Source of the DNA: Candidatus Levyibacteriota bacterium
Lineage (GTDB): Bacteria > Patescibacteriota > Microgenomatia > Levybacterales > UBA12049
Length of the DNA stretch: 64,000 nucleotides
Reading direction: 5' to 3'
Assembly: GCA_003152105.1 (NCBI GenBank)
Contig: PLZJ01000002.1
Span: forward strand, 848,112-912,111
Both the position numbers and the translations under genes were made by a program. The notes under the pieces are model-generated. The model saw only the letters and a list, made by a program, of their open reading frames with translations, ran no database searches and had not been told where the DNA came from. Every line of letters begins with the position of its first letter. Position 1 is the stretch's first letter. Of the stretch, positions 1 to 64,000 are shown piece by piece.

Positions 1-166
1 CAAATGCGTTTGTTAGGTTTTTGGATAATGAAATTAATTTGTCTTGCGATCGTGCAACGAGTGCTACTTTTGCACCTTTTTTATCTAAAAGTTCTGCAGT
101 TGCTCGACCTATTCCTGAAGAGGCTCCTGTCACTATTGCTATTTTATCTTTATAATTCATATTGTG

Positions 167-1681
167 TTAAACAAAACCGGGAAAGAAATCTTTTTTAATT
201 TGCTTTTCAGAAATTCCCATGCTACGAAGTGTTTGATCATATGCGTCAATCATAACATGTGGACCAGACAAGAAAAAGATTCTGTCTTTATAATCGGGAA
301 TTTCTTGTGTAATCATATTTTGATCTATTCTACCCAATCTTCCCGCCCAGCTTGTTAAGACAGCTTTTGTGTCAGTTAAGGTGTAAATAACCTTAATTCC
401 TAATTCTTTTTGAGCCATAGTAAATATATCACTATATACAATTTCATCTTGCGTTTTATTCGAGTACAAAAGGGTAATCGTTCTTTTTTCTTTTGTATCC
501 AACAAATATTTAATCATACTTCTAAATGGGGTAATACCAATGCCTCCTGCAATAAACACTAATTTTTTTGATGAATCTTTTGGAAGTGTAAAATCACCGC
601 TTAATTGGGCACCAATAATGGGAGTTTTATTATCCATCAAAAGCATTGCTTTTTTGTATGAACTCCCATTTTGATAAAATTTTACACCAAGTTTAATCTC
701 ATCTTCAGTAGGTGAGGAAGCAATAGTAAAATATCTCCTATTTCCACGACTATCAGTGTGTTTATGGGCAAAAGTCCATTCCATATATTGACCTGGAGAA
801 AAAGCCAATTTTTTGCTTGGCAAAAACAAGAATTCAAATATATCTGGAGCAAGTCTTATTTTTTGCTGCAGTGTAGAAAATATTTTAAATTTTGGAGAAA
901 CAAAATAGGCGTATATATTACCAGCAATAAGTGCCAATTCTGGTGTTGTATAAAAACTACCAATGTGGAATTGAGGCGCAAATAATATACCAACAATGAT
1001 GCCATATATTGCCTGTAATTTTTTGGTTGGAGGTGTTGTTAATGGTTCTGTTAGCATAACAAATGCAAAAAAGCATAGTGCAGTTGATAGGATAGTCTCT
1101 TTTAAAACAAGCAAAATATTACTCCCATTTACTACACTAAAACCTAAAATTGTTAGGAGTGTTGCAATGAAAAAATAGAATACCAAATCAAAACGTCTAA
1201 TTTTTCTCACTATTAAAAAACCAAGAAGCACAAAGGGCAGCATTGGCATAGTTCCAATCCACCAACTCGCAGATCCGTTAAATCCTATGGCCGTCAAAAC
1301 AACAGCTATTGCAACAGGATTGAAAATATGTTTTTTGTGAATTGTTAAAATATACTTTGAGGCAATTGAAAGCACTCCAGCAAAAAAGTACAGAGGTAAA
1401 TCTGAGAAAGATTTTATTGGCGAAATAATAAGAGAAAGTATTAACGCGGTAATGTATACAGATTCAACATTGGTTGGAACTGTATAAACATAAGAAAAAA
1501 GTTTGTTAGTCACCCAACATATAGCGGTAAGCAGTGAAGCTGATATGACAAGAAGCAATGGATTAAAGGGAAGTATGCCAAATATGCTATAAACAAACGC
1601 AACAAACAGTAGATACAATAAAAAATATAGTACTAATCGATACATTGTTATCGTATTTAATATGTCATCAATAAATTTCAT
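167..1681 (-). CDS. Membrane-anchored FAD/NAD(P)-binding oxidoreductase (ferredoxin-NADP reductase-like C-terminal domain fused to a polytopic N-terminal membrane domain)
   Basis: ~240-aa hydrophobic N-terminus with multiple predicted TM helices. C-terminal FAD-binding motif RRYFTIASSP (compare RLYSIASS) and NAD(P)-binding GxGxxP motif FIAGGIGITPF. Ends 3 bp from the FMN-binding protein gene. Confidence 0.6.
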   Translation of the reverse strand: MKFIDDILNTITMYRLVLYFLLYLLFVAFVYSIFGILPFNPLLLVISASLLTAICWVTNKLFSYVYTVPTNVESVYITALILSLIISPIKSFSDLPLYFFAGVLSIASKYILTIHKKHIFNPVAIAVVLTAIGFNGSASWWIGTMPMLPFVLLGFLIVRKIRRFDLVFYFFIATLLTILGFSVVNGSNILLVLKETILSTALCFFAFVMLTEPLTTPPTKKLQAIYGIIVGILFAPQFHIGSFYTTPELALIAGNIYAYFVSPKFKIFSTLQQKIRLAPDIFEFLFLPSKKLAFSPGQYMEWTFAHKHTDSRGNRRYFTIASSPTEDEIKLGVKFYQNGSSYKKAMLLMDNKTPIIGAQLSGDFTLPKDSSKKLVFIAGGIGITPFRSMIKYLLDTKEKRTITLLYSNKTQDEIVYSDIFTMAQKELGIKVIYTLTDTKAVLTSWAGRLGRIDQNMITQEIPDYKDRIFFLSGPHVMIDAYDQTLRSMGISEKQIKKDFFPGFV

Positions 1682-1683
1682 AC

Positions 1684-2223
1684 TTAGCTTTTTGCCTTAT
1701 TTAAGGCAGTTTGTAATGATTGCATGAATGCTTGACTAGAATCGGTAGCACCAGAAACGATATCTACATTTGCACTTTGCGCTTGTATTGCTTCTTGAGA
1801 GAGCAGTGGATCAGCTTGAGAATTTATAGCAACTGAAGTTCCCCGATCATTTGGATACTGCAAAAATTGAACGCTCGTAATTTTCCCATTGGAAATAGTT
1901 GCTTGTACTTGAATGAGCCCATAAAATGCATCTTCACTATCTCCAACAAACGTTCCATCTTTGTATGGAGAATTATTTTTAGGTTTTGGCGTAGGTGAAG
2001 GAGGTTGTGTTGCAGTTAGCGCTTGACTAACTTGCCCATTAGATACAGGTGTAGTAGGAGGAGAAGTAACAGTAGGTATACTGGTAGATATAGTAGGACT
2101 TGGATTAGTACTTATCGCTTTTGGGACAATAATTGGCAAAGCCTTATATCCAAACACTCGCTCATAGAATGAATACATAACAAATAGCATAATGACTGTT
2201 AATGAAAGAAGTATTTTTTTCAT
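1684..2223 (-). CDS. FMN-binding domain protein (extracytoplasmic, covalent-FMN acceptor type)
   Basis: N-terminal signal/anchor helix and Pro/Thr/Ser-rich linker. Carries the conserved DIVSGATDSS motif, which is the flavinylation-site consensus (SGAT) of NqrC/RnfG-type FMN_bind domains. Overlaps the ApbE gene by 4 bp. Confidence 0.6.
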   Translation of the reverse strand: MKKILLSLTVIMLFVMYSFYERVFGYKALPIIVPKAISTNPSPTISTSIPTVTSPPTTPVSNGQVSQALTATQPPSPTPKPKNNSPYKDGTFVGDSEDAFYGLIQVQATISNGKITSVQFLQYPNDRGTSVAINSQADPLLSQEAIQAQSANVDIVSGATDSSQAFMQSLQTALNKAKS

Positions 2224-2999
2224 AAAGTTGTATATTTATGCTTATGTGAATTTATATGATTGCGTGTGTAGCGATTAAACCCACTAGTAAATGTTGCAAT
2301 ACCATTTTTATCTATCATATACGCTTCGAAGCCCGGAAGATTTTCAAAAAAAATAATTCCATTTCTTTGCATTGCAAATGCTGCAGTTGCAAATCTATCT
2401 GCTTCAAGCACATTAGGTCCAATAACCGTAATGCTAACAATATCATCAAGCGAATCAGTTACCTGTAATGGATTATATATGTGTGTACCCCGAATATAAT
2501 TTCCGGATGTTGCTACGCCTTCATTTGCTATTTGTATTACTTTGATAATTTCATTAGTGTTAAATGGATTTTTAATTCCTACTGACCAGTTATTTCCATT
2601 TGTATTTTTACCATTAACCTGAATATCCCCACCTGCGTCAATATAAAAATTCTCAAATCCCATTTTCCGAAGCATTTTTGAAGCATTATATATTGACCAT
2701 CCTTTTACCACTCCAGAGGGATCTACTATTCCGTTATGTACTATATTAAAATATCCAAATGTTTCTTGATTTGTTTTCTCCGCAAGTTGAAGTATCTCCT
2801 GCATATCTTTGCTATAAGCATTTTCTTTTAATTTGTCATAATTTATAGCAGAAATTTCGCTCGTTTTTTTATATGTACTAAATTTATTGTCGACAGAATC
2901 AAAATAATTGAAAATTTGAAGTATTGAAGAAGCACTAGATCCCTTATCTAAAATTTCTATGGTAATTGGCATACCCATAATCCATTTCGTTTTTTTCAT
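2220..2999 (-). CDS. apbE: ApbE-family FAD:protein FMN transferase
   Basis: Motifs DPSGVVKGW and YIDAGGDIQVNG are typical of ApbE flavin transferases. Operonic with the FMN-binding acceptor protein. Confidence 0.7.
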   Translation of the reverse strand: MKKTKWIMGMPITIEILDKGSSASSILQIFNYFDSVDNKFSTYKKTSEISAINYDKLKENAYSKDMQEILQLAEKTNQETFGYFNIVHNGIVDPSGVVKGWSIYNASKMLRKMGFENFYIDAGGDIQVNGKNTNGNNWSVGIKNPFNTNEIIKVIQIANEGVATSGNYIRGTHIYNPLQVTDSLDDIVSITVIGPNVLEADRFATAAFAMQRNGIIFFENLPGFEAYMIDKNGIATFTSGFNRYTRNHINSHKHKYTTL

Positions 3000-3075
3000 A
3001 TATCTATATTAAATCATACTTTGTAATACTGAAAGTAAACTGAGGAAATGGTAAGAATATATTTTGTAAATGAAG

Positions 3076-3558
3076 TTACTTTTTTACACTTTTACCTTTA
3101 ACCTTTTCGTTCTTTTTATTCAAAACGATATAAAAAACTATTGCAATAATAATTGCAGCAAAAGAAAGCAATGAACCAAGTGGTATAGTGAAGAATCCAA
3201 ATAAAAGCAGTTGTTGAGTAGTGCAAGGAGCTGTTAGCGTACAAGGAGATATTACTTCTGGAATAATTTTGTAATATAACAAATTGTGATAAACAGCGAT
3301 TAAAAATCCACTAAAAGCCAGGGGGAGAGCATAATAAATAGCGTCAGTCTTTTTTTTAAGAAATCCTGTTAAAAAAATAAAAGGGAGAGGATACATAAAT
3401 ATCCTTTGATACCAACATAGCGCACAAGGAACAAAATGAGCGATTTCGCTAAAGTAAAGGCTCATTAGAGTAGCTATTGTTGCAATGCAAAATGAAAAGT
3501 ACTGAAGATAAATAAGATGTTTTTTTAAAAAACTCATGAATATAATTCTATTATACAA
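3076..3558 (-). CDS. dsbB: Disulfide bond formation protein B (DsbB/BdbC family)
   Basis: 160 aa with 4 predicted TM helices. CALCWYQR CxxC motif in the first periplasmic loop, plus a second Cys pair (CTLTAPC). Confidence 0.7.
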   Translation of the reverse strand: MYNRIIFMSFLKKHLIYLQYFSFCIATIATLMSLYFSEIAHFVPCALCWYQRIFMYPLPFIFLTGFLKKKTDAIYYALPLAFSGFLIAVYHNLLYYKIIPEVISPCTLTAPCTTQQLLLFGFFTIPLGSLLSFAAIIIAIVFYIVLNKKNEKVKGKSVKK

Positions 3559-3592
3559 AAAATGTCACATTTAACAACAGCGGTAAATGAGG

Positions 3593-4960
3593 CTATATAA
3601 ATAGGGAAACAATCGTTGCTATACCAGAAATTACCATAAATATTGTTGTTAACCAACCAATCATTGCGATAAAAGGCGGATTGACAAGTTCTTTTACCAC
3701 TTTTTTGCTGCTTGTCATTTGTACAATTAAGAAAAGTATTACTGGTGCGACTAGTCCATTTGCTACGGCTGAATAAATAAGCATTTTTATTGGATCAAAT
3801 CCTACAAAATTTAATGATAGACCTATTACCATTTGTAAAATAATAATGCCATAAAATGCTCGTGCATCCTTTAACTTTCTATATAATCCCTGTTTCCATA
3901 AAAAACTTTCAGAAATAGTATATGCAGCTGAACCTGCAAGTACAGGAATTGCAAGTAAGCCCATTCCTACAATTCCAAGACCAAATAGTAAAAACGCATA
4001 TTGCCCTGCGAGTGGTCGAAGCGCTAGTGCTGCCTGTGCAGCTGTTGAAATATTTTTAATACCATGCGTGTAAAGAACTGCAGCACATGTTGCAATAATA
4101 AAAAACATGACTGCATTTGAAAGAAACATTCCTGACCAGACATCTATTCTCATTTTTCGAATTTCTTTTTTTGAAACACCTTCTTGTCGAAGACGAATAG
4201 ATGTTTTTCCATGGAGTATTTCTTCTTCCACCTCATGAGAGGTTTGCCAAAAAAATAAGTAGGGAGATATTGTGGTTCCGAGTATGGCAGTAATTAGAAA
4301 AAATTGACCTTTTGAAAATGTAAGAGAAGGTATAACTAAATGATAAAATAACTGTTTTGGATCAATACCAACAATTAGTGCTGTTATTACATAAGAAAAT
4401 AATACAAGTACTAAATATTTTAAGTATTTAGCATATCTCTCATAAGGAGTAAATATCTGAACAAGTAGAACAAAAAGTGTAAAAAATATCGCAAGCACTG
4501 CAAAATTAAATTGTGGAGCAAATAATTTAACTCCCTCAGCCATTGCCCCTAAGTCTGCACCAATGTTTAGCGTATTTGCAATGAAAAGCAGTATTCCGCA
4601 TGTATAAAGAACCCATTTGGGATAATTTATACGTATATTTCCCGCAAGTCCTCGTCCAGTCATAAGCCCAATTCGGGCACACATTTCCTGTACAACAGCC
4701 ATTAACGGAAATGTGAATAATGACAACCATAACAATTGAAATCCGTATTGTGCACCGGTTTGAGAGTAGGTTGCAATCCCTGAAGGATCATCATCAGCTG
4801 CCCCTGTAACTAGTCCAGGTCCTAAACTTGTCCAGTAACCGTGTGCTTTCTTAACTTGCTTATGAGAAAGCGCAGAATCAGTAATTTTTTTTCCCGCATC
4901 AATACTTTTTTCGAGCATGAAAGAAGGTGCTTCTGCAATTTTTTCAATAGTATTGTCCAT
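3593..4960 (-). CDS. NRAMP-family divalent cation transporter (non-canonical metal-site residues)
   Basis: TM1 signature GPGLVTGAADDDPSGIATYS (NRAMP DPGN-like). ~11 predicted TM helices. The TM6 region TISPYLFFWQTSH lacks the canonical A-M-x-P-H. Confidence 0.75.
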   Translation of the reverse strand: MDNTIEKIAEAPSFMLEKSIDAGKKITDSALSHKQVKKAHGYWTSLGPGLVTGAADDDPSGIATYSQTGAQYGFQLLWLSLFTFPLMAVVQEMCARIGLMTGRGLAGNIRINYPKWVLYTCGILLFIANTLNIGADLGAMAEGVKLFAPQFNFAVLAIFFTLFVLLVQIFTPYERYAKYLKYLVLVLFSYVITALIVGIDPKQLFYHLVIPSLTFSKGQFFLITAILGTTISPYLFFWQTSHEVEEEILHGKTSIRLRQEGVSKKEIRKMRIDVWSGMFLSNAVMFFIIATCAAVLYTHGIKNISTAAQAALALRPLAGQYAFLLFGLGIVGMGLLAIPVLAGSAAYTISESFLWKQGLYRKLKDARAFYGIIILQMVIGLSLNFVGFDPIKMLIYSAVANGLVAPVILFLIVQMTSSKKVVKELVNPPFIAMIGWLTTIFMVISGIATIVSLFI

Positions 4961-5004
4961 ACTATAATTAAAGAGTATATTTTTTAATAAAGCAAGAAAG
5001 AGTA

Positions 5005-7554
5005 TTAATTAACAGGTTTAATAGCGTGAATATTCATTTTGTAATACCAAACTTTTGCTATATCTAAGGCAATAAAATAAACAACGGTTATAACAAGTAT
5101 ATAAGAAAATGTCGAAAAAGAAAGTGAAGTAAATGAAAATAGATGCGCAATAGATGGCACGTAGACAAATACTATTGCCAGTAAAAATACAAAAACTGTT
5201 GAAATAGTTAAAAGAAATGATGGGTTTTTTCCTTTCCAAAAATAATCAGTATTACGAATAGAAAATATAACTATTAATTGTATAAATGTTAAAAATAAGA
5301 AAATACTGCTTTCTGTTACATTTGATACGCGCAGATGGGTAGTGGCAAAAAAAATAAATTCAAAAAACATTGTCAAACTTCCAAGTAATAATGAAATAAA
5401 CATTAATGAATGGATATTAAAAAGTTGTGGTTTTCTAACTTGGTAATTATTTATATTATCAGAGTAGATAAAAATATGAGGTAAATCAGTAATAAGACTT
5501 GTTAATAAGAGTTGTACGGGAAGTAGTGGCAAAGCAGACGAGAGCAAATATAATCCGGCCAGTGCAAAGAAATTCCCGAAATTACCAACCATAGTATATT
5601 TAATATACTTATTAATATTCACAAAAACTCCTCTGCCTGCCTTAATACCATTAATAATAACTTCTAAATCACTTCGAAGAAGAAGTATTTCAGCACTATC
5701 TTTTGCCACATCAGATGCACTTGAAACGGCAATCCCAACATCTGCAAGTTTAAGTGATGGGGCATCATTAATACCATCACCTTGATAACCTACAACAAAC
5801 TGTTTTTTGAGCGCTTCGATAATTGCATATTTTTGAATGGGAGTTACCTGTGCAAATATAGGATTGGCTATTACAGCATTAGAAAAATCTTCTGGGTTCA
5901 TTTTCTGTAATTCTTCACCTGTATATATCTTATCTGTTGACTTTAGTAAACCTACTTCATTTCCAATAAATCGCGCTACATCTTTACTGTCTCCAGTTAA
6001 AATCTTAATTCCTACTCCTAAGCGCTGTGCAAGCTCAATGGTTCTTTTTGAAGTTGGTCTAAGAGGATCTACCAATTTTGCATATCCTAAAAATTGAAGC
6101 TTGTTTTCATGCTTTAGTATTGAAAAGTTACCTTTATATGCAATTTGCTTATATGCTATGCCAATATTTCTCATTCCTGACTTACTATCTAAACTAAGTT
6201 GCTTATGAATACTATGTTTTTTTGTATAGTTACTCAAAGTGAGTAATGTTTCTGTAGCGCCAATTACTACCAAGTAATATTTTTTGTCTTTTATATCTTG
6301 TATTATCAACCTTCTTCTTCTTGCTTCAGGATCAAATGATAAATCCTCAATTTGTTTAAATCGTTTTGCCTGTTCTTGAGTTTGATTATCTATATATGTT
6401 TTAAATGCATGATCATACGGATCTCGCAAGTGATTTTTTTTCTCGTTTGCAAATGCAATTGCAGCAATTGCAAATTCTTGAAATAATTTCGAATTCTCAG
6501 AAACAATTTCATTTATGCTAATTGCATTTTGTGTGAGTGTGCCTGTTTTATCGGTACATAGTAATGTAATATTTCCTAAGTCTTCAAGTGAAGAAAGTCT
6601 TTTAACAATTACATGTCGTTTTGCAAGATGAAGAGCACCTTTAGCAAGTGTAACGGTTGCAATGACTGGCAACGCTTCTGGGATTACCGCAATTGCTAAT
6701 GCAATAATAAAGAGAAAGTAGGTGGAAATATGACCTAAATCATGAGTAATTAATAATTTCGCGATAAATATTATAAGTAGTGTAAATAACGTGATGCGCA
6801 TTAAATAAGAGCTAAATAGTGAAAGAGATTTTTCATATTGGGTAATTTTACGAGTATTCGTAGAAAGCACTGCAATTGCACCAAGTTCTGTAGCTCCTCC
6901 CGTTGCATAGACAATGCCAATTCCCTCTCCCTGTTCGATAATGCTGCCTGCAAAAAGCAAATTAGCATAAGCTTTGCCATTTACAGTTGTACTATTTTTA
7001 CTACTTAGCTTGGAAACATTTGTTGACTCACCTGTTAACTGTGATTCGTTAACACTTAAACTATCTGAAGATAATAATCTAACATCTGCTGGAACTATAT
7101 CTCCTTCTTTGACAATAACAATATCTCCAGGAACTAGTACTTTTTCGTCGATTAGTACGTTTTTATTATCTCTTTTAACCAGTATTTCATGGCTAATTAA
7201 TTTTGAAAGTTCTTCAACTGCTTTTTCGCTTTTAAATTCTTGGTAAAACCCAAGTAGTGCATTTATAAAAAGTATTGCAATAATAACTAAACTATCTGAA
7301 TAGTCTCTCAGTAAAAACGATAGAAGAGCTGCTATTAACAATAAATAAATAAGTGAACTTGCAAATTGTTTTAATAATAATTGGAGTATATTAGTTTGTG
7401 TTTTTTTGAATACATTTTGACCATAAAAATGCAGTGCATTTGTTACTTGATCAATGGAAAGACCATTTTCATTCGAATGAAAATGAGCATATAACTGGTC
7501 AAGCGTACTTTTCGAAGCAATATCTTTATGCATATAATAATCATACATCAGCAA
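5005..7554 (-). CDS. Cation-transporting P-type ATPase (P2/P3-type, Mg2+/Ca2+-like)
   Basis: Phosphorylation motif CTDKTGTLT, hinge GDGINDAPSLKLADVGIA and TM4 PEALP motif. 849 aa. Confidence 0.85.
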   Translation of the reverse strand: MLMYDYYMHKDIASKSTLDQLYAHFHSNENGLSIDQVTNALHFYGQNVFKKTQTNILQLLLKQFASSLIYLLLIAALLSFLLRDYSDSLVIIAILFINALLGFYQEFKSEKAVEELSKLISHEILVKRDNKNVLIDEKVLVPGDIVIVKEGDIVPADVRLLSSDSLSVNESQLTGESTNVSKLSSKNSTTVNGKAYANLLFAGSIIEQGEGIGIVYATGGATELGAIAVLSTNTRKITQYEKSLSLFSSYLMRITLFTLLIIFIAKLLITHDLGHISTYFLFIIALAIAVIPEALPVIATVTLAKGALHLAKRHVIVKRLSSLEDLGNITLLCTDKTGTLTQNAISINEIVSENSKLFQEFAIAAIAFANEKKNHLRDPYDHAFKTYIDNQTQEQAKRFKQIEDLSFDPEARRRRLIIQDIKDKKYYLVVIGATETLLTLSNYTKKHSIHKQLSLDSKSGMRNIGIAYKQIAYKGNFSILKHENKLQFLGYAKLVDPLRPTSKRTIELAQRLGVGIKILTGDSKDVARFIGNEVGLLKSTDKIYTGEELQKMNPEDFSNAVIANPIFAQVTPIQKYAIIEALKKQFVVGYQGDGINDAPSLKLADVGIAVSSASDVAKDSAEILLLRSDLEVIINGIKAGRGVFVNINKYIKYTMVGNFGNFFALAGLYLLSSALPLLPVQLLLTSLITDLPHIFIYSDNINNYQVRKPQLFNIHSLMFISLLLGSLTMFFEFIFFATTHLRVSNVTESSIFLFLTFIQLIVIFSIRNTDYFWKGKNPSFLLTISTVFVFLLAIVFVYVPSIAHLFSFTSLSFSTFSYILVITVVYFIALDIAKVWYYKMNIHAIKPVN

Positions 7555-7759
7555 GAATTCTAATTACAATCGATGACAAGGAATTTTTGCACATTGACAG
7601 GCTTAGCTATGAGTTCTACAATTTAAAAAGAGGGAAAACAGGAGAAGAAAAATAATGGAAGACGACGATTATTACCGTAAAGTAAGTTTTGTTTTTATCT
7701 GTTACTAAGTCTACGTTATTATTTTTCTTCCCCCCTTTTTCTGTATTGGAGATAGTAGT

Positions 7760-8947
7760 ATGTTGTATTTATCTCAGCTTTTGAAAAAGAAAATTTTTTA
7801 TGGAAACACTTCACTAGTTAGTATTAGTGATTTTACTGTGTCTGGCGATCCAAAATCTCCATATATAACAAATCTTTTAGTTAAAAAATCGAGAAAGAAA
7901 TACTTAATTCCCGCAGATTCAGTTACTTACGATCAGGTGCAAAATCGTTTTACTGCTAAAAAGGAGGAGCTTGATTTTAAAGAAAGTAATGATACATATT
8001 TTTATCTTGTTGAAGATTTGTTAGATAAACAAGTAATAGACATAACTGGTAAAAGATTAGTTCGAGTAAACGACATAATACTTGAAGTAAATGGGAAATT
8101 AAAAATTACTGGAATTGATATTGGACTGTCTGGCATTACCAGAAGACTTGGGCTTAATTTTCCAAAACGAATCATCACGATTCCTTGGTCAGTAATTGAA
8201 GCATTTGATTATCAAACTGGAGATGTAAAAATAAAATTAAGTGAAAGTAAATTAAACACCCTTCATCCTGCTGAACTGGCTGATATTTTAGAAGAAGTTG
8301 GAACAAAAGAAAGAGAAGGAATAGTTGAAATTTTAGATGCAGAACAAGCTGCTTCAGCTATTGAAGAGGCAAATGAAGATACACAAGAAGCAATTATTGA
8401 GCATCTACCAACACCACAGCTTGAAAAGGTTCTTGAAAAAATGCGTACATCAGAAATTGCTGATGTTATTGATGAAGTGAATGAACATACATTTAAAAAA
8501 ATCTTGAAAATTCTTGGAAATGATCGAGCAAAAAATGTCGAAAACTTATTACGATTTCCAGACGATTCTGCAGGAGGGTTAATGCATTTATCCTTTTATA
8601 AGGAAAAGGGGGACAAAACAATTGGTGAAGTATTAGGACATCTTTCAAAAATTAAAGTACAACCCGAAGCAATTGTTGTTATTGATGATAATGATCTGCT
8701 TTTAGGTCAAGTACATGCTAATGAATTAATTAATATTGATCCCAATCTTCCCCTTAATAAACTCGTCACAACTTCTTACTCAGTTGATCAATATGCATCC
8801 TTTTCCTTAATACTTCGAAAATTCGCTGAATATAATCTTCGCGTTCTACCGGTAATTGATGAAAACAATAAAGTAATTGGAGTAATAACAATTGACGCAG
8901 TACTTCATAGGATAGAAGAGGAAAAAGAACATGCTGAGACGCTTTAA
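7760..8947 (+). CDS. Stand-alone MgtE cytosolic module (PRC-barrel-like N-terminus + MgtE-N domain + CBS pair) with no channel domain
   Basis: Acidic MgtE-N-like helical region (AELADILEEVGTKEREGIVEILDAEQAASAIEE...) followed by a CBS-pair-like region. No TM segments. The stop overlaps the start of the downstream NRAMP gene. Confidence 0.65.
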   Translation: MLYLSQLLKKKIFYGNTSLVSISDFTVSGDPKSPYITNLLVKKSRKKYLIPADSVTYDQVQNRFTAKKEELDFKESNDTYFYLVEDLLDKQVIDITGKRLVRVNDIILEVNGKLKITGIDIGLSGITRRLGLNFPKRIITIPWSVIEAFDYQTGDVKIKLSESKLNTLHPAELADILEEVGTKEREGIVEILDAEQAASAIEEANEDTQEAIIEHLPTPQLEKVLEKMRTSEIADVIDEVNEHTFKKILKILGNDRAKNVENLLRFPDDSAGGLMHLSFYKEKGDKTIGEVLGHLSKIKVQPEAIVVIDDNDLLLGQVHANELINIDPNLPLNKLVTTSYSVDQYASFSLILRKFAEYNLRVLPVIDENNKVIGVITIDAVLHRIEEEKEHAETL

Positions 8948-10175
8948 ATATCAACTAATTCGAATTGCCCCCATTTTACTCGTAATAGGTCCTGGCATCA
9001 TATCAGGTTCTGTTGATAATGATGCGGGAGGAATAACAACCTATTCAGTCGCAGGTGCACAATTTGGAACCACACTTCTTTGGGTGTTATTTCTAACAAC
9101 ATTTTCACTTGCAGTAACGCAGGAAGTAGGGGCAAGACTTGGCATTGCAACAGGAAAAGGTCTTGCTGCATTAATTCGAGAAAAATTTGGGGTTCGATGG
9201 ACTACGTTTATCATGATAGTTCTCCTAATAGCAAATTTAGGTACAATTGCTGCTGAATTTGCAGGTATTGCTGCAGCTTTACAAATAGTTGGTATGAGTA
9301 AATTCATAAGTGTTCCACTCGCAGCAGTAATCATATTTTTGCTCGTTACAAAAGGAAGTTTTAAAAGACTGGAGAAAATATTCTTAGTAGCATCGGCATT
9401 TTATATAGTGTATGTAATCTCTGCATATCTTGCACATCCTAACTGGACTAACGCATTTAAAGATCTGGTTATTCCAACATTTTCAGCAAATAAAGCGTAT
9501 TTATTAACACTTATTGCAGTCATAGGAACTACTATAACGCCATGGGGTCAATTTTTTATACAAGATTATGTTGTTGATAAAAAACTTTCAAAAGAGGACA
9601 TGAAAATTGAAAGAGGAGATGTGTTTTTTGGATCATTTATCACAAATATTATTTCGTTTTTTATCATAGTTGCTTGTGCGGCAACGCTATATACTCATGG
9701 AAGAGTAATTCAAGACGCAGCAGATGCAGCCGTTGCTCTTCAACCGTTTGCAGGACATTTTGCAACGATTTTATTTGGTCTTGGTCTCTTTAATGCTTCA
9801 ATATTTGGTGCTGCACTCGTTCCAATTTCAACATCCTATGTTATTACTGAAGCATTTGGTTTTGAATCTGGTCTTGATCATGGTTTTTCAGAAGCACCGG
9901 AATTTTATGGTTTATTTGCATTTTTATTAATTATCGGAGGCTTACTCGTTGTCCTTCCATTCCTGCCACTTCTTACTATTTTATTTGTAAGTCAAGCAGT
10001 GAATGCAATACTCCTTCTCCCCATATTTATATTTCTCTTACTTCTTTCAAATGACAGTAAATTATTAAATGGGTATTCAAACGGGAAATTTGTAAATACT
10101 ATCCTTCTTGTTACTATGTTTGCATTAGCTATTGCTTCAATTGCCTACTTTATTTCAATTTTTGTAACATTTTAA
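8931..10175 (+). CDS. NRAMP-related transporter (short, non-canonical; candidate NRMT-like Mg2+ transporter)
   Basis: GPGIISGSVDNDAGGITTYSVAGAQFG aligns to NRAMP TM1 but has DNDAGG instead of DPGN. Polytopic. Translationally coupled to the MgtE-N/CBS protein. Confidence 0.65.
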   Translation: MLRRFKYQLIRIAPILLVIGPGIISGSVDNDAGGITTYSVAGAQFGTTLLWVLFLTTFSLAVTQEVGARLGIATGKGLAALIREKFGVRWTTFIMIVLLIANLGTIAAEFAGIAAALQIVGMSKFISVPLAAVIIFLLVTKGSFKRLEKIFLVASAFYIVYVISAYLAHPNWTNAFKDLVIPTFSANKAYLLTLIAVIGTTITPWGQFFIQDYVVDKKLSKEDMKIERGDVFFGSFITNIISFFIIVACAATLYTHGRVIQDAADAAVALQPFAGHFATILFGLGLFNASIFGAALVPISTSYVITEAFGFESGLDHGFSEAPEFYGLFAFLLIIGGLLVVLPFLPLLTILFVSQAVNAILLLPIFIFLLLLSNDSKLLNGYSNGKFVNTILLVTMFALAIASIAYFISIFVTF

Positions 10176-10178
10176 TAA

Positions 10179-10709
10179 CTACTCTTTCTCATACACATTT
10201 TTATGTAAAAATCGAGAAAGAGCAAACGCTACACCATGTTCAACACCACTTGCTCTTGTAACATATTCTTTTGTCATGATGCCAAACATACCAATTCCTG
10301 AACCAATTTTGGTAGTTCCAAATAATTCGTCAATTGCTTCTTCTAAATTTTTACCTTTTTTAATATTATTTATGACTATATTTGGCAACACAAGACCGCC
10401 TGAAGATCCAATACCTATTGCTCCTTTTTTATCTGTTATAACTACAAGTGATCGCTCCATCCAACCAAAAGTATATTCATGTAGTCCACCTTCAATTCCT
10501 ACTCCGTAAGTTGCTCCTTTAACTTTTTTAAGTGCCTCTTTTGCTCTTTGATAAGCTCCCTTATATATTTCTTCATCACTTAATGGCTGATCTGAAACTC
10601 CTGAAGAAACTGTTACTCCTATCACTTGACACTTACCAAACTGCTTAGTAAAAACCTTCTTTACAGGTTGAGTTTTAGTTGGATTAATTGATCCGACTGC
10701 AATTATCAT
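10179..10709 (-). CDS. yjjX: Inosine/xanthosine triphosphatase (YjjX/DUF84 non-canonical NTPase)
   Basis: 176 aa. The N-terminus MIIAVGSINPTKTQPVKKVF and overall pattern match the YjjX family. Confidence 0.55.
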   Translation of the reverse strand: MIIAVGSINPTKTQPVKKVFTKQFGKCQVIGVTVSSGVSDQPLSDEEIYKGAYQRAKEALKKVKGATYGVGIEGGLHEYTFGWMERSLVVITDKKGAIGIGSSGGLVLPNIVINNIKKGKNLEEAIDELFGTTKIGSGIGMFGIMTKEYVTRASGVEHGVAFALSRFLHKNVYEKE

Positions 10710-10800
10710 TTACGTCAGTATAGCAAAAACTCGTAGTCAAAAAGCGCATAATTCTATTAGACATTAGATATTGATGACTGTATACTAAATAGAGAATTAT

Positions 10801-11598
10801 ATGAATGACACGATCGTACAAGTTACGGGACTCACCAAAAAATTTAAAGATTTCACTGCAGTTGATAATATTACATTTTCAGTTCCAAAGGGAGAAATAT
10901 TTGCGTTTTTGGGACCAAATGGTGCAGGAAAAACAACCACAATTAAAATGCTCACTACGCTGCTTCTTCCTACTTCTGGGACAATTCTGGTAAATGGTCA
11001 TAATGCAGTAACTGATCAACATGACGTTAGAAAATCCTTTGGCATTGTGTTTCAAGATCCAAGTTTGGAAGATGAATTAACGACATACGAAAATATGGAA
11101 TTTCATGGCGTTTTATATAGTATTCCAAAAGAGGAACGAAAAATCAGAATTAAATCACTTCTCACATTCGTGGAGCTATGGGATAGGAAAGATAGCTTAG
11201 TTAAAACCTTTTCAGGTGGAATGAAAAGAAGATTAGAAATTGCCAGAGGTCTTCTTCATCATCCAAAAATATTTTTCCTTGATGAACCAACACAAGGACT
11301 TGACCCGCAAACAAGAAATCATATTTGGAGTTATCTTAAAAATTTAAGTAGCAAAGAGGGGATAACAATTTTTTTTACTACGCACTATTTGGAAGAAGCA
11401 CAAGAATATGCAGATAGAATTGCGATAATGGATCATGGACATATCGTTACTGAAGGAACATTAAAAACATTACTCAAACAAACAAAAAAAGCAACACTTG
11501 AAGAAGCATTTTTATCACTTACAGGAAACGATATACGTGAAGAATCCGCAAGTGGAATAGACGCATTAAGGCGTCATAGACAAATGAGAGGAAGATAA
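10801..11598 (+). CDS. ABC transporter ATP-binding protein
   Basis: Walker A GPNGAGKTT, ABC signature FSGGMKRRLEIARGL and Walker B FFLDEPTQGLD. Confidence 0.85.
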   Translation: MNDTIVQVTGLTKKFKDFTAVDNITFSVPKGEIFAFLGPNGAGKTTTIKMLTTLLLPTSGTILVNGHNAVTDQHDVRKSFGIVFQDPSLEDELTTYENMEFHGVLYSIPKEERKIRIKSLLTFVELWDRKDSLVKTFSGGMKRRLEIARGLLHHPKIFFLDEPTQGLDPQTRNHIWSYLKNLSSKEGITIFFTTHYLEEAQEYADRIAIMDHGHIVTEGTLKTLLKQTKKATLEEAFLSLTGNDIREESASGIDALRRHRQMRGR

Positions 11599-11603
11599 AT
11601 ACT

Positions 11604-12347
11604 ATGAATGCAATATACATACTATGGCTTCGTGAATTAAAAAGATATTTTCGTTCACGATCACGAATGATCGGTTCTTTAGGGCAACCATTATTGTTTT
11701 TGCTGGCCCTCGGATTTGGACTCGGACCAATTTTTCAAAAAGCAGGACAGGGAAGTTATTTTCAGTTCCTAGGACCTGGTGTAATTTGCATGAGTATTCT
11801 ATTTACTGCTATATTCTCGGGTATTCAAGTTATTTGGGACAAACAATTTGGTTTCTTAAAAGAAACTCTTGTTGCACCAATACCAAGATTACATATTATG
11901 CTTGGAAAAACTCTAGGAGGTGCTACGATTGCAACATTTCAAGGAATAGTTGTCTTTTTCTTAGCAGTACTATTTGGTTTTAGACCAGAGCTAACGCTCC
12001 TTCCACTTACTGTTTTGTATATGCTTCTTGTTGCAGTATTTTTTACTGGTCTTGGCATTACTATTGCTTCACTACTTGAAGATATTAACGGATTTCAAAT
12101 AATTATGAATTTTTTAGTACAACCATTATTCTTTCTTTCAGGCGCGCTTTTTCCACTTAACAATTTACCAAAAGCAATTAGCATAGTAACATCCTTTGAT
12201 CCGTTAACATATGGAGTAGATGGGATTCGAGGAACGCTTATTGGAGTTTCGCATTTTGGTTTAATGCTCGATTTTATTACTCTTGTTGTGCTTACACTTT
12301 GCGTTCTAACTATTGGTGCATATTTCTTCTCAAAAATCCAAATATAA
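11604..12347 (+). CDS. ABC-2 type transporter permease
   Basis: 247 aa with 6 predicted TM helices. Immediately downstream of the ABC ATPase. Confidence 0.7.
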   Translation: MNAIYILWLRELKRYFRSRSRMIGSLGQPLLFLLALGFGLGPIFQKAGQGSYFQFLGPGVICMSILFTAIFSGIQVIWDKQFGFLKETLVAPIPRLHIMLGKTLGGATIATFQGIVVFFLAVLFGFRPELTLLPLTVLYMLLVAVFFTGLGITIASLLEDINGFQIIMNFLVQPLFFLSGALFPLNNLPKAISIVTSFDPLTYGVDGIRGTLIGVSHFGLMLDFITLVVLTLCVLTIGAYFFSKIQI

Positions 12348-12381
12348 GCAATTTCTCCTAGTCATGGTGTTATACTAATGA

Positions 12382-12618
12382 TTGCAAGCTAAAACTTATA
12401 TGTCAAATCTCTCAGCGTTAATTATTGCCGTAACCATTACCTTTTCTCCTTTTGCTGGGATTATTGCATTTCTTGTAACGTATGACGAATATAAACACCA
12501 TTTTGTAAAAAGAGACGCAAGAAAACAAGCACTTAAAATGGGGCTATTTAGTTTATTTGTTTTTTTAGCAGTAGGACTTATATCAGGATATGTTTTTAAT
12601 CAATACGTGAACCACTAG
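12382..12618 (+). CDS. Small membrane protein (2 TM), hypothetical
   Basis: 78 aa with two hydrophobic helices. Follows the ABC-2 operon. Confidence 0.35.
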   Translation: MQAKTYMSNLSALIIAVTITFSPFAGIIAFLVTYDEYKHHFVKRDARKQALKMGLFSLFVFLAVGLISGYVFNQYVNH

Positions 12619-12719
12619 ACATTACTTCTTCATTGCCCTAATGTGATTTTAAAATTGAAAGTAAGATTAACATTATATGTTAATGTGTGAAGAATTTATT
12701 TATTTTTTATAAAGTAGTT

Positions 12720-12763
12720 AGGAGGAGGCATTTTTTGTTTTTTAGACATTGATGCCTCCTCCT
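12720..12763. terminator. Putative bidirectional intrinsic terminator hairpin
   Basis: 12-bp perfect stem AGGAGGAGGCAT/ATGCCTCCTCCT with a 20-nt loop. A T/A-rich tract follows on the minus strand, after the stop of the 12798..13415 gene. Confidence 0.4.
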
Positions 12764-12797
12764 GTAACCTACAGATTCTTATTCGATATGATTTCTC

Positions 12798-13415
12798 CTA
12801 GAGACTGTGTTGTTGCTGTTTTGCAAAGGCTGGGTTAACCACGCGTATGGGAATCCTGTTATAGATTCCATACTTGCTGTTTTGCAAAGGCTGGGTTAAC
12901 CATGTAGATTGGTTGCTGGCACATTTTGCCGACAGTGTGATGGCCCACTCAAGGTAGAAGTTTTGCTTTCCTTGATTTCCGTTGTTCAGTGGATTAGGTT
13001 GTACCTCGAGCAACAGATTGGGATCGTTCGAAGGCGGAGGATTGGGAAATCCAACAACATCTTCCTGGACGCCGTGAACGTTAGGGTTAAAGTCATTGTG
13101 CAGCTTGCGTGTCTGCTTTGGATCCAGACCCTGAACGTAGTTGAAAAACAACAACTTCTGATGGGCGCCCGGTGCTTGAAGACTTGAAAAGCAGTATGTT
13201 TCGAATATCTGGAAGCCAACAGTACACTCATCAGTGCCAACATTGGTGACTGAGACTTCGGTCGTGGATACGGGATTGACTGTGATCAAGCATGGATTGT
13301 TGGGATTGTTGGGATTTGCTGATGCAATTCTTTCGCCTGACAACATAGAACCGAGTCCGATTATTGACAGAACGAGAAAGCTTGCAAGCAGAATCCGAAT
13401 TCGTCTTGACTTCAT
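12798..13415 (-). CDS. Secreted hypothetical protein inside a GC-rich island
   Basis: N-terminal signal peptide MKSRRIRILLASFLVLSIIGLGSMLSG and an Asn/Pro-rich mature region. Local GC is clearly higher (~45%) than the surrounding ~33%. Confidence 0.45.
   Translation of the reverse strand: MKSRRIRILLASFLVLSIIGLGSMLSGERIASANPNNPNNPCLITVNPVSTTEVSVTNVGTDECTVGFQIFETYCFSSLQAPGAHQKLLFFNYVQGLDPKQTRKLHNDFNPNVHGVQEDVVGFPNPPPSNDPNLLLEVQPNPLNNGNQGKQNFYLEWAITLSAKCASNQSTWLTQPLQNSKYGIYNRIPIRVVNPAFAKQQQHSL
12813..12902. repeat. Two identical 29-nt direct repeats (TTGCTGTTTTGCAAAGGCTGGGTTAACCA) separated by a 32-nt spacer
   Basis: Exact copies at 12813-12841 and 12874-12902. They lie in different reading frames of the overlapping ORF. 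Geometry is CRISPR-like (29/32) but only two units are present. Confidence 0.6.
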
Positions 13416-13740
13416 GAAACCTAACTCCTTGTGATATTTGTGTGAATCCTGAAACTTCGAACAAAAACTACCCTATCACATTCTCACCTCCATAGTGAAT
13501 TGCAAATTGTAACGGCCTACAAGAATAAAAATATCGATAAGAACTGTATGTTAAAGATCAGCAACGAATTGCCTAGTATACTGAAAGCTATTTTCAGCAC
13601 AAAAGCAACTTGCTGTGAAAAGTAGAGGCAGGTAATGAAAACCCAAAGGTTTTTAAACTTTTCTAATGTATATTATATCGGAAAAAAGTAGTGAAATCAA
13701 ATATTATAGGGTATTGCTGAGTCTATGTTTGTTCTGATTA

Positions 13741-14160
13741 CTAAACAAAAAAGTGGATAATTATAGCTGCTGCTTCAAGACAAAAGAAGGAAGCACCTGC
13801 TTGTACAGCAATTTTTTTAACAATCCATTTCTTTTCAGTACCCCCAAAAATAACAGCGCTTACTTGTGTTGGTACTACAAATCCAATCCAAAAGAAAATC
13901 GCGAGTGCATATATATTCCAGTTATGAGGTAGATAGACAATAAATATGTATAAAACTACTGTGGTAATAAGCGTCATAAGTGCCTGCAATGCATAATAAG
14001 GACCCATTTCTTTCATCATTTTCTGTTGTACTTCCTTAGGAAGCTTATCAAAACCGTGAATTCTTCCCCAAAGTTTTCCGAAAAGAAAACTATACCAAAC
14101 AGCACCAATTGCAAACTGAACAACTCCCGCGAGTATTATTGGTACGAAATTAAATTGCAT
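13741..14160 (-). CDS. DUF1761-like integral membrane protein
   Basis: 139 aa with 4 TM helices. Pattern MQFNFVPIILAGVVQFAIGAVWYSFLFGKLW. Confidence 0.45.
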   Translation of the reverse strand: MQFNFVPIILAGVVQFAIGAVWYSFLFGKLWGRIHGFDKLPKEVQQKMMKEMGPYYALQALMTLITTVVLYIFIVYLPHNWNIYALAIFFWIGFVVPTQVSAVIFGGTEKKWIVKKIAVQAGASFFCLEAAAIIIHFFV

Positions 14161-14321
14161 AATAAATATATAGTAGAGCTTTTATTTTTACATTGCAATA
14201 TGTATTTTGGGCACTTATACCCTCAAGGCACGGATGGATAAAATTGATGATTCTCTTTGAAGATTGATGGATGACAAAAATTTTATTTGACAATATGTTT
14301 AGAGTGAAATATAATTGAAAA

Positions 14322-15617
14322 ATGGAACAGTCAGTTAATGAACAATCTCAACCAATAGAGGCAGTAAATCAACCACAAAATTATGAAACCCACAATTCTA
14401 TTAAGAAGCATATTCCAATAGTCTTAATTGTACTAATTGTAGTTATTGCAGGCACATTTACTATTTTTGCATTGACAAAGAAAAACTATATTCCAAATCC
14501 TCTAAATATTAGTTCAAATCAGCATATAAAATCTAGAAATATACTTCTTGTTAAGGAAAATACAAACTCAAGTGGAGGGGCTACAAATTTTGAAATTGAT
14601 AGTTACAATCTAGAAACAAAAAAAATAAATAAACTTAAATCTTTACCGCTTCAAATAGGTTTGCAGTTAGAGGCGAAAGTATCTCCCGATGGAAATAAAT
14701 ACTACTATTTTGGCAACAATGCTACCCCAAACTCGTCAAGTCATCTACCAACTCAGACTATAACTGTTACCAATAAAGCCGGAGTAACTAAAACTTATAT
14801 AATATCAGGTAACTATCAATTTGGATTCAATGCAGGAAGTATCATATCAGGTAGTCCTTTATCTGATGGGTATTGGTCACCAGATAGCAGCAATATTGCA
14901 TTTGTATTAAATGGGTCGGATAGCAAAAATTCTACTGGAGGAATGAAGATTGAACTTATAAACACTAACTCTGGACAAGTTAGCGATGTTTTTAAAAGCT
15001 CTGACAATCCAGCATTTACTAACCCTTCAAGTTTTAACTCCCCAAGTTCACTAATAGGTTGGCTTGGAAATAATAAATTGCTTGTTACAAAAGTAGCTGT
15101 TGGTAACGAACCTGGAGTTTCTCCAACAATAGATTTTTATAGTATTGACATTAATACCAAACAAATACAAAAACTGTTTTCGCATACAGCAGATATCTCT
15201 TATGGATCTGTTATTTCTCTAAATGGAAATCAAGTATTTTTTGGTTTTTCAAACTTTGCTGAAAACAGTGCTTTTGGAGAGTATAATATTTCCTCTCAAA
15301 AATATTCACCCCTTGTTTCAAATAGCGTTGTAGTAGTTAGGCATCCAACAATATCTGATGATGGAACTAAGTTGTTGTATGTTGAAACCTCAAGTACAAG
15401 TACAGGTGGTTCAATATATAAATTTCATATTTACGACATTGCGACTTTAACAGATCAAATCATTAATATACCCAAAAATGTATTTTGGGTGAATGAATTA
15501 TTGCCCGATAATAAAACATATATTATGCAAACAGGGGAAAACTCAATTATTTATGATAGCCAAAACAATCAAACACAAAATCTAGATGGTTTTGCAATTG
15601 GATCAGGTTATTTCTAA
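14322..15617 (+). CDS. Membrane-anchored extracellular hypothetical protein (beta-rich, possibly propeller-like)
   Basis: Single N-terminal TM helix after a polar leader. Ser/Asn/Gly-rich repetitive beta-like segments. Confidence 0.45.
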   Translation: MEQSVNEQSQPIEAVNQPQNYETHNSIKKHIPIVLIVLIVVIAGTFTIFALTKKNYIPNPLNISSNQHIKSRNILLVKENTNSSGGATNFEIDSYNLETKKINKLKSLPLQIGLQLEAKVSPDGNKYYYFGNNATPNSSSHLPTQTITVTNKAGVTKTYIISGNYQFGFNAGSIISGSPLSDGYWSPDSSNIAFVLNGSDSKNSTGGMKIELINTNSGQVSDVFKSSDNPAFTNPSSFNSPSSLIGWLGNNKLLVTKVAVGNEPGVSPTIDFYSIDINTKQIQKLFSHTADISYGSVISLNGNQVFFGFSNFAENSAFGEYNISSQKYSPLVSNSVVVVRHPTISDDGTKLLYVETSSTSTGGSIYKFHIYDIATLTDQIINIPKNVFWVNELLPDNKTYIMQTGENSIIYDSQNNQTQNLDGFAIGSGYF

Positions 15618-16249
15618 ACTCTCGTCTAAAGGTTGTTACTGCCAAGTTAAAATACATATGTTTATTGATTACTGAGTATTTTTAATAAAAGTGGTCTTCT
15701 TTCAAATAATTTTATGAGGTATTTGTTTATTTTTATTGTAACAATTCCATTTATGCCAACCCCAACCGTATTTAGATATACTCCGTTATCTCTTTAAAGG
15801 TAGGTCGTACAAAATATTCTTTTTTAGCTTCAAAATTGATGAAAAATTGTCACCGACATCGGGGACAATATCGAAGACAATTTAGTATTAGGGGTTAATA
15901 CTGTTTTTTGATATGTTCTGTGGCTAAAACATTCAAAAACTTTCTCTCCTATTATTAATATATATACATATATTAGAAGAGAAAGTTTTGAGATATAGTA
16001 GCTTCTAAAATGCTTAAAAACAGTCTAAGATATCGAACACTAATTTAGCAATAAATCAGCGACATAGAAAATAGTATTGTTAACGATTTCAATACTTAGG
16101 TTTTTCTATGATACAATTCTTTTATGAATAGAAAGTTAAGTAAAGTGGTCAAGAAAAGGAAGATTAAATCTCCAACTAATCTAAATGCTGAAATTGAAAA
16201 AAAAGATTTCTTTGCACTTCTTAAAAAAGCAGTAAGCAGAAAGGCTTCT

Positions 16250-17215
16250 TAATTTTAGTATCTATTATCTAAGCTTTTAATACTCTTACCTCGGCTACTT
16301 GCCTAAGCAGTTGATCAAACATATTTTCTTTTAAGCTCCTATGGTTATATCTCCAAGCATATTCATCAGCATAGGTTTGTAAATATTTCTTAGATACTAT
16401 TCTGTATACTCCATAAACACCACGTTTTAGTATTGACCAGAAGTTTTCTACATTTTGTGTATGAATAGTGCCTTTCACATATTGCTTAGCTCTATGATTA
16501 ACTGATAGATGTTCATACCCATATTTATATAGCTGGGTATATCCTCTCCACTCATCTGTTATTACTTTAGCTTTTGGATTAATATGTTCCTGTACTTGGT
16601 TAAGTAGTGTCCATTTACCGGTATTAGGTATGTGCTTAAGATAAATTTTTTTATTTTCTGACTTTCCTTTAGTTGATTCGTTTCGCTTTACCATTCCAAG
16701 TATTATTTCTTTTTCTTTCCCTTCTATCCCTTGTCTCCATTTATGTGCTCTGTTTATTCCTTTTCCTCCCATAAATGTTTCATCAACTTCGATTGTTCCA
16801 TCAGAGAATGAAGTCGATGGTTCTGCCATTAACTTTCGTATTTGTTTAAACATTCTATGTGCAGTCTTGTACGTTACTCCTAGTTCTCGCTCAAGTTGTT
16901 TTGCAGATATACCAGACCTTGTATGAGTCATTTGAAACATGGCATAAAACCAAAATTGAAGAGGGGTTGTTGTTTTTTCAAAGATAGTTCCAGCAAGAGG
17001 AAATACTTGATATCTACAGATACCACAGGAATATGCAGTACGACCATTTATTTTGTAAAAAGTAGTTATCTTTTGACAGCTTGGACACGTTATTCCATTT
17101 GGCCATCTGATATTTTTTATTTCATCGAGACAAGTATTTTCTGTGGAGTATTTTTGAAGAAATATTTTGAGGGTAAACTTTTGTATCATAGCCTTATATT
17201 AACACACATTTACCG
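16250..17215 (-). mobile_element. IS1595-family insertion sequence (boundaries approximate)
   Basis: Single transposase ORF. Terminal inverted repeats could not be defined by eye. Confidence 0.45.
16269..17189 (-). CDS. IS1595-family (ISXO2-like) transposase
   Basis: N-terminal transposase zinc-ribbon CPSCQK...CGICRY followed by a DDE_Tnp_IS1595-like region. Confidence 0.8.
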   Translation of the reverse strand: MIQKFTLKIFLQKYSTENTCLDEIKNIRWPNGITCPSCQKITTFYKINGRTAYSCGICRYQVFPLAGTIFEKTTTPLQFWFYAMFQMTHTRSGISAKQLERELGVTYKTAHRMFKQIRKLMAEPSTSFSDGTIEVDETFMGGKGINRAHKWRQGIEGKEKEIILGMVKRNESTKGKSENKKIYLKHIPNTGKWTLLNQVQEHINPKAKVITDEWRGYTQLYKYGYEHLSVNHRAKQYVKGTIHTQNVENFWSILKRGVYGVYRIVSKKYLQTYADEYAWRYNHRSLKENMFDQLLRQVAEVRVLKA

Positions 17216-17268
17216 TGTTGTCAAGGGATAAGTGCCGTATTTTGCGGTTTTTATGCTACTATTTTAGT

Positions 17269-18270
17269 ATGGAACCGCAAGAATCACTGGTTGGCATACA
17301 TGATGAAAATCTGGCAGTACCGTTTCCTCTTGTAAAAGAATTGTTTGATGAAGGAGAAAAAACCTTCGGAGGTCCTTATAACAGTAGCTCAGGTGAATAT
17401 TTTAATACCAAAGAAGTTCCTAGTAGAACAAAACTTGCTTCAAAATATACTCCATTAACACTTGGGCATGACGCATCGAGTTATTATTTAGCATATTATG
17501 AAGATAGACAAAGTAGTTATTTTTCTGAAGATACTCAAGGAAGAGAAGTATGTATTTCTACACAGCCTGGATCTTATACGGACAATAGTAAAATGCAAGC
17601 ACTTACCTATAGTGAAAAAAAGGACGGCATGTATCTGCTAGTTAGTGAGACAATTGGTGCAAGAGCCCATGAAGATTTTGATGATAATGGCCAACAAGGA
17701 TTAGTTGAACCATCTGGTCACATGCGAGCAAAATATAAGCTAATAACGCCACTTAAAAAAGATTTAGTCGAACTTTCTGCAAGTCGAGTCGATGAGGTAA
17801 TGTTTGAAAATCAAGGGGAGAGACAACCAGGTAGATGGACAAGGAATTTACGAATTGATGCAGCAACTAATACCACAGATTACGGCGAGTTATACATATT
17901 AAATAGGTCAAGCAGTCCAGGTGATGAGTCAAGAGCTGATGTTAAATTTATGGCAAAAGGAGATATCGCAGAACCACAAGAGGTAATTGTTCAGTTTGGT
18001 TTTGGACCCTCAGAACTTGGAAAAACAGTTATGGAAGATAAAGATAAAAATGTACGCGTCATAGTACAAAATGGACATGAAAAAGATTTAGCAATTTTGC
18101 AAAGTGATCCCAATTTCACATTTTTAACTGATTCGGAGCTTAAAGGTGATGAAGTGCTAGCGTTTTTACAAGAAAGAATAAGACTTATGCAGCTTCAGTG
18201 GGATCAACCACAAAGCATCTATGCAGCAACTATTGGATCAGCAGATACTAAAGCATTAACAAGTAAATAA
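17269..18270 (+). CDS. Hypothetical protein (GC-richer gene adjacent to the IS)
   Basis: Long ORF. Preferred ATG at 17269 (MEPQESL...) over the upstream GTG at 17215. No recognisable motifs. Confidence 0.4.
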   Translation: MEPQESLVGIHDENLAVPFPLVKELFDEGEKTFGGPYNSSSGEYFNTKEVPSRTKLASKYTPLTLGHDASSYYLAYYEDRQSSYFSEDTQGREVCISTQPGSYTDNSKMQALTYSEKKDGMYLLVSETIGARAHEDFDDNGQQGLVEPSGHMRAKYKLITPLKKDLVELSASRVDEVMFENQGERQPGRWTRNLRIDAATNTTDYGELYILNRSSSPGDESRADVKFMAKGDIAEPQEVIVQFGFGPSELGKTVMEDKDKNVRVIVQNGHEKDLAILQSDPNFTFLTDSELKGDEVLAFLQERIRLMQLQWDQPQSIYAATIGSADTKALTSK

Positions 18271-18386
18271 CCAATAATATTCATTTGCATCCTCTTAAAA
18301 AAATTACTATATATTTTTAATATTATAGATGTGAGTAAACATATTCTCTAAACTCTCTGTATAGAATAAGCAAAGAAATTTACCTC

Positions 18387-18415
18387 TTGACATATTATAC
18401 TTATACATATATTAT
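18387..18415 (+). promoter_or_regulatory. Sigma-70-like promoter (TTGACA-17-TATTAT) with start codon 7 nt downstream
   Basis: TTGACA at 18387-18392, a 17-nt spacer, TATTAT at 18410-18415, ATG at 18422. Confidence 0.45.
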
Positions 18416-18421
18416 ACGTTT

Positions 18422-18931
18422 ATGCCAAATAAAACAATTTACGTCAGCGAAAAAGATTCTCATTTGTTTGAGCAAGCAAAAAGTATTGCTGGCGAAGCGC
18501 TATCCTCTGTCATTGTTCGATCACTTAGTGAATTTGTCACTCGAAATCAAAATAAGAAAAAGGGCATGAAAGAAATAGCATTAAAAGTTGGTTTAAGTGG
18601 AACAGAACGCGAACAAAGATTTATTGGAACTCTAATTGGTAAATGGGATGGTTTTAGTGATGATAAGCAGTGGTATCAAAAAGCTACTATATTTCTTACA
18701 CAAAAAGGGAATTGGGTAGTCTTTTTAGAAACAGTATGTAAAGCAAGTCTTTTTACTAATAAGAACGAATGGAAGGCAAGTGGTGATTACCTTATAAATC
18801 CTAAAAAAAGCGAACTGCATATCGTTAAAAACCCAAATGACCTTAAAAATGTATTACCAAAATCGCTTCTATCAACGCTTATCGAATACACAAAACAAGT
18901 TGAAATTCCAATAGAATATCTTGATATTTAA
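18422..18931 (+). CDS. EXLDI-family protein (C-terminal E-x-L-D-I motif)
   Basis: 169 aa ending ...IEYLDI. Size and terminal motif match the EXLDI family as I recall it. Confidence 0.45.
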   Translation: MPNKTIYVSEKDSHLFEQAKSIAGEALSSVIVRSLSEFVTRNQNKKKGMKEIALKVGLSGTEREQRFIGTLIGKWDGFSDDKQWYQKATIFLTQKGNWVVFLETVCKASLFTNKNEWKASGDYLINPKKSELHIVKNPNDLKNVLPKSLLSTLIEYTKQVEIPIEYLDI

Positions 18932-18944
18932 AAGGAGGTGAATT

Positions 18945-19127
18945 ATGAGTCTTGAAGATAAACATTTTCAACATGTAGCAAAAATGAAAGCACTCGTTGA
19001 TAGAGATAATTGGACTAGTTGGGATTCACCTATTGGTCTTACCATATTCTTTGTTGGTGGAGTAATGAGCTTGATAGGACTAGCTGTTTTTGGTATTTTA
19101 ATAAAATTTCTCTTCTTAATGAAATAG
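18945..19127 (+). CDS. Small membrane protein, hypothetical
   Basis: Strong SD AAGGAGGTG 6 nt upstream. 60 aa with one TM helix. Confidence 0.4.
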   Translation: MSLEDKHFQHVAKMKALVDRDNWTSWDSPIGLTIFFVGGVMSLIGLAVFGILIKFLFLMK

Positions 19128-19208
19128 GTATTCATAGATACATTTAGTAAGGTAATTCATATTAAATCGTTTATATAGTTCTTACTGTGTTACACTTATT
19201 TTAAGACT

Positions 19209-20018
19209 ATGTATCCTCATTTGTTGTTTGAATTTTGTATTCTGTTAGCTTTAGCAGTTATAGGCAGCATAGCAATTCTGCCATATAGTTTGCGGCTGCT
19301 TAGTGAATCAAAAAAGAAAAAGCCAATAAAAATGTCTCCAAAAGCGCTTCTTCTCCTGTCAGTACTTCAAAATGCTGTTGTATTTGCAATAGTTATTGGT
19401 ATCGGACTTTATGTGGGTCATCAAATTGGGCTTGGTACACGCCTAATCGACGAAGTTATATCAGGTGGGTCAATGCAACAAATTATTATAATAATTTTTA
19501 CCGCATGTATTTGTGGGATTATAGGAGGAGTTTTATTAATGCTTCTTGATTTGTTATTTCTACCGCATTTCCCAGAAAAACTTCTTACGACTGCGTTAAA
19601 AACGACACAATGGGAAAACTTTACTGCCTCATTTTATGGAGGCATAAACGAAGAACTATTCATGCGTCTTTTTGGCGTATCTCTAGTAGCATGGATCATG
19701 TCAAGAATTTTGCATATGACAAATGGGTTATCTACAACGGCGGATTTTTGGATAGCAATTATTATTATGGCAGTGCTGTTTGCAATAGGACATTTGCCGA
19801 CATTAAAAAATCTATTAGGAACAATTACTCCTGTAATGTTTTTAAGAAGTATGTTGCTCAATACTCCTATTGGACTTTTATGTGGCTGGATATTTTGGCA
19901 TTATGGAATTGAAGCAGCTATTATAACGCATTTTGTAGTAGATATTATTTATCATGTAGGCGGAACCTATGTTGTACGCAGTAAATACGCAAAATTCTCG
20001 GACAAATCTTCAATTTAG
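19209..20018 (+). CDS. CPBP-family intramembrane metalloprotease (CAAX protease/bacteriocin-processing family)
   Basis: EExxxR motif (GINEELFMRLFG) and FxxxH motif (LFAIGHLP). Polytopic. Confidence 0.7.
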   Translation: MYPHLLFEFCILLALAVIGSIAILPYSLRLLSESKKKKPIKMSPKALLLLSVLQNAVVFAIVIGIGLYVGHQIGLGTRLIDEVISGGSMQQIIIIIFTACICGIIGGVLLMLLDLLFLPHFPEKLLTTALKTTQWENFTASFYGGINEELFMRLFGVSLVAWIMSRILHMTNGLSTTADFWIAIIIMAVLFAIGHLPTLKNLLGTITPVMFLRSMLLNTPIGLLCGWIFWHYGIEAAIITHFVVDIIYHVGGTYVVRSKYAKFSDKSSI

Positions 20019-20119
20019 TTTCTGTTAAAAGCTTTTCTTACATCCTTATTACCAAAATTTTAATTTTATCTAACTCTTGAGATATACCATAGATCCAGAA
20101 GAAGAAAGGAGGTGATAAA

Positions 20120-20317
20120 ATGAATGATACTAAAGTTAAAGGAAGTAATTTAACTGAAGAAGATCGAAAAAAAGGAGGGGAACATTCTCATAACGAATCC
20201 TCTTCCAATGAAAGTTCTTCCGGCATAAAAGGAGGTCAATCCTCAAATGAAGGGCAGGAATGGCAAAATGATCCTGGAAATAATGCCCAAGTAGATAAAG
20301 AAGAGGATCAAATTTAA
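20120..20317 (+). CDS. KGG-repeat stress-induced small hydrophilic protein (YciG-like)
   Basis: SD AGGAGGTGA upstream. KGG repeats (RKKGGEHSH, IKGGQSS) in a low-complexity acidic/polar 65-aa protein. Confidence 0.5.
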   Translation: MNDTKVKGSNLTEEDRKKGGEHSHNESSSNESSSGIKGGQSSNEGQEWQNDPGNNAQVDKEEDQI

Positions 20318-20409
20318 TATCTTGGGAAGAAAAGTTTCATTTTTCTTCCCTGAACTTATCAATAATTATTATAACTGTTGCACGAGAAATATTTGTTTCG
20401 TTTGCATTC

Positions 20410-21045
20410 TTAAACTCTTAGCTGATCAACTTTGAGTTTCTCAAAGAGTTCGTAGGTTGCAATTATTACACCACTGCTAGTAACTTTTGAGCTTACTACA
20501 TTAAAACGTTGAGGAGTGGTTCCTTCTGCAAATAATCTTTTGCCTGAACCAATTGTAACGGGAAATGTCCAAATATGCATTTGGTCTATGAGATTATTTT
20601 TAAGAAGTGTTTGTATAAGATTACCGCTTCCCCAAACCCATAGATCAGGAGCATCCACATTTTTGAGTCTTTTTAGTTCTTTTACTACGTCTCCGCTAAC
20701 AAGCTCGGAATTGTTCCAAGTAAGCTTAAATGGTTTATGTGAAACAACATATTTTTTTGAACTATTGAATGGCTTTCCAATATGGGGCTCTTCTTTGTGA
20801 TGAGGCCAGTAAGCTGCAAAAATATCATAGGTTCGTCTTCCTAATAGTAGTTCAAAAGGAGTAGTCATGAATTTGTTCATAATAGTATTCCCTTCGTTAC
20901 CCCAATCAAAACCCATTTGCCAACCTCCATATGCAAATCCATTTGAAGTATCTTCCTCAGATCCACCTGGAGCTTGCATAACGCCATCAAGCGTAAGAAA
21001 TGTTGTTGTAATAATTTTTCTCATATAATAATCGTACTTTATCAC
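20410..21045 (-). CDS. Dihydrofolate reductase-like protein (RibD C-terminal domain family)
   Basis: MRKIITTTFLTLDGVMQAPGG... is typical of RibD_C/YwjB-type reductases. Confidence 0.6.
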   Translation of the reverse strand: MIKYDYYMRKIITTTFLTLDGVMQAPGGSEEDTSNGFAYGGWQMGFDWGNEGNTIMNKFMTTPFELLLGRRTYDIFAAYWPHHKEEPHIGKPFNSSKKYVVSHKPFKLTWNNSELVSGDVVKELKRLKNVDAPDLWVWGSGNLIQTLLKNNLIDQMHIWTFPVTIGSGKRLFAEGTTPQRFNVVSSKVTSSGVIIATYELFEKLKVDQLRV

Positions 21046-21094
21046 ACCAAAAATTTAATGTAAATCTTTATTTCGGAGTTTATGTAATAGTTAC

Positions 21095-21688
21095 TTAACA
21101 GTGACCCTGAGGAATATTTATGGTGATATGAGTAAAATTAAATGAGGATAAAATTGAAGTAAGTTGGGATTTTGCGTTAGCTGAGGCATTATTTAATATA
21201 CCTTCTTGACATGCTGCAGCTTTAATGGTGCTTTGTGCACTCGCAAGAGCTTCTGTTTCTAAATTATTATTAAATGGCACTAACAATCCTTGATTACGAT
21301 CATAAACTTCTGTCTTTGAATTATCTATCGACGACGAGAGTATCACTGGAGAAGAAAGCGTAATCGTTATACTACTACCTGTAATTGCTATATCATTTTT
21401 AGAAAATTTTGATAAATCAAATCCTGCTATTACTTCTCCATGAGCTACAAGTAGAATCCTATTACCAAACAGAAACTGTTGAAAAACGTTTCCATTTGTT
21501 CCCGTATCAATTACTTTCTCAATGGTAAAAGAAGCAGTTTCCCAACGATTCAAGCTTTTCATTTCCTGCACAACAGCAGTTGTATTATCGGCAGTAATTG
21601 TTAATTCATGAATAAGTACAACCGCACCTATTGCTAAAAATATTAGAATTAAAGTAACAATTAAATATTTCAGTCTATTCATAAACAT
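21095..21688 (-). CDS. DUF4230-like membrane-anchored protein
   Basis: N-terminal TM helix and the ILLVAHGEVIAGFDL motif. Confidence 0.35.
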   Translation of the reverse strand: MFMNRLKYLIVTLILIFLAIGAVVLIHELTITADNTTAVVQEMKSLNRWETASFTIEKVIDTGTNGNVFQQFLFGNRILLVAHGEVIAGFDLSKFSKNDIAITGSSITITLSSPVILSSSIDNSKTEVYDRNQGLLVPFNNNLETEALASAQSTIKAAACQEGILNNASANAKSQLTSILSSFNFTHITINIPQGHC

Positions 21689-21835
21689 TGTAAATGAATT
21701 ATATCAGAAGTTATAACGTTCTAGGAGGGAGTTAAAAATTAAATTGATGTAATAGGCGAAATTTACTTACTGGCACTGGTTAATTTTGTTGGAACTTTTT
21801 AGTTATCTCGAGTGGCAGATTAATATCAGAATGAA

Positions 21836-22369
21836 TTAAAATGGATAACCTTTTAACCCTTGTATTCCCTTAAGAACTGATATCTCTCCCATTATCGGGT
21901 ATACATGCCCACTAATTAAGTTAGCGATAAACTCATAAACTTTTCTTGTTCCCATACCAAATGCACTCATATCAATCTCTTTTTTTAAATCCTCGTCTGT
22001 TAAAGATGCGAGATACGTTTCACTCTCTGCAAAAACTCTCTTTGCATATTCATTGAATTGTTTTAGATCTAATTTTACTTCTTTCAACCATTTAGGATAA
22101 GCTACTTGCCAATCAATGGGCTGTATTTCACTTGCACCAGTTTTTCCTTTAAAATCAGCTTCCATTAAGGGTTTAGTGTTCATTAAGAAATTGTGGATAA
22201 ACATATCTTCTGAGAATACCAAATGGGCATAAGTTCCAGCAATTGGATTAGCTTTTCCAGGAGGCATGAAATGGGCTACCTCATCAGTTACACCTTCCAT
22301 AGTTTGCTCAAGAGCAGCATGTGCAGCTTTTAATTGATTTAAAAGAATATGAGATGCAAAATTTTTCAT
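21836..22369 (-). CDS. DinB_2 (DinB/YfiT-like) four-helix-bundle protein
   Basis: Family-like pattern with His residues spaced as in DinB_2 metal-binding proteins. Confidence 0.5.
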   Translation of the reverse strand: MKNFASHILLNQLKAAHAALEQTMEGVTDEVAHFMPPGKANPIAGTYAHLVFSEDMFIHNFLMNTKPLMEADFKGKTGASEIQPIDWQVAYPKWLKEVKLDLKQFNEYAKRVFAESETYLASLTDEDLKKEIDMSAFGMGTRKVYEFIANLISGHVYPIMGEISVLKGIQGLKGYPF

Positions 22370-22505
22370 AGTAATATTATAGCAGTTTGAATTAAAACAT
22401 AGTCAAACCATTCTTAATCAATTTTTGAATATTTTTGAGCCTAATATTGTTGAAGAGTTTGAGCTGGCCATCGTGGATATATGGATACTTTTATAGTAAC
22501 ATTTT

Positions 22506-23483
22506 CTAATGTTCTAATATTTGTAGATTAGATCTATTGTTAACTTGTAGTTTGGCAGTGCCCCCGATTGGAAATGTTATCTGGGGAAATGTATGACCGA
22601 AGTCAACGTTTCCAATTATAGGCATACTTCTTAATTCTTGTTTTGTAGAAATTATCTGTTTTAAAATTTCATAAGTAATTTTACTTTTCTTCTGAAATCT
22701 GCCAAATACAATCCCTTTAACGCCTGGAAAGGATCTATCTAGAATTATTGACTGAAGTGTTGTATCTATATGCATTGCGTCTTCTTCGTAATCATCTTCA
22801 AGAAATAATATGCTGTCATTCATATTTGGAAAGTAATCTGATCCTTTAAGAAGGGCAAACATTGTCATATTAGCTCCTAATATTTTTGCACTTACGCTAC
22901 CTTCATGAAATAACCAATGCCCTTCGCTTTTATTAATCTTAGCTTCCTTATCTTCGTCTTCCCAATCTGCCCACTCATTGTTTGCTGCAACTTCAAAAAC
23001 ATCCTCTTTTATTAAGCATTTCTTAAGATATTCAATAGTGTAATTGGAGAAATATTTTTGTCCTAGTGTATGTATGCCTGGGCCAGAGTAGGTAACTAAT
23101 CCAGTTTTAGCATAGATAGCGTTATTTAAAGTAGTAATATCTGACTTTCCGCAAAATATTTTTGGATTGTTTTTAATCAAATCCCAATTTAGTTGATTTA
23201 GAAGTTGATTGCTGTTAAAACCACCGGTTGCGCATATTATGCCTTTTACGTTCTCATCTGAAAACGCGTCATGAAAATCTTCAACTCTTGCTTGAACTGA
23301 AGTGGAATAAAAATTGTCCTCTTCATTAACATACTTACCATAGGTAATTTTAAAACCTAGATTTGTTAACAGCTTTATTGCATGTTTCTGCTCTGATATA
23401 GATACTACATTTAATGACATTGAGGGGGCAATAATTCTTACTTCATCTCCTTGCTTTAGTTTGGAAGGAAAAATAGTTTTCAC
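22506..23483 (-). CDS. LD-carboxypeptidase (peptidase S66; LdcA/MccF-like)
   Basis: N-terminal GDEVRIIAPS and catalytic serine motif GKSDITTL (GxSDxT). Confidence 0.7.
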   Translation of the reverse strand: MKTIFPSKLKQGDEVRIIAPSMSLNVVSISEQKHAIKLLTNLGFKITYGKYVNEEDNFYSTSVQARVEDFHDAFSDENVKGIICATGGFNSNQLLNQLNWDLIKNNPKIFCGKSDITTLNNAIYAKTGLVTYSGPGIHTLGQKYFSNYTIEYLKKCLIKEDVFEVAANNEWADWEDEDKEAKINKSEGHWLFHEGSVSAKILGANMTMFALLKGSDYFPNMNDSILFLEDDYEEDAMHIDTTLQSIILDRSFPGVKGIVFGRFQKKSKITYEILKQIISTKQELRSMPIIGNVDFGHTFPQITFPIGGTAKLQVNNRSNLQILEH

Positions 23484-23559
23484 AATATAATTATATCAGA
23501 GGTTTTGAAGACCAAGCAGGATGCTAAAAATTAGATTGTTAAATCATGCTAAATTAGTT

Positions 23560-23593
23560 GCTGGCACTGGTGGACTATGTAGGAACTTTTTAC
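23560..23593. repeat. Dispersed ~35-nt intergenic repeat, consensus GCTGGC-N4-GTGGAC-N3-TGTAGGAACTTTTTA (best copy)
   Basis: Related copies at about 21769-21802, 22463-22496, 24797-24830, 25757-25790, 26487-26520 and 31168-31205. Confidence 0.55.
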
Positions 23594-23612
23594 AGGAATA
23601 ATTTTCTAACAG

Positions 23613-24125
23613 CTATTTCTTTGTAGTTTGTACTTTCGTTTTCTCTGTGCAAACACCAACAACTAGTAACCATGCTCCTGTAATAGTGTAGGCGAGTAAG
23701 ATAATCATCGCTATTGCAGCTATGTATAAACCAAGCATAGATCCTAATGTAAATAATAATGCACCTAGTATTTCAACTACATACAACCCTGTTCCAACAA
23801 CAATGCGGTTAACCCCTAAAGTAAGTAGGTTTATTCCCCGTTTTTTTACTTCCACAATACCTTTCACATAAATATATCCTGCGAAGATTGAAACAATTAA
23901 CCACTCAAGTCCGAATACTTGGTAATGCTGATCTCCGATTAACCCGAAAGCACAGATCACAAATATTGCAGTAAAACCAGCAAGTGTGCCTATTGCGCGA
24001 TTTCTGTGCGTTAAGTCCTTTACTATTGTCTCAAGGTTGAGTGACAATGCAACAAATACTAAACCTGTTAGTGCTGCAGCTCCGCCTCCAACCATAACAA
24101 AAAAATTTTGCCAATGTTCTATCAT
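23613..24125 (-). CDS. Polytopic membrane protein, hypothetical
   Basis: 170 aa, ~5 TM helices. Confidence 0.4.
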   Translation of the reverse strand: MIEHWQNFFVMVGGGAAALTGLVFVALSLNLETIVKDLTHRNRAIGTLAGFTAIFVICAFGLIGDQHYQVFGLEWLIVSIFAGYIYVKGIVEVKKRGINLLTLGVNRIVVGTGLYVVEILGALLFTLGSMLGLYIAAIAMIILLAYTITGAWLLVVGVCTEKTKVQTTKK

Positions 24126-24206
24126 ATGTATATTATAGCAATTTTTACTAATTACTTACACAATATTTCTTGACTTAAAATACTTTAAGTTGTTAATATA
24201 TGTCTT

Positions 24207-24599
24207 ATGAATAAACAACCAACTCAGATTAATGACATTCCCGCACAACAAGGATCCTCAGATAACTTTACAGGTACAACTCATATTCAATCCATTTCGG
24301 CTTCAGAAGATGGTTGCACTATGGTAGCTCGAGTTACTTTTGATAAAGATGCACGGACTTTTTGGCATACACATGGTGGTGAGCAAGTACTGTATTTTCT
24401 TGAAGGTAATGGAAGAGTAGAAATTGAAGGGCAGGGAATAATCGATGCAAATGTTGGTGATATTGTACGAATTCCTCCAAAGACCAGACACTGGCATGGT
24501 GCACACCCAACCGAAGAAGATAACATGACCCATCTAGCAATTGTAAATAATGGTGTTACCTGGCTTGAGCCAGTTCCAGAGGAAGTATATCGAGCATGA
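24207..24599 (+). CDS. Cupin-domain protein
   Basis: Cupin motifs HTHGGEQVLYFLEGNG ... IPPKTRHWHGA. Confidence 0.6.
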   Translation: MNKQPTQINDIPAQQGSSDNFTGTTHIQSISASEDGCTMVARVTFDKDARTFWHTHGGEQVLYFLEGNGRVEIEGQGIIDANVGDIVRIPPKTRHWHGAHPTEEDNMTHLAIVNNGVTWLEPVPEEVYRA

Positions 24600-24727
24600 A
24601 CCCAGCATACATTTAGGATATGACACCTCTCTAAGTATCGAGAAAAACAGTGAGATAAAACAGATAGCTATTACACACAAGATGCCATTCTTTGATCTGT
24701 AGATATTTAGTCTACTCTGAACCCGCA

Positions 24728-24779
24728 GTTCGAATCCAGACACCAGTTTGTAAGCAAAATGATAACTCTTGAGGCTAAA
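24728..24779. repeat. Companion repeats CAGTTCGAATCC(A/G)GAC and TTGAGGCTAAA
   Basis: GTTCGAATCC at 24728-24737, 25690-25699 and 26462-26471. TTGAGGCTA at 24769-24779, 25677-25686 and 25737-25750. They do not fold as tRNA T-arms. Confidence 0.5.
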
Positions 24780-24876
24780 TTATAGCAAAAATAGAAGCTG
24801 GCGATTGTGGACTTTGTAGGAATTTTTTATCATCAGAATCTTTACCAATTCAACTTTGTTTTGGCTCAGTATTAAA

Positions 24877-25659
24877 TCAAGCAACGACATTCATCTCTGA
24901 AACTTTAGTACCATTGTTTACTCCATAATAGGCTTGTTTTTTGCTCAGTACGTTTGTTGCAGGAACAAATCGTTTCTGTCTTCTTCTTACTTCTTGGTCG
25001 AAATTAGCGCTTGTAGTGTAAATACTGGGAAATAAACCTTGAGTGGTATTTGTTGGGTTCATCGGATCAAAAAGAAGCTGATGTTCACCCTGTGGTATAA
25101 CAATAAAACTATGTTCTTCTGCAAATTCGAGTTGTTTGTCCCAAAGAACAGCACCACTAAAATACCGTGATTCTACACCTTCTTGTTGCAAATAATACTG
25201 CGCTAATGCAGCTATCTCTGCGCATGCCACTGTATTATTAGCAAATAATTCGCTTAACTTAACCTCACCATTTTTTGCTTTTGAATAGGCTTGTTGTCTC
25301 GCGGGTTGCACTTCTAATGAGGATGGATATCTTTTTTCTAATATTTTTGTAAATGAAAATAAGTAAGCAAACAATTTTTCATCTAATCCGATTCCTTGAG
25401 AATCTAACCATTTTTTAAGCTCAGGAAGATTATATATACCTGTATTATCATGCATTTCTTGTAATACTTCCTGAAGGTTTTCAAAATCTCCAACGACTGA
25501 AATATCCATTTCATTAGTAAAAATACTTCCTCCTCCAACTGGAATTAGTGAGTTGTTATCTAACCTTGGTGCTTCAAAGCTTTTGCCAAATAACTTTTCT
25601 ATAGCAACTGTAGGTGTTGGTTCTTGTCCAGGATAACTCTCTTTAATGTCTCCATCCAT
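24877..25659 (-). CDS. Hypothetical protein
   Basis: Long ORF with no confident motif. Flanked by dispersed repeats. Confidence 0.4.
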   Translation of the reverse strand: MDGDIKESYPGQEPTPTVAIEKLFGKSFEAPRLDNNSLIPVGGGSIFTNEMDISVVGDFENLQEVLQEMHDNTGIYNLPELKKWLDSQGIGLDEKLFAYLFSFTKILEKRYPSSLEVQPARQQAYSKAKNGEVKLSELFANNTVACAEIAALAQYYLQQEGVESRYFSGAVLWDKQLEFAEEHSFIVIPQGEHQLLFDPMNPTNTTQGLFPSIYTTSANFDQEVRRRQKRFVPATNVLSKKQAYYGVNNGTKVSEMNVVA

Positions 25660-25871
25660 AATAAAAATTATAACACTTTGAGGCTATCAGTTCGAATCCG
25701 GACTGGGTCATGCCATTTTTTTCTAAATTATGACGGTTTTTGAGGCTAAAAATGCAGCTGGCGGACATAGACGCTATTCGAACTTATTGGTTACAAAATA
25801 ATGATAACTTCTATATTCCAAACTATATGTAATGCTGGCCATACTGGGCTATATCTGAGCTTTTTGTGCTG

Positions 25872-26243
25872 CTATTTAAAGTTTTTCCAGACTGGTCTTA
25901 TCGCCAAATATAAAATGCCAAGCATAACAATATTGACTACTAAAACCATTAACATACTGATAATTATTTGGTTTACATTGGAAACAATCTGAAATTCATT
26001 AAATCCAGTAACCAGAAAAATTACTATTGCTGAGGATAGTAATAGCGTGACCCCTATCTTTTTCCATCTTAGTAACTGGATAACTGACCATACCTGTACA
26101 AAACCAGCAACAATTCCCAAAAGGCTTATATAGTTCTTCGTAAGACGTATCATAGGAAGATATGTGAGGGAATCAGCAGTGAGTGCAATAGAAAATAGAA
26201 GTATTACAATGAGCCATATTGTTAAAAATTTTGGTCTTTTCAT
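25872..26243 (-). CDS. Membrane protein, hypothetical
   Basis: 123 aa, 4 TM helices. Confidence 0.35.
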   Translation of the reverse strand: MKRPKFLTIWLIVILLFSIALTADSLTYLPMIRLTKNYISLLGIVAGFVQVWSVIQLLRWKKIGVTLLLSSAIVIFLVTGFNEFQIVSNVNQIIISMLMVLVVNIVMLGILYLAIRPVWKNFK

Positions 26244-26247
26244 CTTT

Positions 26248-26433
26248 CTATTTATTTGCTTTCTTACCTAGACCAGCATAATAGCCTGCAAAAAACAAGA
26301 AAATACTAGTTGTTATTAATGGCAAAACGATAAAAATATGACTAGTTGAAGGATTAGCAATTAATGGGACACTACTAGCATCAGTAATTACTGCAAGTAC
26401 TACAAATGCTATCATCTTTCGTTTATTATTCAT
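26248..26433 (-). CDS. Small membrane protein, hypothetical
   Basis: 61 aa with two hydrophobic segments. 4-nt gap to the next gene. Confidence 0.3.
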   Translation of the reverse strand: MNNKRKMIAFVVLAVITDASSVPLIANPSTSHIFIVLPLITTSIFLFFAGYYAGLGKKANK

Positions 26434-26662
26434 ATTTTTATTATATCACTTTTGAGAAAAGGTTCGAATCCGGGTTGGGTTACTTAGCTGGCGAGATTGC
26501 CCTAGGATGGCTCCAAATTCTTCCAAGCATAGTACTAATGTACGAGAACTTGAAGAATTTGAACCTACATTATTGACTTTTCCTCTAGTTTTTAGTAAAA
26601 TACTACTATCATTAGGGGGAAACGAACATATGACTACGTGTTATATGCAACGCCTCCCATTT

Positions 26663-27187
26663 TTAATGTTTATACTCTAATTTCTTTTTATCAAACACAA
26701 TAAATATTTTATATTTTTGAAATTGTTTTAGCAAAGAAGACTCATTTTTTGCATTAGGTATAATGATTTTTGATAGCTTTTTAGTCTTTTCTAAATATTC
26801 ATGAAGGCAATAAAAATCTCCATCTCCCGAAACAATAACCGCTTTGTCGTATTTTGAATACTGAATAGCAACTGCATGTAATACTAATTCAGCATCAACG
26901 TTTCCTTTAGGTTTACCTTGACTATCCTTAACTGTTGGTTTGAAAACTAGGTCATAGCCGTATGCCTCAAGACGCTTATATAAGGTTTCATTAGTTTTTA
27001 TATAGCCAATGAACAAAATAGCTTTTTTAACATGGAATTTATCAGTTAAATATATTCTAAACTTTCTGTAATCAAGTTTCCATCCAGAATATATTTTTTT
27101 GTTATTTTTAAAAATATCCTTACTAGTACCTAAATTTAGATTTTGGCTGTCAATAAAAGCATATGTAATATTTTTCTTTGAGTTCAT
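26663..27187 (-). CDS. NYN-domain (LabA/MARF1-like) putative ribonuclease
   Basis: YAFIDSQNL, GNVDAELV and VSGDGDF motifs are typical of NYN/PIN-like domains. Confidence 0.6.
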   Translation of the reverse strand: MNSKKNITYAFIDSQNLNLGTSKDIFKNNKKIYSGWKLDYRKFRIYLTDKFHVKKAILFIGYIKTNETLYKRLEAYGYDLVFKPTVKDSQGKPKGNVDAELVLHAVAIQYSKYDKAVIVSGDGDFYCLHEYLEKTKKLSKIIIPNAKNESSLLKQFQKYKIFIVFDKKKLEYKH

Positions 27188-27193
27188 AGATTC

Positions 27194-27772
27194 TCATGAT
27201 TTACTAATATTTTCTGGTTCTTCTTTTGCAATACTATCTAAAAAATCTATATATTTACGTAAAATTGCAATTTCTTTCTTTGTAATATCTGTAGGTAGTA
27301 AAATTATTGCTTTAGTGTTCTCTCTTAACGGTAATTCAAATTTAGTAGTTTTATTACTTGACAATTCAACTTCATCTTTCTCTATATTTTGATCAACATT
27401 TTCAGGAGTCAATTCTTGAATTTTGGATTGATCATTTTTTTTCTTTCTCACAGTTATTTTAGGATTCCAAGAATTCATACCTGTAGGATTTAAACCATAT
27501 CTTTGGAAATCGGATATTGCTTTTTTAACTCTACTCTTATAGGTCTCCACTGATGATACTGTTACAGATGAAGTATTTTTTTGATAATAGGTATGAAATA
27601 TTTGATTAATGTTTTCTAATAATTTATCTATGGATGCTTTTTCTTCTTCGTTGAGCTCTGGTTCTATTTTATTTAGAGCTAAGCGTAGGTTTTGTGCGGT
27701 TGCAGGTAGATACTTACGACTCTTTTCTGCGGCTTCGATAAATGTATAAAGTGACTGAATATTGTTATGCAT
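27194..27772 (-). CDS. Hypothetical protein
   Basis: Long ORF co-directional and nearly abutting the NYN gene. Confidence 0.4.
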   Translation of the reverse strand: MHNNIQSLYTFIEAAEKSRKYLPATAQNLRLALNKIEPELNEEEKASIDKLLENINQIFHTYYQKNTSSVTVSSVETYKSRVKKAISDFQRYGLNPTGMNSWNPKITVRKKKNDQSKIQELTPENVDQNIEKDEVELSSNKTTKFELPLRENTKAIILLPTDITKKEIAILRKYIDFLDSIAKEEPENISKS

Positions 27773-27915
27773 AAAAATGCTGTATCAAATTTCCTGACGC
27801 TTGTCAAGACCTAACAGATTTAAATTAGTGAGAAAAATAGCTTTGATATAGAATATTCGTCAATTAAATCAAGAATATTGTACAGATATTAGACAGCTTA
27901 TTGAAAAATAAATAA

Positions 27916-28536
27916 CTATGCCCTTTCTTTTCCAACCTTTATTTCATATGGAATGATATTTTGTTTTTCCTTAAGCCTAAGCTCTGAGGAAACTACTAAT
28001 CTTGTCGCTTCACCATTTCCCATTGACCTACCCAATTCGGCATCTTGCTCAGGATTTGTAAGTTGATGCAGTAACACACCACTTTCCTCACCATGCATAA
28101 CAATACCAATCGTTTTATTCGAACTTGCTAATACTAACTCCTGAAAAGTTTTCCATATGCGCTCACTTACCTCGCGCAAAGATTCATCAGTAAATATTTC
28201 TTCTTCAGATTTCAATTCACTTACGGGTCGACCTCTCCAAGTGGGGTACTTAAGACCTCTTAATCCATCTACGTATAAAATAGGAGGATTTCCTACTTCT
28301 TTGCTTACTAAATATGCTGACTGACGAGCACGAAGTAGTGGACTTGTATATATTTCATCGAATTTAACACGCTGCTTAGATAACTTTTGCCCTAAATTCC
28401 TCATTTGCTGACGACCTATACTACTAAGTAATACCTCAGGTCCATAAATAGTAGGCTCACCTTGTGTAATAGGTAAATCAATATGGCCATGACGGATAAG
28501 ATAAACCGTTGTATCCATTGAGAAGCAGTATAGCAA
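27916..28536 (-). CDS. Histidine phosphatase family protein (phosphoglycerate mutase-like)
   Basis: RHG motif YLIRHGH near the N-terminus. Confidence 0.7.
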   Translation of the reverse strand: MLYCFSMDTTVYLIRHGHIDLPITQGEPTIYGPEVLLSSIGRQQMRNLGQKLSKQRVKFDEIYTSPLLRARQSAYLVSKEVGNPPILYVDGLRGLKYPTWRGRPVSELKSEEEIFTDESLREVSERIWKTFQELVLASSNKTIGIVMHGEESGVLLHQLTNPEQDAELGRSMGNGEATRLVVSSELRLKEKQNIIPYEIKVGKERA

Positions 28537-28571
28537 AGTTTAGAAGCTAAATCAACTATAGGACTAATTGC

Positions 28572-28643
28572 TGCGGAGCTAGGATTCGAACCTAGAGTCG
28601 CGCTGATCCAAAGTCAGGCGTGTTGCCATTACACCACTCCGCA
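28572..28643 (-). tRNA. tRNA-Gln: tRNA-Gln (anticodon UUG)
   Basis: Minus-strand sequence UGCGGAG..CCUGA CUUUGGA UCAGC..CUAGG UUCGAAU CCUAG CUCCGCA folds as a cloverleaf. U1:A72 pair is typical of bacterial tRNA-Gln. Perfect 5-bp T-stem with T-loop GTTCGAATC. Anticodon loop CUUUGGA gives UUG. CCA is not encoded. Confidence 0.75.
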
Positions 28644-28704
28644 TTGTCATCGTATTATAACAAATCTAGCCTTATTATAGGTAGTGTATAAATTTGAGTT
28701 TAAG

Positions 28705-29745
28705 TTATGTAGTTTTTACCAATTTGTAATAACTGGATTTGGTTATTCCAAACTTTTTTACTAAACCTTTAGTAACTAATGAAGAAAGTAACTGATGAGC
28801 CTGTTGTCTAGTTACTTGTAATTGATCTTGTATATCATTTGTTTTTATTGCTTTTTTCTCTAGTAGAATTTGCAATACTTCTTCTTCTCTATTTGTAACA
28901 AGTACTCTTTTTTCGCCTGTTATCTCGTCAATTGACGAATTTTTAAGTTCATTAATTCTGGCAAGAGCTGCTTGTAATGAATGTGAAATACCTTCTAAGA
29001 AATAAGCTAGCCATTTTGTTTCATCTCCATTGTCGGCTTTATGAAGCATATCTGAATACTGTGTTCTATCAATATCATAATAATCATCTAGTATAAAATA
29101 CTTTGCGACCTCATAGTGCTTTAATAAGAGAAAGTAGGTGGTTAGAATGCGAGCGAGTCTACCATTTCCATCAAAAAATGGATGGATATAGACAAACTGG
29201 TGGTGAAGTATGCCTGCACAAATTATTGGGTGAAGATTTCCCTGATCTTGAACCCATGCAAATAAATCCTCTAGTGCTTTTTCTATTTCAGCTTTGGTAT
29301 GAAATGGAGGATTGTGTTTGATCACGATTTCAGTCTTTGTTTTATGACCTACAAAAACACCACTATTCCTAAATACACCGCTTTCTTTATCAATACCTTT
29401 CATTAGTTCTTTGTGTAATCGAAGCGTTAAACTCGTGGTTAATGGTTCTTTTTTTCTTGCCAGGCCAAATATTGTTGTAAGAACTGAGAAATAGTTTTTG
29501 ACTTCTTTTTCAGATTTTGTTACTGGTATTGTGTCATTTAATATAATATTTGTGACGTCTTGGGGAGATAAAGGGTTACCTTCAATACTTGTTGAATAGT
29601 GTGTAGCTAGTATTTGATTCTCTTGGGTTAGCTTTAGTAAAATCGAAGGCCGTAAATCCTCAGAGGATAATTGTCCATATAATCGCTCTATGCTAGCTAA
29701 ATTATTTACTATATCAATAGTATAATGAAATCGCGGCTCTTTCAT
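28705..29745 (-). CDS. Fic-family protein (AMPylator) with C-terminal wHTH
   Basis: Canonical Fic motif HPFFDGNGRLARIL. N-terminal inhibitory-helix-like motif TSIEGN. Confidence 0.85.
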   Translation of the reverse strand: MKEPRFHYTIDIVNNLASIERLYGQLSSEDLRPSILLKLTQENQILATHYSTSIEGNPLSPQDVTNIILNDTIPVTKSEKEVKNYFSVLTTIFGLARKKEPLTTSLTLRLHKELMKGIDKESGVFRNSGVFVGHKTKTEIVIKHNPPFHTKAEIEKALEDLFAWVQDQGNLHPIICAGILHHQFVYIHPFFDGNGRLARILTTYFLLLKHYEVAKYFILDDYYDIDRTQYSDMLHKADNGDETKWLAYFLEGISHSLQAALARINELKNSSIDEITGEKRVLVTNREEEVLQILLEKKAIKTNDIQDQLQVTRQQAHQLLSSLVTKGLVKKFGITKSSYYKLVKTT

Positions 29746-29769
29746 AGCTAAAGTATACTATAATTTATA

Positions 29770-29912
29770 TTATTTGTCAATATAATTGTAAACCTATTTG
29801 TCAATAGTGTGGATATTTTAATTGTAAACCTATTTGTCAATATAATTGTAAACATGATTAGTATATATAGAGCACTCATATAAGCCTAGATTGTTTACGA
29901 TAATTTGTCAAT
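29770..29912. promoter_or_regulatory. Iteron-like direct repeats (TTTGTCAAT / AATTGTAAAC units) in the divergent Fic-MFS intergenic region
   Basis: TATTTGTCAATATAATTGTAAAC exact at 29771-29793 and 29831-29853. AATTGTAAACCTATTTGTCAATA at 29784-29806 and 29818-29840. A further GTTTAC...TTTGTCAAT at ~29893-29910. Confidence 0.5.
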
Positions 29913-29973
29913 TAATAATCAAATACAATTATAAAGTCTCCTCTTAAACTCTGCTACAATTACATATAAGTAT

Positions 29974-31155
29974 ATGTCCTTACAAAAAAATATTCGATTA
30001 TTGACATGGTTTAATTTTTTTACTGATTTTAAAATGTATGGTCCAATTGCAATAATATATTTCTCGCATATCTCTCATTCCTATGCTTTAGGGGGATTAG
30101 TATTTTCTATAGCATATATCGTCTCAGCGCTATTTGATGTACCTACGGGGATATTTGCTGACAGAATAGGAAGAAAAAAAACTATTATTCTTGGGGCGGT
30201 TTTTGCAGCTTTATTTGTAATTTTTTACGCAATAGGTCTAAATTTCTGGTTACTTGCTGTAGGAGCCTTTTTTGAAGGATTATCGCGTGCCTTTTATAGT
30301 GGAAATAATAATGCATTGCTTCATAATATGTTGTCCGATGAAGGCATGGAGCATGATTATCATGTATATCTTGGTAGATTGACTTCATGGTTTCAAATAG
30401 CTCTTGCTGTTTCAGGCTTACTTGGAGCATTTATAGCAAACTTTTCATTCCCACTTGTTATGTGGTTATCGGTAATACCTCAAGTTGTATGTTTGTATAT
30501 TAGTTTTCAAATTACGGATCGAAGTAATAACAAAATATCGGAAACTTCGGTAATACAAGATTTAAAAAGAGGATTTGCAGCTTTTAAAAATAATGCAAAC
30601 TTAAGACTACTTACTATTTCAAGTATATTAGATTATGGATTCGGAGAAACATCCTATCAGTTCCAGGCAGCATTTTATAACACAATTCTGCCAATTTGGG
30701 CAGTTGGGATTGCAAAAACATTATCCAACATAGGTGCTGCAATAGGTTTTAGATTTAGCGGATGGGTAATTAACAAACTTGGAGCAATAAACACTCTCTT
30801 TTATGGTGAAATATACGGTAAATGTGTTGCATTTTTCTCTCTTATAGTTATTACCAAGCTGTCTCCATTTCTTATGTCTACAAGTTCCATCTTTTTTGGC
30901 ACGGGTTCAATTGCTGAAGCATCTCTTATGCAAAAAGAGTTTAGTGATCAGCAACGAGCAACTATGTCATCCCTAAATTCTTTTGCTGGTAGTTTATTTT
31001 TCGGGATCCTCGTATATTTAATTGGTTTTCTTGCAGATAAGTTTGACCCTAGAAATGCTCTTTTGCTTCTACAAATTGGGTCATTATCAGTCCTTTATAT
31101 ATTATGGAGATTATTTAAGCAAAATAGGAATATTTCAAAAATACACTTAGAATAG
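29974..31155 (+). CDS. MFS transporter
   Basis: 12 predicted TM helices. MFS motif A-like IFADRIGRKKTIILG. Confidence 0.7.
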   Translation: MSLQKNIRLLTWFNFFTDFKMYGPIAIIYFSHISHSYALGGLVFSIAYIVSALFDVPTGIFADRIGRKKTIILGAVFAALFVIFYAIGLNFWLLAVGAFFEGLSRAFYSGNNNALLHNMLSDEGMEHDYHVYLGRLTSWFQIALAVSGLLGAFIANFSFPLVMWLSVIPQVVCLYISFQITDRSNNKISETSVIQDLKRGFAAFKNNANLRLLTISSILDYGFGETSYQFQAAFYNTILPIWAVGIAKTLSNIGAAIGFRFSGWVINKLGAINTLFYGEIYGKCVAFFSLIVITKLSPFLMSTSSIFFGTGSIAEASLMQKEFSDQQRATMSSLNSFAGSLFFGILVYLIGFLADKFDPRNALLLLQIGSLSVLYILWRLFKQNRNISKIHLE

Positions 31156-31258
31156 TAATTATAAAATGCTGGAGCGGCGGACTCAAATTATTTGGAACCG
31201 CTGCTTAGCCATTTTAACAAGTTAATGGAGGCTTATCAAGCATTATCCAAGGAGGATA

Positions 31259-31717
31259 ATGATGAATAATTCCTTCAAATCCCAGTTATTTGATGAAAAA
31301 ACGTTCTATCCTACTTTTCTCCAAGATTTATATCATAGCAAAGAAGAGGTAATAATTGAAAGTCCTTTTATTACAACAAGTAGAGTTAATCAGTTTTATA
31401 CAGTTCTTAACACACTTTTACAAAACAGCGTAAAGATTTACATTATTACTAAAGCTCCTGAGCAATATGACAACCTCATAATGAAACACCAAGCTCAAAT
31501 TGCTGTACATAATTTTGAATGTATGGGCGTACAAGCTTTACTGGCTACAAATAATCATCATCGCAAGCTTGCAATTCTAGATAGAAAAATACTTTGGGAA
31601 GGTAGTTTAAATATACTTTCTCAAAATAATAGTAGAGAAATAATGAGAAGAATAGATTCAAATGAGGTTACTAAAGAAATGATTAAATTTACTAAGCTTA
31701 TTAAAATTATTTCATGA
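31259..31717 (+). CDS. Phospholipase D-like (HKD) domain protein, Nuc-like small nuclease
   Basis: HxKx4Dx6GSxN motif HHRKLAILDRKILWEGSLN. Confidence 0.6.
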   Translation: MMNNSFKSQLFDEKTFYPTFLQDLYHSKEEVIIESPFITTSRVNQFYTVLNTLLQNSVKIYIITKAPEQYDNLIMKHQAQIAVHNFECMGVQALLATNNHHRKLAILDRKILWEGSLNILSQNNSREIMRRIDSNEVTKEMIKFTKLIKIIS

Positions 31718-31841
31718 AGTTAGTCTTAAAAGCGAAAATGTGCAACACACGGATTTATCGGATTATAATCACTGAGTTGGATAAAATAGGAAGATTAGCA
31801 TGAATTAACAGCGCAAAGTAATTAAGTGATATAATGATTTT

Positions 31842-32387
31842 ATGATTGTGCGTTTATTAACATTTCCTCTTTTACTTTTAGCTCTTAGCATATTTTTTTC
31901 TACTCCTACAAATGCACAAATGATGGGTAGTTACAATAATCCATCGATTACAGTTAGTCCCAAAGATATTCAGCAACAGCAACTAGATGAAGCACAAGGT
32001 AAACAGCTCCTAACTCAATTGCAAAGCAATCAATTAACTTGTCAAAAACTAAGTAGTACAGACTTTGAAAAAATAGGTGAATATGCTATGAGCCAAAAAT
32101 TCAATAATACTAACACCCATATTCAAATGAACAACAATATCAAGGGTATGATGGGAAATAATGGAGAAGAGAATATGCATATCAAAATTGGACAACAAGC
32201 GAGTAATTGTTATCCAAATATGAAAGGAGGTGGATATCATATGATGGGTTGGGGTAATGGAGGAAACATGATGTATGGAAATGGATTTGGAGCATTTGGA
32301 ATTATATTTTCACTGTTTTGGTTAGTTGGTTTTATTGACCTAGTTTTACTAGGACTTTGGCTTTATAAACAGTTAAAGAAAAAATAA
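31842..32387 (+). CDS. Secreted Met/Gly/Asn/His-rich protein with C-terminal TM anchor
   Basis: Signal peptide. Met-rich low-complexity region (MMGNNGEENMH, GGGYHMMGWGNGGNMMYGNG). C-terminal hydrophobic helix. Confidence 0.45.
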   Translation: MIVRLLTFPLLLLALSIFFSTPTNAQMMGSYNNPSITVSPKDIQQQQLDEAQGKQLLTQLQSNQLTCQKLSSTDFEKIGEYAMSQKFNNTNTHIQMNNNIKGMMGNNGEENMHIKIGQQASNCYPNMKGGGYHMMGWGNGGNMMYGNGFGAFGIIFSLFWLVGFIDLVLLGLWLYKQLKKK

Positions 32388-32388
32388 A

Positions 32389-32910
32389 ATGAAGAATAAA
32401 AAGCTGTTTATCATAGTCATTGCAGTTATTCTTGTAATTGTAGGTATTGCTTCATATTTTATCTACCACAGACTACAGCCTCAAGCTAAAATACATTATC
32501 ATGCTGGGTTTGCGGTATTTAACAACAATCAAAAGATAGATTTTTCCAATATAAAATACATGTATGAAAAACCATGTACTTTAACTGGTAAAGCAACTGA
32601 AACAGATTCTAATAACCAATTAGAAAAAGCACACCTACATGATCAGGTTGGAGACGTAGTTCACATTGAACAAGCTGGGGCACTATGGAAAGACTTATTC
32701 ACGAACATTAAATATCCACTTGATTACGCTAAAACTCAAGGATATATTAACCATATAAAGATAACCAATTATCAAAACCAAGCTATTCATAATAATGATG
32801 TATTAGTTGTTTTTCAGGGAAGTAATAATATATCAAAAGATTTACCTCAAGAACCCACAGTCGCGTATATTGATAGAATGGCAAAAAAAAGTACATCTTG
32901 TAGTGATTAA
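32389..32910 (+). CDS. Membrane-anchored hypothetical protein
   Basis: N-terminal TM helix. 2-nt gap to the upstream gene. Confidence 0.4.
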   Translation: MKNKKLFIIVIAVILVIVGIASYFIYHRLQPQAKIHYHAGFAVFNNNQKIDFSNIKYMYEKPCTLTGKATETDSNNQLEKAHLHDQVGDVVHIEQAGALWKDLFTNIKYPLDYAKTQGYINHIKITNYQNQAIHNNDVLVVFQGSNNISKDLPQEPTVAYIDRMAKKSTSCSD

Positions 32911-32918
32911 TTTATCAT

Positions 32919-34070
32919 ATGAATGTTATATTCCAAATACTTTATGTATCCTTCTCAATGTTTTGGGAAGTTCTCTGGCCACTCATTCTAGGGTTTGCCC
33001 TCTCAGGAGTAGTGCAAGCCGTTGTATCTCATAAAGCCATAGCAAAGAAACTTGGAGGCAATTCGACTCGTAATCTTTCTTATGCTACTCTTTTTGGAAT
33101 TGCATCAAGTTCCTGTTCCTATGCCGCAATAGCACTTGCTCGTTCCCTTTTCCAAAAAGGTGCCTCTTTTACTTCAGCAATGGTATTTGAACTTGCCTCA
33201 ACTAATCTTGTTATCGAACTTGGCATTATTCTTGTAGTTCTTTTAGGATGGCAGTTTATGGCAGCAGAATTTGTGGGTGGAATCATAATGGTAATTCTTA
33301 TTGCATTAATCTTTCGCTTAACACTTACTCCAAAACTTATTAAGCTTGCACAAAACCATGCTGCAAAAGGAATTGCGGGAAAAATGGAAGGGCATGCAGC
33401 TATGGATATGAGTGTATCAGGAAACGGTACATTTCTACAAAAGTTACTAAGTAATAAAGGATTTACAGCGATAAGTGAATACTTTGTTATGGACTGGGTA
33501 TCAGTTTGGATTGATATAGCTCTTGGCTTTCTTGTTGCAGGAGCTCTTGCAGTGCTAGTTCCCCACGCATTTTGGCAGGCATTTTTCTTAACTGGACATC
33601 CAACACTTGCAAAAATTGAAGGCCCGCTTGTTGGGCCACTTGTTGCGATAATTTCCTTTGTCTGTTCAGTTGGTAATGTACCACTGGCTGCAGTACTTTG
33701 GCAAGGAGGCATTAGTTTTGGTGGGGTAGTGAGTTTTATCTTTGCAGACCTTATTGTACTTCCTGTTCTTGATATTTACCGCAAATATTACGGATGGAAA
33801 GTAATGAGCTACATACTTATTACTTTTTATATCACTATGGCGGCAGCAGGATATATCGTTGAGTTTCTTTTTGAATCACTCCACATTATTCCAACAAATC
33901 GTCATGTTGCTATTCTTACCGAAGGTATACACTGGAATTATACTAGCTATTTAAATATTGTTTTTCTTGTTTTCGCTGCAATTCTTTTTGTTCGATTTGT
34001 TAAAACTGGAGGAATTAAAATGCTATCAATGATGGATAAAACTGAATTGAAAATGGAACACAAGCACTAA
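32919..34070 (+). CDS. Predicted permease (DUF318/ArsP-like family)
   Basis: Polytopic. Conserved Cys-containing helix IASSSCSYAAIALA. Confidence 0.5.
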   Translation: MNVIFQILYVSFSMFWEVLWPLILGFALSGVVQAVVSHKAIAKKLGGNSTRNLSYATLFGIASSSCSYAAIALARSLFQKGASFTSAMVFELASTNLVIELGIILVVLLGWQFMAAEFVGGIIMVILIALIFRLTLTPKLIKLAQNHAAKGIAGKMEGHAAMDMSVSGNGTFLQKLLSNKGFTAISEYFVMDWVSVWIDIALGFLVAGALAVLVPHAFWQAFFLTGHPTLAKIEGPLVGPLVAIISFVCSVGNVPLAAVLWQGGISFGGVVSFIFADLIVLPVLDIYRKYYGWKVMSYILITFYITMAAAGYIVEFLFESLHIIPTNRHVAILTEGIHWNYTSYLNIVFLVFAAILFVRFVKTGGIKMLSMMDKTELKMEHKH

Positions 34071-34168
34071 TGTTGTTAAATAACTATACTATGAGCTTGA
34101 TACCGGTATGACTGTGAGCCTAGTAAAAACCCTGATTGTTTTATATTTAAAATAACTAAATCAATTTT

Positions 34169-34384
34169 TCAATAGTTAGTTATTTTTGAAACTTCTACTC
34201 CGAGAGCATTTGCAATTTTCTGTAGCTTCTCACTTGAAGTTGTTACTTCACCTCGCTCAATTACAGCAAAGTAATTAGTATTCATACCAGCTTTTTTAGC
34301 GATCTCATCTTGAGTTTTCCCAGACTCTTCTCTTATTAACTTGATTCTATTTCCTACCCCAATACTGAACTTTGTACTAGTCAT
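34169..34384 (-). CDS. XRE-family helix-turn-helix transcriptional regulator
   Basis: 71 aa with an HTH_3-like pattern (IKLIREESGKTQDEIAKKAGMNTNYFAVIERGE). Confidence 0.75.
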   Translation of the reverse strand: MTSTKFSIGVGNRIKLIREESGKTQDEIAKKAGMNTNYFAVIERGEVTTSSEKLQKIANALGVEVSKITNY

Positions 34385-34420
34385 ATCTCGATATTATACC
34401 AAAAAAGTATTTTTTACAAT

Positions 34421-35041
34421 TTAAGGATCTCCCTCAATAAAAGTTCTCGGATTTACGGGTATATTAAATACGTCAATTTCAAAATGTAAATGTGGTCCTG
34501 TTGCCCAACCTGTTTCCCCCTCTTTTCCTATAATTGTCTGCCCTGCAACCACTTTATCTCCTTTTTGAACGTTTCTTTCACTTAAATGCCCATAAAGTGA
34601 GACTATATTATTCCCATTATCAATAACAATATGATTTCCATACCCCCAGTTAATCTCATCTGAATAAATAACAGTCCCACTTATAGCAGCAACAATTGGA
34701 GTGCCTTCAACATTTGCGATATCTATGCCTGTATGAAGAGGTTGGTATGGTAGGTCATTTGCACCAAATTCAAGCGTTACAACTCCATGTAATGGCCAGG
34801 TAGAGGTAATAGGAACAGTTGCTATAACTTTGCCAGTTATGGGATCATGGATATCAACATTATGTGTGTGAGTATCTTGACTTACTAATTGATCAGAAAC
34901 AATCTGTATACCTGCATTAGTTAAAATAAAAATAGAAAAAATAGGAATGGTAAAAAGAAGGATAAAAGTTAAACTGACAATTTGGAATTCACGCTTAAGA
35001 GAGTGAATTGCCATTATGCTTTTTAAAAGATTAGGATTCAC
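34421..35041 (-). CDS. M23-family peptidase (LytM-like), membrane anchored; probable T4SS cell-wall hydrolase
   Basis: HTGIDIA (HxxxD) and HLHFEI (HxH) motifs. N-terminal TM. Overlaps the VirB4-like gene. Confidence 0.8.
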   Translation of the reverse strand: MNPNLLKSIMAIHSLKREFQIVSLTFILLFTIPIFSIFILTNAGIQIVSDQLVSQDTHTHNVDIHDPITGKVIATVPITSTWPLHGVVTLEFGANDLPYQPLHTGIDIANVEGTPIVAAISGTVIYSDEINWGYGNHIVIDNGNNIVSLYGHLSERNVQKGDKVVAGQTIIGKEGETGWATGPHLHFEIDVFNIPVNPRTFIEGDP

Positions 35042-36851
35042 GTATTACTTGCCTCTCAGAAGGATCTGTAGTAATGAGAGGATGCTCTTTTTCAGCTGCA
35101 ACTACTTTTATTGCAACGTGATTTTGATCAGCAATAATTAGCGCTTCACCCTTGTCGCAAGTTAATAAGAACTTTTGTTCATACTCAGATAAATTAAATT
35201 CTTTGGCTACATTTGTAATAGTGGTGGTGTCTTGACGCATTAGTATTCGAAGAGAACTTTGCGAAGCAATTGCTTTACCGTATTCATTATTTAAAAAGTC
35301 ATTTGCCTGCTGTGAAATAATAGAAACCCCTAAATAGTACTTTCTTGCTCGTCTTACAAGTCCTGCAACAAATCTAGCGCTTTCCTGGTGCTCAAGTAGC
35401 ATCCATCCCTCATCAATTACAAGTAAACGCTTGGCAATGTTACTTTTTACCTGGTTATAGACAAAGTTGGAAAGTACAACCATCATTATTTGCCTCAATG
35501 ACTCTGGTAAATCTTTAATATCAAAAATGATTAATCTGTTATTTAATTTAATATTTGTTTTACTATCAAATACACTCGAGAGTGACCCTTTGACATATTT
35601 TTCAAGTCTTGAGCAAAGATCTTTTTCCTTGAGCTCTTTAAGCGTTTTGTAAAGGTCTTTAAGAAGTGGATACTCTTTACCCTTTTTAGCTCCATTTAAT
35701 GAAAAACCCAACTTTTTGTACGTTTGTATAATCGCTCGGTCAAGTACTGCCTTTTCATTAGGGGATAATCCCTCTGCCATAAGAGAAATGATTTCAGTTA
35801 AATCTTGAATATGCATTGACAAAGTTTCATCTTGCGTTAAAGAAAGATCAAAGGGATTGATCTTTTCATTAGATTTTGCAGAAAGTTTTATATATGTTCC
35901 GTTTACTGATTTTGTTAATTGTGCATATTCGCGCTCCGGATCAATAACAATTACTTTAGTTCCTTGCATGAGCTGTCTTAAAATCTCAACTTTGGCTGTA
36001 TATGACTTTCCAGACCCGGATTGAGCAAAAATTATCGAATTAGCGTTGTGTAAAGAAAACCGATCAAGTATGACAAGCGAGTTATTTGATCTGTTTATTC
36101 CATAGAGTATTCCTTTGTCTTGTACAAGTTCTGAGGAAACAAATGGAAAAGTTAAAGCTGCAGTAGAACTATCTAAATTTCTTTTTTGGTTTAGCGCGTT
36201 ATCAGCCCTTGGAAGTACTGAAGTTAAACCGAGTAACTGTTGAAATGTTGCAGTTTTGGTGTAAAAAAGGCGTGTTGCCATAACAGTATTAAGTAGTTTT
36301 GTCTTTTTGTTGAGTTCATTTAATGAATCGGCAAAAAGTGCGATGTAAATCGACACCTGAAAGAGTTTTTCTTGACCTCGAAGTATTTTATTTTTAAGAT
36401 CAACAGCAGATTGAAGTGGATCTAAAATTTCTGTTCCTACAATACTTCCATTCTTTGTTCGTGCGCGCTTAATTGATTCAAACTCAGTAATCTTCCTGGT
36501 AAGTTTTGGAATTGCACTTGATGCTTCAATTTGTTCTATATGGTAAGAAATATCAGCATTATGATTAAAATTAATCAGCATGTTTAACCAACCAGAAGTT
36601 GCGTTGTAGGGGTAACCCGAAATAAATAATACTCTAATGTATTTATCATCAATGTAGAGGTAACTTTTCTCATTTAGGAGTCCTGAGTAGGAAATGTGAT
36701 CGATTATATCTTGTGTTCCAAATTCAAACTTTAAAGCCTCTATCTTGGCTTTCTTATTCTTTCTTCTTTTCTTTAACTTTTTGGTAACTTTGTTAAAGTT
36801 ATTAAAGCTTGAATAGATGTTTGTATAAATGTTAGATATTAGTTGATCCAT
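35031..36851 (-). CDS. VirB4-like conjugative transfer ATPase
   Basis: Walker A AQSGSGKSY, VIDPEREY and Walker B LLVIDEGWML. Sits in an operon with T4SS membrane components. Confidence 0.75.
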   Translation of the reverse strand: MDQLISNIYTNIYSSFNNFNKVTKKLKKRRKNKKAKIEALKFEFGTQDIIDHISYSGLLNEKSYLYIDDKYIRVLFISGYPYNATSGWLNMLINFNHNADISYHIEQIEASSAIPKLTRKITEFESIKRARTKNGSIVGTEILDPLQSAVDLKNKILRGQEKLFQVSIYIALFADSLNELNKKTKLLNTVMATRLFYTKTATFQQLLGLTSVLPRADNALNQKRNLDSSTAALTFPFVSSELVQDKGILYGINRSNNSLVILDRFSLHNANSIIFAQSGSGKSYTAKVEILRQLMQGTKVIVIDPEREYAQLTKSVNGTYIKLSAKSNEKINPFDLSLTQDETLSMHIQDLTEIISLMAEGLSPNEKAVLDRAIIQTYKKLGFSLNGAKKGKEYPLLKDLYKTLKELKEKDLCSRLEKYVKGSLSSVFDSKTNIKLNNRLIIFDIKDLPESLRQIMMVVLSNFVYNQVKSNIAKRLLVIDEGWMLLEHQESARFVAGLVRRARKYYLGVSIISQQANDFLNNEYGKAIASQSSLRILMRQDTTTITNVAKEFNLSEYEQKFLLTCDKGEALIIADQNHVAIKVVAAEKEHPLITTDPSERQVIRES

Positions 36852-37446
36852 AGTTTGTTATTTTACCTATTGCCTCAGCGGACAATGGTTGTATTTTGTT
36901 TTGTACTTCAGAATAGAAGGAATAAAACATTTGCAATATTTCTAAGTTTTCCAAAGGCCTGGCACGCATTCCCATTTTCTCAATGCCCTTAATAACAATG
37001 TCTTGCGTAACTTGTAGCTGCTCTTTTATTAAAGAAAAATCACTATTATCAGTAGGGCTGTAGGGAATAATAATATAAAACCTTCTGGACAGTATTTTGT
37101 TTCCAGAAACTAGTGACTTAATAAACTCCCTGTAATTTTGGATTTGTTTTTTAAACACCTGTTCTTTTTCGTTTTGTTCAGAAAGCTTTAACTCATCTAA
37201 ATACATATCAATATCTAGTTCTCTAATTCGAACTAGAATCTGTAGTCGTGAAGGAAGGGAGTTTAAGAAGTTTTGAAAGTTTTCAAGCAACGCATCTTGT
37301 TCCTCATCGCTTTTAAGTTCAAAATTAACAGATGATGTTTCAAGTAACACGCAGTATGTGTTTTTAGGAAGAACTAAGATATTGTCCCTAACTTCCTTAA
37401 TTTGTATTTGCGATCTTGATGATAATAAATTAGGCAATAGTGGCAC
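36832..37446 (-). CDS. Hypothetical protein; possibly the N-terminal domain of a split VirB4
   Basis: 204 aa. Overlaps the start of the VirB4-like gene by 20 nt. The combined length (~810 aa) matches full-length VirB4. Confidence 0.35.
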   Translation of the reverse strand: MPLLPNLLSSRSQIQIKEVRDNILVLPKNTYCVLLETSSVNFELKSDEEQDALLENFQNFLNSLPSRLQILVRIRELDIDMYLDELKLSEQNEKEQVFKKQIQNYREFIKSLVSGNKILSRRFYIIIPYSPTDNSDFSLIKEQLQVTQDIVIKGIEKMGMRARPLENLEILQMFYSFYSEVQNKIQPLSAEAIGKITNYGSTNI

Positions 37447-37921
37447 GAATTACTCCTTTCTTATCCGGTATAAGACGAACTTCTTTTCCTTCTATAAATA
37501 ACCGCTCAAAAGCTAATTGGTCAGTTGGAGAATATATTACTTCCTCGACTTCTTTTTCCTTCTTTGCTTTTTTGGTCTTTTTCTTAATTTCATTTTTAAG
37601 GAAACTTAAATCACGCATTGAAGTATCATTTTTGTTAAATAAGTACATTCTTGGAGACAAATAATAAATAGCAATAACAAGTAACCAGTTAAAAATGACT
37701 CTTCCTTTAAGACGAAGTGAGAGAATAAATAGTATTCCTGGAACTAGAATGATAAGTGGTATTTTGTATGGTTCAAGCTCCATGCTTTTAGGAAGAACTG
37801 TATAAATCCCTGCACCTGAAAACAAAGCTATGGTTAATAGAGATATTTGCAGCATTGATAAGTTACCGGCAATTTTATCTTCAACTGTTGTAATTTGAGC
37901 AGGTACTACTGTTGTTTTCAT
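37430..37921 (-). CDS. Small 2-TM membrane protein (VirB3/PrgI-like candidate)
   Basis: Two adjacent TM helices followed by a Lys-rich cytosolic tail. Operon position between the VirB6-like and VirB4-like genes. Confidence 0.35.
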   Translation of the reverse strand: MKTTVVPAQITTVEDKIAGNLSMLQISLLTIALFSGAGIYTVLPKSMELEPYKIPLIILVPGILFILSLRLKGRVIFNWLLVIAIYYLSPRMYLFNKNDTSMRDLSFLKNEIKKKTKKAKKEKEVEEVIYSPTDQLAFERLFIEGKEVRLIPDKKGVIRATIA

Positions 37922-39216
37922 ATAGCAACCCTCCTGGCAGGTTTTTTAACTGGCTCAGATGTTCCATAACTATCTTCCGTGTTTTCTTCTTTCTTAGCAG
38001 ATATTACATTAATAAGTTGTGAGCCTACTGCTTTGAACGCACCATTAACTGATGTGTAAAAAGCCATTTGTCCAAGCACTCCTGGAATTTTAAGAAGCGA
38101 AAAGAAAATTCCAACAGCAATAAGAATTGATATTAATGAATTGGTTCCACTTTGCGAAGAAACTGTTAAAAATGAAGACGCCAGTTGAATAGTAACTACA
38201 TGGATAAATACAGTAAAAATGGTTACCATATATGATTTAGCAGCAATCTTTGCAAAATCAGAAGTTCCAGGAAGCGCCCACATGAGAAAAATAAGAGGAG
38301 ATAAAACTGCACCCAGTGAAATGGTTATTAATCTTCCTATGTAATACAAGAGAAGAATAATTGTTAATATAATAAACAGTAGCATAAAAATAAGTGTAAT
38401 TAAGGGAGTGTTATTGGAAACAATAGTTGTTGGATCAAAAGCAGAAAGTACCCAAGCTCCTGTTATTCCACCAGTTGCATTTAAAACTGCCTTAATCATT
38501 GTGTTGCAAAGTGTAATTATCCGATCAATTAAAAATATGGATATGTTTGCTCCAAGAAACGCTAGGACGATCCTACTCATTACTTGTTTTAAATCTATAT
38601 CTTCATATCCAAAAGCTGAGGCACTCATAACATGAAATCCTAAAAGCGCAATAATTACGGCAAATAGCGAGTCGGTAATACCAAGAATAACCAACCAAAA
38701 GTTAAATACAACAGAATTTGTTGCAAGTTGAGGAGTTGTGGTTAAAAAAGTTATAACTCCATCAACAAGTGGTTTTGTTGCTGATTGGATAACATTTTGC
38801 AGTACGCCAACAAACGCGTCAATTAAGACCTGTGCAAGCCCTCCAGAGGGAGTTGCGGGCTGAATTGGAGTAAGTGATAGTCCACCTGTGTTAGAAGGTG
38901 AAATAGGTGTTTCAAACGCATGAGAAAGAATTGCAGTTATTGTTCCAGCACCGATAATAAAGACAAGACCAATTAAAGCGTTTCTAATTGTCTTTTTTGC
39001 TTTGACCAGGTTTTCTGGATTTCCAGACGAGGTTATATATGAATAACCACCCTTAACAAGAAACAGTCCTGATACAAAAGTACCAAGAAGCGTTAATGTA
39101 CCAAGTAAATCTGTTGTATATGGTTGTACGTCTGCGTTAGTTATGGCCATTGCATGAGATGGTACAAGAAGTAATCCTGCCCACAACACGGATAAGATAA
39201 GTAAAAACTTTTTCAT
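37918..39216 (-). CDS. VirB6-like polytopic T4SS membrane protein with an N-terminal pilin-like domain
   Basis: Signal peptide plus many TM helices. N-terminal ~100 aa (KGGYSYITSSGNPENLVKAKKTIRNALIGLVFIIGA) is paralogous to the upstream 110-aa pilin-like protein. Confidence 0.5.
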   Translation of the reverse strand: MKKFLLILSVLWAGLLLVPSHAMAITNADVQPYTTDLLGTLTLLGTFVSGLFLVKGGYSYITSSGNPENLVKAKKTIRNALIGLVFIIGAGTITAILSHAFETPISPSNTGGLSLTPIQPATPSGGLAQVLIDAFVGVLQNVIQSATKPLVDGVITFLTTTPQLATNSVVFNFWLVILGITDSLFAVIIALLGFHVMSASAFGYEDIDLKQVMSRIVLAFLGANISIFLIDRIITLCNTMIKAVLNATGGITGAWVLSAFDPTTIVSNNTPLITLIFMLLFIILTIILLLYYIGRLITISLGAVLSPLIFLMWALPGTSDFAKIAAKSYMVTIFTVFIHVVTIQLASSFLTVSSQSGTNSLISILIAVGIFFSLLKIPGVLGQMAFYTSVNGAFKAVGSQLINVISAKKEENTEDSYGTSEPVKKPARRVAI

Positions 39217-39228
39217 AATGTTTGTTTA

Positions 39229-39561
39229 TTACTGTCCACTGCTACCAAATGCAGTTGTTGCAACACCTTGAACAATATTTGTTAAAACCAGTGCGCCAAT
39301 CGCAATTGCCAGACCAATAACTGAGAAAAAGATAGTTTGCTTAGATCTATCCAATCGTTCTGGATTACCAGTACTAGTTATATATCCGATACCACCAATG
39401 ACAATAAAAGTAACTGCAACAACTGTTGCGATAGTTACTAAAATACTTGTAATTGATTTGATAAAGGATTCTACTTTTGTAACATCACCTGAGTCGGCAA
39501 ATACAGGATGTACAAGTGCAAAGAAAAGAATAATAGAATTTAAGATAAGGGCTTTTTTCAT
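39229..39561 (-). CDS. Pilin-like protein (VirB2/TrbC-like)
   Basis: Signal peptide and two hydrophobic helices with the motif GGIGYITSTGNPERLDRSKQTIFFSVIGLAIAIGA. First gene of the T4SS operon. Confidence 0.5.
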   Translation of the reverse strand: MKKALILNSIILFFALVHPVFADSGDVTKVESFIKSITSILVTIATVVAVTFIVIGGIGYITSTGNPERLDRSKQTIFFSVIGLAIAIGALVLTNIVQGVATTAFGSSGQ

Positions 39562-39611
39562 GCGTCACCTCCTGTTCTTTGTAGGTTTAATTTAGAAAAT
39601 TGGTATAAAAA

Positions 39612-39631
39612 AAGCGGCAACCGTGCCGCTT
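39612..39631. other. Perfect 8-bp/4-nt-loop hairpin (AAGCGGCA-ACCG-TGCCGCTT) in a divergent promoter region
   Basis: A-run on one side and T-rich on the other. Lies between divergent operons, so a simple terminator role is not obvious. Confidence 0.4.
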
Positions 39632-39800
39632 GTTTAAAGTAGTTTTTAATAATTGAGCAGATGCTAAGCAATACAAAGTCCACTTTCATGTATCACTCCA
39701 CACCTGCTTCTAGGACAGTATCAAAGTTGTGCAGACTATATCACTAACTCTAAGGCTTTGCAATAGGGAAAATACTTAGCTAACTTGATATAATACGACC

Positions 39801-41570
39801 ATGCAAATTAACAAGTTTAATGAATTAATTGAGGAGATTGAACGCAGTTCGTTTTCCGTAAAATACGATTTCGAAATAGCTAATTTGTTCAATAATCTAA
39901 TTGAAAAATACCCAACAAATTTTACTCCTGAGCAAATACAACAATTAAAATGGGAGTTCCTTCTGTTTCGTCTTATGACAAAAAATAGCTTTGCTGCTGA
40001 CGGACTTCGTACTGATCGTTTTGTTCCTATGGCAACTTACAATAATGGAGCTATTTTCCCTGATCCAAACTCTTTTTCTGATGAGGCATTGGTATATTTT
40101 GAAAAGAGAGCGAAAGATTCTAAGAATCCTATTTTAACAACTCGGTATCTTGATTTTCTCTGGGAAAAATCAAAATCAAAGAAGAAGCACATTTTTGCTA
40201 TTGAAGCTATTGAACAATACCTATTAACAGTGGATGCTTATGACAATGAAGATGTTGTTTTTGAAAAACTAGATGGACTTCAGAGAGCAACTGAACTATG
40301 TCTTATTCTTGAAGGTAAATCAAAAAAGAAACCTCTAACTGAAAAGTTAGTAATTAGGCTCAATGAACAAATAAATGTAACAAATGAAAAAAAGAATTTC
40401 CGTTGGTTTCTGGAAATGTTTGAACTAGTAATTGCATTAAAACAGTTTTATACAGAAAAACAAATCAAAGAATTTATAAAGTTATGCGAAGAAAGCGCAA
40501 GACAATATCATAAAGATCAGAATTTTCATCTCCAAAGGTCATTTTTAGAGTTGAAATCTAAACTAGGAAAACTACTTAGATCATCAGATGCTATTAAAAA
40601 TGATGTTGATGAGCAAATAGGACTGTCTTTAATAGCTGAAGCTGAAGCAAAATCAGGAAGCGGTTTAGTTAAGGCTCACTTCCTGCAAGAAGCAGTTGAG
40701 CATTATAGAAAACTCGGTAATAAGAAAAAGGTAGAAGAACTCATAACTCAAATAAAAGAGGCCACTGGCCAGGCTATAAAAAATAAAGAATTTAAACACT
40801 TCTCCTCAACAGTTGAATTAAAAAAAGAGGATGCAGAGTCTATGAAAAAAAGCTTAGGAACTGGAAAGGACGTACCCCAAAACATGGGAACACCTCCCAA
40901 TTTTTTTCCGAACTGGAATCATGCAATCAAACTAACTGAAGACCTAAGTAAAAAATATGTCGTCTCACATTTGTTTCCAATAGTGCATTATGGAGAAAAG
41001 TATCCAGTCGGAAAACCTCAAACCTCAGAGGAAATCCACGAAGATCAAGTAATGCAGAATTTCAAGATTTCTGCGCAGCTTGCAATACACTGGCTTACAA
41101 AATTCTTATCAGAGCTTATTGAGGAAAAGAAAGTTAACATAGAAGACTTCAAGGATTTTTTTGCATTATTGAAAGAAATAGACAATGATACATATGAGAC
41201 TGTTTTAGAGGGACTTGATTCATACTTTGATGATGACCATTTTCGTGCAACAACTATTCTTGCACCACAATTAGAAGATATCCTTAGAAAATTACTTGCT
41301 GTATTTGGTGGACAGACTACAAAAGCTAATACCACAGCTTTCGAGGAAAAAACACTTGGAACGGTTCTATCAGAATTAAAACCAGCAATATCAGAACCTA
41401 TATATTACTACATTAGCTGGGTTATGAAAGATTACCGTGGACTCAATCTAAGAAATAATGTTGCTCATGGCTTTTTTAAAAAAAGACAAGGAAGTCCGTT
41501 CTATTCAACTGCTCTTCTTCATATATTTTGTCTGCTGATTGCTAATACAAAGGTATCTGTCAAAAAATAA
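39801..41570 (+). CDS. Large alpha-helical protein with C-terminal HEPN-like R-x4-H motif (Abi-like candidate)
   Basis: 589 aa. C-terminal LRNNVAHGFF fits the HEPN Rx4-6H signature. Otherwise predicted helical with no other motifs. Confidence 0.4.
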   Translation: MQINKFNELIEEIERSSFSVKYDFEIANLFNNLIEKYPTNFTPEQIQQLKWEFLLFRLMTKNSFAADGLRTDRFVPMATYNNGAIFPDPNSFSDEALVYFEKRAKDSKNPILTTRYLDFLWEKSKSKKKHIFAIEAIEQYLLTVDAYDNEDVVFEKLDGLQRATELCLILEGKSKKKPLTEKLVIRLNEQINVTNEKKNFRWFLEMFELVIALKQFYTEKQIKEFIKLCEESARQYHKDQNFHLQRSFLELKSKLGKLLRSSDAIKNDVDEQIGLSLIAEAEAKSGSGLVKAHFLQEAVEHYRKLGNKKKVEELITQIKEATGQAIKNKEFKHFSSTVELKKEDAESMKKSLGTGKDVPQNMGTPPNFFPNWNHAIKLTEDLSKKYVVSHLFPIVHYGEKYPVGKPQTSEEIHEDQVMQNFKISAQLAIHWLTKFLSELIEEKKVNIEDFKDFFALLKEIDNDTYETVLEGLDSYFDDDHFRATTILAPQLEDILRKLLAVFGGQTTKANTTAFEEKTLGTVLSELKPAISEPIYYYISWVMKDYRGLNLRNNVAHGFFKKRQGSPFYSTALLHIFCLLIANTKVSVKK

Positions 41571-41636
41571 TTATGAATTGCATGATAAGTTTGATGTTAT
41601 AATTAACTAGATTACAAGTGTTACAAATTAACAATA

Positions 41637-43211
41637 ATGAAAATTTCTTCCTTATTTCAATCAAAAAAACCAGTAGTCACTGAAAAAGTAGAGCCAATCC
41701 AAAAAGAATTTGTTCAAGTCGAACAAGTTTCCCCTCAAGTAAATAAAGAATCGCAGCTTAGAACGGAAAAATTAGTCTCTGATGCATCAAAACCTAGGGG
41801 AGGTGTATGGAAATATCCACCATTATCATTATTGAGTGATGAAGAAGCTAAACCAACTACACTCACAACAGATGTTAAAAATTATGCGAGAATCATTGAA
41901 TTAACTGCAGAAGTTTTTGGTTTAGATTCAAAAGTAATTGAACTAAATATAAATAGGTTTACAATACAGTTCTTGTTAGAAATGTCAGATATTAAGGAAG
42001 CATCAAAATATATTTCTTTAACAAATGAGTTTGCATATGCTTTAAATTTTCAATCTGAAAAGGTACAAGTTTATGAAGTAATTGAGGAAAAGACAAATTT
42101 AATAGCTGTTGAGTTACAAATAGGTAGCATTACATCTCCTTCATTAAAAACAGTATTATCATCTACTGTAAGTCAAAAAAGTAAATCTAAACTTACTGTA
42201 TTTTTAGGATTAGACAAAAATGCTCATATATTTGCTGCTGATATTAAACTTATGCCCCATATGTTAATAACTAGTATGGTAAATGATAGCATTACTAATT
42301 TTTTTAATTCAATAATTATGTCACTTCTATTTAGAGCATCACCAGCTGAAGTAAAGTTGGTTCTAATTGATACAAAACGCGTAGAACTTAATTCATTTAA
42401 TGGAATTCCCCACTTAATGACTCCAGTTATTGTAGAACCTGAAAAGGTGCTTTCGGCACTTAAATGGTCTATGGGAGAGATGGATAGACGCTTTAAGGCC
42501 TTCTCCGAGAATGGAATAAGAAATATTGAAGAATATAACGAACTAAATGGTTATCAGGCCTTACCATATATTTTAATCATGATAAATGAATTTGCTGAAA
42601 TGGCTGCATATGCACCTATTGAATTAGAGGATGCTTTAATAAGAATTGCAAAAATGGGACATTCTACAGGCGTTCATTTAATTATTGCTACACAAAATCC
42701 CCATAACAAAATTTTTAATAAACTTCTGCAAGCACCAATTTCTGTTAAAGTAGTAGTCAATAAGTCTTCTCAAGATAATAATTCAGTTAATAATTATGAA
42801 TTAGTCTATTCAGATTTAGTACATTCAAAACCAGTATTTATATTTAATACATCAGTTAAAGAAAGCGAGATTAAAATGCTTATTGAATTTTTAAGAATGC
42901 AAGGTAGTCCAGTTGAATATACAGAAGAAGTTTTAACAAAACCGGTAGTTGCAAGAAAAGATAATGGAAATACCTCGGTAAGCAGTAGAGATGCACTTTT
43001 TGAAAATGCTGTTAGAGTAGTTTGTCAGCATGACCGAGCTTCTGCATCTCTTTTACAAAGAAGACTTCAGGTTGGATATTCAAGAGCAGCCAAAATTTTA
43101 GATGAACTTGAAGAAGCAGGAATTGTTGGTCCGGGAGACGGAGCAAAACCACGAGATGTATTAACTCAAAATGCAGAAGCTAAAATAGCACAACTAAATA
43201 AAAATGAATAA
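41637..43211 (+). CDS. FtsK/SpoIIIE-like protein with degenerate ATPase motifs and an intact gamma (wHTH) domain
   Basis: Aligns along FtsK alpha/beta/gamma. Walker A replaced by ITSMVNDSIT. Walker B DE becomes NE (LIMINEFAEM). Arginine finger ATQRP becomes ATQNP. Gamma domain SASLLQRRLQVGYSRAAKILDELEEAGIVGP is conserved. Confidence 0.8.
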   Translation: MKISSLFQSKKPVVTEKVEPIQKEFVQVEQVSPQVNKESQLRTEKLVSDASKPRGGVWKYPPLSLLSDEEAKPTTLTTDVKNYARIIELTAEVFGLDSKVIELNINRFTIQFLLEMSDIKEASKYISLTNEFAYALNFQSEKVQVYEVIEEKTNLIAVELQIGSITSPSLKTVLSSTVSQKSKSKLTVFLGLDKNAHIFAADIKLMPHMLITSMVNDSITNFFNSIIMSLLFRASPAEVKLVLIDTKRVELNSFNGIPHLMTPVIVEPEKVLSALKWSMGEMDRRFKAFSENGIRNIEEYNELNGYQALPYILIMINEFAEMAAYAPIELEDALIRIAKMGHSTGVHLIIATQNPHNKIFNKLLQAPISVKVVVNKSSQDNNSVNNYELVYSDLVHSKPVFIFNTSVKESEIKMLIEFLRMQGSPVEYTEEVLTKPVVARKDNGNTSVSSRDALFENAVRVVCQHDRASASLLQRRLQVGYSRAAKILDELEEAGIVGPGDGAKPRDVLTQNAEAKIAQLNKNE

Positions 43212-43383
43212 ATTAAATCAATCTGTAAAAATAGATTATTGTGAGAAATGCGAAAAAGATACAGAGATGTATAAGGAAGTAGCAAATAATATTATTGATG
43301 AAACCGTACTTGCTTATGACTATCCAAACACAACAAGTATAACCTTAACTTGCAAAGTATGCGGTACTGTAAGGTGGGAATAA
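43205..43383 (+). CDS. Small zinc-ribbon protein (CxxC...CxxC)
   Basis: 59-aa ORF MNKLNQSVKIDYCEKCEKD...LTCKVCGTVRWE. Its ATG overlaps the FtsK-like stop and it ends 5 nt before the Mrr-like gene. Below the size cutoff of the ORF track. Confidence 0.35.
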
Positions 43384-43387
43384 ATAA

Positions 43388-44140
43388 ATGACTAAAATAA
43401 TAATTACTGAAAACACTGAACTTCAGAAAATTGTAAATGATTATCAAAATTACATAGAAAAATTTTGTGAACTTTCAGAAAGAAGTGCATCCTATCTTGA
43501 TGAGTGGGGAGATGAAAATCTTGATTCCTTATCTCAATATAAAAAGGAGTGTGTTATTAGAATTGCAAGAAAAGTATACGATAATGAACGGTTCACACCT
43601 ATTAAAGCCAAACTTGATTATCTTATAAACTGCTGGTTTGATATTGATAATCAGAATGAATTAAAAATAATAGTTAACACAAAAGCCCCATCATGGGTAC
43701 AAAGCTTATTTAATGATTATTTGCCTCAAGAGTTTAGTGAGTATCACAAAAAAAGAAAAGAAAATCCGCAAGATCTTGTACCAGATTTAAATAAAATGAC
43801 TGGCGTAGAATTTGAAAATTATGTTGCAAATTTGCTCAAGCAGATTGGATATAATGTTTCAGGAACCTCAGCAACTGGAGATCAAGGTGCAGACTTGATT
43901 GCCACTAAAAACGATAAAATTTATGTAATACAAGTTAAAAGATATTCAGGAACTGTAGGTAATAAGGCAATACAAGAAGTAGTAGCTGCAAAGAAATATT
44001 ATAATGGAGATGTTGCAGCTGTAGCCACAAATTCATCTTTTACTCCATCAGCAGTTAAACTAGCAAAAATTAACAATGTCATTCTATTACCTGAATCATC
44101 TTTTCAGTCTATTGATGCCTTTTTAAATAATAAATTTTAA
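43388..44140 (+). CDS. Mrr-like restriction endonuclease domain protein (Mrr_cat C-terminal domain)
   Basis: C-terminal GVEFENYVANLLKQIGYNV...GDQGADLIA...IYVIQVKRYSG matches the Mrr_cat PD-(D/E)xK fold. Confidence 0.7.
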   Translation: MTKIIITENTELQKIVNDYQNYIEKFCELSERSASYLDEWGDENLDSLSQYKKECVIRIARKVYDNERFTPIKAKLDYLINCWFDIDNQNELKIIVNTKAPSWVQSLFNDYLPQEFSEYHKKRKENPQDLVPDLNKMTGVEFENYVANLLKQIGYNVSGTSATGDQGADLIATKNDKIYVIQVKRYSGTVGNKAIQEVVAAKKYYNGDVAAVATNSSFTPSAVKLAKINNVILLPESSFQSIDAFLNNKF

Positions 44141-44161
44141 ACAGTTCTACTTGAAATATGG

Positions 44162-45412
44162 TTAGTCGTACAAATCTTTCAATTCCTTCACATTTCCCCC
44201 AAAAGCAACTCGGTCAAGGATAAGATCATTCATTCCCATCATAAGAGCGGGAGTAATAACAAATTCTCCATATCTGTCATTAATATTATCAATAGCTAGT
44301 GCAGCTTTCCTTTTTTTCCCCTCATCAAGGTCAAAAAGAGATGGTTGTGATTTTCCGGATGGAGTAAATGCATAACAGGTGACGCTAAGTTTAGAAACTG
44401 GTTTAAGTTCTGGTTGCTGGTTAAAAACAAGTTGCACTCGCTCATATAGTTCAGTTGTTGTAAACATTTCCATATCTTGCAGTCTGCCTCTGTGCCAATG
44501 CGACCAATCTGAGTAAACGCAGGAAACATGTACACCATGTGCAGTCCATCCCTGACTTCGAAGTCGTCTTCCCATTTTTTCTGTTAATTTCATAAGTAGC
44601 ATTGAAAGCATGCGTTTATCTGTTGTTGCTTTTGGGAGCGCATATTGTTGCCCAATACTTTTTGTCTGAAATTCTACCTCATCAACTTCGTACCCTCTTA
44701 TTCGGTAATACCAATCTCTACCGCATTTACTTCGAAATACTTGTTTCTCAAGAAGATCTACTGGAGCGTTGAGAAAATCTATCGGTGTAAAAATACCATG
44801 CGCATTAAGCCTTGCTTCAAACCTGGTATTAATTCCATTGAGGTCAACAAGCGTGACGATTTTATATACATCAAGTAAATTCTCATGTGTTATGACATCT
44901 AGTCCGTCCGGTTTATGAAGTGAAGCAGCAAGTTTTGCAAGAAATCTGTTTGTTCCTATTCCTATATTGCAACTCATCCATTCTCCAATTTCTTCTCGTA
45001 TCCTTTGCTTTATTTCCTTCCCTATTGCAATCAGATCTGGTCTAAGTCTTTGAACGCTTTCCAAATTAACAACTACTTCATCAATTGATTTTGGAGTAAC
45101 ATCCGGTGAATACTCTCTAAATATTTTGTTAAATTTTGTATATACATCCCGGTAGAGTGTAGGAGTTGGTGTATGGACGTTAACTTGAGGATAAAGTAGT
45201 TTTGCCTCTCTTACAGACATTCCTGTTTTAATACCATATCGCTTGGCTTCAATACTTGGTGCAACAACGCAACCGGCAGGAGAATCGTAAGCCGCAATAA
45301 CAAGTGGCTTTCCCCTGTAATGAGGATTAGCCTGTTGTTCACATGTTGCAAAACAAGAGTTTAAATCGACATGCATAACAAGTGGAGTATTTCGGTTGAT
45401 TGGTAAATCCAT
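44162..45412 (-). CDS. umuC: Y-family DNA polymerase (UmuC/UvrX-like, error-prone)
   Basis: N-terminal MHVDLNSCFATCEQ and overall Y-family pattern. Confidence 0.85.
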   Translation of the reverse strand: MDLPINRNTPLVMHVDLNSCFATCEQQANPHYRGKPLVIAAYDSPAGCVVAPSIEAKRYGIKTGMSVREAKLLYPQVNVHTPTPTLYRDVYTKFNKIFREYSPDVTPKSIDEVVVNLESVQRLRPDLIAIGKEIKQRIREEIGEWMSCNIGIGTNRFLAKLAASLHKPDGLDVITHENLLDVYKIVTLVDLNGINTRFEARLNAHGIFTPIDFLNAPVDLLEKQVFRSKCGRDWYYRIRGYEVDEVEFQTKSIGQQYALPKATTDKRMLSMLLMKLTEKMGRRLRSQGWTAHGVHVSCVYSDWSHWHRGRLQDMEMFTTTELYERVQLVFNQQPELKPVSKLSVTCYAFTPSGKSQPSLFDLDEGKKRKAALAIDNINDRYGEFVITPALMMGMNDLILDRVAFGGNVKELKDLYD

Positions 45413-45413
45413 A

Positions 45414-45674
45414 TTAATTACTTATCCCATCTGAAACTTCTTCTAAATTCCAAGAAAGATTAAATGTGTCAAAGCGAAGTCTAAAATAAAACTTGTTTGA
45501 ACTTACGTGAAAGAGATGATGCACTGTTCCGCCTACTTTTTCTCTATGTACGTAAGCTAGTTTTTCAATCTTGTAATCTTTTCCATTCCAGCGAATACGA
45601 GCCGGGAATAATTTATCTCCCATCTTTTTAAACACACCAATGACTTCAACTTTTTCATTGATTTTCTCAAGCAT
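45414..45674 (-). CDS. yolD: YolD-like protein (UmuD-analogous accessory of Gram-positive Y-family polymerases)
   Basis: 86 aa immediately upstream of the Y-family polymerase gene, with YolD-like size and pattern. Confidence 0.5.
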   Translation of the reverse strand: MLEKINEKVEVIGVFKKMGDKLFPARIRWNGKDYKIEKLAYVHREKVGGTVHHLFHVSSNKFYFRLRFDTFNLSWNLEEVSDGISN

Positions 45675-45684
45675 AGAATATCTC

Positions 45685-46260
45685 CTATCGGTATCTTCTG
45701 AGTGATGAAACTACCACACCGCCAATAGTTAGCGAATATTTTGGTTCAATTGGCTGATATTTTGGATTAGCAGGAATAAGCCTTACTTTTCCGTTTTTCA
45801 ATTCATAGTATTTAAGTGTCCATTCATTATCAACAAGTGCTGCAACAATATCATTTGTACGAGGTTGTAAATCAAGATCAACTACAACTCGGTCTCCGTC
45901 ATAAAGTCCAGCACCAATCATAGAATCTCCAGACACTGTTAAGATAAAAGAAGAATTTGGGCTATGCACTAAATATGTATCTAAAGAAAGTTCTTCAACT
46001 ACTTCATTTGCAGCATCTTGTGGAAATCCTGCCTTAATCATTCCGTATGAGCGAAGAGTTAACGATAAATTTTTAGGAAGTAATCTTCCGTTTTTATCTT
46101 TTTCAATAATTCCTTCTTTAATTAACTGGTGTGCAAGATAAAACGCAGAACCTTTTGTTTTGTAATGAAACATTTTTCGAAGTTCCTCATAGGAGGGCAT
46201 TCTGTTATGAGTTTTATAAAAGTATCTTAACCTTTCAATTGCTAGTTCTTTTTCTACCAT
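45685..46260 (-). CDS. lexA: LexA-like S24 peptidase repressor
   Basis: N-terminal wHTH. Ala-Gly cleavage site (MIKAGFP). Ser-Lys dyad motifs GDSMIGAG ... NEWTLKYYE. Confidence 0.85.
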   Translation of the reverse strand: MVEKELAIERLRYFYKTHNRMPSYEELRKMFHYKTKGSAFYLAHQLIKEGIIEKDKNGRLLPKNLSLTLRSYGMIKAGFPQDAANEVVEELSLDTYLVHSPNSSFILTVSGDSMIGAGLYDGDRVVVDLDLQPRTNDIVAALVDNEWTLKYYELKNGKVRLIPANPKYQPIEPKYSLTIGGVVVSSLRRYR

Positions 46261-46273
46261 ACTAATTTTTAGT

Positions 46274-46294
46274 TATAATTGAACGATCGTTCAA
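46274..46294. promoter_or_regulatory. Cheo-type SOS box TTGAACGATCGTTCAA with adjacent TATAAT, in the divergent lexA-like/plus-operon promoter region
   Basis: Perfect palindrome GAAC-gatc-GTTC at 46281-46292, 21 nt upstream of the lexA-like start. TATAAT at 46274-46279. Confidence 0.75.
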
Positions 46295-46368
46295 AAGTCA
46301 AGGGATTATACGAATATAAAGCGAACGTAAAATCATGGTTTATAAACTTTAGTGGTATAATTGCAATT

Positions 46369-47121
46369 ATGAAAACTGAAGTTCAGGCTGAAATGGCAGC
46401 AATATTACACGCATATAACTCAAACTATGATGGGGGGGAAGATGATGTTTTGGTTGCAACTCCTGACGATAACACGAAAATTGTTGCTGAGTATATCAGA
46501 ATGAGATTATTGCCGGCAGTGCATAAAGCATCTGAATTTGAAGCCACATTTGATAGCACAGTTATTTGGCCGGAACAAGAATTAGCTGACTATGACAGGG
46601 ATTTAGAAGCTATTAGAGCAATGACAAAAAAACAAAGGGTTAGTTTGGATGATCAATTGCTTGAAATAAGTGGTCGCAAAAGGGATAGAGGTGGAATAAT
46701 GGTGCTAAGATCATCGCATGGCGATCAGGTTGCAGGATTTGCAATTGATTCACATACTTTAAAATCTGCAGAAACACAGGGTTTTGGCCTTCATGCATTG
46801 GCCGCAATGAACCTGAGCGCTGAATTAGATGACCTTGAAGATTATGACAGAGAAACTGTCGGAGTTATATTACGGGGGAATATCTTTTTTGATGTTGAAG
46901 GATTTAAGACCCCCATTGTCCAGTTATTTCTTCCGTGGCCGGTTCAAGATCATTCAGAATTTGATCCTCAGTTTCAACGAGTTGGTTCTCATTTAATTTC
47001 TCAGAGAAGAATGATTCCAGTTGATTATGATTGTAATCTGGTAGACGGGACCTTTTCATTTAATGGAGCTGATAGATATGAAGTTAAACCACTCAAGACA
47101 ATTAAGCAGCTAATTAAATAA
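46369..47121 (+). CDS. Hypothetical protein, SOS-box-proximal
   Basis: Preferred ATG at 46369 (MKTEVQAEMAA...) because the track's TTG start at 46279 lies inside the SOS box. No motifs recognised. Confidence 0.4.
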   Translation: MKTEVQAEMAAILHAYNSNYDGGEDDVLVATPDDNTKIVAEYIRMRLLPAVHKASEFEATFDSTVIWPEQELADYDRDLEAIRAMTKKQRVSLDDQLLEISGRKRDRGGIMVLRSSHGDQVAGFAIDSHTLKSAETQGFGLHALAAMNLSAELDDLEDYDRETVGVILRGNIFFDVEGFKTPIVQLFLPWPVQDHSEFDPQFQRVGSHLISQRRMIPVDYDCNLVDGTFSFNGADRYEVKPLKTIKQLIK

Positions 47122-47153
47122 CACGCGCTGTTTGATATAATAACCCTAACAAT

Positions 47154-47831
47154 ATGTGCGGACGATACGGATTTACCAGTGAAATTGCAGATGTAAAAAC
47201 CAGATTCGATATTGAAAGATGGTTAGATAAAATTTATGATAAGGAAGAACTCTATAATATCGGTCCGGGTACTAGAAATCCAGTAGTAGTCAGACGATCT
47301 CCAAATTCAGGTCTTCTTATGAAATGGGGTTGGACATGGGATGTGCCGTGGATGGAAAAGCCACTATTTATTATTAACGCCAGAAAAGACAAGCTTACTA
47401 CCTCGAAAGCATATAAAAAGCCATTTTTATTTCAGCGTTGTATTATTCCTGCAAATTTCTTTTATGAATGGAAAGCAATAGGTAAAGAGAAATATCCGTA
47501 TCTTTTTAAGTGTAAAGATCAAAAATTATTTGGTTTTGCAGGACTTTACTTTACGGAAAAAGACGCAGAAGGTAAAGAAGCAGAATATTATGTAATCATT
47601 ACAACCGATGCAAATGAAATTATGCAACCAATACATCACCGAATGCCGGTTATTTTGGATAAGGAGGATGAAGACACATGGTTAAACCCTGACAATGTAG
47701 AACAGGAACAGCTTTTGCCCCTACTTAAACAATACTCATCGGACAAAATGGAATGTTACCCTGTTTCGCAAGCAGTTAATTCTACTAGAAATGATAATGG
47801 AGACTTAATAAAACCTATTGATAGTAAATAA
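47154..47831 (+). CDS. SOS response-associated peptidase (SRAP/YedK/HMCES family)
   Basis: Hallmark N-terminal MCGRY (Cys2 nucleophile), SRAP-like length and pattern. Confidence 0.85.
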   Translation: MCGRYGFTSEIADVKTRFDIERWLDKIYDKEELYNIGPGTRNPVVVRRSPNSGLLMKWGWTWDVPWMEKPLFIINARKDKLTTSKAYKKPFLFQRCIIPANFFYEWKAIGKEKYPYLFKCKDQKLFGFAGLYFTEKDAEGKEAEYYVIITTDANEIMQPIHHRMPVILDKEDEDTWLNPDNVEQEQLLPLLKQYSSDKMECYPVSQAVNSTRNDNGDLIKPIDSK

Positions 47832-48279
47832 TATGGCCCGAATTGTTAGAAATTCAACATGGGATGAAGTTAAAAGACACTTAGAAAATATTGATGCAAC
47901 TGGTCTTAATGATGGTTACCCAAGAAACGATCCTTTATTCAATTTATTAAGTTCACTTTTTACCTCCTGGAATTTTTGTGAACTAACCGAAAATGAATTC
48001 AATAGCTTATTGATTCCTCAAGATCCACATATATTACTAAAAGATAAAGACCTAAATGATATTGAAGGTGAAGATAGTAATTTCGTTGTACAAAAATATC
48101 ATAATGATTTAGTAAATGGGGATAGTTTACCTACAATTGTCATTAGAGAAAGATTTCCAAATAATTTAGTTGATTGTTCTTTTTATATAGAGGACGGTGC
48201 TCATAGAGCTTTAGCCTTAAAAAAATTTTATTTAACTAATAGTTATATACCCGTCAATGCTTTTATTGGTTATTTTTAA
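47818..48279 (+). CDS. Hypothetical protein (possible ParB/Srx-like fold)
   Basis: The motif EDGAHRALALKK is reminiscent of ParB-like nuclease domains. This is weak evidence. Confidence 0.3.
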   Translation: MIVNNMARIVRNSTWDEVKRHLENIDATGLNDGYPRNDPLFNLLSSLFTSWNFCELTENEFNSLLIPQDPHILLKDKDLNDIEGEDSNFVVQKYHNDLVNGDSLPTIVIRERFPNNLVDCSFYIEDGAHRALALKKFYLTNSYIPVNAFIGYF

Positions 48280-48286
48280 ACTTAGA

Positions 48287-51200
48287 TTAAACAGGTGCAT
48301 CTTCCCAAAGCTTTCTTAATTCTTCATTAATTTGTAATTTTTTTACGGCTTTATCCAATATCTGCCTTACTCTTTCTCTCGTAAGACCTCCATAAATTTC
48401 ACCTATAGCTTCTAAAGTCATTGGTTCATCGCTTCCGATACCATGTCTCATTTTGAGCATTTCTAACTCTCTTTCCGTCAATAACCCTCCTACAATACCC
48501 TCTATTTGCTCAATATTATCATCGTCTGTTGCACCAGGCTGGTAATCTTCGTAGTTATCTGCAACAAATTCTCCAAGAGTTGTTTCTGTATCTGATCCAA
48601 TTGGCCTATCCAGAGATGCCACTCTAGTAACTTTTCCTTCAAACAAATCCATAACAATATCAATTCTTTCTAGCTGTGCTTCTTCCAATAAGCTTCTTAA
48701 CTCTTTTTTAGTTGGAGATCTATTTTCCCGTACTTCGAACTCAGTCACGATTTTCATAGCTTTTCCATATACTTCTCGCGCATGGATAGGAATTCTAATC
48801 ATACTTCCGTCATTTTTAACTGCCCTATCAATACTTTGAGCTATCCAAGGAGTAGCATACGTTGAAAACTTATTTCCTGTATGATAATCGAATCCTTCAA
48901 CTGCTCTTTTTAAACCAAAATAACCCTCTTGAACTCTATCTTCTATGGTTAAAGCATGATACTTTTTAGCGATATGAATCACTAATCTAAGATTACATAA
49001 AGCAACAAGTTCTTCAATAGATTCACCATCTCTAGAGACATTTGCAAATAATCCTTCAGATTTTGGTCTGATTGTTTTTAAAAAGTCAGTATCTTGGAAA
49101 AGACTATCAATAGTTTTTCCTTCTTCCAAAAGTTTGAATATAATATTCTCCTGTTGTCTACTCAGTAGTGGATATTGTGCGGCTTGCGTCATGTATCTTC
49201 GGAAAGAGTCAACTTCCTCAAAACTCATTCCATTAAAATCTTCAGTTGAAAAAACCACTACGTCTTCACCATCGGACTCATAAGAATTTCTTTCTCTTTC
49301 TGCCGTACCATTTCCTCTAAATCTTGAAGAAAATTGCTGTCTAACACTATTTGGTTCTGGTGGCTTATTTGATTTTACTTGCGACAATTCATCCCTTAAT
49401 ATTTGCATACCATGTTCGTTAGCTGTAAATATCTGTCTTCGTCCAACATTACTCTTTGTAATATACTGTGGATGACTTACGGCTAGCTCATTTAAGCGTT
49501 TATATATTGCAGATCCGGTTCTTAAACCAAATTCCCGTGCTAAATCAAATATTGGTACTTGAGTGAATCCATCTTCAACACTACTACCGTATTCCACCTG
49601 TAAAGTGGTTAAGAGTTGAGGCGCTATGAACCATTGCCATCCTTTTTCACTTCTTCTAACTGAATCTGGGTCAGCAGCCTGTAGCTCTTTTAACCTTTTA
49701 TATATCCTGCTTCTCTTTCCTTCGCCAACTTGCTGAACTAATTCATTTATTGGAAGAGGTATTAACCCTTCAGGAGCAGCTAATCCTCTAATTCTATCCA
49801 GCAAAAGTTCATATCCTTCTGCTGATATATAATTAGATCTATTTATGCTTTTAAAATGTTGTGGATTTTCTTCATGCAAAGCTCTTAAGTGATACAATAC
49901 TCTGCTTGATTCCATTCCGAATTCAAACGCTATGTCATTGGGAGTAAATCTTTGAAATCCTTCTGGAATATTAATTGCTTGCTCTCTTTCTTCAGCGTAT
50001 CTGTTTATTACTTCCATTACTTCTTCAAGATTTGTTATAACTTTCAGTCCTTCTATATGAATTAAAGGGGAAGATCCTCTAAAAGAACCCGAATATGTTC
50101 GTCCTGTAAATTCTTTGGCTTTTTTCGGAGCAAATGCAGTGCCTGCAACTTCAGCAAAAGTTAAAGCTCGGCCCTTTGCATGCTTATTTTCATCAACGAC
50201 ATCAATAATGATTGCTTCCTTATCAGGATTATTAGGATCAAGCCTCAACACTCTTCCTCCTCTTTGAATTGCGTTTACTTTTGACAAAGTCGGTGCAAGA
50301 TTAATCAGCAAGTTAGCATTAGGTGCGTCAATACCTTCTGCTAAAAGTTTTTTGCTTAGTAAAACTTTAATCTTTCCACTTTTAAAATCATCTAAGTATT
50401 GTTTTCTTGTTCTTTTATCAAGCCTCCCATGAAACGCTCTAGCTTCTATTCCTTCTGCACGAAACATCTCTTCAAGTTCAATAGCATGCTTAACTGATAA
50501 AGTAGTTATAAAAGCGGAGGAATCTGGGAAATGATTTTTATATATGTCGACTGCTGCTTGATTTCGCTTTGCAATATTTAATGCCCTCTCAAGTTGTTTT
50601 GGGTCATACTCACCAGTTGAAGAGATAATTGGAACCTGTGACATATCTATATCGGTTTGAGCAATAAACACCTTAAATGGAGAAATTAATCCTTCTTCAG
50701 CAGCTTCTTTAATTGTTACATAATGCATTTTCTTCTCAAGAAGTAAACCTACATGCTTATCGGTTGAATACTCTGGTGTAGCGCTAAGACCCAACTTAAT
50801 AGCTCCCTTAAATTGCCTTATTGCATCCATTCGAGCTGGTGTTAAAGCCTTATGAGCCTCATCACATATTACAAATCCGTAATCTGATGGATTAATGGTG
50901 CCTTCTTTTACGCCTTTTAATAGGTAATCATATGTTGTTATCGTAACATCTCGATCTAACTGCTTAACATGAGTGTAGGCCAATCCGGTTGGTATATTAG
51001 GAACAAACTGTGTAAATGTATCCTGCATTTGCTGTACTAAATCTTGAGTTGGAGTTATTATCAATGTTTTGGCTCTTAAAGCTTTTACCATTTCTGCAGC
51101 TAATACAGACTTTCCAGTTCCTGTAGGAAATTCAATATAGCCTTCTGTTGAACCCTCAGCTAAATTCGATCTAATATCTTCAAATACCGTAAACTGATGC

Positions 51201-51550
51201 TCTCTTAAAACCCTATCAACATCTCCAATTTTATGTGCTGCAATATAATCATCAAGATTTGCTAGAGCTAATTTTTGCTGTATCTCAGAAGCCATTTCGT
51301 CAGTTAAACTTCCATCCTTACGAGTAAGCCTAACTAATTGGGGGTATAGAGATACTCTGACAGGATATCGAGTTTCCAATTCATCCTGGGGAAATGCAAC
51401 CAAACTATCTATTCCGTCTATTGAATCATGGACGGCGGGTAACAAATTTTGGCCTACATTTTGTTTCACGAATGTATTTACTTCTCGCAATTGTCCAGCA
51501 AGCTCGGTAGTGCTTTTTGTCCTTGATGTTTTAATTTCAGTTTTTACCAT
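48287..51550 (-). CDS. Fusion protein: SF2 DEAH helicase + tandem wHTH-like repeats + complete sigma-70 (regions 2-4) domain
   Basis: Walker A PTGTGKS, DEAH VICDEAHK, LSATP and motif VI QRGGRVLR. C-terminal sigma region 2/3 KFSTYATPWIAQSIDRAV and MIRIPIHAREV, region 4.2 TLEAIGEIYGGLTRERVRQILDKAVKKL. Confidence 0.8.
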   Translation of the reverse strand: MVKTEIKTSRTKSTTELAGQLREVNTFVKQNVGQNLLPAVHDSIDGIDSLVAFPQDELETRYPVRVSLYPQLVRLTRKDGSLTDEMASEIQQKLALANLDDYIAAHKIGDVDRVLREHQFTVFEDIRSNLAEGSTEGYIEFPTGTGKSVLAAEMVKALRAKTLIITPTQDLVQQMQDTFTQFVPNIPTGLAYTHVKQLDRDVTITTYDYLLKGVKEGTINPSDYGFVICDEAHKALTPARMDAIRQFKGAIKLGLSATPEYSTDKHVGLLLEKKMHYVTIKEAAEEGLISPFKVFIAQTDIDMSQVPIISSTGEYDPKQLERALNIAKRNQAAVDIYKNHFPDSSAFITTLSVKHAIELEEMFRAEGIEARAFHGRLDKRTRKQYLDDFKSGKIKVLLSKKLLAEGIDAPNANLLINLAPTLSKVNAIQRGGRVLRLDPNNPDKEAIIIDVVDENKHAKGRALTFAEVAGTAFAPKKAKEFTGRTYSGSFRGSSPLIHIEGLKVITNLEEVMEVINRYAEEREQAINIPEGFQRFTPNDIAFEFGMESSRVLYHLRALHEENPQHFKSINRSNYISAEGYELLLDRIRGLAAPEGLIPLPINELVQQVGEGKRSRIYKRLKELQAADPDSVRRSEKGWQWFIAPQLLTTLQVEYGSSVEDGFTQVPIFDLAREFGLRTGSAIYKRLNELAVSHPQYITKSNVGRRQIFTANEHGMQILRDELSQVKSNKPPEPNSVRQQFSSRFRGNGTAERERNSYESDGEDVVVFSTEDFNGMSFEEVDSFRRYMTQAAQYPLLSRQQENIIFKLLEEGKTIDSLFQDTDFLKTIRPKSEGLFANVSRDGESIEELVALCNLRLVIHIAKKYHALTIEDRVQEGYFGLKRAVEGFDYHTGNKFSTYATPWIAQSIDRAVKNDGSMIRIPIHAREVYGKAMKIVTEFEVRENRSPTKKELRSLLEEAQLERIDIVMDLFEGKVTRVASLDRPIGSDTETTLGEFVADNYEDYQPGATDDDNIEQIEGIVGGLLTERELEMLKMRHGIGSDEPMTLEAIGEIYGGLTRERVRQILDKAVKKLQINEELRKLWEDAPV

Positions 51551-51780
51551 ATTTATATTCTATATTTATACAAAAAATAATCTTTCGGTGAAAGAGTATT
51601 TTACCATTTATAGCCTGACATTACAACCTATAGGATAATTTGTGTTCACTTTTAAATACTTTCGACTTATCTAAATAATTATAAGTGCATAATGTAAAGC
51701 TATTATCAATGAATCTATTGCTAACCCAACTTCTTACTATAAGTTGTTTTTGCCTTCATTTTCTGCTATAATTAACGCTT

Positions 51781-54700
51781 ATGACAAGCAACATTGAGTC
51801 TCTTAACATTCCTGAAGCTAAAGCAGCAGCTACTCTTGCAGAAAGTGCAATTATAGAAGAGCAAAAACCAGTACTAACCGAGGTAAGAACAAATGAACTT
51901 CTCGCAAGAGCAACGGGTTTATTACATATGTATGATGATTTTATAAAATCCCTGCCTCTAAAAGGAAGAGATTATTTCGCATTACCCAATCTCCCTCAGA
52001 GCATCGAAGACGCACATAGAGAATTTTCGGAGGAAGATACCATTGATACTACAAATATGTTAATAAACACTCCTTTTATTAATGAAGCACTACAAACACA
52101 TCATCCCAAAGCAGTTGGCATGTTTTTACGAGGAGTTATGACTGTAAACAAGGAGGCTGCAGATAAAGGACTTAGCCAAACTCCTATTGAGATTGAAGAT
52201 GAGTCATTCGAAGATCAATTAACCAATGTTCTTATACTTCAAATTGCAAATTATCCCTCTTTATACCCAGCAATTAGACCGCACGCATTTAGTTTGGTTA
52301 AAGATTCAGAACAAATTGAAGAATCTGAAAAGGAAGAAAAAAGGAGACTTTATGACCTTGTGAGCAAAGTTGAAGGAAGAGCTGGAATGAAGCTATTCGG
52401 AATGGGATATTATACGGGTACTACTCGTGAGCTTTTTAATCACATGAACCAACGCGCATTCTTACATGAATTTGGTGAGGAACAAATTGTTGCTTTACAG
52501 GCAGCATTTTCTGATCCTGAATATCTTGATCCATATGGTGTGGGAGAAAAAAATAGTCATGCCTTAGCTGGTATTGGACTTATTGCGGCATCAAAAAAAG
52601 CAGGCGCTCCCATTGATGCTTCAGTGGTTTCCCAAATGGAAGAAAGACACGGGGAATGGTTTAACTCTAGATTAAAGTATATCTTTGCCACTGATCCAAA
52701 AACTTCAAACATTGACCCCTATATTGAAGAATTGCTTGCCAGACCGCTTAACAAGAATCAATCAGAAAGCATTTTATACCTTGCTTTAACAAATGGAACT
52801 TCAATTCATCCCGACTCATATGCCGCAGAAACAATAAAAGAGTCAGGCTTACCGCTTGAGCAAGTTTTTACACTTACCAAAGTAGCTCTTGATGCAACAA
52901 ACGGCAACATAGAAAGATTAAATCCCGTCATACATGAATTACTTCAAGGATCAAGTGAAGGTGAACTTTCAAAAAAAGCTATATCTTCGCTTGTCTACGC
53001 CTGTATTGGATTTGATGTTGATATACCTAATTTCTTGCAACCCTCTATTAAACAGCATTATTCTCAAGTTGCAGAAGGAATATTAACCGATAAACCTAGG
53101 CGTACATACACAAAAAATGATGATACACTTGACTATCCAGTGCATCCTATATACCGTCTATTTTCGGAAGGATTACAAGCGCTACCAAAAAGTATTGCTG
53201 ATGTGTTTAGTCAGGATGAGATAAATCGAGATGAGATCGCAACACAAATTATGACCCATCTTTTTAAAGATGGATTCTATACCCATTATTTTGATCCAAT
53301 TCTCTCTCAAGAATATCCGACTGCAACCTTGAGTATTAATGAATTAGATGGGAAACTTTGGCAACTTGTTCATCCTGATATTTGGAATCTTCTAAGAGAA
53401 GCAGATACGGTAACTTTGCTTAATGTTATTAAAGATGTTTTACCTGGTGGGATGGTACAACTTATTAAATATCCAAAAGGAACAGAGATATATGGAACAA
53501 GTAATGTTTCGATAGACGCTTGTTTGCCTCCTGATCTTTTTGAAGCAATAGCAAAGCTTCATATAGAAACTGCAACTGAAAATGATAATATTTCTTGGGC
53601 AGATAATGTAGTTTTTGAAAAAGGTCTACCAAATGGTAAATCTAAGGAAACTCCAAAACCATATACACAACTGATGGATTTCTCTCAAAGAATATGGAGA
53701 CATATACAATCTGACCTTATTAGTAAAAACATCTCCAAAAGTATATTTAACAGGCTATGGAAGCTACCAAATGAATCTGGTATTGGACTTGAGATATTTG
53801 ATCCGGAACTAAAAGATTGGATAGTAATACCAGGAAAAAGTCATATAGATCAAGAAGGTTATCCCGATGATATCAAACTTGTCATTGCAAATCCTGTAAG
53901 CTACCTAGAAAAATATTTAGCTTTTTTGGGAAATATACGCTATAAATATAGCGGGTGGTATCAATCAATTGATGCCTTTAATATATGGAGAAATGCAACT
54001 CCATGGGATTTTTTGCACCCTGAACAATATTTAGATCATCAGACGTTTCAAAGTAATGATAAAACCTTTCATCACCTTGAGCATTGGACAGAAATACTTC
54101 AAGCACGGGAACTTGGTGAAACACTAAAGGTTAGATATAGTGAAGAAGGTGGTTTTACTGAAAGCCAGCATGATCTTCTTTTTACGCTTTCCGCTTTGGA
54201 AGATCCAACGGACACTGATCAACTACCGTCTGTTAGATACGGACTGATTGATCAAAACACTGCGGTAGTTTATGCAATTCAAATGCCATTAATTGATAGA
54301 ATGGCTCCAAGCAATGTAAAAGTAGCGCTTGAGCGTCAAAACAATTTCTTAAAATATTACACAAATTTCGCAAAAGCTGCAGTAGATCACGATGAGTTTT
54401 TTACTAGCATTGCTGGGGACATATCCGAGGTTATCTTGCATCCTCCAGAAGATTTAGACTTCAATGAGTATGTAAGGCATATCTCTGCAAAAATTCTTAA
54501 AAACAATGGCGTCAAATCATACACAGAACTACAGCGAAAATATCAACCCTATTTGAAACAACCAAATAAATCAGAAGACATAGGGAAATCATACGTCGCA
54601 AATATAATACTTAATTTAGTCTATGGAATTGAGATGTTTGATAAAGCCTCAAGTATTTCACCGCTTTTTGAAGAACGTTCAGAAAGAATGAAACGGGTTA

Positions 54701-55074
54701 ACGTTTTATTCGCAAACGAAAGAAAAAATGGTAACTCGCAAAGTAGGAATATTCCTTCAGGTCCAGCGCTAAGTCTTGCTTTATTTTGTATTCTCGCTAA
54801 AACACATGGCGTCACAAGAATTCAAGTTCCAACCTACTTCCCACGACGACTTCACGATGATCCAGAAACAGATCAAAGAATACTTCAGCAAATGACAAAA
54901 ACAATTGAAAGTGTTACTAATTTAATTGATGGTGTATCAATTTCTTCTTTCCCCGATGATTCGGATGGCTCATTTTACCTTGGAATTGAAGGAGAATTAT
55001 CAAGTACAAATGAGACTCTTTCAAACGCGATTAAAAATATTTCTGCAGTTTCTCATGATAGAGGAAGCAACTAG
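51781..55074 (+). CDS. Large (1097 aa) hypothetical protein divergent from the helicase-sigma gene
   Basis: Uninterrupted ORF with no recognisable motifs. Confidence 0.5.
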   Translation: MTSNIESLNIPEAKAAATLAESAIIEEQKPVLTEVRTNELLARATGLLHMYDDFIKSLPLKGRDYFALPNLPQSIEDAHREFSEEDTIDTTNMLINTPFINEALQTHHPKAVGMFLRGVMTVNKEAADKGLSQTPIEIEDESFEDQLTNVLILQIANYPSLYPAIRPHAFSLVKDSEQIEESEKEEKRRLYDLVSKVEGRAGMKLFGMGYYTGTTRELFNHMNQRAFLHEFGEEQIVALQAAFSDPEYLDPYGVGEKNSHALAGIGLIAASKKAGAPIDASVVSQMEERHGEWFNSRLKYIFATDPKTSNIDPYIEELLARPLNKNQSESILYLALTNGTSIHPDSYAAETIKESGLPLEQVFTLTKVALDATNGNIERLNPVIHELLQGSSEGELSKKAISSLVYACIGFDVDIPNFLQPSIKQHYSQVAEGILTDKPRRTYTKNDDTLDYPVHPIYRLFSEGLQALPKSIADVFSQDEINRDEIATQIMTHLFKDGFYTHYFDPILSQEYPTATLSINELDGKLWQLVHPDIWNLLREADTVTLLNVIKDVLPGGMVQLIKYPKGTEIYGTSNVSIDACLPPDLFEAIAKLHIETATENDNISWADNVVFEKGLPNGKSKETPKPYTQLMDFSQRIWRHIQSDLISKNISKSIFNRLWKLPNESGIGLEIFDPELKDWIVIPGKSHIDQEGYPDDIKLVIANPVSYLEKYLAFLGNIRYKYSGWYQSIDAFNIWRNATPWDFLHPEQYLDHQTFQSNDKTFHHLEHWTEILQARELGETLKVRYSEEGGFTESQHDLLFTLSALEDPTDTDQLPSVRYGLIDQNTAVVYAIQMPLIDRMAPSNVKVALERQNNFLKYYTNFAKAAVDHDEFFTSIAGDISEVILHPPEDLDFNEYVRHISAKILKNNGVKSYTELQRKYQPYLKQPNKSEDIGKSYVANIILNLVYGIEMFDKASSISPLFEERSERMKRVNVLFANERKNGNSQSRNIPSGPALSLALFCILAKTHGVTRIQVPTYFPRRLHDDPETDQRILQQMTKTIESVTNLIDGVSISSFPDDSDGSFYLGIEGELSSTNETLSNAIKNISAVSHDRGSN

Positions 55075-55240
55075 AATGGAAAGTAGCATGCTTCAATAAT
55101 AGGTATCTTTGTCTAATTTAATTTTATTTTCCTCTTTTTGTTTTGGGCTAAGCTTTTTTAAACTTTTATCGATTTTTTGAAGTAACTCAAAAAATGCAAT
55201 TAAGTTTTTCATCTCTTCTTCTGATTGTATTTTCATTTTG

Positions 55241-56023
55241 TTATTCAACCTTATTCCAAATATTTACATTATTTTCCCCACCATTTAACACCTTAAATTT
55301 AGTTGACAAAAAAATCGAGGGATTATCTTCCATTCGCTTATTAAGTAAATCTTTTGCATAATGATAGATATGTCTTTTCTTGTTTTCCGTGGAACAAATA
55401 AAAAGAACTGAAGGTAACTCTTCTTCTGTGTTCTCCTCCCATTCCCTAGAGTCGGCGTAGCTTAAATATTTTCGTATTCTAAACCTCAAAACTCCAGCTG
55501 GAATAAATTCGTCATAATATTCAAGTAAATATCTTCTAGTTTCTTTTGGAGTTTTTATTGAAATATATGCAGCAGGTAGCGGATCTGGAAAATAATCAAA
55601 AAGTGAAAGATCATTTTGGGAATAAAACAAAAGTTTTTCATTTTTCTTTAGAATTGATAAAAAGTATATATAAATATCGACAATGGATGAGCAGTAATTT
55701 ATGAATCGCTTAGTTACTGTATCTCCTTTGTAGGCAGTATTTAGTGCTTTTTCGTTCTTCTCACCTTTTTGACGTAAGTACGCCCTGCCAGCTTTGGTTA
55801 AATAAATGATGCGATGTTCAGTTTTCTCAATAAATGTTGTTTGTTTGATAGTATTTATTAATCCTTGTTTTTTAAGTTTTGTTATTCTCTCGTTTATTGT
55901 ATCTGAGTATTTGTTTTTGTTTATTTTTTGTAATTGATTAGTTTTTATGTATCTAAATTTTAGTACTAATTTTAATAGTTCATTTTCTTTATTTGTTATC
56001 TTTACTGTCTTTATATCTTCCAT
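55241..56023 (-). CDS. Replication-relaxation (Replic_Relax) family-like protein
   Basis: N-terminal wHTH pattern ITNKENELLKLVLKFRYIKTNQLQKI is typical of the Replic_Relax family found on Gram-positive conjugative elements. Confidence 0.45.
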   Translation of the reverse strand: MEDIKTVKITNKENELLKLVLKFRYIKTNQLQKINKNKYSDTINERITKLKKQGLINTIKQTTFIEKTEHRIIYLTKAGRAYLRQKGEKNEKALNTAYKGDTVTKRFINYCSSIVDIYIYFLSILKKNEKLLFYSQNDLSLFDYFPDPLPAAYISIKTPKETRRYLLEYYDEFIPAGVLRFRIRKYLSYADSREWEENTEEELPSVLFICSTENKKRHIYHYAKDLLNKRMEDNPSIFLSTKFKVLNGGENNVNIWNKVE

Positions 56024-56150
56024 ACTTTTACTCCATTTCCTTCCTCTTATATAATATATAAGAATATATAGTTAGACTTTTTATTTAATTTAGCCTCACT
56101 TCTTATTAAATTTATCCTTCTACCGCAAAGGGTATTTTTAGTATCCTAAA

Positions 56151-58811
56151 TTATTCTCCCGGAGCAGATTTTTTACCCTTTTTATCGCTAGTTTTTGGTG
56201 CCTTATAGTTACTCATATCAATTAGTGGTTGCTCTTCCTCATCTTCTACATACTCTCTTCCATAGTTTTGTCTGGAGGCTTCAATAAACCGACTTATCTT
56301 TTCTTTGTCCTTTTTAATCTCATGCTTTAATGTTATTCCGGAAAAGGCTTCCTCAGGTCTTGCACCTGTCATTTTCATATAGAAGTGGTAATTAGGTAAA
56401 TTCAATAAGTCGCTTATTTCAATATGTGGAGCAAACTGCTCAAGCATGAACTCTGCATCTCTTTTTCCTGCCAACTGAAAGGAAATGACATTTGCTGTAT
56501 TACCAAGCATAATATTATTAATCTGCATATCTTTTTGCTGGGAAAGAGATTGTTCAGCTGCAATTGGGTGAATACCATATTTCCTGCCCTGCGTAAACAA
56601 TTTTACAAACTGTGGCATGGCAAAGGTCTGGAATTCATCAATATATAAATATAACGGATTTCTCGCTTCTAAATCTTTTCTGATTCTTCTTTGTGCTGCT
56701 TGATAGATTAAAGACAAGATCATTGTTCCAATAAGTTGCGTATTATCATCTCCTAACTTTCCCTCGGAAAGATTACAAATAACTATTTTCTTATTATCTA
56801 GTACCTCATCAAAATTAATTGTTGAGTGATAATCCTTAAGCATTCGTTTTACCATATCAGCTCGTGCAAACCTATCTAGTTTTATAGTAACGCCTTTAAT
56901 CATTGATACTGCCTGATATGAACCAGCTTTACCAAAGATATTTTTCCAGAAGTTTTTTAAATCCTCGTCCTTTAAATTGCCAACAACACGCTGAAGATAA
57001 ACAGGATCTGAGAGTAGCTTATTTAGCGTAAAAAGGGTTCTATCTTTCACTGTAAATGCTGTGTATATTGCATTTCTTAAATGTCCTTCAATTCTTGTTG
57101 CATTACCATCGTCATTGTTAAATAGTCTTCTAAAAACAGTTATTAATCCCTCACACCGAAGATCCTGTTCTAGCTTAAGTTCGGTTCTGCTTAACCCCTC
57201 AGGAAGTTCAAGTAAATTAATACTAATTGGTCTATTAAGATCCATAGGGTTAATATAGATAAGATCATTAATTCGCTCTTCTGGGATAATATTTATTACC
57301 TCTTCTGATAAGTCACCATGCGGATCTATTAAACAAACACTTTCTCCTTTTAAGATGTTATCTCTTATCATATTAAACATAATTGTTGATTTTCCTGTTC
57401 CCGTTTTTCCAACAATAATTGTGTTTTGTTTCATCTTTTTATCTGTTAAGCCAATAGGAGTTAAAACTCCGCCAAATGTATTTACTCCAAAGACAACGTC
57501 TTGCTTTTCATTTTTTTGCGATAACGGCGCTGAAAGCTCTTTATATAACGACTTTGAAATGTTTTCTGTTTGGGAAAGATCTGAATAAGGGAAGTGATAT
57601 AGGGAGGCAATTTCTGAAACAGAAAGAAGCGATTGGCTTGTATTGTTTACCAACGACAATAACCTAAATTGAAAAACAAGGCTTCTAATCTTATCAATTA
57701 AAATTGGAGGAAAGTTTTTCCTTTGTGTAATTTCTTGGTACTTTGAAAACTTATATGGATTAAATGATGCTTTTATACCATTAATTCTTTCTTTTTCCTC
57801 CTTTTTACTGTCAACTATTATAAGTGCCCGAATTGTTGTTTCAAAAAGCTCCTCATCTATTTTTTCCTGAATTTTTTTATTCATCTCACTTTCTGCTTCT
57901 GTAATTGACCTTTCCGGTCTTTGAAGACCTACAGAAATTGAGCTCTCATAAGTTCGCTCATAAGTTTTTCTTCTTGGAGTAGAATGCAGATTTTGAACTG
58001 CCCAGATAAGATGTTCTCCAACTTTATTTATTAACTCACCAAGTAAGAATAGAAAGAAGGTAAATATCTTTACATACTTTGGATATTCCCTTTTACTTAG
58101 GTATGCAACTACGTTTTCATTATTAATAATCATATTCCCTATTTTTATTACTTCCTTACTCATTGTTGGAGAAATGACTATTTGAAGAGCTATTAGTTCA
58201 TTTTTGTTAAGTTTTGTCATCATACCTGTAATATATGAGACAGGGTCGTGTTGTAACAGTGATTGATGTTTATTAAGTGGTAAACCCCATCTTCCTTTTA
58301 AACCAAACTCAACTATTTTTGCTTTACTTGATCTTTCTGGTATATAGTCTTCTGCCTCATTTACTTCGACAAACTGCAGATATGTAGTTATTTGTCTTTT
58401 AATATTACTTACATCTGTTTTTGGAACTCTAATTAAATACCTTATTCCTTGATTTTTAGAGGATACAAGTTCTAGAGAATACAGTGATTTTTTATTCTTA
58501 AAGAAGTTAAATATTGACCTGTCATGCCCAAGGCTATGAATAACCGAAAACAGTTGTTTTGTTGAATAAATTGTTTTTTCAGTTTTAGATGGAGGTACGA
58601 GTTCTAAAAGAATTGTTTCTTGCTTGAATTGCTTTCGAATAATATATATAGTCCAAGCTATACAAAGGGTAATAACTATATAGGGAATAAAATATATGTA
58701 AAAGGGTATTTGCGGACTCATATGGTTAATAAAAGGAGAGAGAAAGCTTATATGGGAAAGTAAGCCATGAAATACATTCCAAAATTCTAAATCATGATAA
58801 CTTTTAATCAT
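56151..58811 (-). CDS. Type IV coupling protein-like ATPase (VirD4/TraG/PcfC-like)
   Basis: Two N-terminal TM helices. Walker A IVGKTGTGKST with LIDPHGDL. Walker B LYIDEFQTF. Confidence 0.6.
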   Translation of the reverse strand: MIKSYHDLEFWNVFHGLLSHISFLSPFINHMSPQIPFYIYFIPYIVITLCIAWTIYIIRKQFKQETILLELVPPSKTEKTIYSTKQLFSVIHSLGHDRSIFNFFKNKKSLYSLELVSSKNQGIRYLIRVPKTDVSNIKRQITTYLQFVEVNEAEDYIPERSSKAKIVEFGLKGRWGLPLNKHQSLLQHDPVSYITGMMTKLNKNELIALQIVISPTMSKEVIKIGNMIINNENVVAYLSKREYPKYVKIFTFFLFLLGELINKVGEHLIWAVQNLHSTPRRKTYERTYESSISVGLQRPERSITEAESEMNKKIQEKIDEELFETTIRALIIVDSKKEEKERINGIKASFNPYKFSKYQEITQRKNFPPILIDKIRSLVFQFRLLSLVNNTSQSLLSVSEIASLYHFPYSDLSQTENISKSLYKELSAPLSQKNEKQDVVFGVNTFGGVLTPIGLTDKKMKQNTIIVGKTGTGKSTIMFNMIRDNILKGESVCLIDPHGDLSEEVINIIPEERINDLIYINPMDLNRPISINLLELPEGLSRTELKLEQDLRCEGLITVFRRLFNNDDGNATRIEGHLRNAIYTAFTVKDRTLFTLNKLLSDPVYLQRVVGNLKDEDLKNFWKNIFGKAGSYQAVSMIKGVTIKLDRFARADMVKRMLKDYHSTINFDEVLDNKKIVICNLSEGKLGDDNTQLIGTMILSLIYQAAQRRIRKDLEARNPLYLYIDEFQTFAMPQFVKLFTQGRKYGIHPIAAEQSLSQQKDMQINNIMLGNTANVISFQLAGKRDAEFMLEQFAPHIEISDLLNLPNYHFYMKMTGARPEEAFSGITLKHEIKKDKEKISRFIEASRQNYGREYVEDEEEQPLIDMSNYKAPKTSDKKGKKSAPGE

Positions 58812-58892
58812 GCCACTTATATTAAGGGCAGATTAATTTCACTGCAAAGTATATCACACTAATGCAAATTATGTCAGTATTCATATTTGTGC

Positions 58893-58934
58893 TTGACAAC
58901 TATCGAGATCTAGATATATACTATCTATATCTAG
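58893..58934 (+). promoter_or_regulatory. TTGACA -35 element followed by a palindromic operator ATCTAGATATA-N7-TATATCTAGAT, upstream of the recombinase operon
   Basis: TTGACA at 58893-58898. 11-bp inverted repeat arms at 58908-58918 and 58926-58936 (approximate). Confidence 0.45.
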
Positions 58935-58952
58935 ATAGAAGTTGGGTGGACT

Positions 58953-59315
58953 ATGAATACAATAGGTGTGGAGCAAACAAGATTAATAAAAGAAGAGGAA
59001 ATACTACAGCCAGCAAGTAAGGTTTTAAATAATGCTTCGCTACAAACTACTGTTAATCAACTTTCTTCTGAAAAAAATAGCCTCACAATAAAAGATACGT
59101 TAGATCAATTGTTCCCCGAACAGAAATATGAGGACAAAAAAATACAGCAAGTAAAACAAACCCTAGGAGATATCGCGACCACACTTTCAAATGATTATCT
59201 AAGAGATATCGCTACTGAGGTACAGTTCTTATCAGAAACTTGGCTAGATGAATTTGAAAGAGAAATATTTAACGGATTAACTCTAAATGAATTGCTACAT
59301 GAAAAAGGAGGTTAA
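58953..59315 (+). CDS. Hypothetical protein preceding the serine recombinase (candidate directionality/regulatory factor)
   Basis: 120 aa. 3-nt gap to the recombinase gene. Confidence 0.4.
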   Translation: MNTIGVEQTRLIKEEEILQPASKVLNNASLQTTVNQLSSEKNSLTIKDTLDQLFPEQKYEDKKIQQVKQTLGDIATTLSNDYLRDIATEVQFLSETWLDEFEREIFNGLTLNELLHEKGG

Positions 59316-59318
59316 ACT

Positions 59319-60959
59319 ATGGATTTGAAAAATCGTCAGTATGCTGATGGAAAAAGAGCTGTTATTTACTTAAGAGTTTCAACTGAGGAACAGGTTGATA
59401 ATTTTTCACTAGATACACAAGAAGATATATGTCGGAAGGAAGCTGAGAAAAAAGGTTATGAAGTAATTGATATTTTTAGAGAAGAAGGAAGATCTGCAAA
59501 AAATATTGTTGGCAGACCTGTACTTATAAGTCTCCTCGAGTATTGCCGAAAAAATAAACAGAGGATACAGGCAGTCTTCGTCTATCGCATAGACCGAATA
59601 TCTAGACAAACTGCTGATTATTTAGCGATTAGAAAGAAACTACTTGAAAATGACGTAACAATTATATCCGCCACAGAACCAACTGGAGATTCTCCCACTG
59701 AAAAACTTGTAGAAACAATTCTCGCTGGATTTGCGCAATTAGATAATGATATTCGGTCTGAAAGGGCTAGAAATGGTCTTAGGGCAAGATTTAATTCTGG
59801 TTTACTAGGTGGAGGTACTGCGCCGCTTGGATATATATTCCAATCTGGATTCGTGGTAAAAGATCCAAAAACATGGGACAGAGTTAAAGAAGCATGGGAT
59901 TTAATGGCAACTGGTACAAAAAGTACCAGAGATATGGCTCTCATAATGAATAAATGGGGCTTACGAGAAACACGAAGACATAAAGAATATGAACTGCGAG
60001 CACAAACTACTTGTGGAATTTTTAGATTAAAATTTTATGCTGGTTTTCTTACATCCAAGAGATATCAACAAGAGGTAAAAGGGCAACATGTCCCTATGAT
60101 TACTGAAGAACAATTTTATAAAGTCCAGGCAATAATAGATGGCAGAAAAACTACTAAAATACCTTTAGCTCGAAGGACTTTTGAGAATACGGACTTTCCT
60201 CTTAGAAGAATTGTAAAATGCGCGAAATGCGGAATGGGATTAACCGGCTCATGGAGCACAGGAAGACATGGCAAAAAATATGCACATTACTTTTGTTCAA
60301 GTAAGTGTAATTATAAATGTATTCCAGTAAAACTTATGGAAGACGAACTTATTAAAGCTCTAAAAAGAGTTCAGCCTAAAAAAGAAACACTCAAACTATT
60401 TATAGATTCTATATTTCGAATTTATAATCAACGGCTATCAAGATTAACAAAAATAAAAAATGATGCAGATTCTGAAATAGAACGACTTAAGGCACTCAGA
60501 AAGGCAGTTGTTGAAAAAAATCTAGAAGGTGTTTATTCCAATGAGGTATTTAAAGAGCAAAACAGTATTATCGAAGAGAAGATAACAATGGCATATATAG
60601 TAAAAGATGATGCTAACTTAGAAAAGTACAATGTAAATGCATTAACTGATTTTATTAAAACCATTCTGGCAGATCTGGGAGAAACATATAGAAGATCAAG
60701 TATTGGACAGCTAAAAGTACTCCTGGGTTCCGTGTACCCTGGTGGAATCGCTTGGGACTATTCTGGTACATTGGACCCCTCGATTAGCCCGATATATCAA
60801 CATATTCGAACGTTTTCGAATGAGGTCATCCAGTCTGGAGCGGTGAATGGGACTCGGACCCACGACCTTCTCGTTGAAGGCGGTATGTTCCGCACAAAGA
60901 GACTTCTTTTCAAAGCTATAATATCATCGTGTTACCATTTAGTAAATATGACAAAGTAG
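59319..60959 (+). CDS. Large serine recombinase (integrase)
   Basis: Resolvase catalytic N-terminus AVIYLRVSTEEQ ... VYRIDRISR. Recombinase domain and zinc ribbon CAKCGMGLTGSW...HYFC. Coiled-coil region. Confidence 0.9.
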   Translation: MDLKNRQYADGKRAVIYLRVSTEEQVDNFSLDTQEDICRKEAEKKGYEVIDIFREEGRSAKNIVGRPVLISLLEYCRKNKQRIQAVFVYRIDRISRQTADYLAIRKKLLENDVTIISATEPTGDSPTEKLVETILAGFAQLDNDIRSERARNGLRARFNSGLLGGGTAPLGYIFQSGFVVKDPKTWDRVKEAWDLMATGTKSTRDMALIMNKWGLRETRRHKEYELRAQTTCGIFRLKFYAGFLTSKRYQQEVKGQHVPMITEEQFYKVQAIIDGRKTTKIPLARRTFENTDFPLRRIVKCAKCGMGLTGSWSTGRHGKKYAHYFCSSKCNYKCIPVKLMEDELIKALKRVQPKKETLKLFIDSIFRIYNQRLSRLTKIKNDADSEIERLKALRKAVVEKNLEGVYSNEVFKEQNSIIEEKITMAYIVKDDANLEKYNVNALTDFIKTILADLGETYRRSSIGQLKVLLGSVYPGGIAWDYSGTLDPSISPIYQHIRTFSNEVIQSGAVNGTRTHDLLVEGGMFRTKRLLFKAIISSCYHLVNMTK

Positions 60960-61001
60960 AAGAAGTGCTTAAAACCGAGAACTGAAATAAGTTTTCTTAG
61001 C

Positions 61002-61030
61002 TTGACAAGTGAACGATCGTTCTATATAAT
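61002..61030 (+). promoter_or_regulatory. Sigma-70 promoter TTGACA-17-TATAAT with an SOS box (GAACGATCGTTC) in the spacer
   Basis: TTGACA at 61002-61007, GAACGATCGTTC at 61011-61022, TATAAT at 61025-61030. The box core is identical to the one at 46281-46292. Confidence 0.75.
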
Positions 61031-61036
61031 CAGTTT

Positions 61037-62068
61037 GTGAGGGTAAATTTAGAAACAGCAATATCGCGCATACAAGATTTTCATAAAAGTAATGGAAGAG
61101 TTCCTACATATAAAGAGCTTGCAAAAATGTTTGGCTTCGCTTCTAAAAATTCCAGTTTTCAACTCGTTAAAAAATTGATAGCGCAAGATGTCTTAGAGAA
61201 AGATAAAACAGGAAAAATAGTGCCAAAAAATCTTTTCAAAATACCTCATCCTGAACTAACCAAGGCAAGAATTACTTCTACTGATTTGAAATCAATTCTT
61301 GATGATTTATTAGATGCGACACACGCCCTAGCCGAAGCTCATCCATGTCCACACAATACTGAAGACAAATTTCTTCGAGTGTTGGAAGCAACATATAGAA
61401 GAGATACATTCACTATGTTGGCAATCTCCTATCTCTCGCAAAAACTTCCACTTGCTGATAGTGCTGTGGATTTGGTACGAAAAGTCATTGAAGATACCAT
61501 TTCAATTGAGTATATGATTGCAAAAGGGAAGCAAGAAATGGCAGAAAAATTCCAAAAATTCATGTGGATACAAATTCATCAGAATAAGGAGTTTTTGAAA
61601 ACAACGGGAGCGAATTTTGAAGCTTTGGGTATTGCTCAAAAATCAGAGGAATTAGAGAGAAAATACCAAGAAGTTCAAGGAGACTTTATTCACGCACCAA
61701 CGCAAACAGATTTGAGATCATGGATCGGAAACGATGCAAAAGATGTAGAGGACATGCTTAGACAATTAAAGCAGATGGGCAAAATGAATGATTTTGATGT
61801 AAGTAGAACAGCAATCGGGTATGTACGAGCTTGTTGGAAAAATCATTTTAATCCATATGATGTGATGGCATATCTTACAAACGACTTACTAGAAGCAAGT
61901 ACTCAGGAAGCAATGAATCATGCGCTAATTTTTGCAGCAACCTGCCATTATAGATTAACAACTCGATACATTGATCAAATACGAGAAACAACACATGACA
62001 ATAATCAATTTGAGCATGTCCATAAGAAGATTGACGTAATTTGGCAACGACTTAATCCTAAAGATTAA
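61037..62068 (+). CDS. LexA-DNA-binding-domain paralog fused to an uncharacterised C-terminal domain (no S24 peptidase)
   Basis: N-terminal ~70 aa align to the lexA-like N-terminus (LETAISRIQDFHKSNGRVPTYKELAKMF against KELAIERLRYFYKTHNRMPSYEELRKMF; ...EKDKTGKIVPKNL against ...EKDKNGRLLPKNL). GTG start right after the promoter. Confidence 0.55.
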   Translation: MRVNLETAISRIQDFHKSNGRVPTYKELAKMFGFASKNSSFQLVKKLIAQDVLEKDKTGKIVPKNLFKIPHPELTKARITSTDLKSILDDLLDATHALAEAHPCPHNTEDKFLRVLEATYRRDTFTMLAISYLSQKLPLADSAVDLVRKVIEDTISIEYMIAKGKQEMAEKFQKFMWIQIHQNKEFLKTTGANFEALGIAQKSEELERKYQEVQGDFIHAPTQTDLRSWIGNDAKDVEDMLRQLKQMGKMNDFDVSRTAIGYVRACWKNHFNPYDVMAYLTNDLLEASTQEAMNHALIFAATCHYRLTTRYIDQIRETTHDNNQFEHVHKKIDVIWQRLNPKD

Positions 62069-62080
62069 TAAAGAAAACTT

Positions 62081-64000
62081 ATGTTATTTTCTAGTGATGC
62101 AGCAATCAAGTCAAAAAAAGAAGATGCTCTTAATCGAGCGACGTTTTCAGAACACCTGGGTAACGCAATTCTTGATTGGACAAAAAAAGAAACAATGGTA
62201 CTAGGTTTATATGGAGAATGGGGGACAGGGAAAAGTTCCATTATAAATTTAGCACTAGAACATATTAACAATAAAACTAAAAACGATGGAGCAAGTGAAC
62301 CAATAATTTTTCGCTTTAATCCTTGGAATTTTACTGAACAAAATCAATTAGTTACAATTTTCTTATCTGAATTATCAAAAACAATAGGGTTTCAAGGAAA
62401 ATCTGAGCAAGCTTCCTCCGTAGGTAAAACGCTTATCTCATACAGTAAATTTTTTACACCGTTGTCTATTCTTGCAACACTGTTTCCACAGTTCGCACCA
62501 TTAATGAAATTGCCAGAAGAAACATTAAGAGGAATTGGTGATGCTGCAAAACAATGGGCTGAACTAAATGAAAAAGACTTACAAGCTTTGAAATCTGAAC
62601 TCGATAATCAAATTGTCAAATTGAATCGAAAGATAATAATAGTTATTGATGATATTGATAGATTAAATAAACTAGAAATTCGTCAAATATTCCAATTAGT
62701 AAAAATGAATGCCAATTTTCCAAATACAATCTATATACTTTCTTTAGATGATCAAAAGGTAGCAACTTTATTAACAGAAGATAAATTCCCAGGCAAAGAC
62801 TATCTTGAAAAGATCGTACAGGTACCTTTTCATGTACCTGCAATCGAGAGGAAAAGAATTGAAAAAATTCTTTTTAATGAACTCAATTCAATAATAAAAC
62901 CTCTGCAATCAAAGGAGACTCCTTTTGATAGGAAAAAATGGCAAGATATTTATTTTGAAGGATTAAGTGGATTATTCCCTTCATTGCGAAGAGTTAAAAG
63001 ATTTATTAACGGCTTATGTTTTACTATAACAATTGTTCCAAATGAAATAAACGTTATTGATTTCATTGGAATAGAAGCAATTCGTGTTTTTTTCCCTGAA
63101 GTATATACAAGAATTGCAAAAAATAAAGCATTATTTGTTGGTGATGATTTCTCATTTAATGAAGACGATCGAAAAACTAAAATCGAAAAACTCCAAAAAT
63201 TAATTGAAGTTGCTCCTGAACCTGATAAGAAATATCTAACTAAAATAATCTATCAACTTTTCCCTCAATTTACAAGCAATTATGGCTCTGAATGGCAAGA
63301 CATTTGGGAAGGTAAAAAATTAATTTGTTCGAGATATAGATTTGATAGTTATTTTTTTCTTTCAGTTCCAGAAGGACATTTATCGCAACAGAGAATTGAT
63401 CATCTATTATTACAAGCATCAAATAGAAATGATCTTGAAAAATCATTAATTGCGCTTATAAAATCAAAAAAAATAAGAAAATTTTTAATAAGAATCCCTG
63501 ACTTTAAAGAAAGAATATTGGAGAAAAATATACCTAATTTCATTATCGCTATTTTTAATATCGCAGACATACTTCCTCAAAATAGAGAAAATGATTTGGA
63601 CTTTGGTGCAACAATGGAAGCAACAAGAATCGCATATCAACTATTAAATAAAATTCAAGATGAAAAGAAGAGGCAACGAATTGCTACTAAAGTGATACGC
63701 GAAACTTCGGGAATAATTGCTCCTATAGAATTCCTATCTTATGAGGTAAGTAGAATGAAAAAAAATGAGGCTACGAGATTAATCAAGGACGATAAAGTGG
63801 TTGAAAAACTCGTACTGATTATGAGCAATAAATTGAATAAACGAGCCAAGGAAGATAACCTAAAATCAATCCCTAGTTTAACGACTGTTCTTCGGATATG
63901 GAAGGGTTGGGGTGGCGAAGATAATGCAAGAGAATTAATAACTTATTTGCTTAAAAATAATGGTGGTATTGGAAGAATTTTAGAAGGATTCAGTTGGCAA
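62081..64000 (+). CDS. KAP-family P-loop NTPase (partial, continues past the window end)
   Basis: Walker A LYGEWGTGKSS and Walker B IIVIDDIDR. The ORF is open to the window edge and absent from the ORF track because no stop occurs. Confidence 0.7.
   Translation, partial: MLFSSDAAIKSKKEDALNRATFSEHLGNAILDWTKKETMVLGLYGEWGTGKSSIINLALEHINNKTKNDGASEPIIFRFNPWNFTEQNQLVTIFLSELSKTIGFQGKSEQASSVGKTLISYSKFFTPLSILATLFPQFAPLMKLPEETLRGIGDAAKQWAELNEKDLQALKSELDNQIVKLNRKIIIVIDDIDRLNKLEIRQIFQLVKMNANFPNTIYILSLDDQKVATLLTEDKFPGKDYLEKIVQVPFHVPAIERKRIEKILFNELNSIIKPLQSKETPFDRKKWQDIYFEGLSGLFPSLRRVKRFINGLCFTITIVPNEINVIDFIGIEAIRVFFPEVYTRIAKNKALFVGDDFSFNEDDRKTKIEKLQKLIEVAPEPDKKYLTKIIYQLFPQFTSNYGSEWQDIWEGKKLICSRYRFDSYFFLSVPEGHLSQQRIDHLLLQASNRNDLEKSLIALIKSKKIRKFLIRIPDFKERILEKNIPNFIIAIFNIADILPQNRENDLDFGATMEATRIAYQLLNKIQDEKKRQRIATKVIRETSGIIAPIEFLSYEVSRMKKNEATRLIKDDKVVEKLVLIMSNKLNKRAKEDNLKSIPSLTTVLRIWKGWGGEDNARELITYLLKNNGGIGRILEGFSWQ

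Follow-up and report, generated by a model that had tools for sequence, protein, structure and literature searches.

A single gene on a conjugative element of a CPR/Patescibacteria-type bacterium joins an SF2 helicase to a sigma-70 module

The gene described here joins an SF2 helicase, three winged-helix-like repeats and a sigma-70 module in one polypeptide. It is one genuine gene, carried by an integrative conjugative element in an uncultivated bacterium of CPR/Patescibacteria type with a small genome. We tentatively read its product, from sequence comparison, as an element-borne alternative sigma factor that would dock on the host RNA polymerase and bring an ATP-driven DNA motor to promoters, a reading whose chances we put somewhat below even. 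Within the window (the whole stretch of DNA analysed, 64,000 nucleotides), the gene lies as follows.

48287..51550, (-) strand: whole helicase / three winged-helix-like repeats / sigma-70 fusion gene, 1087 aa, TAA stop

A preliminary description of this DNA had reported one uninterrupted frame of 1087 aa, and this is exactly what we found at 48287-51550 on the minus strand, from an ATG start to a TAA stop. All nine peptide motifs quoted there (9/9) are present in the protein: PTGTGKS (residues 142-148), VICDEAHK (227-234), LSATP (255-259) and QRGGRVLR (429-436) in the helicase, two repeat strings (613-631 and 679-697), and KFSTYATPWIAQSI (894-907), MIRIPIHA (917-924) and LTRERVRQILDKAVKKL (1056-1072) in the sigma part. 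The fusion could in principle be an artefact, with a stop lost through assembly or sequencing error, or the accident of a recent deletion that brought a helicase gene together with a sigma gene downstream of it, with a product of no selected function. The protein is indeed the sole member of its 90%-identity cluster, its nearest relatives are family helicases at 30-46% identity with nothing closer, and the three assembled contigs on which it was found identical apparently represent one sample. We nevertheless consider this explanation highly improbable: the frame is continuous, both other forward frames are stop-rich across the helicase-sigma junction, codon-position GC is even along the gene (GC1 about 0.5, GC2 about 0.36, GC3 about 0.2), and coding periodicity is kept through the linker, where the other frames are closed. 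In addition, the catalytic and core-binding motifs are all intact despite deep divergence (identity of about 37% to any sigma and 30-46% to any helicase), and fusions of the same kind occur in samples independent of this one, one such fusion having been recovered in identical form from two runs.

The order helicase, winged-helix-like repeats, sigma-70 that had been proposed is supported by Pfam, by NCBIfam and by the AF2 model, and the protein divides into the following parts.

51230..51550, (-) strand: residues 1-107, the conserved N-terminal region of the CPR helicase family
50156..51229, (-) strand: SF2 helicase core, residues 108-465, Pfam ResIII, Helicase_C and DEAD above cut-offs
49970..50155, (-) strand: connector after the helicase, residues 466-527, family-conserved
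49385..49969, (-) strand: three tandem winged-helix-like repeats, residues 528-722, from shuffle z-scores and the AF2 model
49217..49384, (-) strand: disordered acidic linker, residues 723-778, pLDDT below 50 in AF2, pI 4.6
48290..49216, (-) strand: sigma-70 module, regions 1.2-4.2, residues 779-1087, from Pfam r2 and r4 and whole-sigma alignments

Pfam placed ResIII (115-260, 87.6 bits), Helicase_C (342-437, 67.6 bits), Sigma70_r2 (852-912, 39.3 bits) and Sigma70_r4 (1024-1073, 41.1 bits) above gathering score, but did not call Sigma70_r3, region 3 being visible only through whole-sigma alignments. Motifs I, II, III and VI of the helicase are all intact and agree with the near-invariant columns of the family (Walker A GTGKS with K147, DEAH 230-233, SAT 256-258, motif VI QRGGRVLR 429-436). 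The core matches phrog_16 of PHROGs at 237.9 bits, and its nearest solved structures are XPBII/Rad25, the SauUSI helicase and RadD. Family alignments begin near residue 5-50 of our protein, in the N-terminal region where no Pfam domain was found, and continue into the connector, which has the family consensus '...ITFAEIA ... GLxVITDxxEVMR' and is a beta-beta-helix in the AF2 model. There follow not two tandem repeats of about 60 aa, as previously described, but three of about 65 aa (528-592, 593-658 and 659-726), with pairwise z-scores against shuffles of 4.4, 7.5 and 13. Each repeat is modelled by AF2 as strand-helix-helix-hairpin-helix (pLDDT about 80-94); a fold search gave weak matches only, every one a tandem winged-helix protein, and the Pfam HTH_5 score of 17.5 bits is sub-threshold. 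No homologue of the linker was found.

The sigma module comprises region 2 (about 845-915), region 3 (about 916-1005, including the sigma finger SLDRPIGSDTETTLGEFVADN) and region 4 (about 1015-1081), and both NCBIfam and PDB alignments run unbroken from region 1.2 to region 4.2 (residues 779-1081). It aligns continuously with solved SigA/RpoD chains (E 2.6e-40) and scores 280 bits against a profile built from 120 primary sigmas, over positions 25-376 of 385. The canonical regions 2, 3 and 4.2 previously reported thus have Pfam support for regions 2 and 4, region 3 resting on the whole-sigma alignments; an almost residue-for-residue match to RpoD holds for the motifs but not overall, as identity to primary sigmas from many phyla is just 34-44% (154-167 bits). 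Of 65 positions with an invariance of 95% or more across the 120 primary sigmas, 53 are kept. Regions 1.2, 2.1-2.2 and the 3.2 finger are almost at consensus, with the region 2.2 core-binding helix retained (QEG..GL..AVE.FD) and the finger, SLDRPIG...LGEFVADN, nearly identical to it. Also kept, in E. coli numbering, are the extended -10 contacts H455/E458 of region 3.0, the -35 contacts R584/E585/R586/R588/Q589 of region 4.2, and Q437. The near-invariant positions that changed include W433P, K418G, R436A, R448S, L404R and E591L; the non-conservative changes K418G, W433P, R436A and R448S cluster on the DNA-melting/-10 face, and Y425N is a further change among the residues of spontaneous melting. 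L404R and S389H fall in or near the core-binding region and count against the reading that we favour.

The sigma finger is not known to have a role outside polymerase, and its conservation argues for holoenzyme formation. It is well established that ATPases associate with RNA polymerase (PMC5512222 cites RapA), and a sigma module with conserved core-binding determinants and finger but lost DNA-melting residues might be a mere polymerase tether. The helicase would then act after initiation, as RapA, HelD, Mfd or UvrD do, to recycle or remove stalled polymerase, or to deal with R-loops or with conflicts between transcription and transfer on the element. We regard this as unlikely: the -35 contacts (R584/E585/R588/Q589), the extended -10 contacts and Q437 would be needless in a tether, and sigma is normally released following promoter escape.

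Our helicase is one of a large CPR family with variable arrays of DNA-binding domains, sampled here as 170 members of 372-1906 aa, to which our protein is 30-46% identical (275-432 bits). The fusion is not unique: sigma parts occur in three other members. A complete r2-r4 module is present in 3/170 (ours included): P0038, identical in two samples, carries it after the helicase (204 bits against the primary-sigma profile), and P0030 before it (126 bits), while P0070 has a helicase followed by sigma region 4 alone. Like our protein, each of these forms a single-member cluster. The helicase cores of the sigma-bearing members are mutually 39-46% identical, against a family median of 45%, and each has closer relatives that lack sigma; the sigma modules are 30-37% identical to free primary sigmas, against 28-31% among themselves. 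These helicase-core and sigma comparisons indicate that sigma fusions arose independently, apparently at least three times within one helicase family, and such repetition suggests a functional link. With so few sampled members bearing r2-r4, the fusion is uncommon and perhaps short-lived. In all three bearers of r2-r4, W433 has given way to another residue (P, Q and S). As far as sequence can tell, this fits helicase-coupled promoter opening, the first of two functions suggested earlier; the second was a sigma held inactive by its helicase domain. The helicase lies N-terminal to sigma in two of the r2-r4 fusions and C-terminal in one, and these opposite ends argue against a single conserved geometry relative to the polymerase, a variability that would suit a simple tether.

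Because the family commonly gains unrelated DNA-binding domains, sigma could be another such add-on, a helix-turn-helix array that targets the helicase to particular DNA sites and has no role with RNA polymerase. HTH_29, MarR_2, HTH_17, HTH_11 and INT_rpt arrays follow the helicase in family members, the winged-helix-like 'EGW/F' repeat is found family-wide, and the lone region 4 of P0070 points the same way. It is quite unlikely all the same, as the regions nearest to consensus (1.2, 2.1-2.2 and the 3.2 finger) contact polymerase rather than duplex DNA, and sigma-70-type proteins, when not bound to core, have little affinity for promoter DNA.

On the reading that we favour, the product would be an alternative sigma derived from a primary-like (group 1/2) sigma and encoded by the element. 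The acidic, disordered stretch of about 55 aa links it covalently to an array of three winged-helix-like units and to an SF2 DNA motor of XPB/RadD type, which we take to be active. Sigma regions 2, 3.2 and 4 would bind the host core like those of an ordinary sigma, giving a holoenzyme that may read -35/extended -10-type promoters. The helicase and winged-helix modules would grip nearby duplex DNA and use ATP for promoter opening or remodelling, and the motor could compensate for the lost spontaneous-melting residues (W433P, K418G, R436A, Y425N). The targets would probably be genes of the element.

The surroundings of the gene are as follows.

51551..51780: divergent intergenic region, 230 bp
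51781..55074, (+) strand: divergent 1097-aa orphan gene, from coding periodicity
55241-56023, (-) strand: Replic_Relax-like protein, adjacent conjugation gene
56151-58811, (-) strand: type IV coupling protein, adjacent conjugation gene
59319..60959, (+) strand: large serine recombinase, likely the element's integrase
34421..39216, (-) strand: type IV secretion block (M23 peptidase, VirB4/TraG-like ATPase, PrgI, TrbL/pilin)

Judged by its gene content, the region is a conjugative element, marked by the type IV secretion block; together with the coupling protein, relaxase-like protein and serine recombinase, this supports the mobile-element setting proposed earlier. In the intergenic region, TAGAAT begins 12 nt upstream of the fusion ATG and TGCTATAAT lies immediately upstream of the orphan ATG, each a candidate leaderless-type promoter, and an inverted repeat (51574-51602) spans the -35 zone of the fusion gene. 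The orphan protein is acidic (pI 5.0), soluble and predicted to be mostly helical, with no transmembrane segment; its single-sequence AF2 model (pLDDT 37) is unusable. It had been described as lacking recognisable motifs, and it gave no match in Pfam, NCBIfam, PADLOC, PHROGs, PDB, a plasmid collection or a search of 5.8 billion proteins. The idea of a conserved two-gene module found no evidence, the orphan having no homologue in these searches and being absent beside the P0038, P0030 and P0070 loci. An Mrr nuclease, a Y-family polymerase and a LexA-like protein are encoded near the fusion gene.

Another reading is a role in defence, anti-defence or establishment, either MzaA-like or as a 'polyvalent'-type protein that starts transcription of the element in the recipient shortly after transfer, perhaps with the orphan. 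MzaA, described as a sigma factor of the anti-phage system mzaABCDE (PMC9523054), is the top match of the C-terminus in NCBIfam and PADLOC (180.6 and 118.7 bits); the gene adjoins the relaxase-like and coupling-protein genes, with the nuclease, polymerase and LexA-like protein near; and primases, RNA polymerases and multi-domain proteins that contain helicases are known to travel with the DNA of conjugative elements (PMC5512222). We find it very unlikely. The MzaA match covers the sigma part only and falls far under the cut-off of 800; the anti-defence idea raised earlier is left with this domain-level resemblance, as PADLOC detected no MutL, Z1, AIPR or other mzaB-E-like component in the fusion or in the four neighbours scanned with it, five window proteins in all. 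The orphan is missing beside the other fusions, the helicase relatives are mostly found in ordinary chromosomal neighbourhoods and not on a conjugative element, and the polyvalent-protein survey makes no mention of sigma domains (PMC5512222).

No helicase-sigma fusion was described in the literature searched, in line with the earlier statement that no characterised family combines the two. The fusion shares with primary-like sigma-70 factors (RpoD/SigA and group 2 relatives such as RpoS/SigB) a continuous homology over regions 1.2-4.2, the core-binding helix, sigma finger, extended -10 and -35 contacts. It differs from primary sigmas in lacking region 1.1, in whose place stand 778 residues of helicase, winged-helix-like repeats and linker, in being encoded on a mobile element, and in scoring under every curated NCBIfam cut-off; it was accordingly rejected as RpoD (RpoD_Cterm, 174 bits against 354). 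With the uncharacterised CPR DEAD/DEAH helicase family it has in common the N-terminal region, core, connector and 'EGW/F' repeats, whereas 167 of the 170 sampled members (P0070 among them) lack a sigma r2-r4 module. MzaA is likewise a much larger protein with a C-terminal sigma-70 r2-4 module, but the match is confined to profile positions 474-708 of 726 and the N-terminal parts are unrelated; with 180.6 bits against 800, identity with MzaA was rejected. Polyvalent proteins of conjugative elements and phages (Iyer et al. 2017, PMC5512222) resemble the fusion in being large and multi-domain, with an SF2 helicase and a place near transfer genes on a conjugative element; their helicases are mostly SWI2/SNF2-type and paired with methylases, and the fusion differs in its sigma module and in that there is no evidence for transfer of its protein.

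Two systems offer conceptual precedents. The family helicase profile matches archaeal XPBII (99.9 bits), Rad25 (81.8) and TFIIH XPB (about 45), but the strongest match is limited to the first motor domain and the likeness is at superfamily level only; XPB was rejected as an orthologue (NCBIfam XPB, 84.6 bits against a cut-off of 610). XPB and the fusion nonetheless both pair an SF2 DNA motor with promoter-recognition machinery. TFIIH XPB drives ATP-dependent promoter opening in eukaryotes as a separate subunit of a multi-protein factor, unlike a motor fused to the initiation factor itself. In bacteria, sigma-54 and its AAA+ activators provide the precedent for an ATPase-dependent sigma. Sigma-54 has no sequence relationship to sigma-70 and is unable to melt promoters unless an ATPase assists it; there the ATPase is a separate, enhancer-bound AAA+ hexamer, whereas here an SF2 motor is covalently fused to the sigma module.

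The helicase and the sigma-70 factor share one open reading frame of 1087 aa (48287-51550, minus strand), which runs without interruption and lies 230 bp from a divergent ORF of 1097 aa (51781-55074). The preliminary description had read both parts in a single frame, and the uninterrupted ORF agrees with it, as does the presence of every peptide motif it quoted at the expected position of the protein. The domain order it proposed was recovered in part: ResIII, Helicase_C, Sigma70_r2 and Sigma70_r4 exceed their gathering scores, while Sigma70_r3 was not reported by Pfam at E <= 0.01. The layout of the fusion protein is as follows.

Layout of the fusion protein and its Pfam matches
residues 1-107, N-terminal region common to the helicase family
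residues 108-465, SF2 core with GTGKS, DEAH, SAT and QRGGRVLR intact
residues 466-527, connector kept across the helicase family
residues 528-726, three tandem repeats (pairwise local-alignment z-scores)
residues 723-778, linker, disordered in the model (pLDDT below 50), acidic, pI 4.6
residues 779-1087, sigma module, regions 1.2, 2 and 4 and apparently 3
residues 115-260, ResIII, 87.6 bits, above gathering score
residues 138-260, DEAD, 45.5 bits, above gathering score
residues 342-437, Helicase_C, 67.6 bits, above gathering score
residues 852-912, Sigma70_r2, 39.3 bits (cut-off 24)
residues 1024-1073, Sigma70_r4, 41.1 bits (cut-off 24.1)

The remaining two forward frames at the helicase-sigma junction are full of stop codons, codon-position GC (approximately 0.50/0.36/0.21) does not vary between 150-codon blocks of the gene, and an identical fusion protein is present on three assembled contigs of 0.2-1.15 Mb. 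A recoded genetic code as the source of the long ORF was rejected, since TGA is a stop in the window, where 6 of 56 ORFs terminate with it; the stop of the fusion gene itself is TAA. The closed frames, the even codon GC, the normal code and the three contigs argue against an artificial join, and we consider it very unlikely that the fusion is an artefact or a decaying accident. An internal start that would yield a free sigma factor was rejected as unsupported, M775 and M787 having neither a Shine-Dalgarno nor a -10-like sequence upstream.

The fusion is an SF2 helicase (ResIII / DEAD-DEAH superfamily) with both RecA-like domains and motifs I, II, III and VI, and these motifs agree with the near-invariant columns of the family alignment. 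When 1.84 billion representative proteins were searched exhaustively with phmmer, the best 150 matches formed one helicase family (275-432 bits, 372-1906 aa), whose few named members are annotated as Patescibacteria or Saccharimonadales. The solved structures closest to the family profile are archaeal XPBII (99.9 bits), the SauUSI helicase, Rad25 and RadD, with XPB of TFIIH matching more weakly. The NCBIfam XPB equivalog gives the fusion 84.6 bits against a cut-off of 610, meaning that kinship to XPB is at the superfamily level and is not orthology, and no RED motif was seen by eye after motif III in the protein sequence. Neighbours of the relatives are ordinary chromosomal genes (recJ, scpAB, an aminoacyl-tRNA synthetase, RNase III, copper-resistance genes), and around those examined there was no conserved neighbour or adjacent sigma gene. 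A search of the nearest sigma-less relatives for a split version, with a sigma gene beside the helicase, was negative, and they showed no shared gene neighbourhood.

The family shows free exchange of its DNA-binding tail: the part after the helicase varies among an 'EGW' repeat, HTH_29, MarR_2, HTH_17, HTH_11 and INT_rpt. Two relatives, P0080 and P0006, carry arrays of this 'integrase repeat unit' (INT_rpt; four copies in P0080) in place of the winged-helix-like repeats. Our query had been described as having two such tandem repeats, but local alignment against shuffled sequences yields three, whose pairs score z = 4.4, 7.5 and 13. AlphaFold2, run on residues 466-780 with 16 homologues, predicts each repeat (pLDDT 80-94) as a short strand followed by two helices, a beta-hairpin and a final helix. 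Foldseek gave no match of this model to the PDB at E <= 0.001; nearly all of its weak matches are to proteins with tandem winged helices (UFL1/DDRGK1, SarS, RPC62, ESCRT-II, MarR/ArsR, CodY, RepE), and repeat 1 matches Pfam HTH_5 (ArsR type) at 17.5 bits, below the cut-off of 22. To call the modelled repeats winged-helix-like is reasonable but not proven.

NCBIfam whole-sigma models align continuously with residues 780-1081 (RpoD_Cterm, 174 bits; cyanobacterial RpoD, 170.2; SigB, 162; RpoS, 153) and solved SigA/RpoD chains align with residues 779 to 1073-1081 at E about 1e-40, so that regions 1.2, 2 and 4 are there and region 3 appears to be; the whole-sigma alignments are unbroken through region 3. 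By its sequence, the protein can be assigned to the sigma-70 family at the domain level, through region 2, which binds the core and recognises the -10 element, and region 4, which recognises the -35 element and binds the flap. It falls short of the group 1 RpoD/SigA equivalogs (174 vs 354 bits for RpoD_Cterm, 172.4 vs 555 for PRK05658, 170.2 vs 384.5 for cyanobacterial RpoD), and Pfam reported no region 1.1 (PF03979). Nothing close to the sigma part was present among 5.8 billion proteins; the 120 best matches, all primary sigmas and spread over many phyla, show a uniform 34-44% identity and score 154-167 bits.

In a comparison by column, 65 positions show at least 95% invariance across these best 120 primary sigmas, and the query keeps 53 of them. 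In E. coli sigma-70 numbering, the region 2.2 core-binding helix is kept, together with F427/T429/Y430/W434/Q437 in regions 2.3-2.4, H455 and E458 in region 3.0, and R584/E585/R586/R588/Q589 in region 4.2, and the region 3.2 finger is almost at the consensus of the 120 primary sigmas. At near-invariant positions the query has the non-conservative substitutions S389H, L404R, K418G, W433P, R436A, R448S and E591L, whereas Y425N and T440D affect less strictly conserved sites. Most changes map to the face where opening of the -10 strands is nucleated and stabilised, and the melting residues of primary sigmas, 99-100% conserved among the 120, are replaced (W433P, K418G, R436A). Conservation of the finger and the core-binding helix speaks for a module that would still dock on RNA polymerase, and the altered melting face for one whose behaviour would be unlike that of an ordinary primary sigma. 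That the sigma part is a plain DNA-binding add-on, as the exchange of tails in the family might lead one to think, appears improbable beside the kept core-binding elements. These same elements would also suit a sigma that tethers a post-initiation helicase to the polymerase, a doubtful reading next to the kept residues of regions 2.3-2.4, 3.0 and 4.2.

We searched 170 proteins of the CPR helicase family with the sigma part of the query and with a profile of 120 primary sigmas. Both searches gave three further sigma-bearing members and no others, their domains being confirmed with Pfam.

Further sigma-bearing members of the CPR helicase family
P0038, 1051 aa, helicase then sigma regions 2-4, 204 bits
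P0030, 1166 aa, N-terminal sigma regions 2-4, then helicase and HTH repeats, 126 bits
P0070, 639 aa, helicase then sigma region 4 only

The P0038 gene was assembled as an identical copy from two sequencing runs; 3.5 kb downstream of it is an 85-aa ORF with a weak Sigma70_r4 match (contig L009, 7723-7980). By p-distance analysis, the four sigma-bearing helicase cores are 39-46% identical pairwise, equal to the family median (45%), and closer sigma-less relatives exist for each fusion's helicase (59% for P0038, 64% for P0030). The sigma modules are 28-31% identical among themselves versus 30-37% to free-standing primary sigmas, and the order of sigma and helicase domains is not constant. The core identities, the sigma identities and the differing domain order indicate that sigma modules joined this family at least three times independently. 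W433 is substituted in all three fusions with regions 2-4, by P, Q and S. Repeated fusion is a classic hint of a functional sigma-helicase link; however, sigma regions 2-4 occur in only 3 of the 170 sampled members, and each fusion is the lone member of its 90%-identity cluster. At least three separate origins of the fusion are likewise a 'Rosetta-stone' hint that the widespread and uncharacterised CPR helicase family acts together with the transcription machinery; such a link would be the first functional lead for a common protein of largely uncultivated bacteria. Scans of genome and metagenome contigs for close relatives of the fusion gave only chance-level sigma or helicase fragments, and no record in phage and plasmid collections spans at least 80% of the protein.

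The fusion had been regarded as mobile-element cargo, and its gene block does include a type IV secretion set, FtsK, a coupling protein, a large serine recombinase and a weak Replic_Relax-like relaxase call (22.2 bits, cut-off 25.3). The transfer genes comprise a VirB4/TraG-like ATPase, PrgI, TrbL/pilin, an M23 peptidase and TrbC. Since the secretion set, coupling protein and serine recombinase share one block, an integrative conjugative element is the natural reading. Pfam identifies the neighbours of the fusion as conjugation and SOS genes; amid the transfer genes are an Mrr-type nuclease, an S24 peptidase and Y-family polymerase, an SRAP protein, the fusion and the divergent orphan. A DNA-damage cassette (44162-47831), which also holds an 86-aa ORF and a 280-aa unknown protein, directly adjoins the fusion gene.

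Main genes of the DNA-damage cassette
44162-45412, Y-family polymerase (IMS/IMS_C)
45685-46260, S24 LexA/UmuD-like peptidase
47154-47831, SRAP (SOS-response-associated peptidase)

Two identical perfect palindromes, GAACGATCGTTC, at 46281-46292 and 61011-61022, fit the Gram-positive LexA (Cheo) box pattern GAAC-N4-GTTC, which has 3 matches against 0.5 expected. The first falls in the promoter region shared by two divergent operons, that of the S24 peptidase and Y-family polymerase and that of 46279 and SRAP; the second is upstream of a DUF5677 gene at 61037. The two boxes hint at an SOS-type regulon carried by the element. For the fusion promoter, a LexA box was rejected, there being none in 51551-51780. 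Over the -35 zone of the fusion gene's putative promoter lies an inverted repeat of 13 nt whose arms are 3 nt apart, AAAATAATCTTTC GGT GAAAGAGTATTTT (51574-51602), and which could be an operator. Across the window, many first-in-operon genes (for example 14322, 21836-22369, 22506-23483, 23613-24125, 24877-25659, 31842, 39801, 51781, 61037) are preceded by an extended -10 (TGnTATAAT) whose hexamer starts 12-14 nt 5' of the ATG, with no Shine-Dalgarno and in some cases with TTGACA ~17 nt upstream, which points to probably widespread leaderless mRNAs in the source organism, on chromosome and element alike. The stretch that separates the SOS cassette from the type IV secretion block contains genes for a 589-aa DUF7380 + DUF4209 (EMARD_N) protein (39801-41570) and a 250-aa protein with an Mrr-type restriction endonuclease domain (43388-44140; ZorD/PDC-S02-like nuclease matches in PADLOC), which may be defence cargo. 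The only Rfam match in the window, a tRNA-Gln (28570-28643, minus strand), adjoins a Fic + TrmB-HTH protein (28705-29745), and this locus may be one edge of the integrated element; a metal-ion transport cluster at 3593-10175 (two Nramp transporters, a P-type cation ATPase, an MgtE-N/CBS protein) is presumably on the chromosomal side.

The 1097-aa orphan is a real coding sequence by codon periodicity. It was described as lacking recognisable motifs, which holds in Pfam, NCBIfam, PADLOC and PHROGs, and no homologue was found there, among 5.8 billion proteins, in the PDB or in plasmids. Its product is predicted to be acidic, soluble and probably helical; a single-sequence AlphaFold2 model reached pLDDT 37, too low to be of use. 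For the idea that fusion and orphan form a conserved pair we saw no evidence, the orphan being absent beside P0038, P0030 and P0070.

Sigma-70-type initiation opens promoters without ATP, and to our knowledge the sole established ATP-requiring bacterial route is that of sigma-54, unrelated to sigma-70; helicase-assisted initiation in eukaryotes uses XPB in TFIIH, which acts near downstream duplex DNA. The reading we prefer, and hold tentatively, is that the fusion is an element-encoded alternative sigma carrying a tethered ATP-driven motor to promoters. Its sigma module would bind the host core polymerase, the motor and the winged-helix-like DNA anchors would thereby be brought to promoters, and motor activity would offset the weakening of the melting face. 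The query's helicase takes the place of region 1.1, which in known holoenzyme structures occupies the downstream DNA channel; by this analogy, the flexible 55-aa linker would put the motor near the downstream duplex, a geometry not transferable to P0030, whose helicase follows region 4. A stronger version, that the fusion is a self-contained ATP-dependent initiation factor whose attached XPB-like motor opens the promoter for a melting-deficient sigma, seems unlikely. Spontaneous -10 melting would then be lost (W433P, K418G, R436A, Y425N), the SF2 motor would pump or unwind DNA at the polymerase, and the mobile element could express its own genes in any host. If true, this would be a second ATP-dependent route to bacterial open complexes, beside sigma-54 with its AAA+ activators. 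A covalent protein of sigma-70 and SF2 motor with a disabled melting residue would surprise transcription specialists, and a natural sigma-70 that lacks a key melting residue next to an intact SF2 motor offers a direct test of bacterial helicase-assisted initiation.

Full-text literature searches found nothing relevant on a helicase-sigma fusion, in keeping with the earlier statement that no such characterised family was known, and a survey of polyvalent proteins of conjugative elements never mentions sigma (PMC5512222). On these grounds we regard the fusion as a new domain architecture built of known kinds, recurring yet rare, which would add sigma factors to the cargo kinds of conjugative elements. 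A sigma-domain protein, MzaA, belongs to an anti-phage system (PMC9523054), and the Mrr-type nuclease lies nearby; a role of the fusion in defence, anti-defence or establishment is nonetheless quite improbable. Its score against the full-length NCBIfam MzaA model is 180.6 bits vs 800, over profile positions 474-708 of 726, the N-terminal part and partner genes of MzaA are unrelated to those of the fusion, and PADLOC found no other Mza component (mzaB-E: MutL-like, Z1, AIPR) among five scanned proteins, the fusion and four neighbours. The fusion thus differs from RpoD, MzaA and XPB alike, falling below the curated scores for each, and if it were an ATP-dependent initiation factor, it would be a bacterial, single-polypeptide counterpart of promoter opening by XPB in TFIIH.

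What the first reader, a model, noticed from the sequence alone, without database searches (positions are those of the whole stretch)
60990..64000. Second identical SOS box inside a consensus sigma-70 promoter driving a LexA-DBD paralog that lacks the protease domain, followed by a KAP NTPase
TTGACA-17-TATAAT (61002-61030) carries the same GAACGATCGTTC core in its spacer. The downstream 343-aa protein has an N-terminus clearly paralogous to the LexA-like DNA-binding domain (…KDKTGKIVPKNL against …KDKNGRLLPKNL) but an unrelated C-terminal ~270 aa with no Ala-Gly/Ser-Lys autocleavage module. A non-cleavable LexA-DBD protein induced by the SOS response could act as a secondary repressor or anti-repressor. 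Immediately downstream, 12 nt after its stop, is a KAP P-loop NTPase (GEWGTGKSS, IVIDDIDR), a family recurrent in defence islands. This suggests a damage-inducible regulatory and defence unit next to the serine recombinase.
Basis: partly seen in the sequence, partly recalled or inferred. Interest (0 to 1): 0.65.

Follow-up and report, generated by a model that had tools for sequence, protein, structure and literature searches.

The report
LexA-type repressor head fused to DUF5677
A small mobile gene in a candidate-phyla-radiation (CPR) bacterium has copied the promoter, operator and DNA-binding head of the SOS repressor LexA and joined them to an uncharacterised domain, and here it also drives a PifA-like anti-phage ATPase, so it is a probable self-repressing, possibly damage-inducible switch on a small genomic island.

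Summary
These are present: a perfect TTGACA-17-TATAAT promoter, the GAACGATCGTTC box filling its spacer, a 343-aa ORF, and a KAP NTPase 12 nt downstream.

The interpretation needs revision in four respects.

- **Not a recent copy of the resident lexA.** The ORF's head is closer to mainstream CPR LexA proteins (54-59% identity) than to the resident LexA (47%).
- **A self-contained cassette.** DNA homology to relatives starts at the -35 hexamer and ends at the stop codon. All ten relatives examined carry a GTGAAC-N4-GTTCAC-type palindrome in the promoter spacer. That is the operator found in the own promoters of LexA proteins with the same recognition-helix class. Autoregulation is therefore the best-supported reading. 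Cross-repression by the resident LexA, whose own box is TTGAAC…GTTCAA, is plausible but unproven.
- **The tail is DUF5677.** This all-alpha domain has no structural match. The fusion forms a single 50%-identity cluster among 1.84 billion representative proteins.
- **The KAP gene is variable cargo.** It matches PifA at full length but is not a conserved partner. The unit sits at the far end of a ~7.7-kb island in tRNA-Gly, with a weak tyrosine-integrase match at its tRNA end. The serine recombinase lies outside that island.

This is a new variant of a known kind and of moderate interest.

The parts
60838..60896 (-). Fragment of the 3' half of a tRNA-Gly gene. It is the left direct repeat (att remnant) of a ~7.7-kb island. 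The intact tRNA-Gly(GCC) lies 7.7 kb to the right, beyond the window, at the position equivalent to window 68593-68665.
   Evidence: The direct repeat is 79% identical over 39 nt and contains the exact core CAACGAGAAGGTCG. The intact tRNA is in L026. ARAGORN and Rfam do not call the fragment as a tRNA.
61002..61030 (+). Consensus sigma-70 promoter, TTGACA-17-TATAAT. The start codon follows after a 6-nt gap, so the mRNA is probably leaderless.
   Evidence: 12/12 match. The same layout is seen in 9 orthologous loci.
61009..61024 (.). 16-bp operator GTGAACGATCGTTCTA (core GAACGATCGTTC at 61011-61022). It occupies all but the first base of the 17-nt promoter spacer.
   Evidence: A palindrome is conserved at the same position in 10 of 10 orthologous promoters.
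61037..61234 (+). LexA-type winged-helix DNA-binding domain (aa 1-66). The recognition helix reads ASKNSSFQLVKKLI.
   Evidence: 47% identity to the resident LexA. 45% identity over 91 aa to Roizmanbacteria LexA P0118. Foldseek best matches are LexA 3jso and 1lea and viral 'LexA DNA-binding domain' proteins.
61235..61276 (+). Linker (aa 67-80). It aligns with the LexA linker and cleavage-site region but reads TKAR (Ala77-Arg78) where LexA has VKAG.
   Evidence: pLDDT falls below 50 at residues 73-76.
61277..62068 (+). All-alpha DUF5677 domain (aa 81-343) and the stop codon. R148, E152 and H270 are invariant or nearly so across the wider family.
   Evidence: PF18928 scores 23.4 bits, below the cut-off of 27.1. 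Close homologues carry PF18928. AF2 model pLDDT is 85. No PDB or viral fold match was found.
62081..64000 (+). PifA-like KAP P-loop NTPase, cut by the window end. The full gene is 711 aa and ends at the position equivalent to window 64216. Walker A lies at 62210-62236 and Walker B at 62639-62662.
   Evidence: PF07693 E = 3.8e-48. PADLOC PifA E = 1.1e-81 over profile positions 6-710 of 720 for the full protein. The contig extension is L026.
46279..46294 (.). Operator of the resident lexA promoter, TTGAACGATCGTTCAA. It lies between TTGACT and TATAAC on the minus strand.
   Evidence: An identical site precedes the lexA of L017.
45685..46260 (-). Resident LexA (191 aa, winged helix plus S24 peptidase). 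It is the first gene of lexA - 86-aa ORF - Y-family polymerase and is divergent from an SRAP operon.
   Evidence: The synteny is conserved in L017 and L018. The protein belongs to a large family of ~190-aa proteins, several of which are named 'repressor LexA' by their sources.

Best explanation
The 343-aa gene is an autonomous, self-repressed cassette. It combines the 5' module of a CPR lexA gene (sigma-70 promoter, operator in the spacer, leaderless start, winged-helix head and linker) with a DUF5677 domain in place of the S24 autoprotease.

The proposed mechanism is as follows. The protein dimerises through its C-terminal part. It binds the palindrome that fills its own promoter spacer and so excludes RNA polymerase, as LexA does at lexA. 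Because it lacks the cleavage module, RecA cannot inactivate it. Any release must come through the DUF5677 domain or through dilution.

In this genome the operator core is identical to that of the resident lexA, so the resident LexA probably also binds it. That would make the unit at least partly inducible by DNA damage. The PifA-like KAP NTPase, 12 nt downstream with no promoter or terminator between, is cargo transcribed from this promoter. Its expression would therefore be held low until derepression.

The unit is the distal cargo of a ~7.7-kb island integrated into tRNA-Gly.

**Shown:** the anatomy, the homology relations, conservation of the operator, the match between operator class and recognition-helix class, the variability of the cargo, and the island borders.

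**Inferred:** DNA binding by the fusion protein, binding by the resident LexA, co-transcription, the leaderless start, dimerisation, and the defence role.
For: - **The cassette is the conserved unit.** blastn homology to L001 and L003 begins at 61000/61001 (the -35) and ends at 62068-62072 (the stop).
- **The operator travels with the gene.** All 10 fusion genes examined carry a palindrome between -35 and -10, with the start codon after a gap of only 3-6 nt.
- **Operator class matches helix class.** In lexA loci from metagenomes, the residue aligned to fusion position 42 tracks the outer operator bases. All 15 lexA loci with K or R at that position in which a palindrome was found have GT…AC or GG…AC flanks, 9 of them exactly GTGAAC…GTTCAC. 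None of the 27 or so clean sites of other helix classes has both flanks (also L029). Nine of the ten fusions have K42, and those nine have GT…AC flanks.
- **Origin of the head.** It is 54-59% identical to Roizmanbacteria/Woesebacteria-type LexA, with a near-identical recognition helix (GFASKNAAFKLAQKLID against GFASKNASFKLVQKLIE). Identity to the resident LexA is 47%.
- **Repression geometry.** The 16-bp site fills the spacer.
- **Autonomy.** In L001 and L003 the gene stands alone. Elsewhere different genes follow it.
- **Possible LexA cross-talk.** The 13-nt core is identical to the resident lexA operator and had zero occurrences in 100 shuffles.
- **KAP gene.** Full-length PifA HMM match. 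No promoter or terminator separates the two genes.
- **Island.** tRNA direct repeat, a weak tyrosine-integrase match next to the tRNA, and an HTH_3 regulator.
Against: - No binding, transcription or induction data exist.
- The helix-operator correlation rests on related sequences and is not a set of independent events.
- The window's own protein is the exception in its group. It has Q42 instead of K42, and its right half-site flank is TA instead of AC, so its self-recognition may be weaker than in its relatives.
- DUF5677 is normally a stand-alone ~255-aa protein without any DNA-binding domain. Its many invariant polar residues (R148, E152, H270, Y262, W229) suggest an enzyme or ligand pocket rather than a plain dimerisation domain. 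The DNA-binding head may therefore be secondary to an unknown activity.
- Dimerisation is assumed, not shown.
- A DUF5677 ORF was among nine tested for phage defence in E. faecalis and is not named among the five that the authors report as active (PMC12632615).
Confidence: 0.55

Rival explanations
1. This is an ordinary member of the SOS regulon. Only the resident LexA binds the box. The gene and the KAP NTPase are switched on by RecA-stimulated LexA cleavage after DNA damage. The winged-helix head of the fusion protein binds some other target or none.
For: The 13-nt core is identical to the resident lexA operator. The position inside the spacer is the same as at lexA. LexA control of genes carried by mobile elements is common (established knowledge, for example colicins and integron integrases).
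Against: The operator travels with the gene through at least ten genomic contexts. Its outer bases follow the fusion's own helix class (GTGAAC…GTTCAC) and not the resident class (TTGAAC…GTTCAA). A retained LexA-type head sitting opposite its cognate operator is most simply explained by autoregulation.
Confidence: 0.2
2. This is a non-cleavable SOS super-repressor carried by a mobile island. The fusion protein occupies host LexA boxes genome-wide and damps or resets the host SOS response. That could block induction of resident prophages or rival elements. Its own promoter would be one target among many.
For: The head is of the mainstream CPR LexA type, so it should read SOS boxes in hosts whose LexA uses GTGAAC…GTTCAC. 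The protein has no protease domain or cleavage site. The gene sits on islands. Phage GIL01 offers precedents: its gp7 enhances host LexA binding to DNA and inhibits RecA-mediated LexA auto-cleavage (abstract of PMC4551915, listed), and its gp1 is modelled to bind DNA through a winged helix (PMC11511902).
Against: In this window the host LexA uses a different flank class. Only two boxes exist in the 71 kb examined, so host-wide targets are unverified. This model does not explain why the C-terminal partner is always DUF5677 with conserved polar residues.
Confidence: 0.12
3. DUF5677 is the working part, an enzyme or abortive-infection-like effector. The LexA module only keeps its dose low. The KAP NTPase is an unrelated neighbouring defence gene that happens to share the transcript.
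For: Stand-alone DUF5677 proteins dominate the family. R148, E152 and H270 are near-invariant. The cassette is complete on its own in L001 and L003. DUF5677 is enriched near serine recombinases together with defence genes (PMC12632615).
Against: No known catalytic fold or motif was recognised. There is no PADLOC hit. The DUF5677 ORF tested in E. faecalis is not named among those reported as active.
Confidence: 0.13

Closest known systems
LexA repressor (CPR / Gram-positive-type, GAAC-N4-GTTC operator)
   Same: The winged-helix head and linker are homologous at 45-59% identity. The operator is embedded in the spacer of the gene's own promoter. The untranslated leader is very short or absent. 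The recognition helix and operator belong to matching classes.
   Different: There is no S24 peptidase domain, no Ser-Lys dyad and no Ala-Gly site. A DUF5677 domain takes their place. The gene is carried on islands and is not part of the lexA-polymerase core locus.
Stand-alone 'LexA DNA-binding domain' proteins of phages (Tectiviridae and others); GIL01 gp1
   Same: A LexA-type winged helix without a protease, encoded by a mobile element. GIL01 gp1 is modelled to bind DNA through a winged helix, in a paper on GIL01 autoregulation (PMC11511902).
   Different: These are single-domain proteins of 70-100 aa. None carries DUF5677. No sequence-level relation to this protein was shown.
pif operon of the F plasmid (pifC-pifA-pifB)
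   Same: A PifA-family KAP NTPase (PADLOC PifA E = 1e-81) lies downstream of a repressor gene in the same transcription unit. The F operon layout is from my memory of the 1980s literature and was not retrievable here.
   Different: The upstream regulator is unrelated to PifC. No pifB is present. Identity to plasmid KAP proteins is only about 28%. The pairing is not conserved among relatives of the regulator.
Defence-island regulators such as BrxR/CapW (wHTH-WYL) and CapH/CapP
   Same: The logic is the same: a winged-helix or HTH repressor is the first gene of a variable defence operon, represses its own promoter, and is released by a stress signal (established knowledge).
   Different: The domains are unrelated. 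Here the operator code is borrowed from LexA and the sensing domain, if it is one, is DUF5677.
Stand-alone DUF5677 proteins (PF18928)
   Same: The C-terminal 260 aa are homologous at 34-53% identity and share invariant motifs.
   Different: They lack any DNA-binding head. They sit inside other operons, for example after a 760-aa protein with a weak GHKL-type ATPase (HATPase_c_3) match and a 322-aa protein in L007, and have no LexA-type operator.

Membership tests
LexA repressor (TIGR00498 / LexA_DNA_bind + Peptidase_S24) | N-terminal LexA-type winged-helix DNA-binding domain | tested here: met
   47% identity to the resident LexA and 45% over 91 aa to P0118. The best fold match is LexA 3jso/1lea. 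Pfam PF01726 hits neither this protein nor the resident LexA, so that model is uninformative here.
LexA repressor (TIGR00498 / LexA_DNA_bind + Peptidase_S24) | C-terminal S24 peptidase domain with a Ser-Lys dyad | tested here: not met
   There is no PF00717 hit, while the resident LexA scores 91 bits. The C-terminus is all-alpha.
LexA repressor (TIGR00498 / LexA_DNA_bind + Peptidase_S24) | Ala-Gly autocleavage site in the linker | tested here: not met
   The aligned position reads Ala77-Arg78. The protein contains no AG dipeptide (read from the translation).
LexA repressor (TIGR00498 / LexA_DNA_bind + Peptidase_S24) | Palindromic operator overlapping its own promoter | tested here: met
   The feature is conserved in 10 of 10 orthologues.
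SOS regulon of the host | Bound by the resident LexA and induced by DNA damage | not testable with these tools
   Only sequence evidence is available. The core is identical to the lexA operator but the outer bases differ.
DUF5677 (PF18928) | Match to the family HMM above the gathering score | tested here: inconclusive
   The window protein scores 23.4 bits against a cut-off of 27.1. Homologues at 59-72% identity carry PF18928, and L007's stand-alone protein scores 38.1 bits.
KAP P-loop NTPase (PF07693) | HMM match with Walker A and Walker B motifs | tested here: met
   164 bits against a cut-off of 20. GEWGTGKSS and IVIDDIDR were read.
KAP P-loop NTPase (PF07693) | Transmembrane helices inserted in the NTPase domain (typical of many KAP proteins) | not tested
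   No transmembrane prediction was run. The KAP of L022 shows obvious hydrophobic inserts by eye, and the window protein does not.
PifA defence system (PADLOC PDLC02361) | Full-length match to the PifA model | tested here: met
   E = 1.1e-81, residues 4-686 against profile positions 6-710 of 720.
PifA defence system (PADLOC PDLC02361) | Excludes phage by abortive infection | not testable with these tools
   This requires phage challenge experiments.
tRNA-integrated genomic island | Direct repeat of the tRNA 3' part at the distal end, and an integrase next to the intact tRNA | tested here: met
   The repeat is shown. tRNA-Gly is. The 341-aa ORF next to it gives only a sub-threshold Phage_integrase match (E = 1.3e-4, 22 bits against 27), so the integrase assignment is weak.

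The most novel reading that the evidence does not exclude
The fusion is a 'signal-swapped LexA'. It keeps the LexA operator code and promoter architecture but has exchanged the RecA-triggered autoprotease for a DUF5677 sensor that responds to a different cue, for example a phage product or a nucleotide. It would thereby gate interchangeable defence cargo (PifA-like and QatA-like KAP NTPases, and other unknown genes) on mobile islands of CPR bacteria. Because it shares the operator core with the host LexA, it would also couple that cue to the host SOS network.
Probability: 0.25. Interest if true: 0.7.

Novelty: new variant of a known kind. Interest (0 to 1): 0.45.

Why it matters
If the model holds, a complete regulatory module (promoter, operator and DNA-binding head of LexA) has been lifted as one piece and attached to a different output domain on mobile DNA. 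This would be a clean natural example of how regulatory circuits are rewired.

It would also give DUF5677 its first functional handle.

It would add a candidate regulator of PifA/KAP-type defence genes in CPR bacteria, where almost nothing is known about gene regulation or phage defence.

The by-product table linking LexA recognition-helix class to the outer operator bases can be used directly to predict SOS boxes in uncultured lineages.

Tried and rejected
- **KAP NTPase as a conserved partner: rejected.** In nine other fusion loci the downstream gene is absent, convergent, a 221-aa plus 258-aa pair, a 257-aa gene, or a different KAP only 32% identical over 103 aa. DNA homology stops at the stop codon.
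- **Recent duplication of the resident lexA: rejected.** The head is closer to other CPR LexA proteins.
- **K37T in the helix covarying with GAAC to GAAT in the box: rejected as a general rule.** lexA loci L043 and L037 have T at that position with GAAC boxes. The three T37 fusions form one clade.
- **tRNA-Gln at 28.6 kb as the partner of the tRNA-like fragment: rejected.** The sequences do not match. The partner is tRNA-Gly downstream.
- **Pfam LexA_DNA_bind as a test: uninformative.** It misses the genuine LexA as well.
- **Other searches for DUF5677: nothing found.** There is no PADLOC hit, and the only PHROG hits fall in the N-terminal head. There is no relative in viral contigs, phage records or plasmid records.
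- **hhalign of DUF5677 against the recurrent downstream genes g2 and g3: nothing**.
- **Neighbours of stand-alone DUF5677 genes: no consistent partner**.
- **Resident lexA in the other fusion loci: none within the DNA held**.
- **Papers:** the Patescibacteria SOS paper (Sanchez-Osuna et al. 2017) and the pifC literature could not be read.
Full report
**1. Checking the observation**

The sequence is as described.
- TTGACA lies at 61002-61007, followed by a 17-nt spacer and TATAAT at 61025-61030. This is the only 12/12 promoter match in 58.8-64 kb.
- GAACGATCGTTC lies at 61011-61022.
- The same 12-mer occurs once more in the window, at 46281-46292. There it sits in the spacer of the promoter of a 191-aa winged-helix plus S24 protein encoded at 45685-46260 on the minus strand.
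- The shared 13-mer TGAACGATCGTTC never appeared in 100 shuffles. GAAC-N4-GTTC occurs 3 times against 0.5 expected.
- The 16-bp sites differ in their outer bases: TTGAACGATCGTTCAA at lexA and GTGAACGATCGTTCTA here.

The ORF at 61037-62068 (343 aa) starts with GTG after a gap of only 6 nt from the -10, so its mRNA is probably leaderless. Its first 64 residues are 47% identical to the resident LexA, E = 1e-18.

The KAP NTPase starts at 62081. It matches PF07693 at E = 3.8e-48 and PADLOC PifA at E = 7.8e-81.

**2. The resident LexA**

It belongs to a large family of ~190-aa proteins, several of which are named 'repressor LexA' by their sources. Its locus has an SRAP operon divergent from lexA - 86-aa ORF - Y-family polymerase. 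The SRAP, lexA and polymerase genes are conserved in the closest relatives, with the 86-aa ORF called only in L017 (L017 and L018). The operators there are identical or similar: TTGAACGATCGTTCAA and TTGAACGGGGGTTCAA. This is the chromosomal SOS core.

**3. The 343-aa protein**

An AlphaFold2 model built on 26 homologues has pLDDT 85.
- Residues 1-66 form a winged helix. Their best PDB matches are E. coli LexA bound to DNA (3jso) and the LexA head (1lea). Their best viral matches include proteins annotated as 'LexA DNA-binding domain'.
- The rest is all-alpha and has no PDB or viral match.
- Pfam gives a sub-threshold DUF5677 hit (23.4 against 27.1 bits). Closer homologues and stand-alone relatives pass the threshold.
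- There is no S24 domain.
- The alignment with LexA runs through the linker to the cleavage site, where the protein reads Ala77-Arg78 instead of Ala-Gly.

**4. How rare the fusion is**

A word-indexed search of 5.8 billion proteins found 11 full-length fusions and 15 head-less DUF5677 proteins of about 262 aa.

A full HMMER scan of 1.84 billion representatives found 271 clusters at E <= 1e-3. Among the best 150, only one cluster has the 73-aa N-terminal extension.

Named genome hits fall in Curtiss-, Davies-, Roizman- and Saccharibacteria or are labelled Patescibacteria. Three others are labelled 'uncultured Gammaproteobacteria' and two only 'bacterium'. Nothing was found in viral contigs, phage records or plasmids.

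**5. Origin of the head**

The heads of the fusions are 54-59% identical to LexA proteins of the Roizmanbacteria/Woesebacteria type and 47% identical to the resident LexA. The recognition helices are almost the same: GFASKNAAFKLAQKLID in those LexA proteins and GFASKNASFKLVQKLIE in the fusions. The resident LexA reads HYKTKGSAFYLAHQLIK. The gene is therefore not a recent duplicate of the neighbouring lexA.

**6. The operator belongs to the gene**

DNA homology between the window and the loci of the closest relatives begins at 61000/61001, the -35 hexamer, and ends at the stop codon. All ten fusion genes examined have the layout TTGAC(A/G) - palindrome - -10-like hexamer (TATAAT or a near variant), followed by the start codon after a gap of 3-6 nt. 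The palindromes are:
- GTGAAC-N4-GTTCAC in six loci
- GTGAAT-AAAC-ATTCAC in two
- GTGAAC-AAAT-ATTCAC in one
- GTGAACGATCGTTCTA in the window

**7. Who reads the operator**

I collected lexA genes with their upstream DNA from metagenomes. I added the Roizmanbacteria lexA of L029, whose promoter reads TTGACTG-GTGAACATTCGTTCAC-TATACT. I then aligned the heads and tabulated each gene's own promoter palindrome.

The residue aligned to fusion position 42 tracks the outer operator bases:

| Residue at position 42 | Operator class |
|---|---|
| K or R | GTGAAC…GTTCAC |
| G | mostly CTGAAC…GTTCAG |
| F followed by W | TAGAAC…GTTCTA |
| Y followed by L (the resident type) | TTGAAC…GTTCAA |

For K or R, all 15 loci in which a palindrome was found have GT…AC or GG…AC flanks, and 9 of the 10 clean sites are exact. 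No clean site of another class has both GT…AC flanks.

Nine of the ten fusions have K42, and those nine have GT…AC flanks. Each fusion therefore sits behind the operator that LexA proteins of its own helix class use for autoregulation.

This is the main argument for autoregulation. It is comparative rather than experimental, and the sequences are related to one another. The window protein is the outlier, with Q42 and a right flank of TA.

Because the inner 13 nt equal the resident lexA operator, binding by the resident LexA is plausible, but nothing here shows it.

**8. Downstream genes vary**

| Locus | What follows the fusion gene |
|---|---|
| L001, L003 | a convergent gene |
| L004, L023, L024 | a 221-aa gene and a 258-aa gene, 2-11 nt apart |
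| L025 | only the 257-aa gene |
| L022 | a 224-aa gene, then a QatA-like KAP NTPase with hydrophobic inserts; a tyrosine integrase lies upstream |
| window | a PifA-like KAP |

The two KAP proteins share only 32% identity over 103 residues. The fusion gene therefore heads interchangeable cargo or stands alone.

DUF5677 and KAP NTPase domains were both reported as enriched beside serine recombinases. In that study KAP proteins were confirmed as anti-phage defences, while the DUF5677 ORF tested is not named among those reported as active (PMC12632615).

**9. The island**

Extending the contig (L026; window coordinate = L026 + 51036) gives the full 711-aa KAP, which matches the PifA model over positions 6-710 of 720 at E = 1.1e-81. 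Downstream lie:
- two unknown ORFs
- an HTH_3 regulator
- a 134-aa ORF
- a 341-aa ORF with a weak Phage_integrase match (E = 1.3e-4)
- tRNA-Gly(GCC)

The tRNA-like fragment at window 60838-60896 aligns to the 3' half of that tRNA, with the exact core CAACGAGAAGGTCG.

This is the textbook layout of a tRNA-integrated island of about 7.7 kb, with the fusion-KAP operon at its distal end. The serine recombinase at 59319-60959 lies outside the island, and the tail of its ORF reads through the att fragment. It probably belongs to the neighbouring region carrying conjugation-type genes: a coupling-protein-like ATPase, a weak relaxase-like match, and VirB4-like and TrbL-like genes.

**10. DUF5677**

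Across 136 family members, R148 and H270 are invariant. E152 (98%), Y262 (96%) and W229 (93%) are nearly so. That pattern suggests a pocket or active site rather than a simple dimerisation surface, but no known fold or motif was recognised. Stand-alone members sit in varied operons with no constant partner.

**11. Verdict**

The most likely mechanism is a self-repressed LexA-style cassette whose output domain is DUF5677. In this genome it is probably also cross-repressed by LexA, and it drives a PifA-like defence gene as island cargo.

The rivals cannot be excluded without binding and expression experiments. They are pure LexA control, a non-cleavable SOS super-repressor, and DUF5677 acting as the effector with the head serving only as a dose control.

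The architecture does not appear to have been described. Only two papers in the library mention DUF5677, and the one I read does not link it to LexA. However, the logic is familiar: a winged-helix autorepressor heading defence cargo. I therefore class it as a new variant of a known kind, of moderate interest.

Noticed in passing
window 60838-60896 and L026 9802-17629 (equivalent to window 60838-68665): A genomic island of about 7.7 kb is integrated in tRNA-Gly(GCC). It is bounded by a fragment of the tRNA 3' half and the intact tRNA. It carries a 341-aa ORF with a weak tyrosine-integrase match, an HTH_3 regulator and several unknown ORFs.
   Followed up: yes
L004 1-45, L005 ~55-100, L006 ~6745-6790, L023 ~20-65, L024 ~330-370, L025 ~1585-1640: A conserved element, AAATGAGACAAATGAGACAC-TATAAAAAGG-(N)GTGTCTCA, made of direct and inverted GAGACA repeats, lies directly upstream of the fusion-gene promoter in six relatives. 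It is absent from the window. It could be an att site, a second operator or a terminator hairpin, and remains unexplained.
   Followed up: partly
about 60 lexA loci, L029-L094: The LexA residue aligned to fusion position 42 tracks the outer bases of the gene's own operator. K/R goes with GTGAAC..GTTCAC, G with CTGAAC..GTTCAG, F-W with TAGAAC..GTTCTA and Y-L with TTGAAC..GTTCAA. This is a usable recognition code for predicting SOS boxes in uncultured lineages.
   Followed up: partly
window 48287-51550 (-): A 1087-aa protein fuses a ResIII/SNF2-type helicase (residues ~115-440) with sigma-70 regions 2 and 4 (residues ~850-1075). This is an unusual architecture.
   Followed up: no
window 59319-60959 (+): The last ~45 codons of the large serine recombinase ORF read through the tRNA-Gly att fragment. 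Its natural C-terminus may have been replaced when the neighbouring island integrated.
   Followed up: partly
window 39801-41570 (+) and 43388-44140 (+): A DUF7380+DUF4209 protein matches the PADLOC candidate defence family PDC-S39 (E = 1e-46). An Mrr-type restriction nuclease domain protein lies nearby. These are further defence-like genes close to the SOS locus.
   Followed up: no
window 44162-47831: The SOS core locus comprises lexA - 86-aa ORF - Y-family polymerase, divergent from a 250-aa unknown ORF and an SRAP (YedK-like) gene. The single operator at 46279-46294 could serve both directions. In relatives L017 and L018 the SRAP gene is directly divergent from lexA, without the 250-aa ORF.
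   Followed up: partly
L007 2084-6397: A stand-alone DUF5677 gene is the last gene of a tight four-gene operon. The others encode a 70-aa protein, a 760-aa protein with a weak GHKL-type ATPase (HATPase_c_3) match, and a 322-aa protein. Its start overlaps the upstream stop codon. This may be an uncharacterised defence-like system. The DNA just upstream of the DUF5677 gene is similar in L009 and L016.
   Followed up: partly
L026 18591-18820 (beyond the window): Two full 104-nt tandem repeats, with the start of a third copy, lie upstream of a response-regulator / histidine-kinase pair.
   Followed up: no
L004 1103-2556, L023, L024, L025: Two recurrent unknown genes follow the fusion gene in several relatives. 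One is about 221 aa with motifs such as RNRDFRNI at its C-terminus. The other is about 258 aa. Neither has a Pfam, PADLOC or PHROG match.
   Followed up: partly
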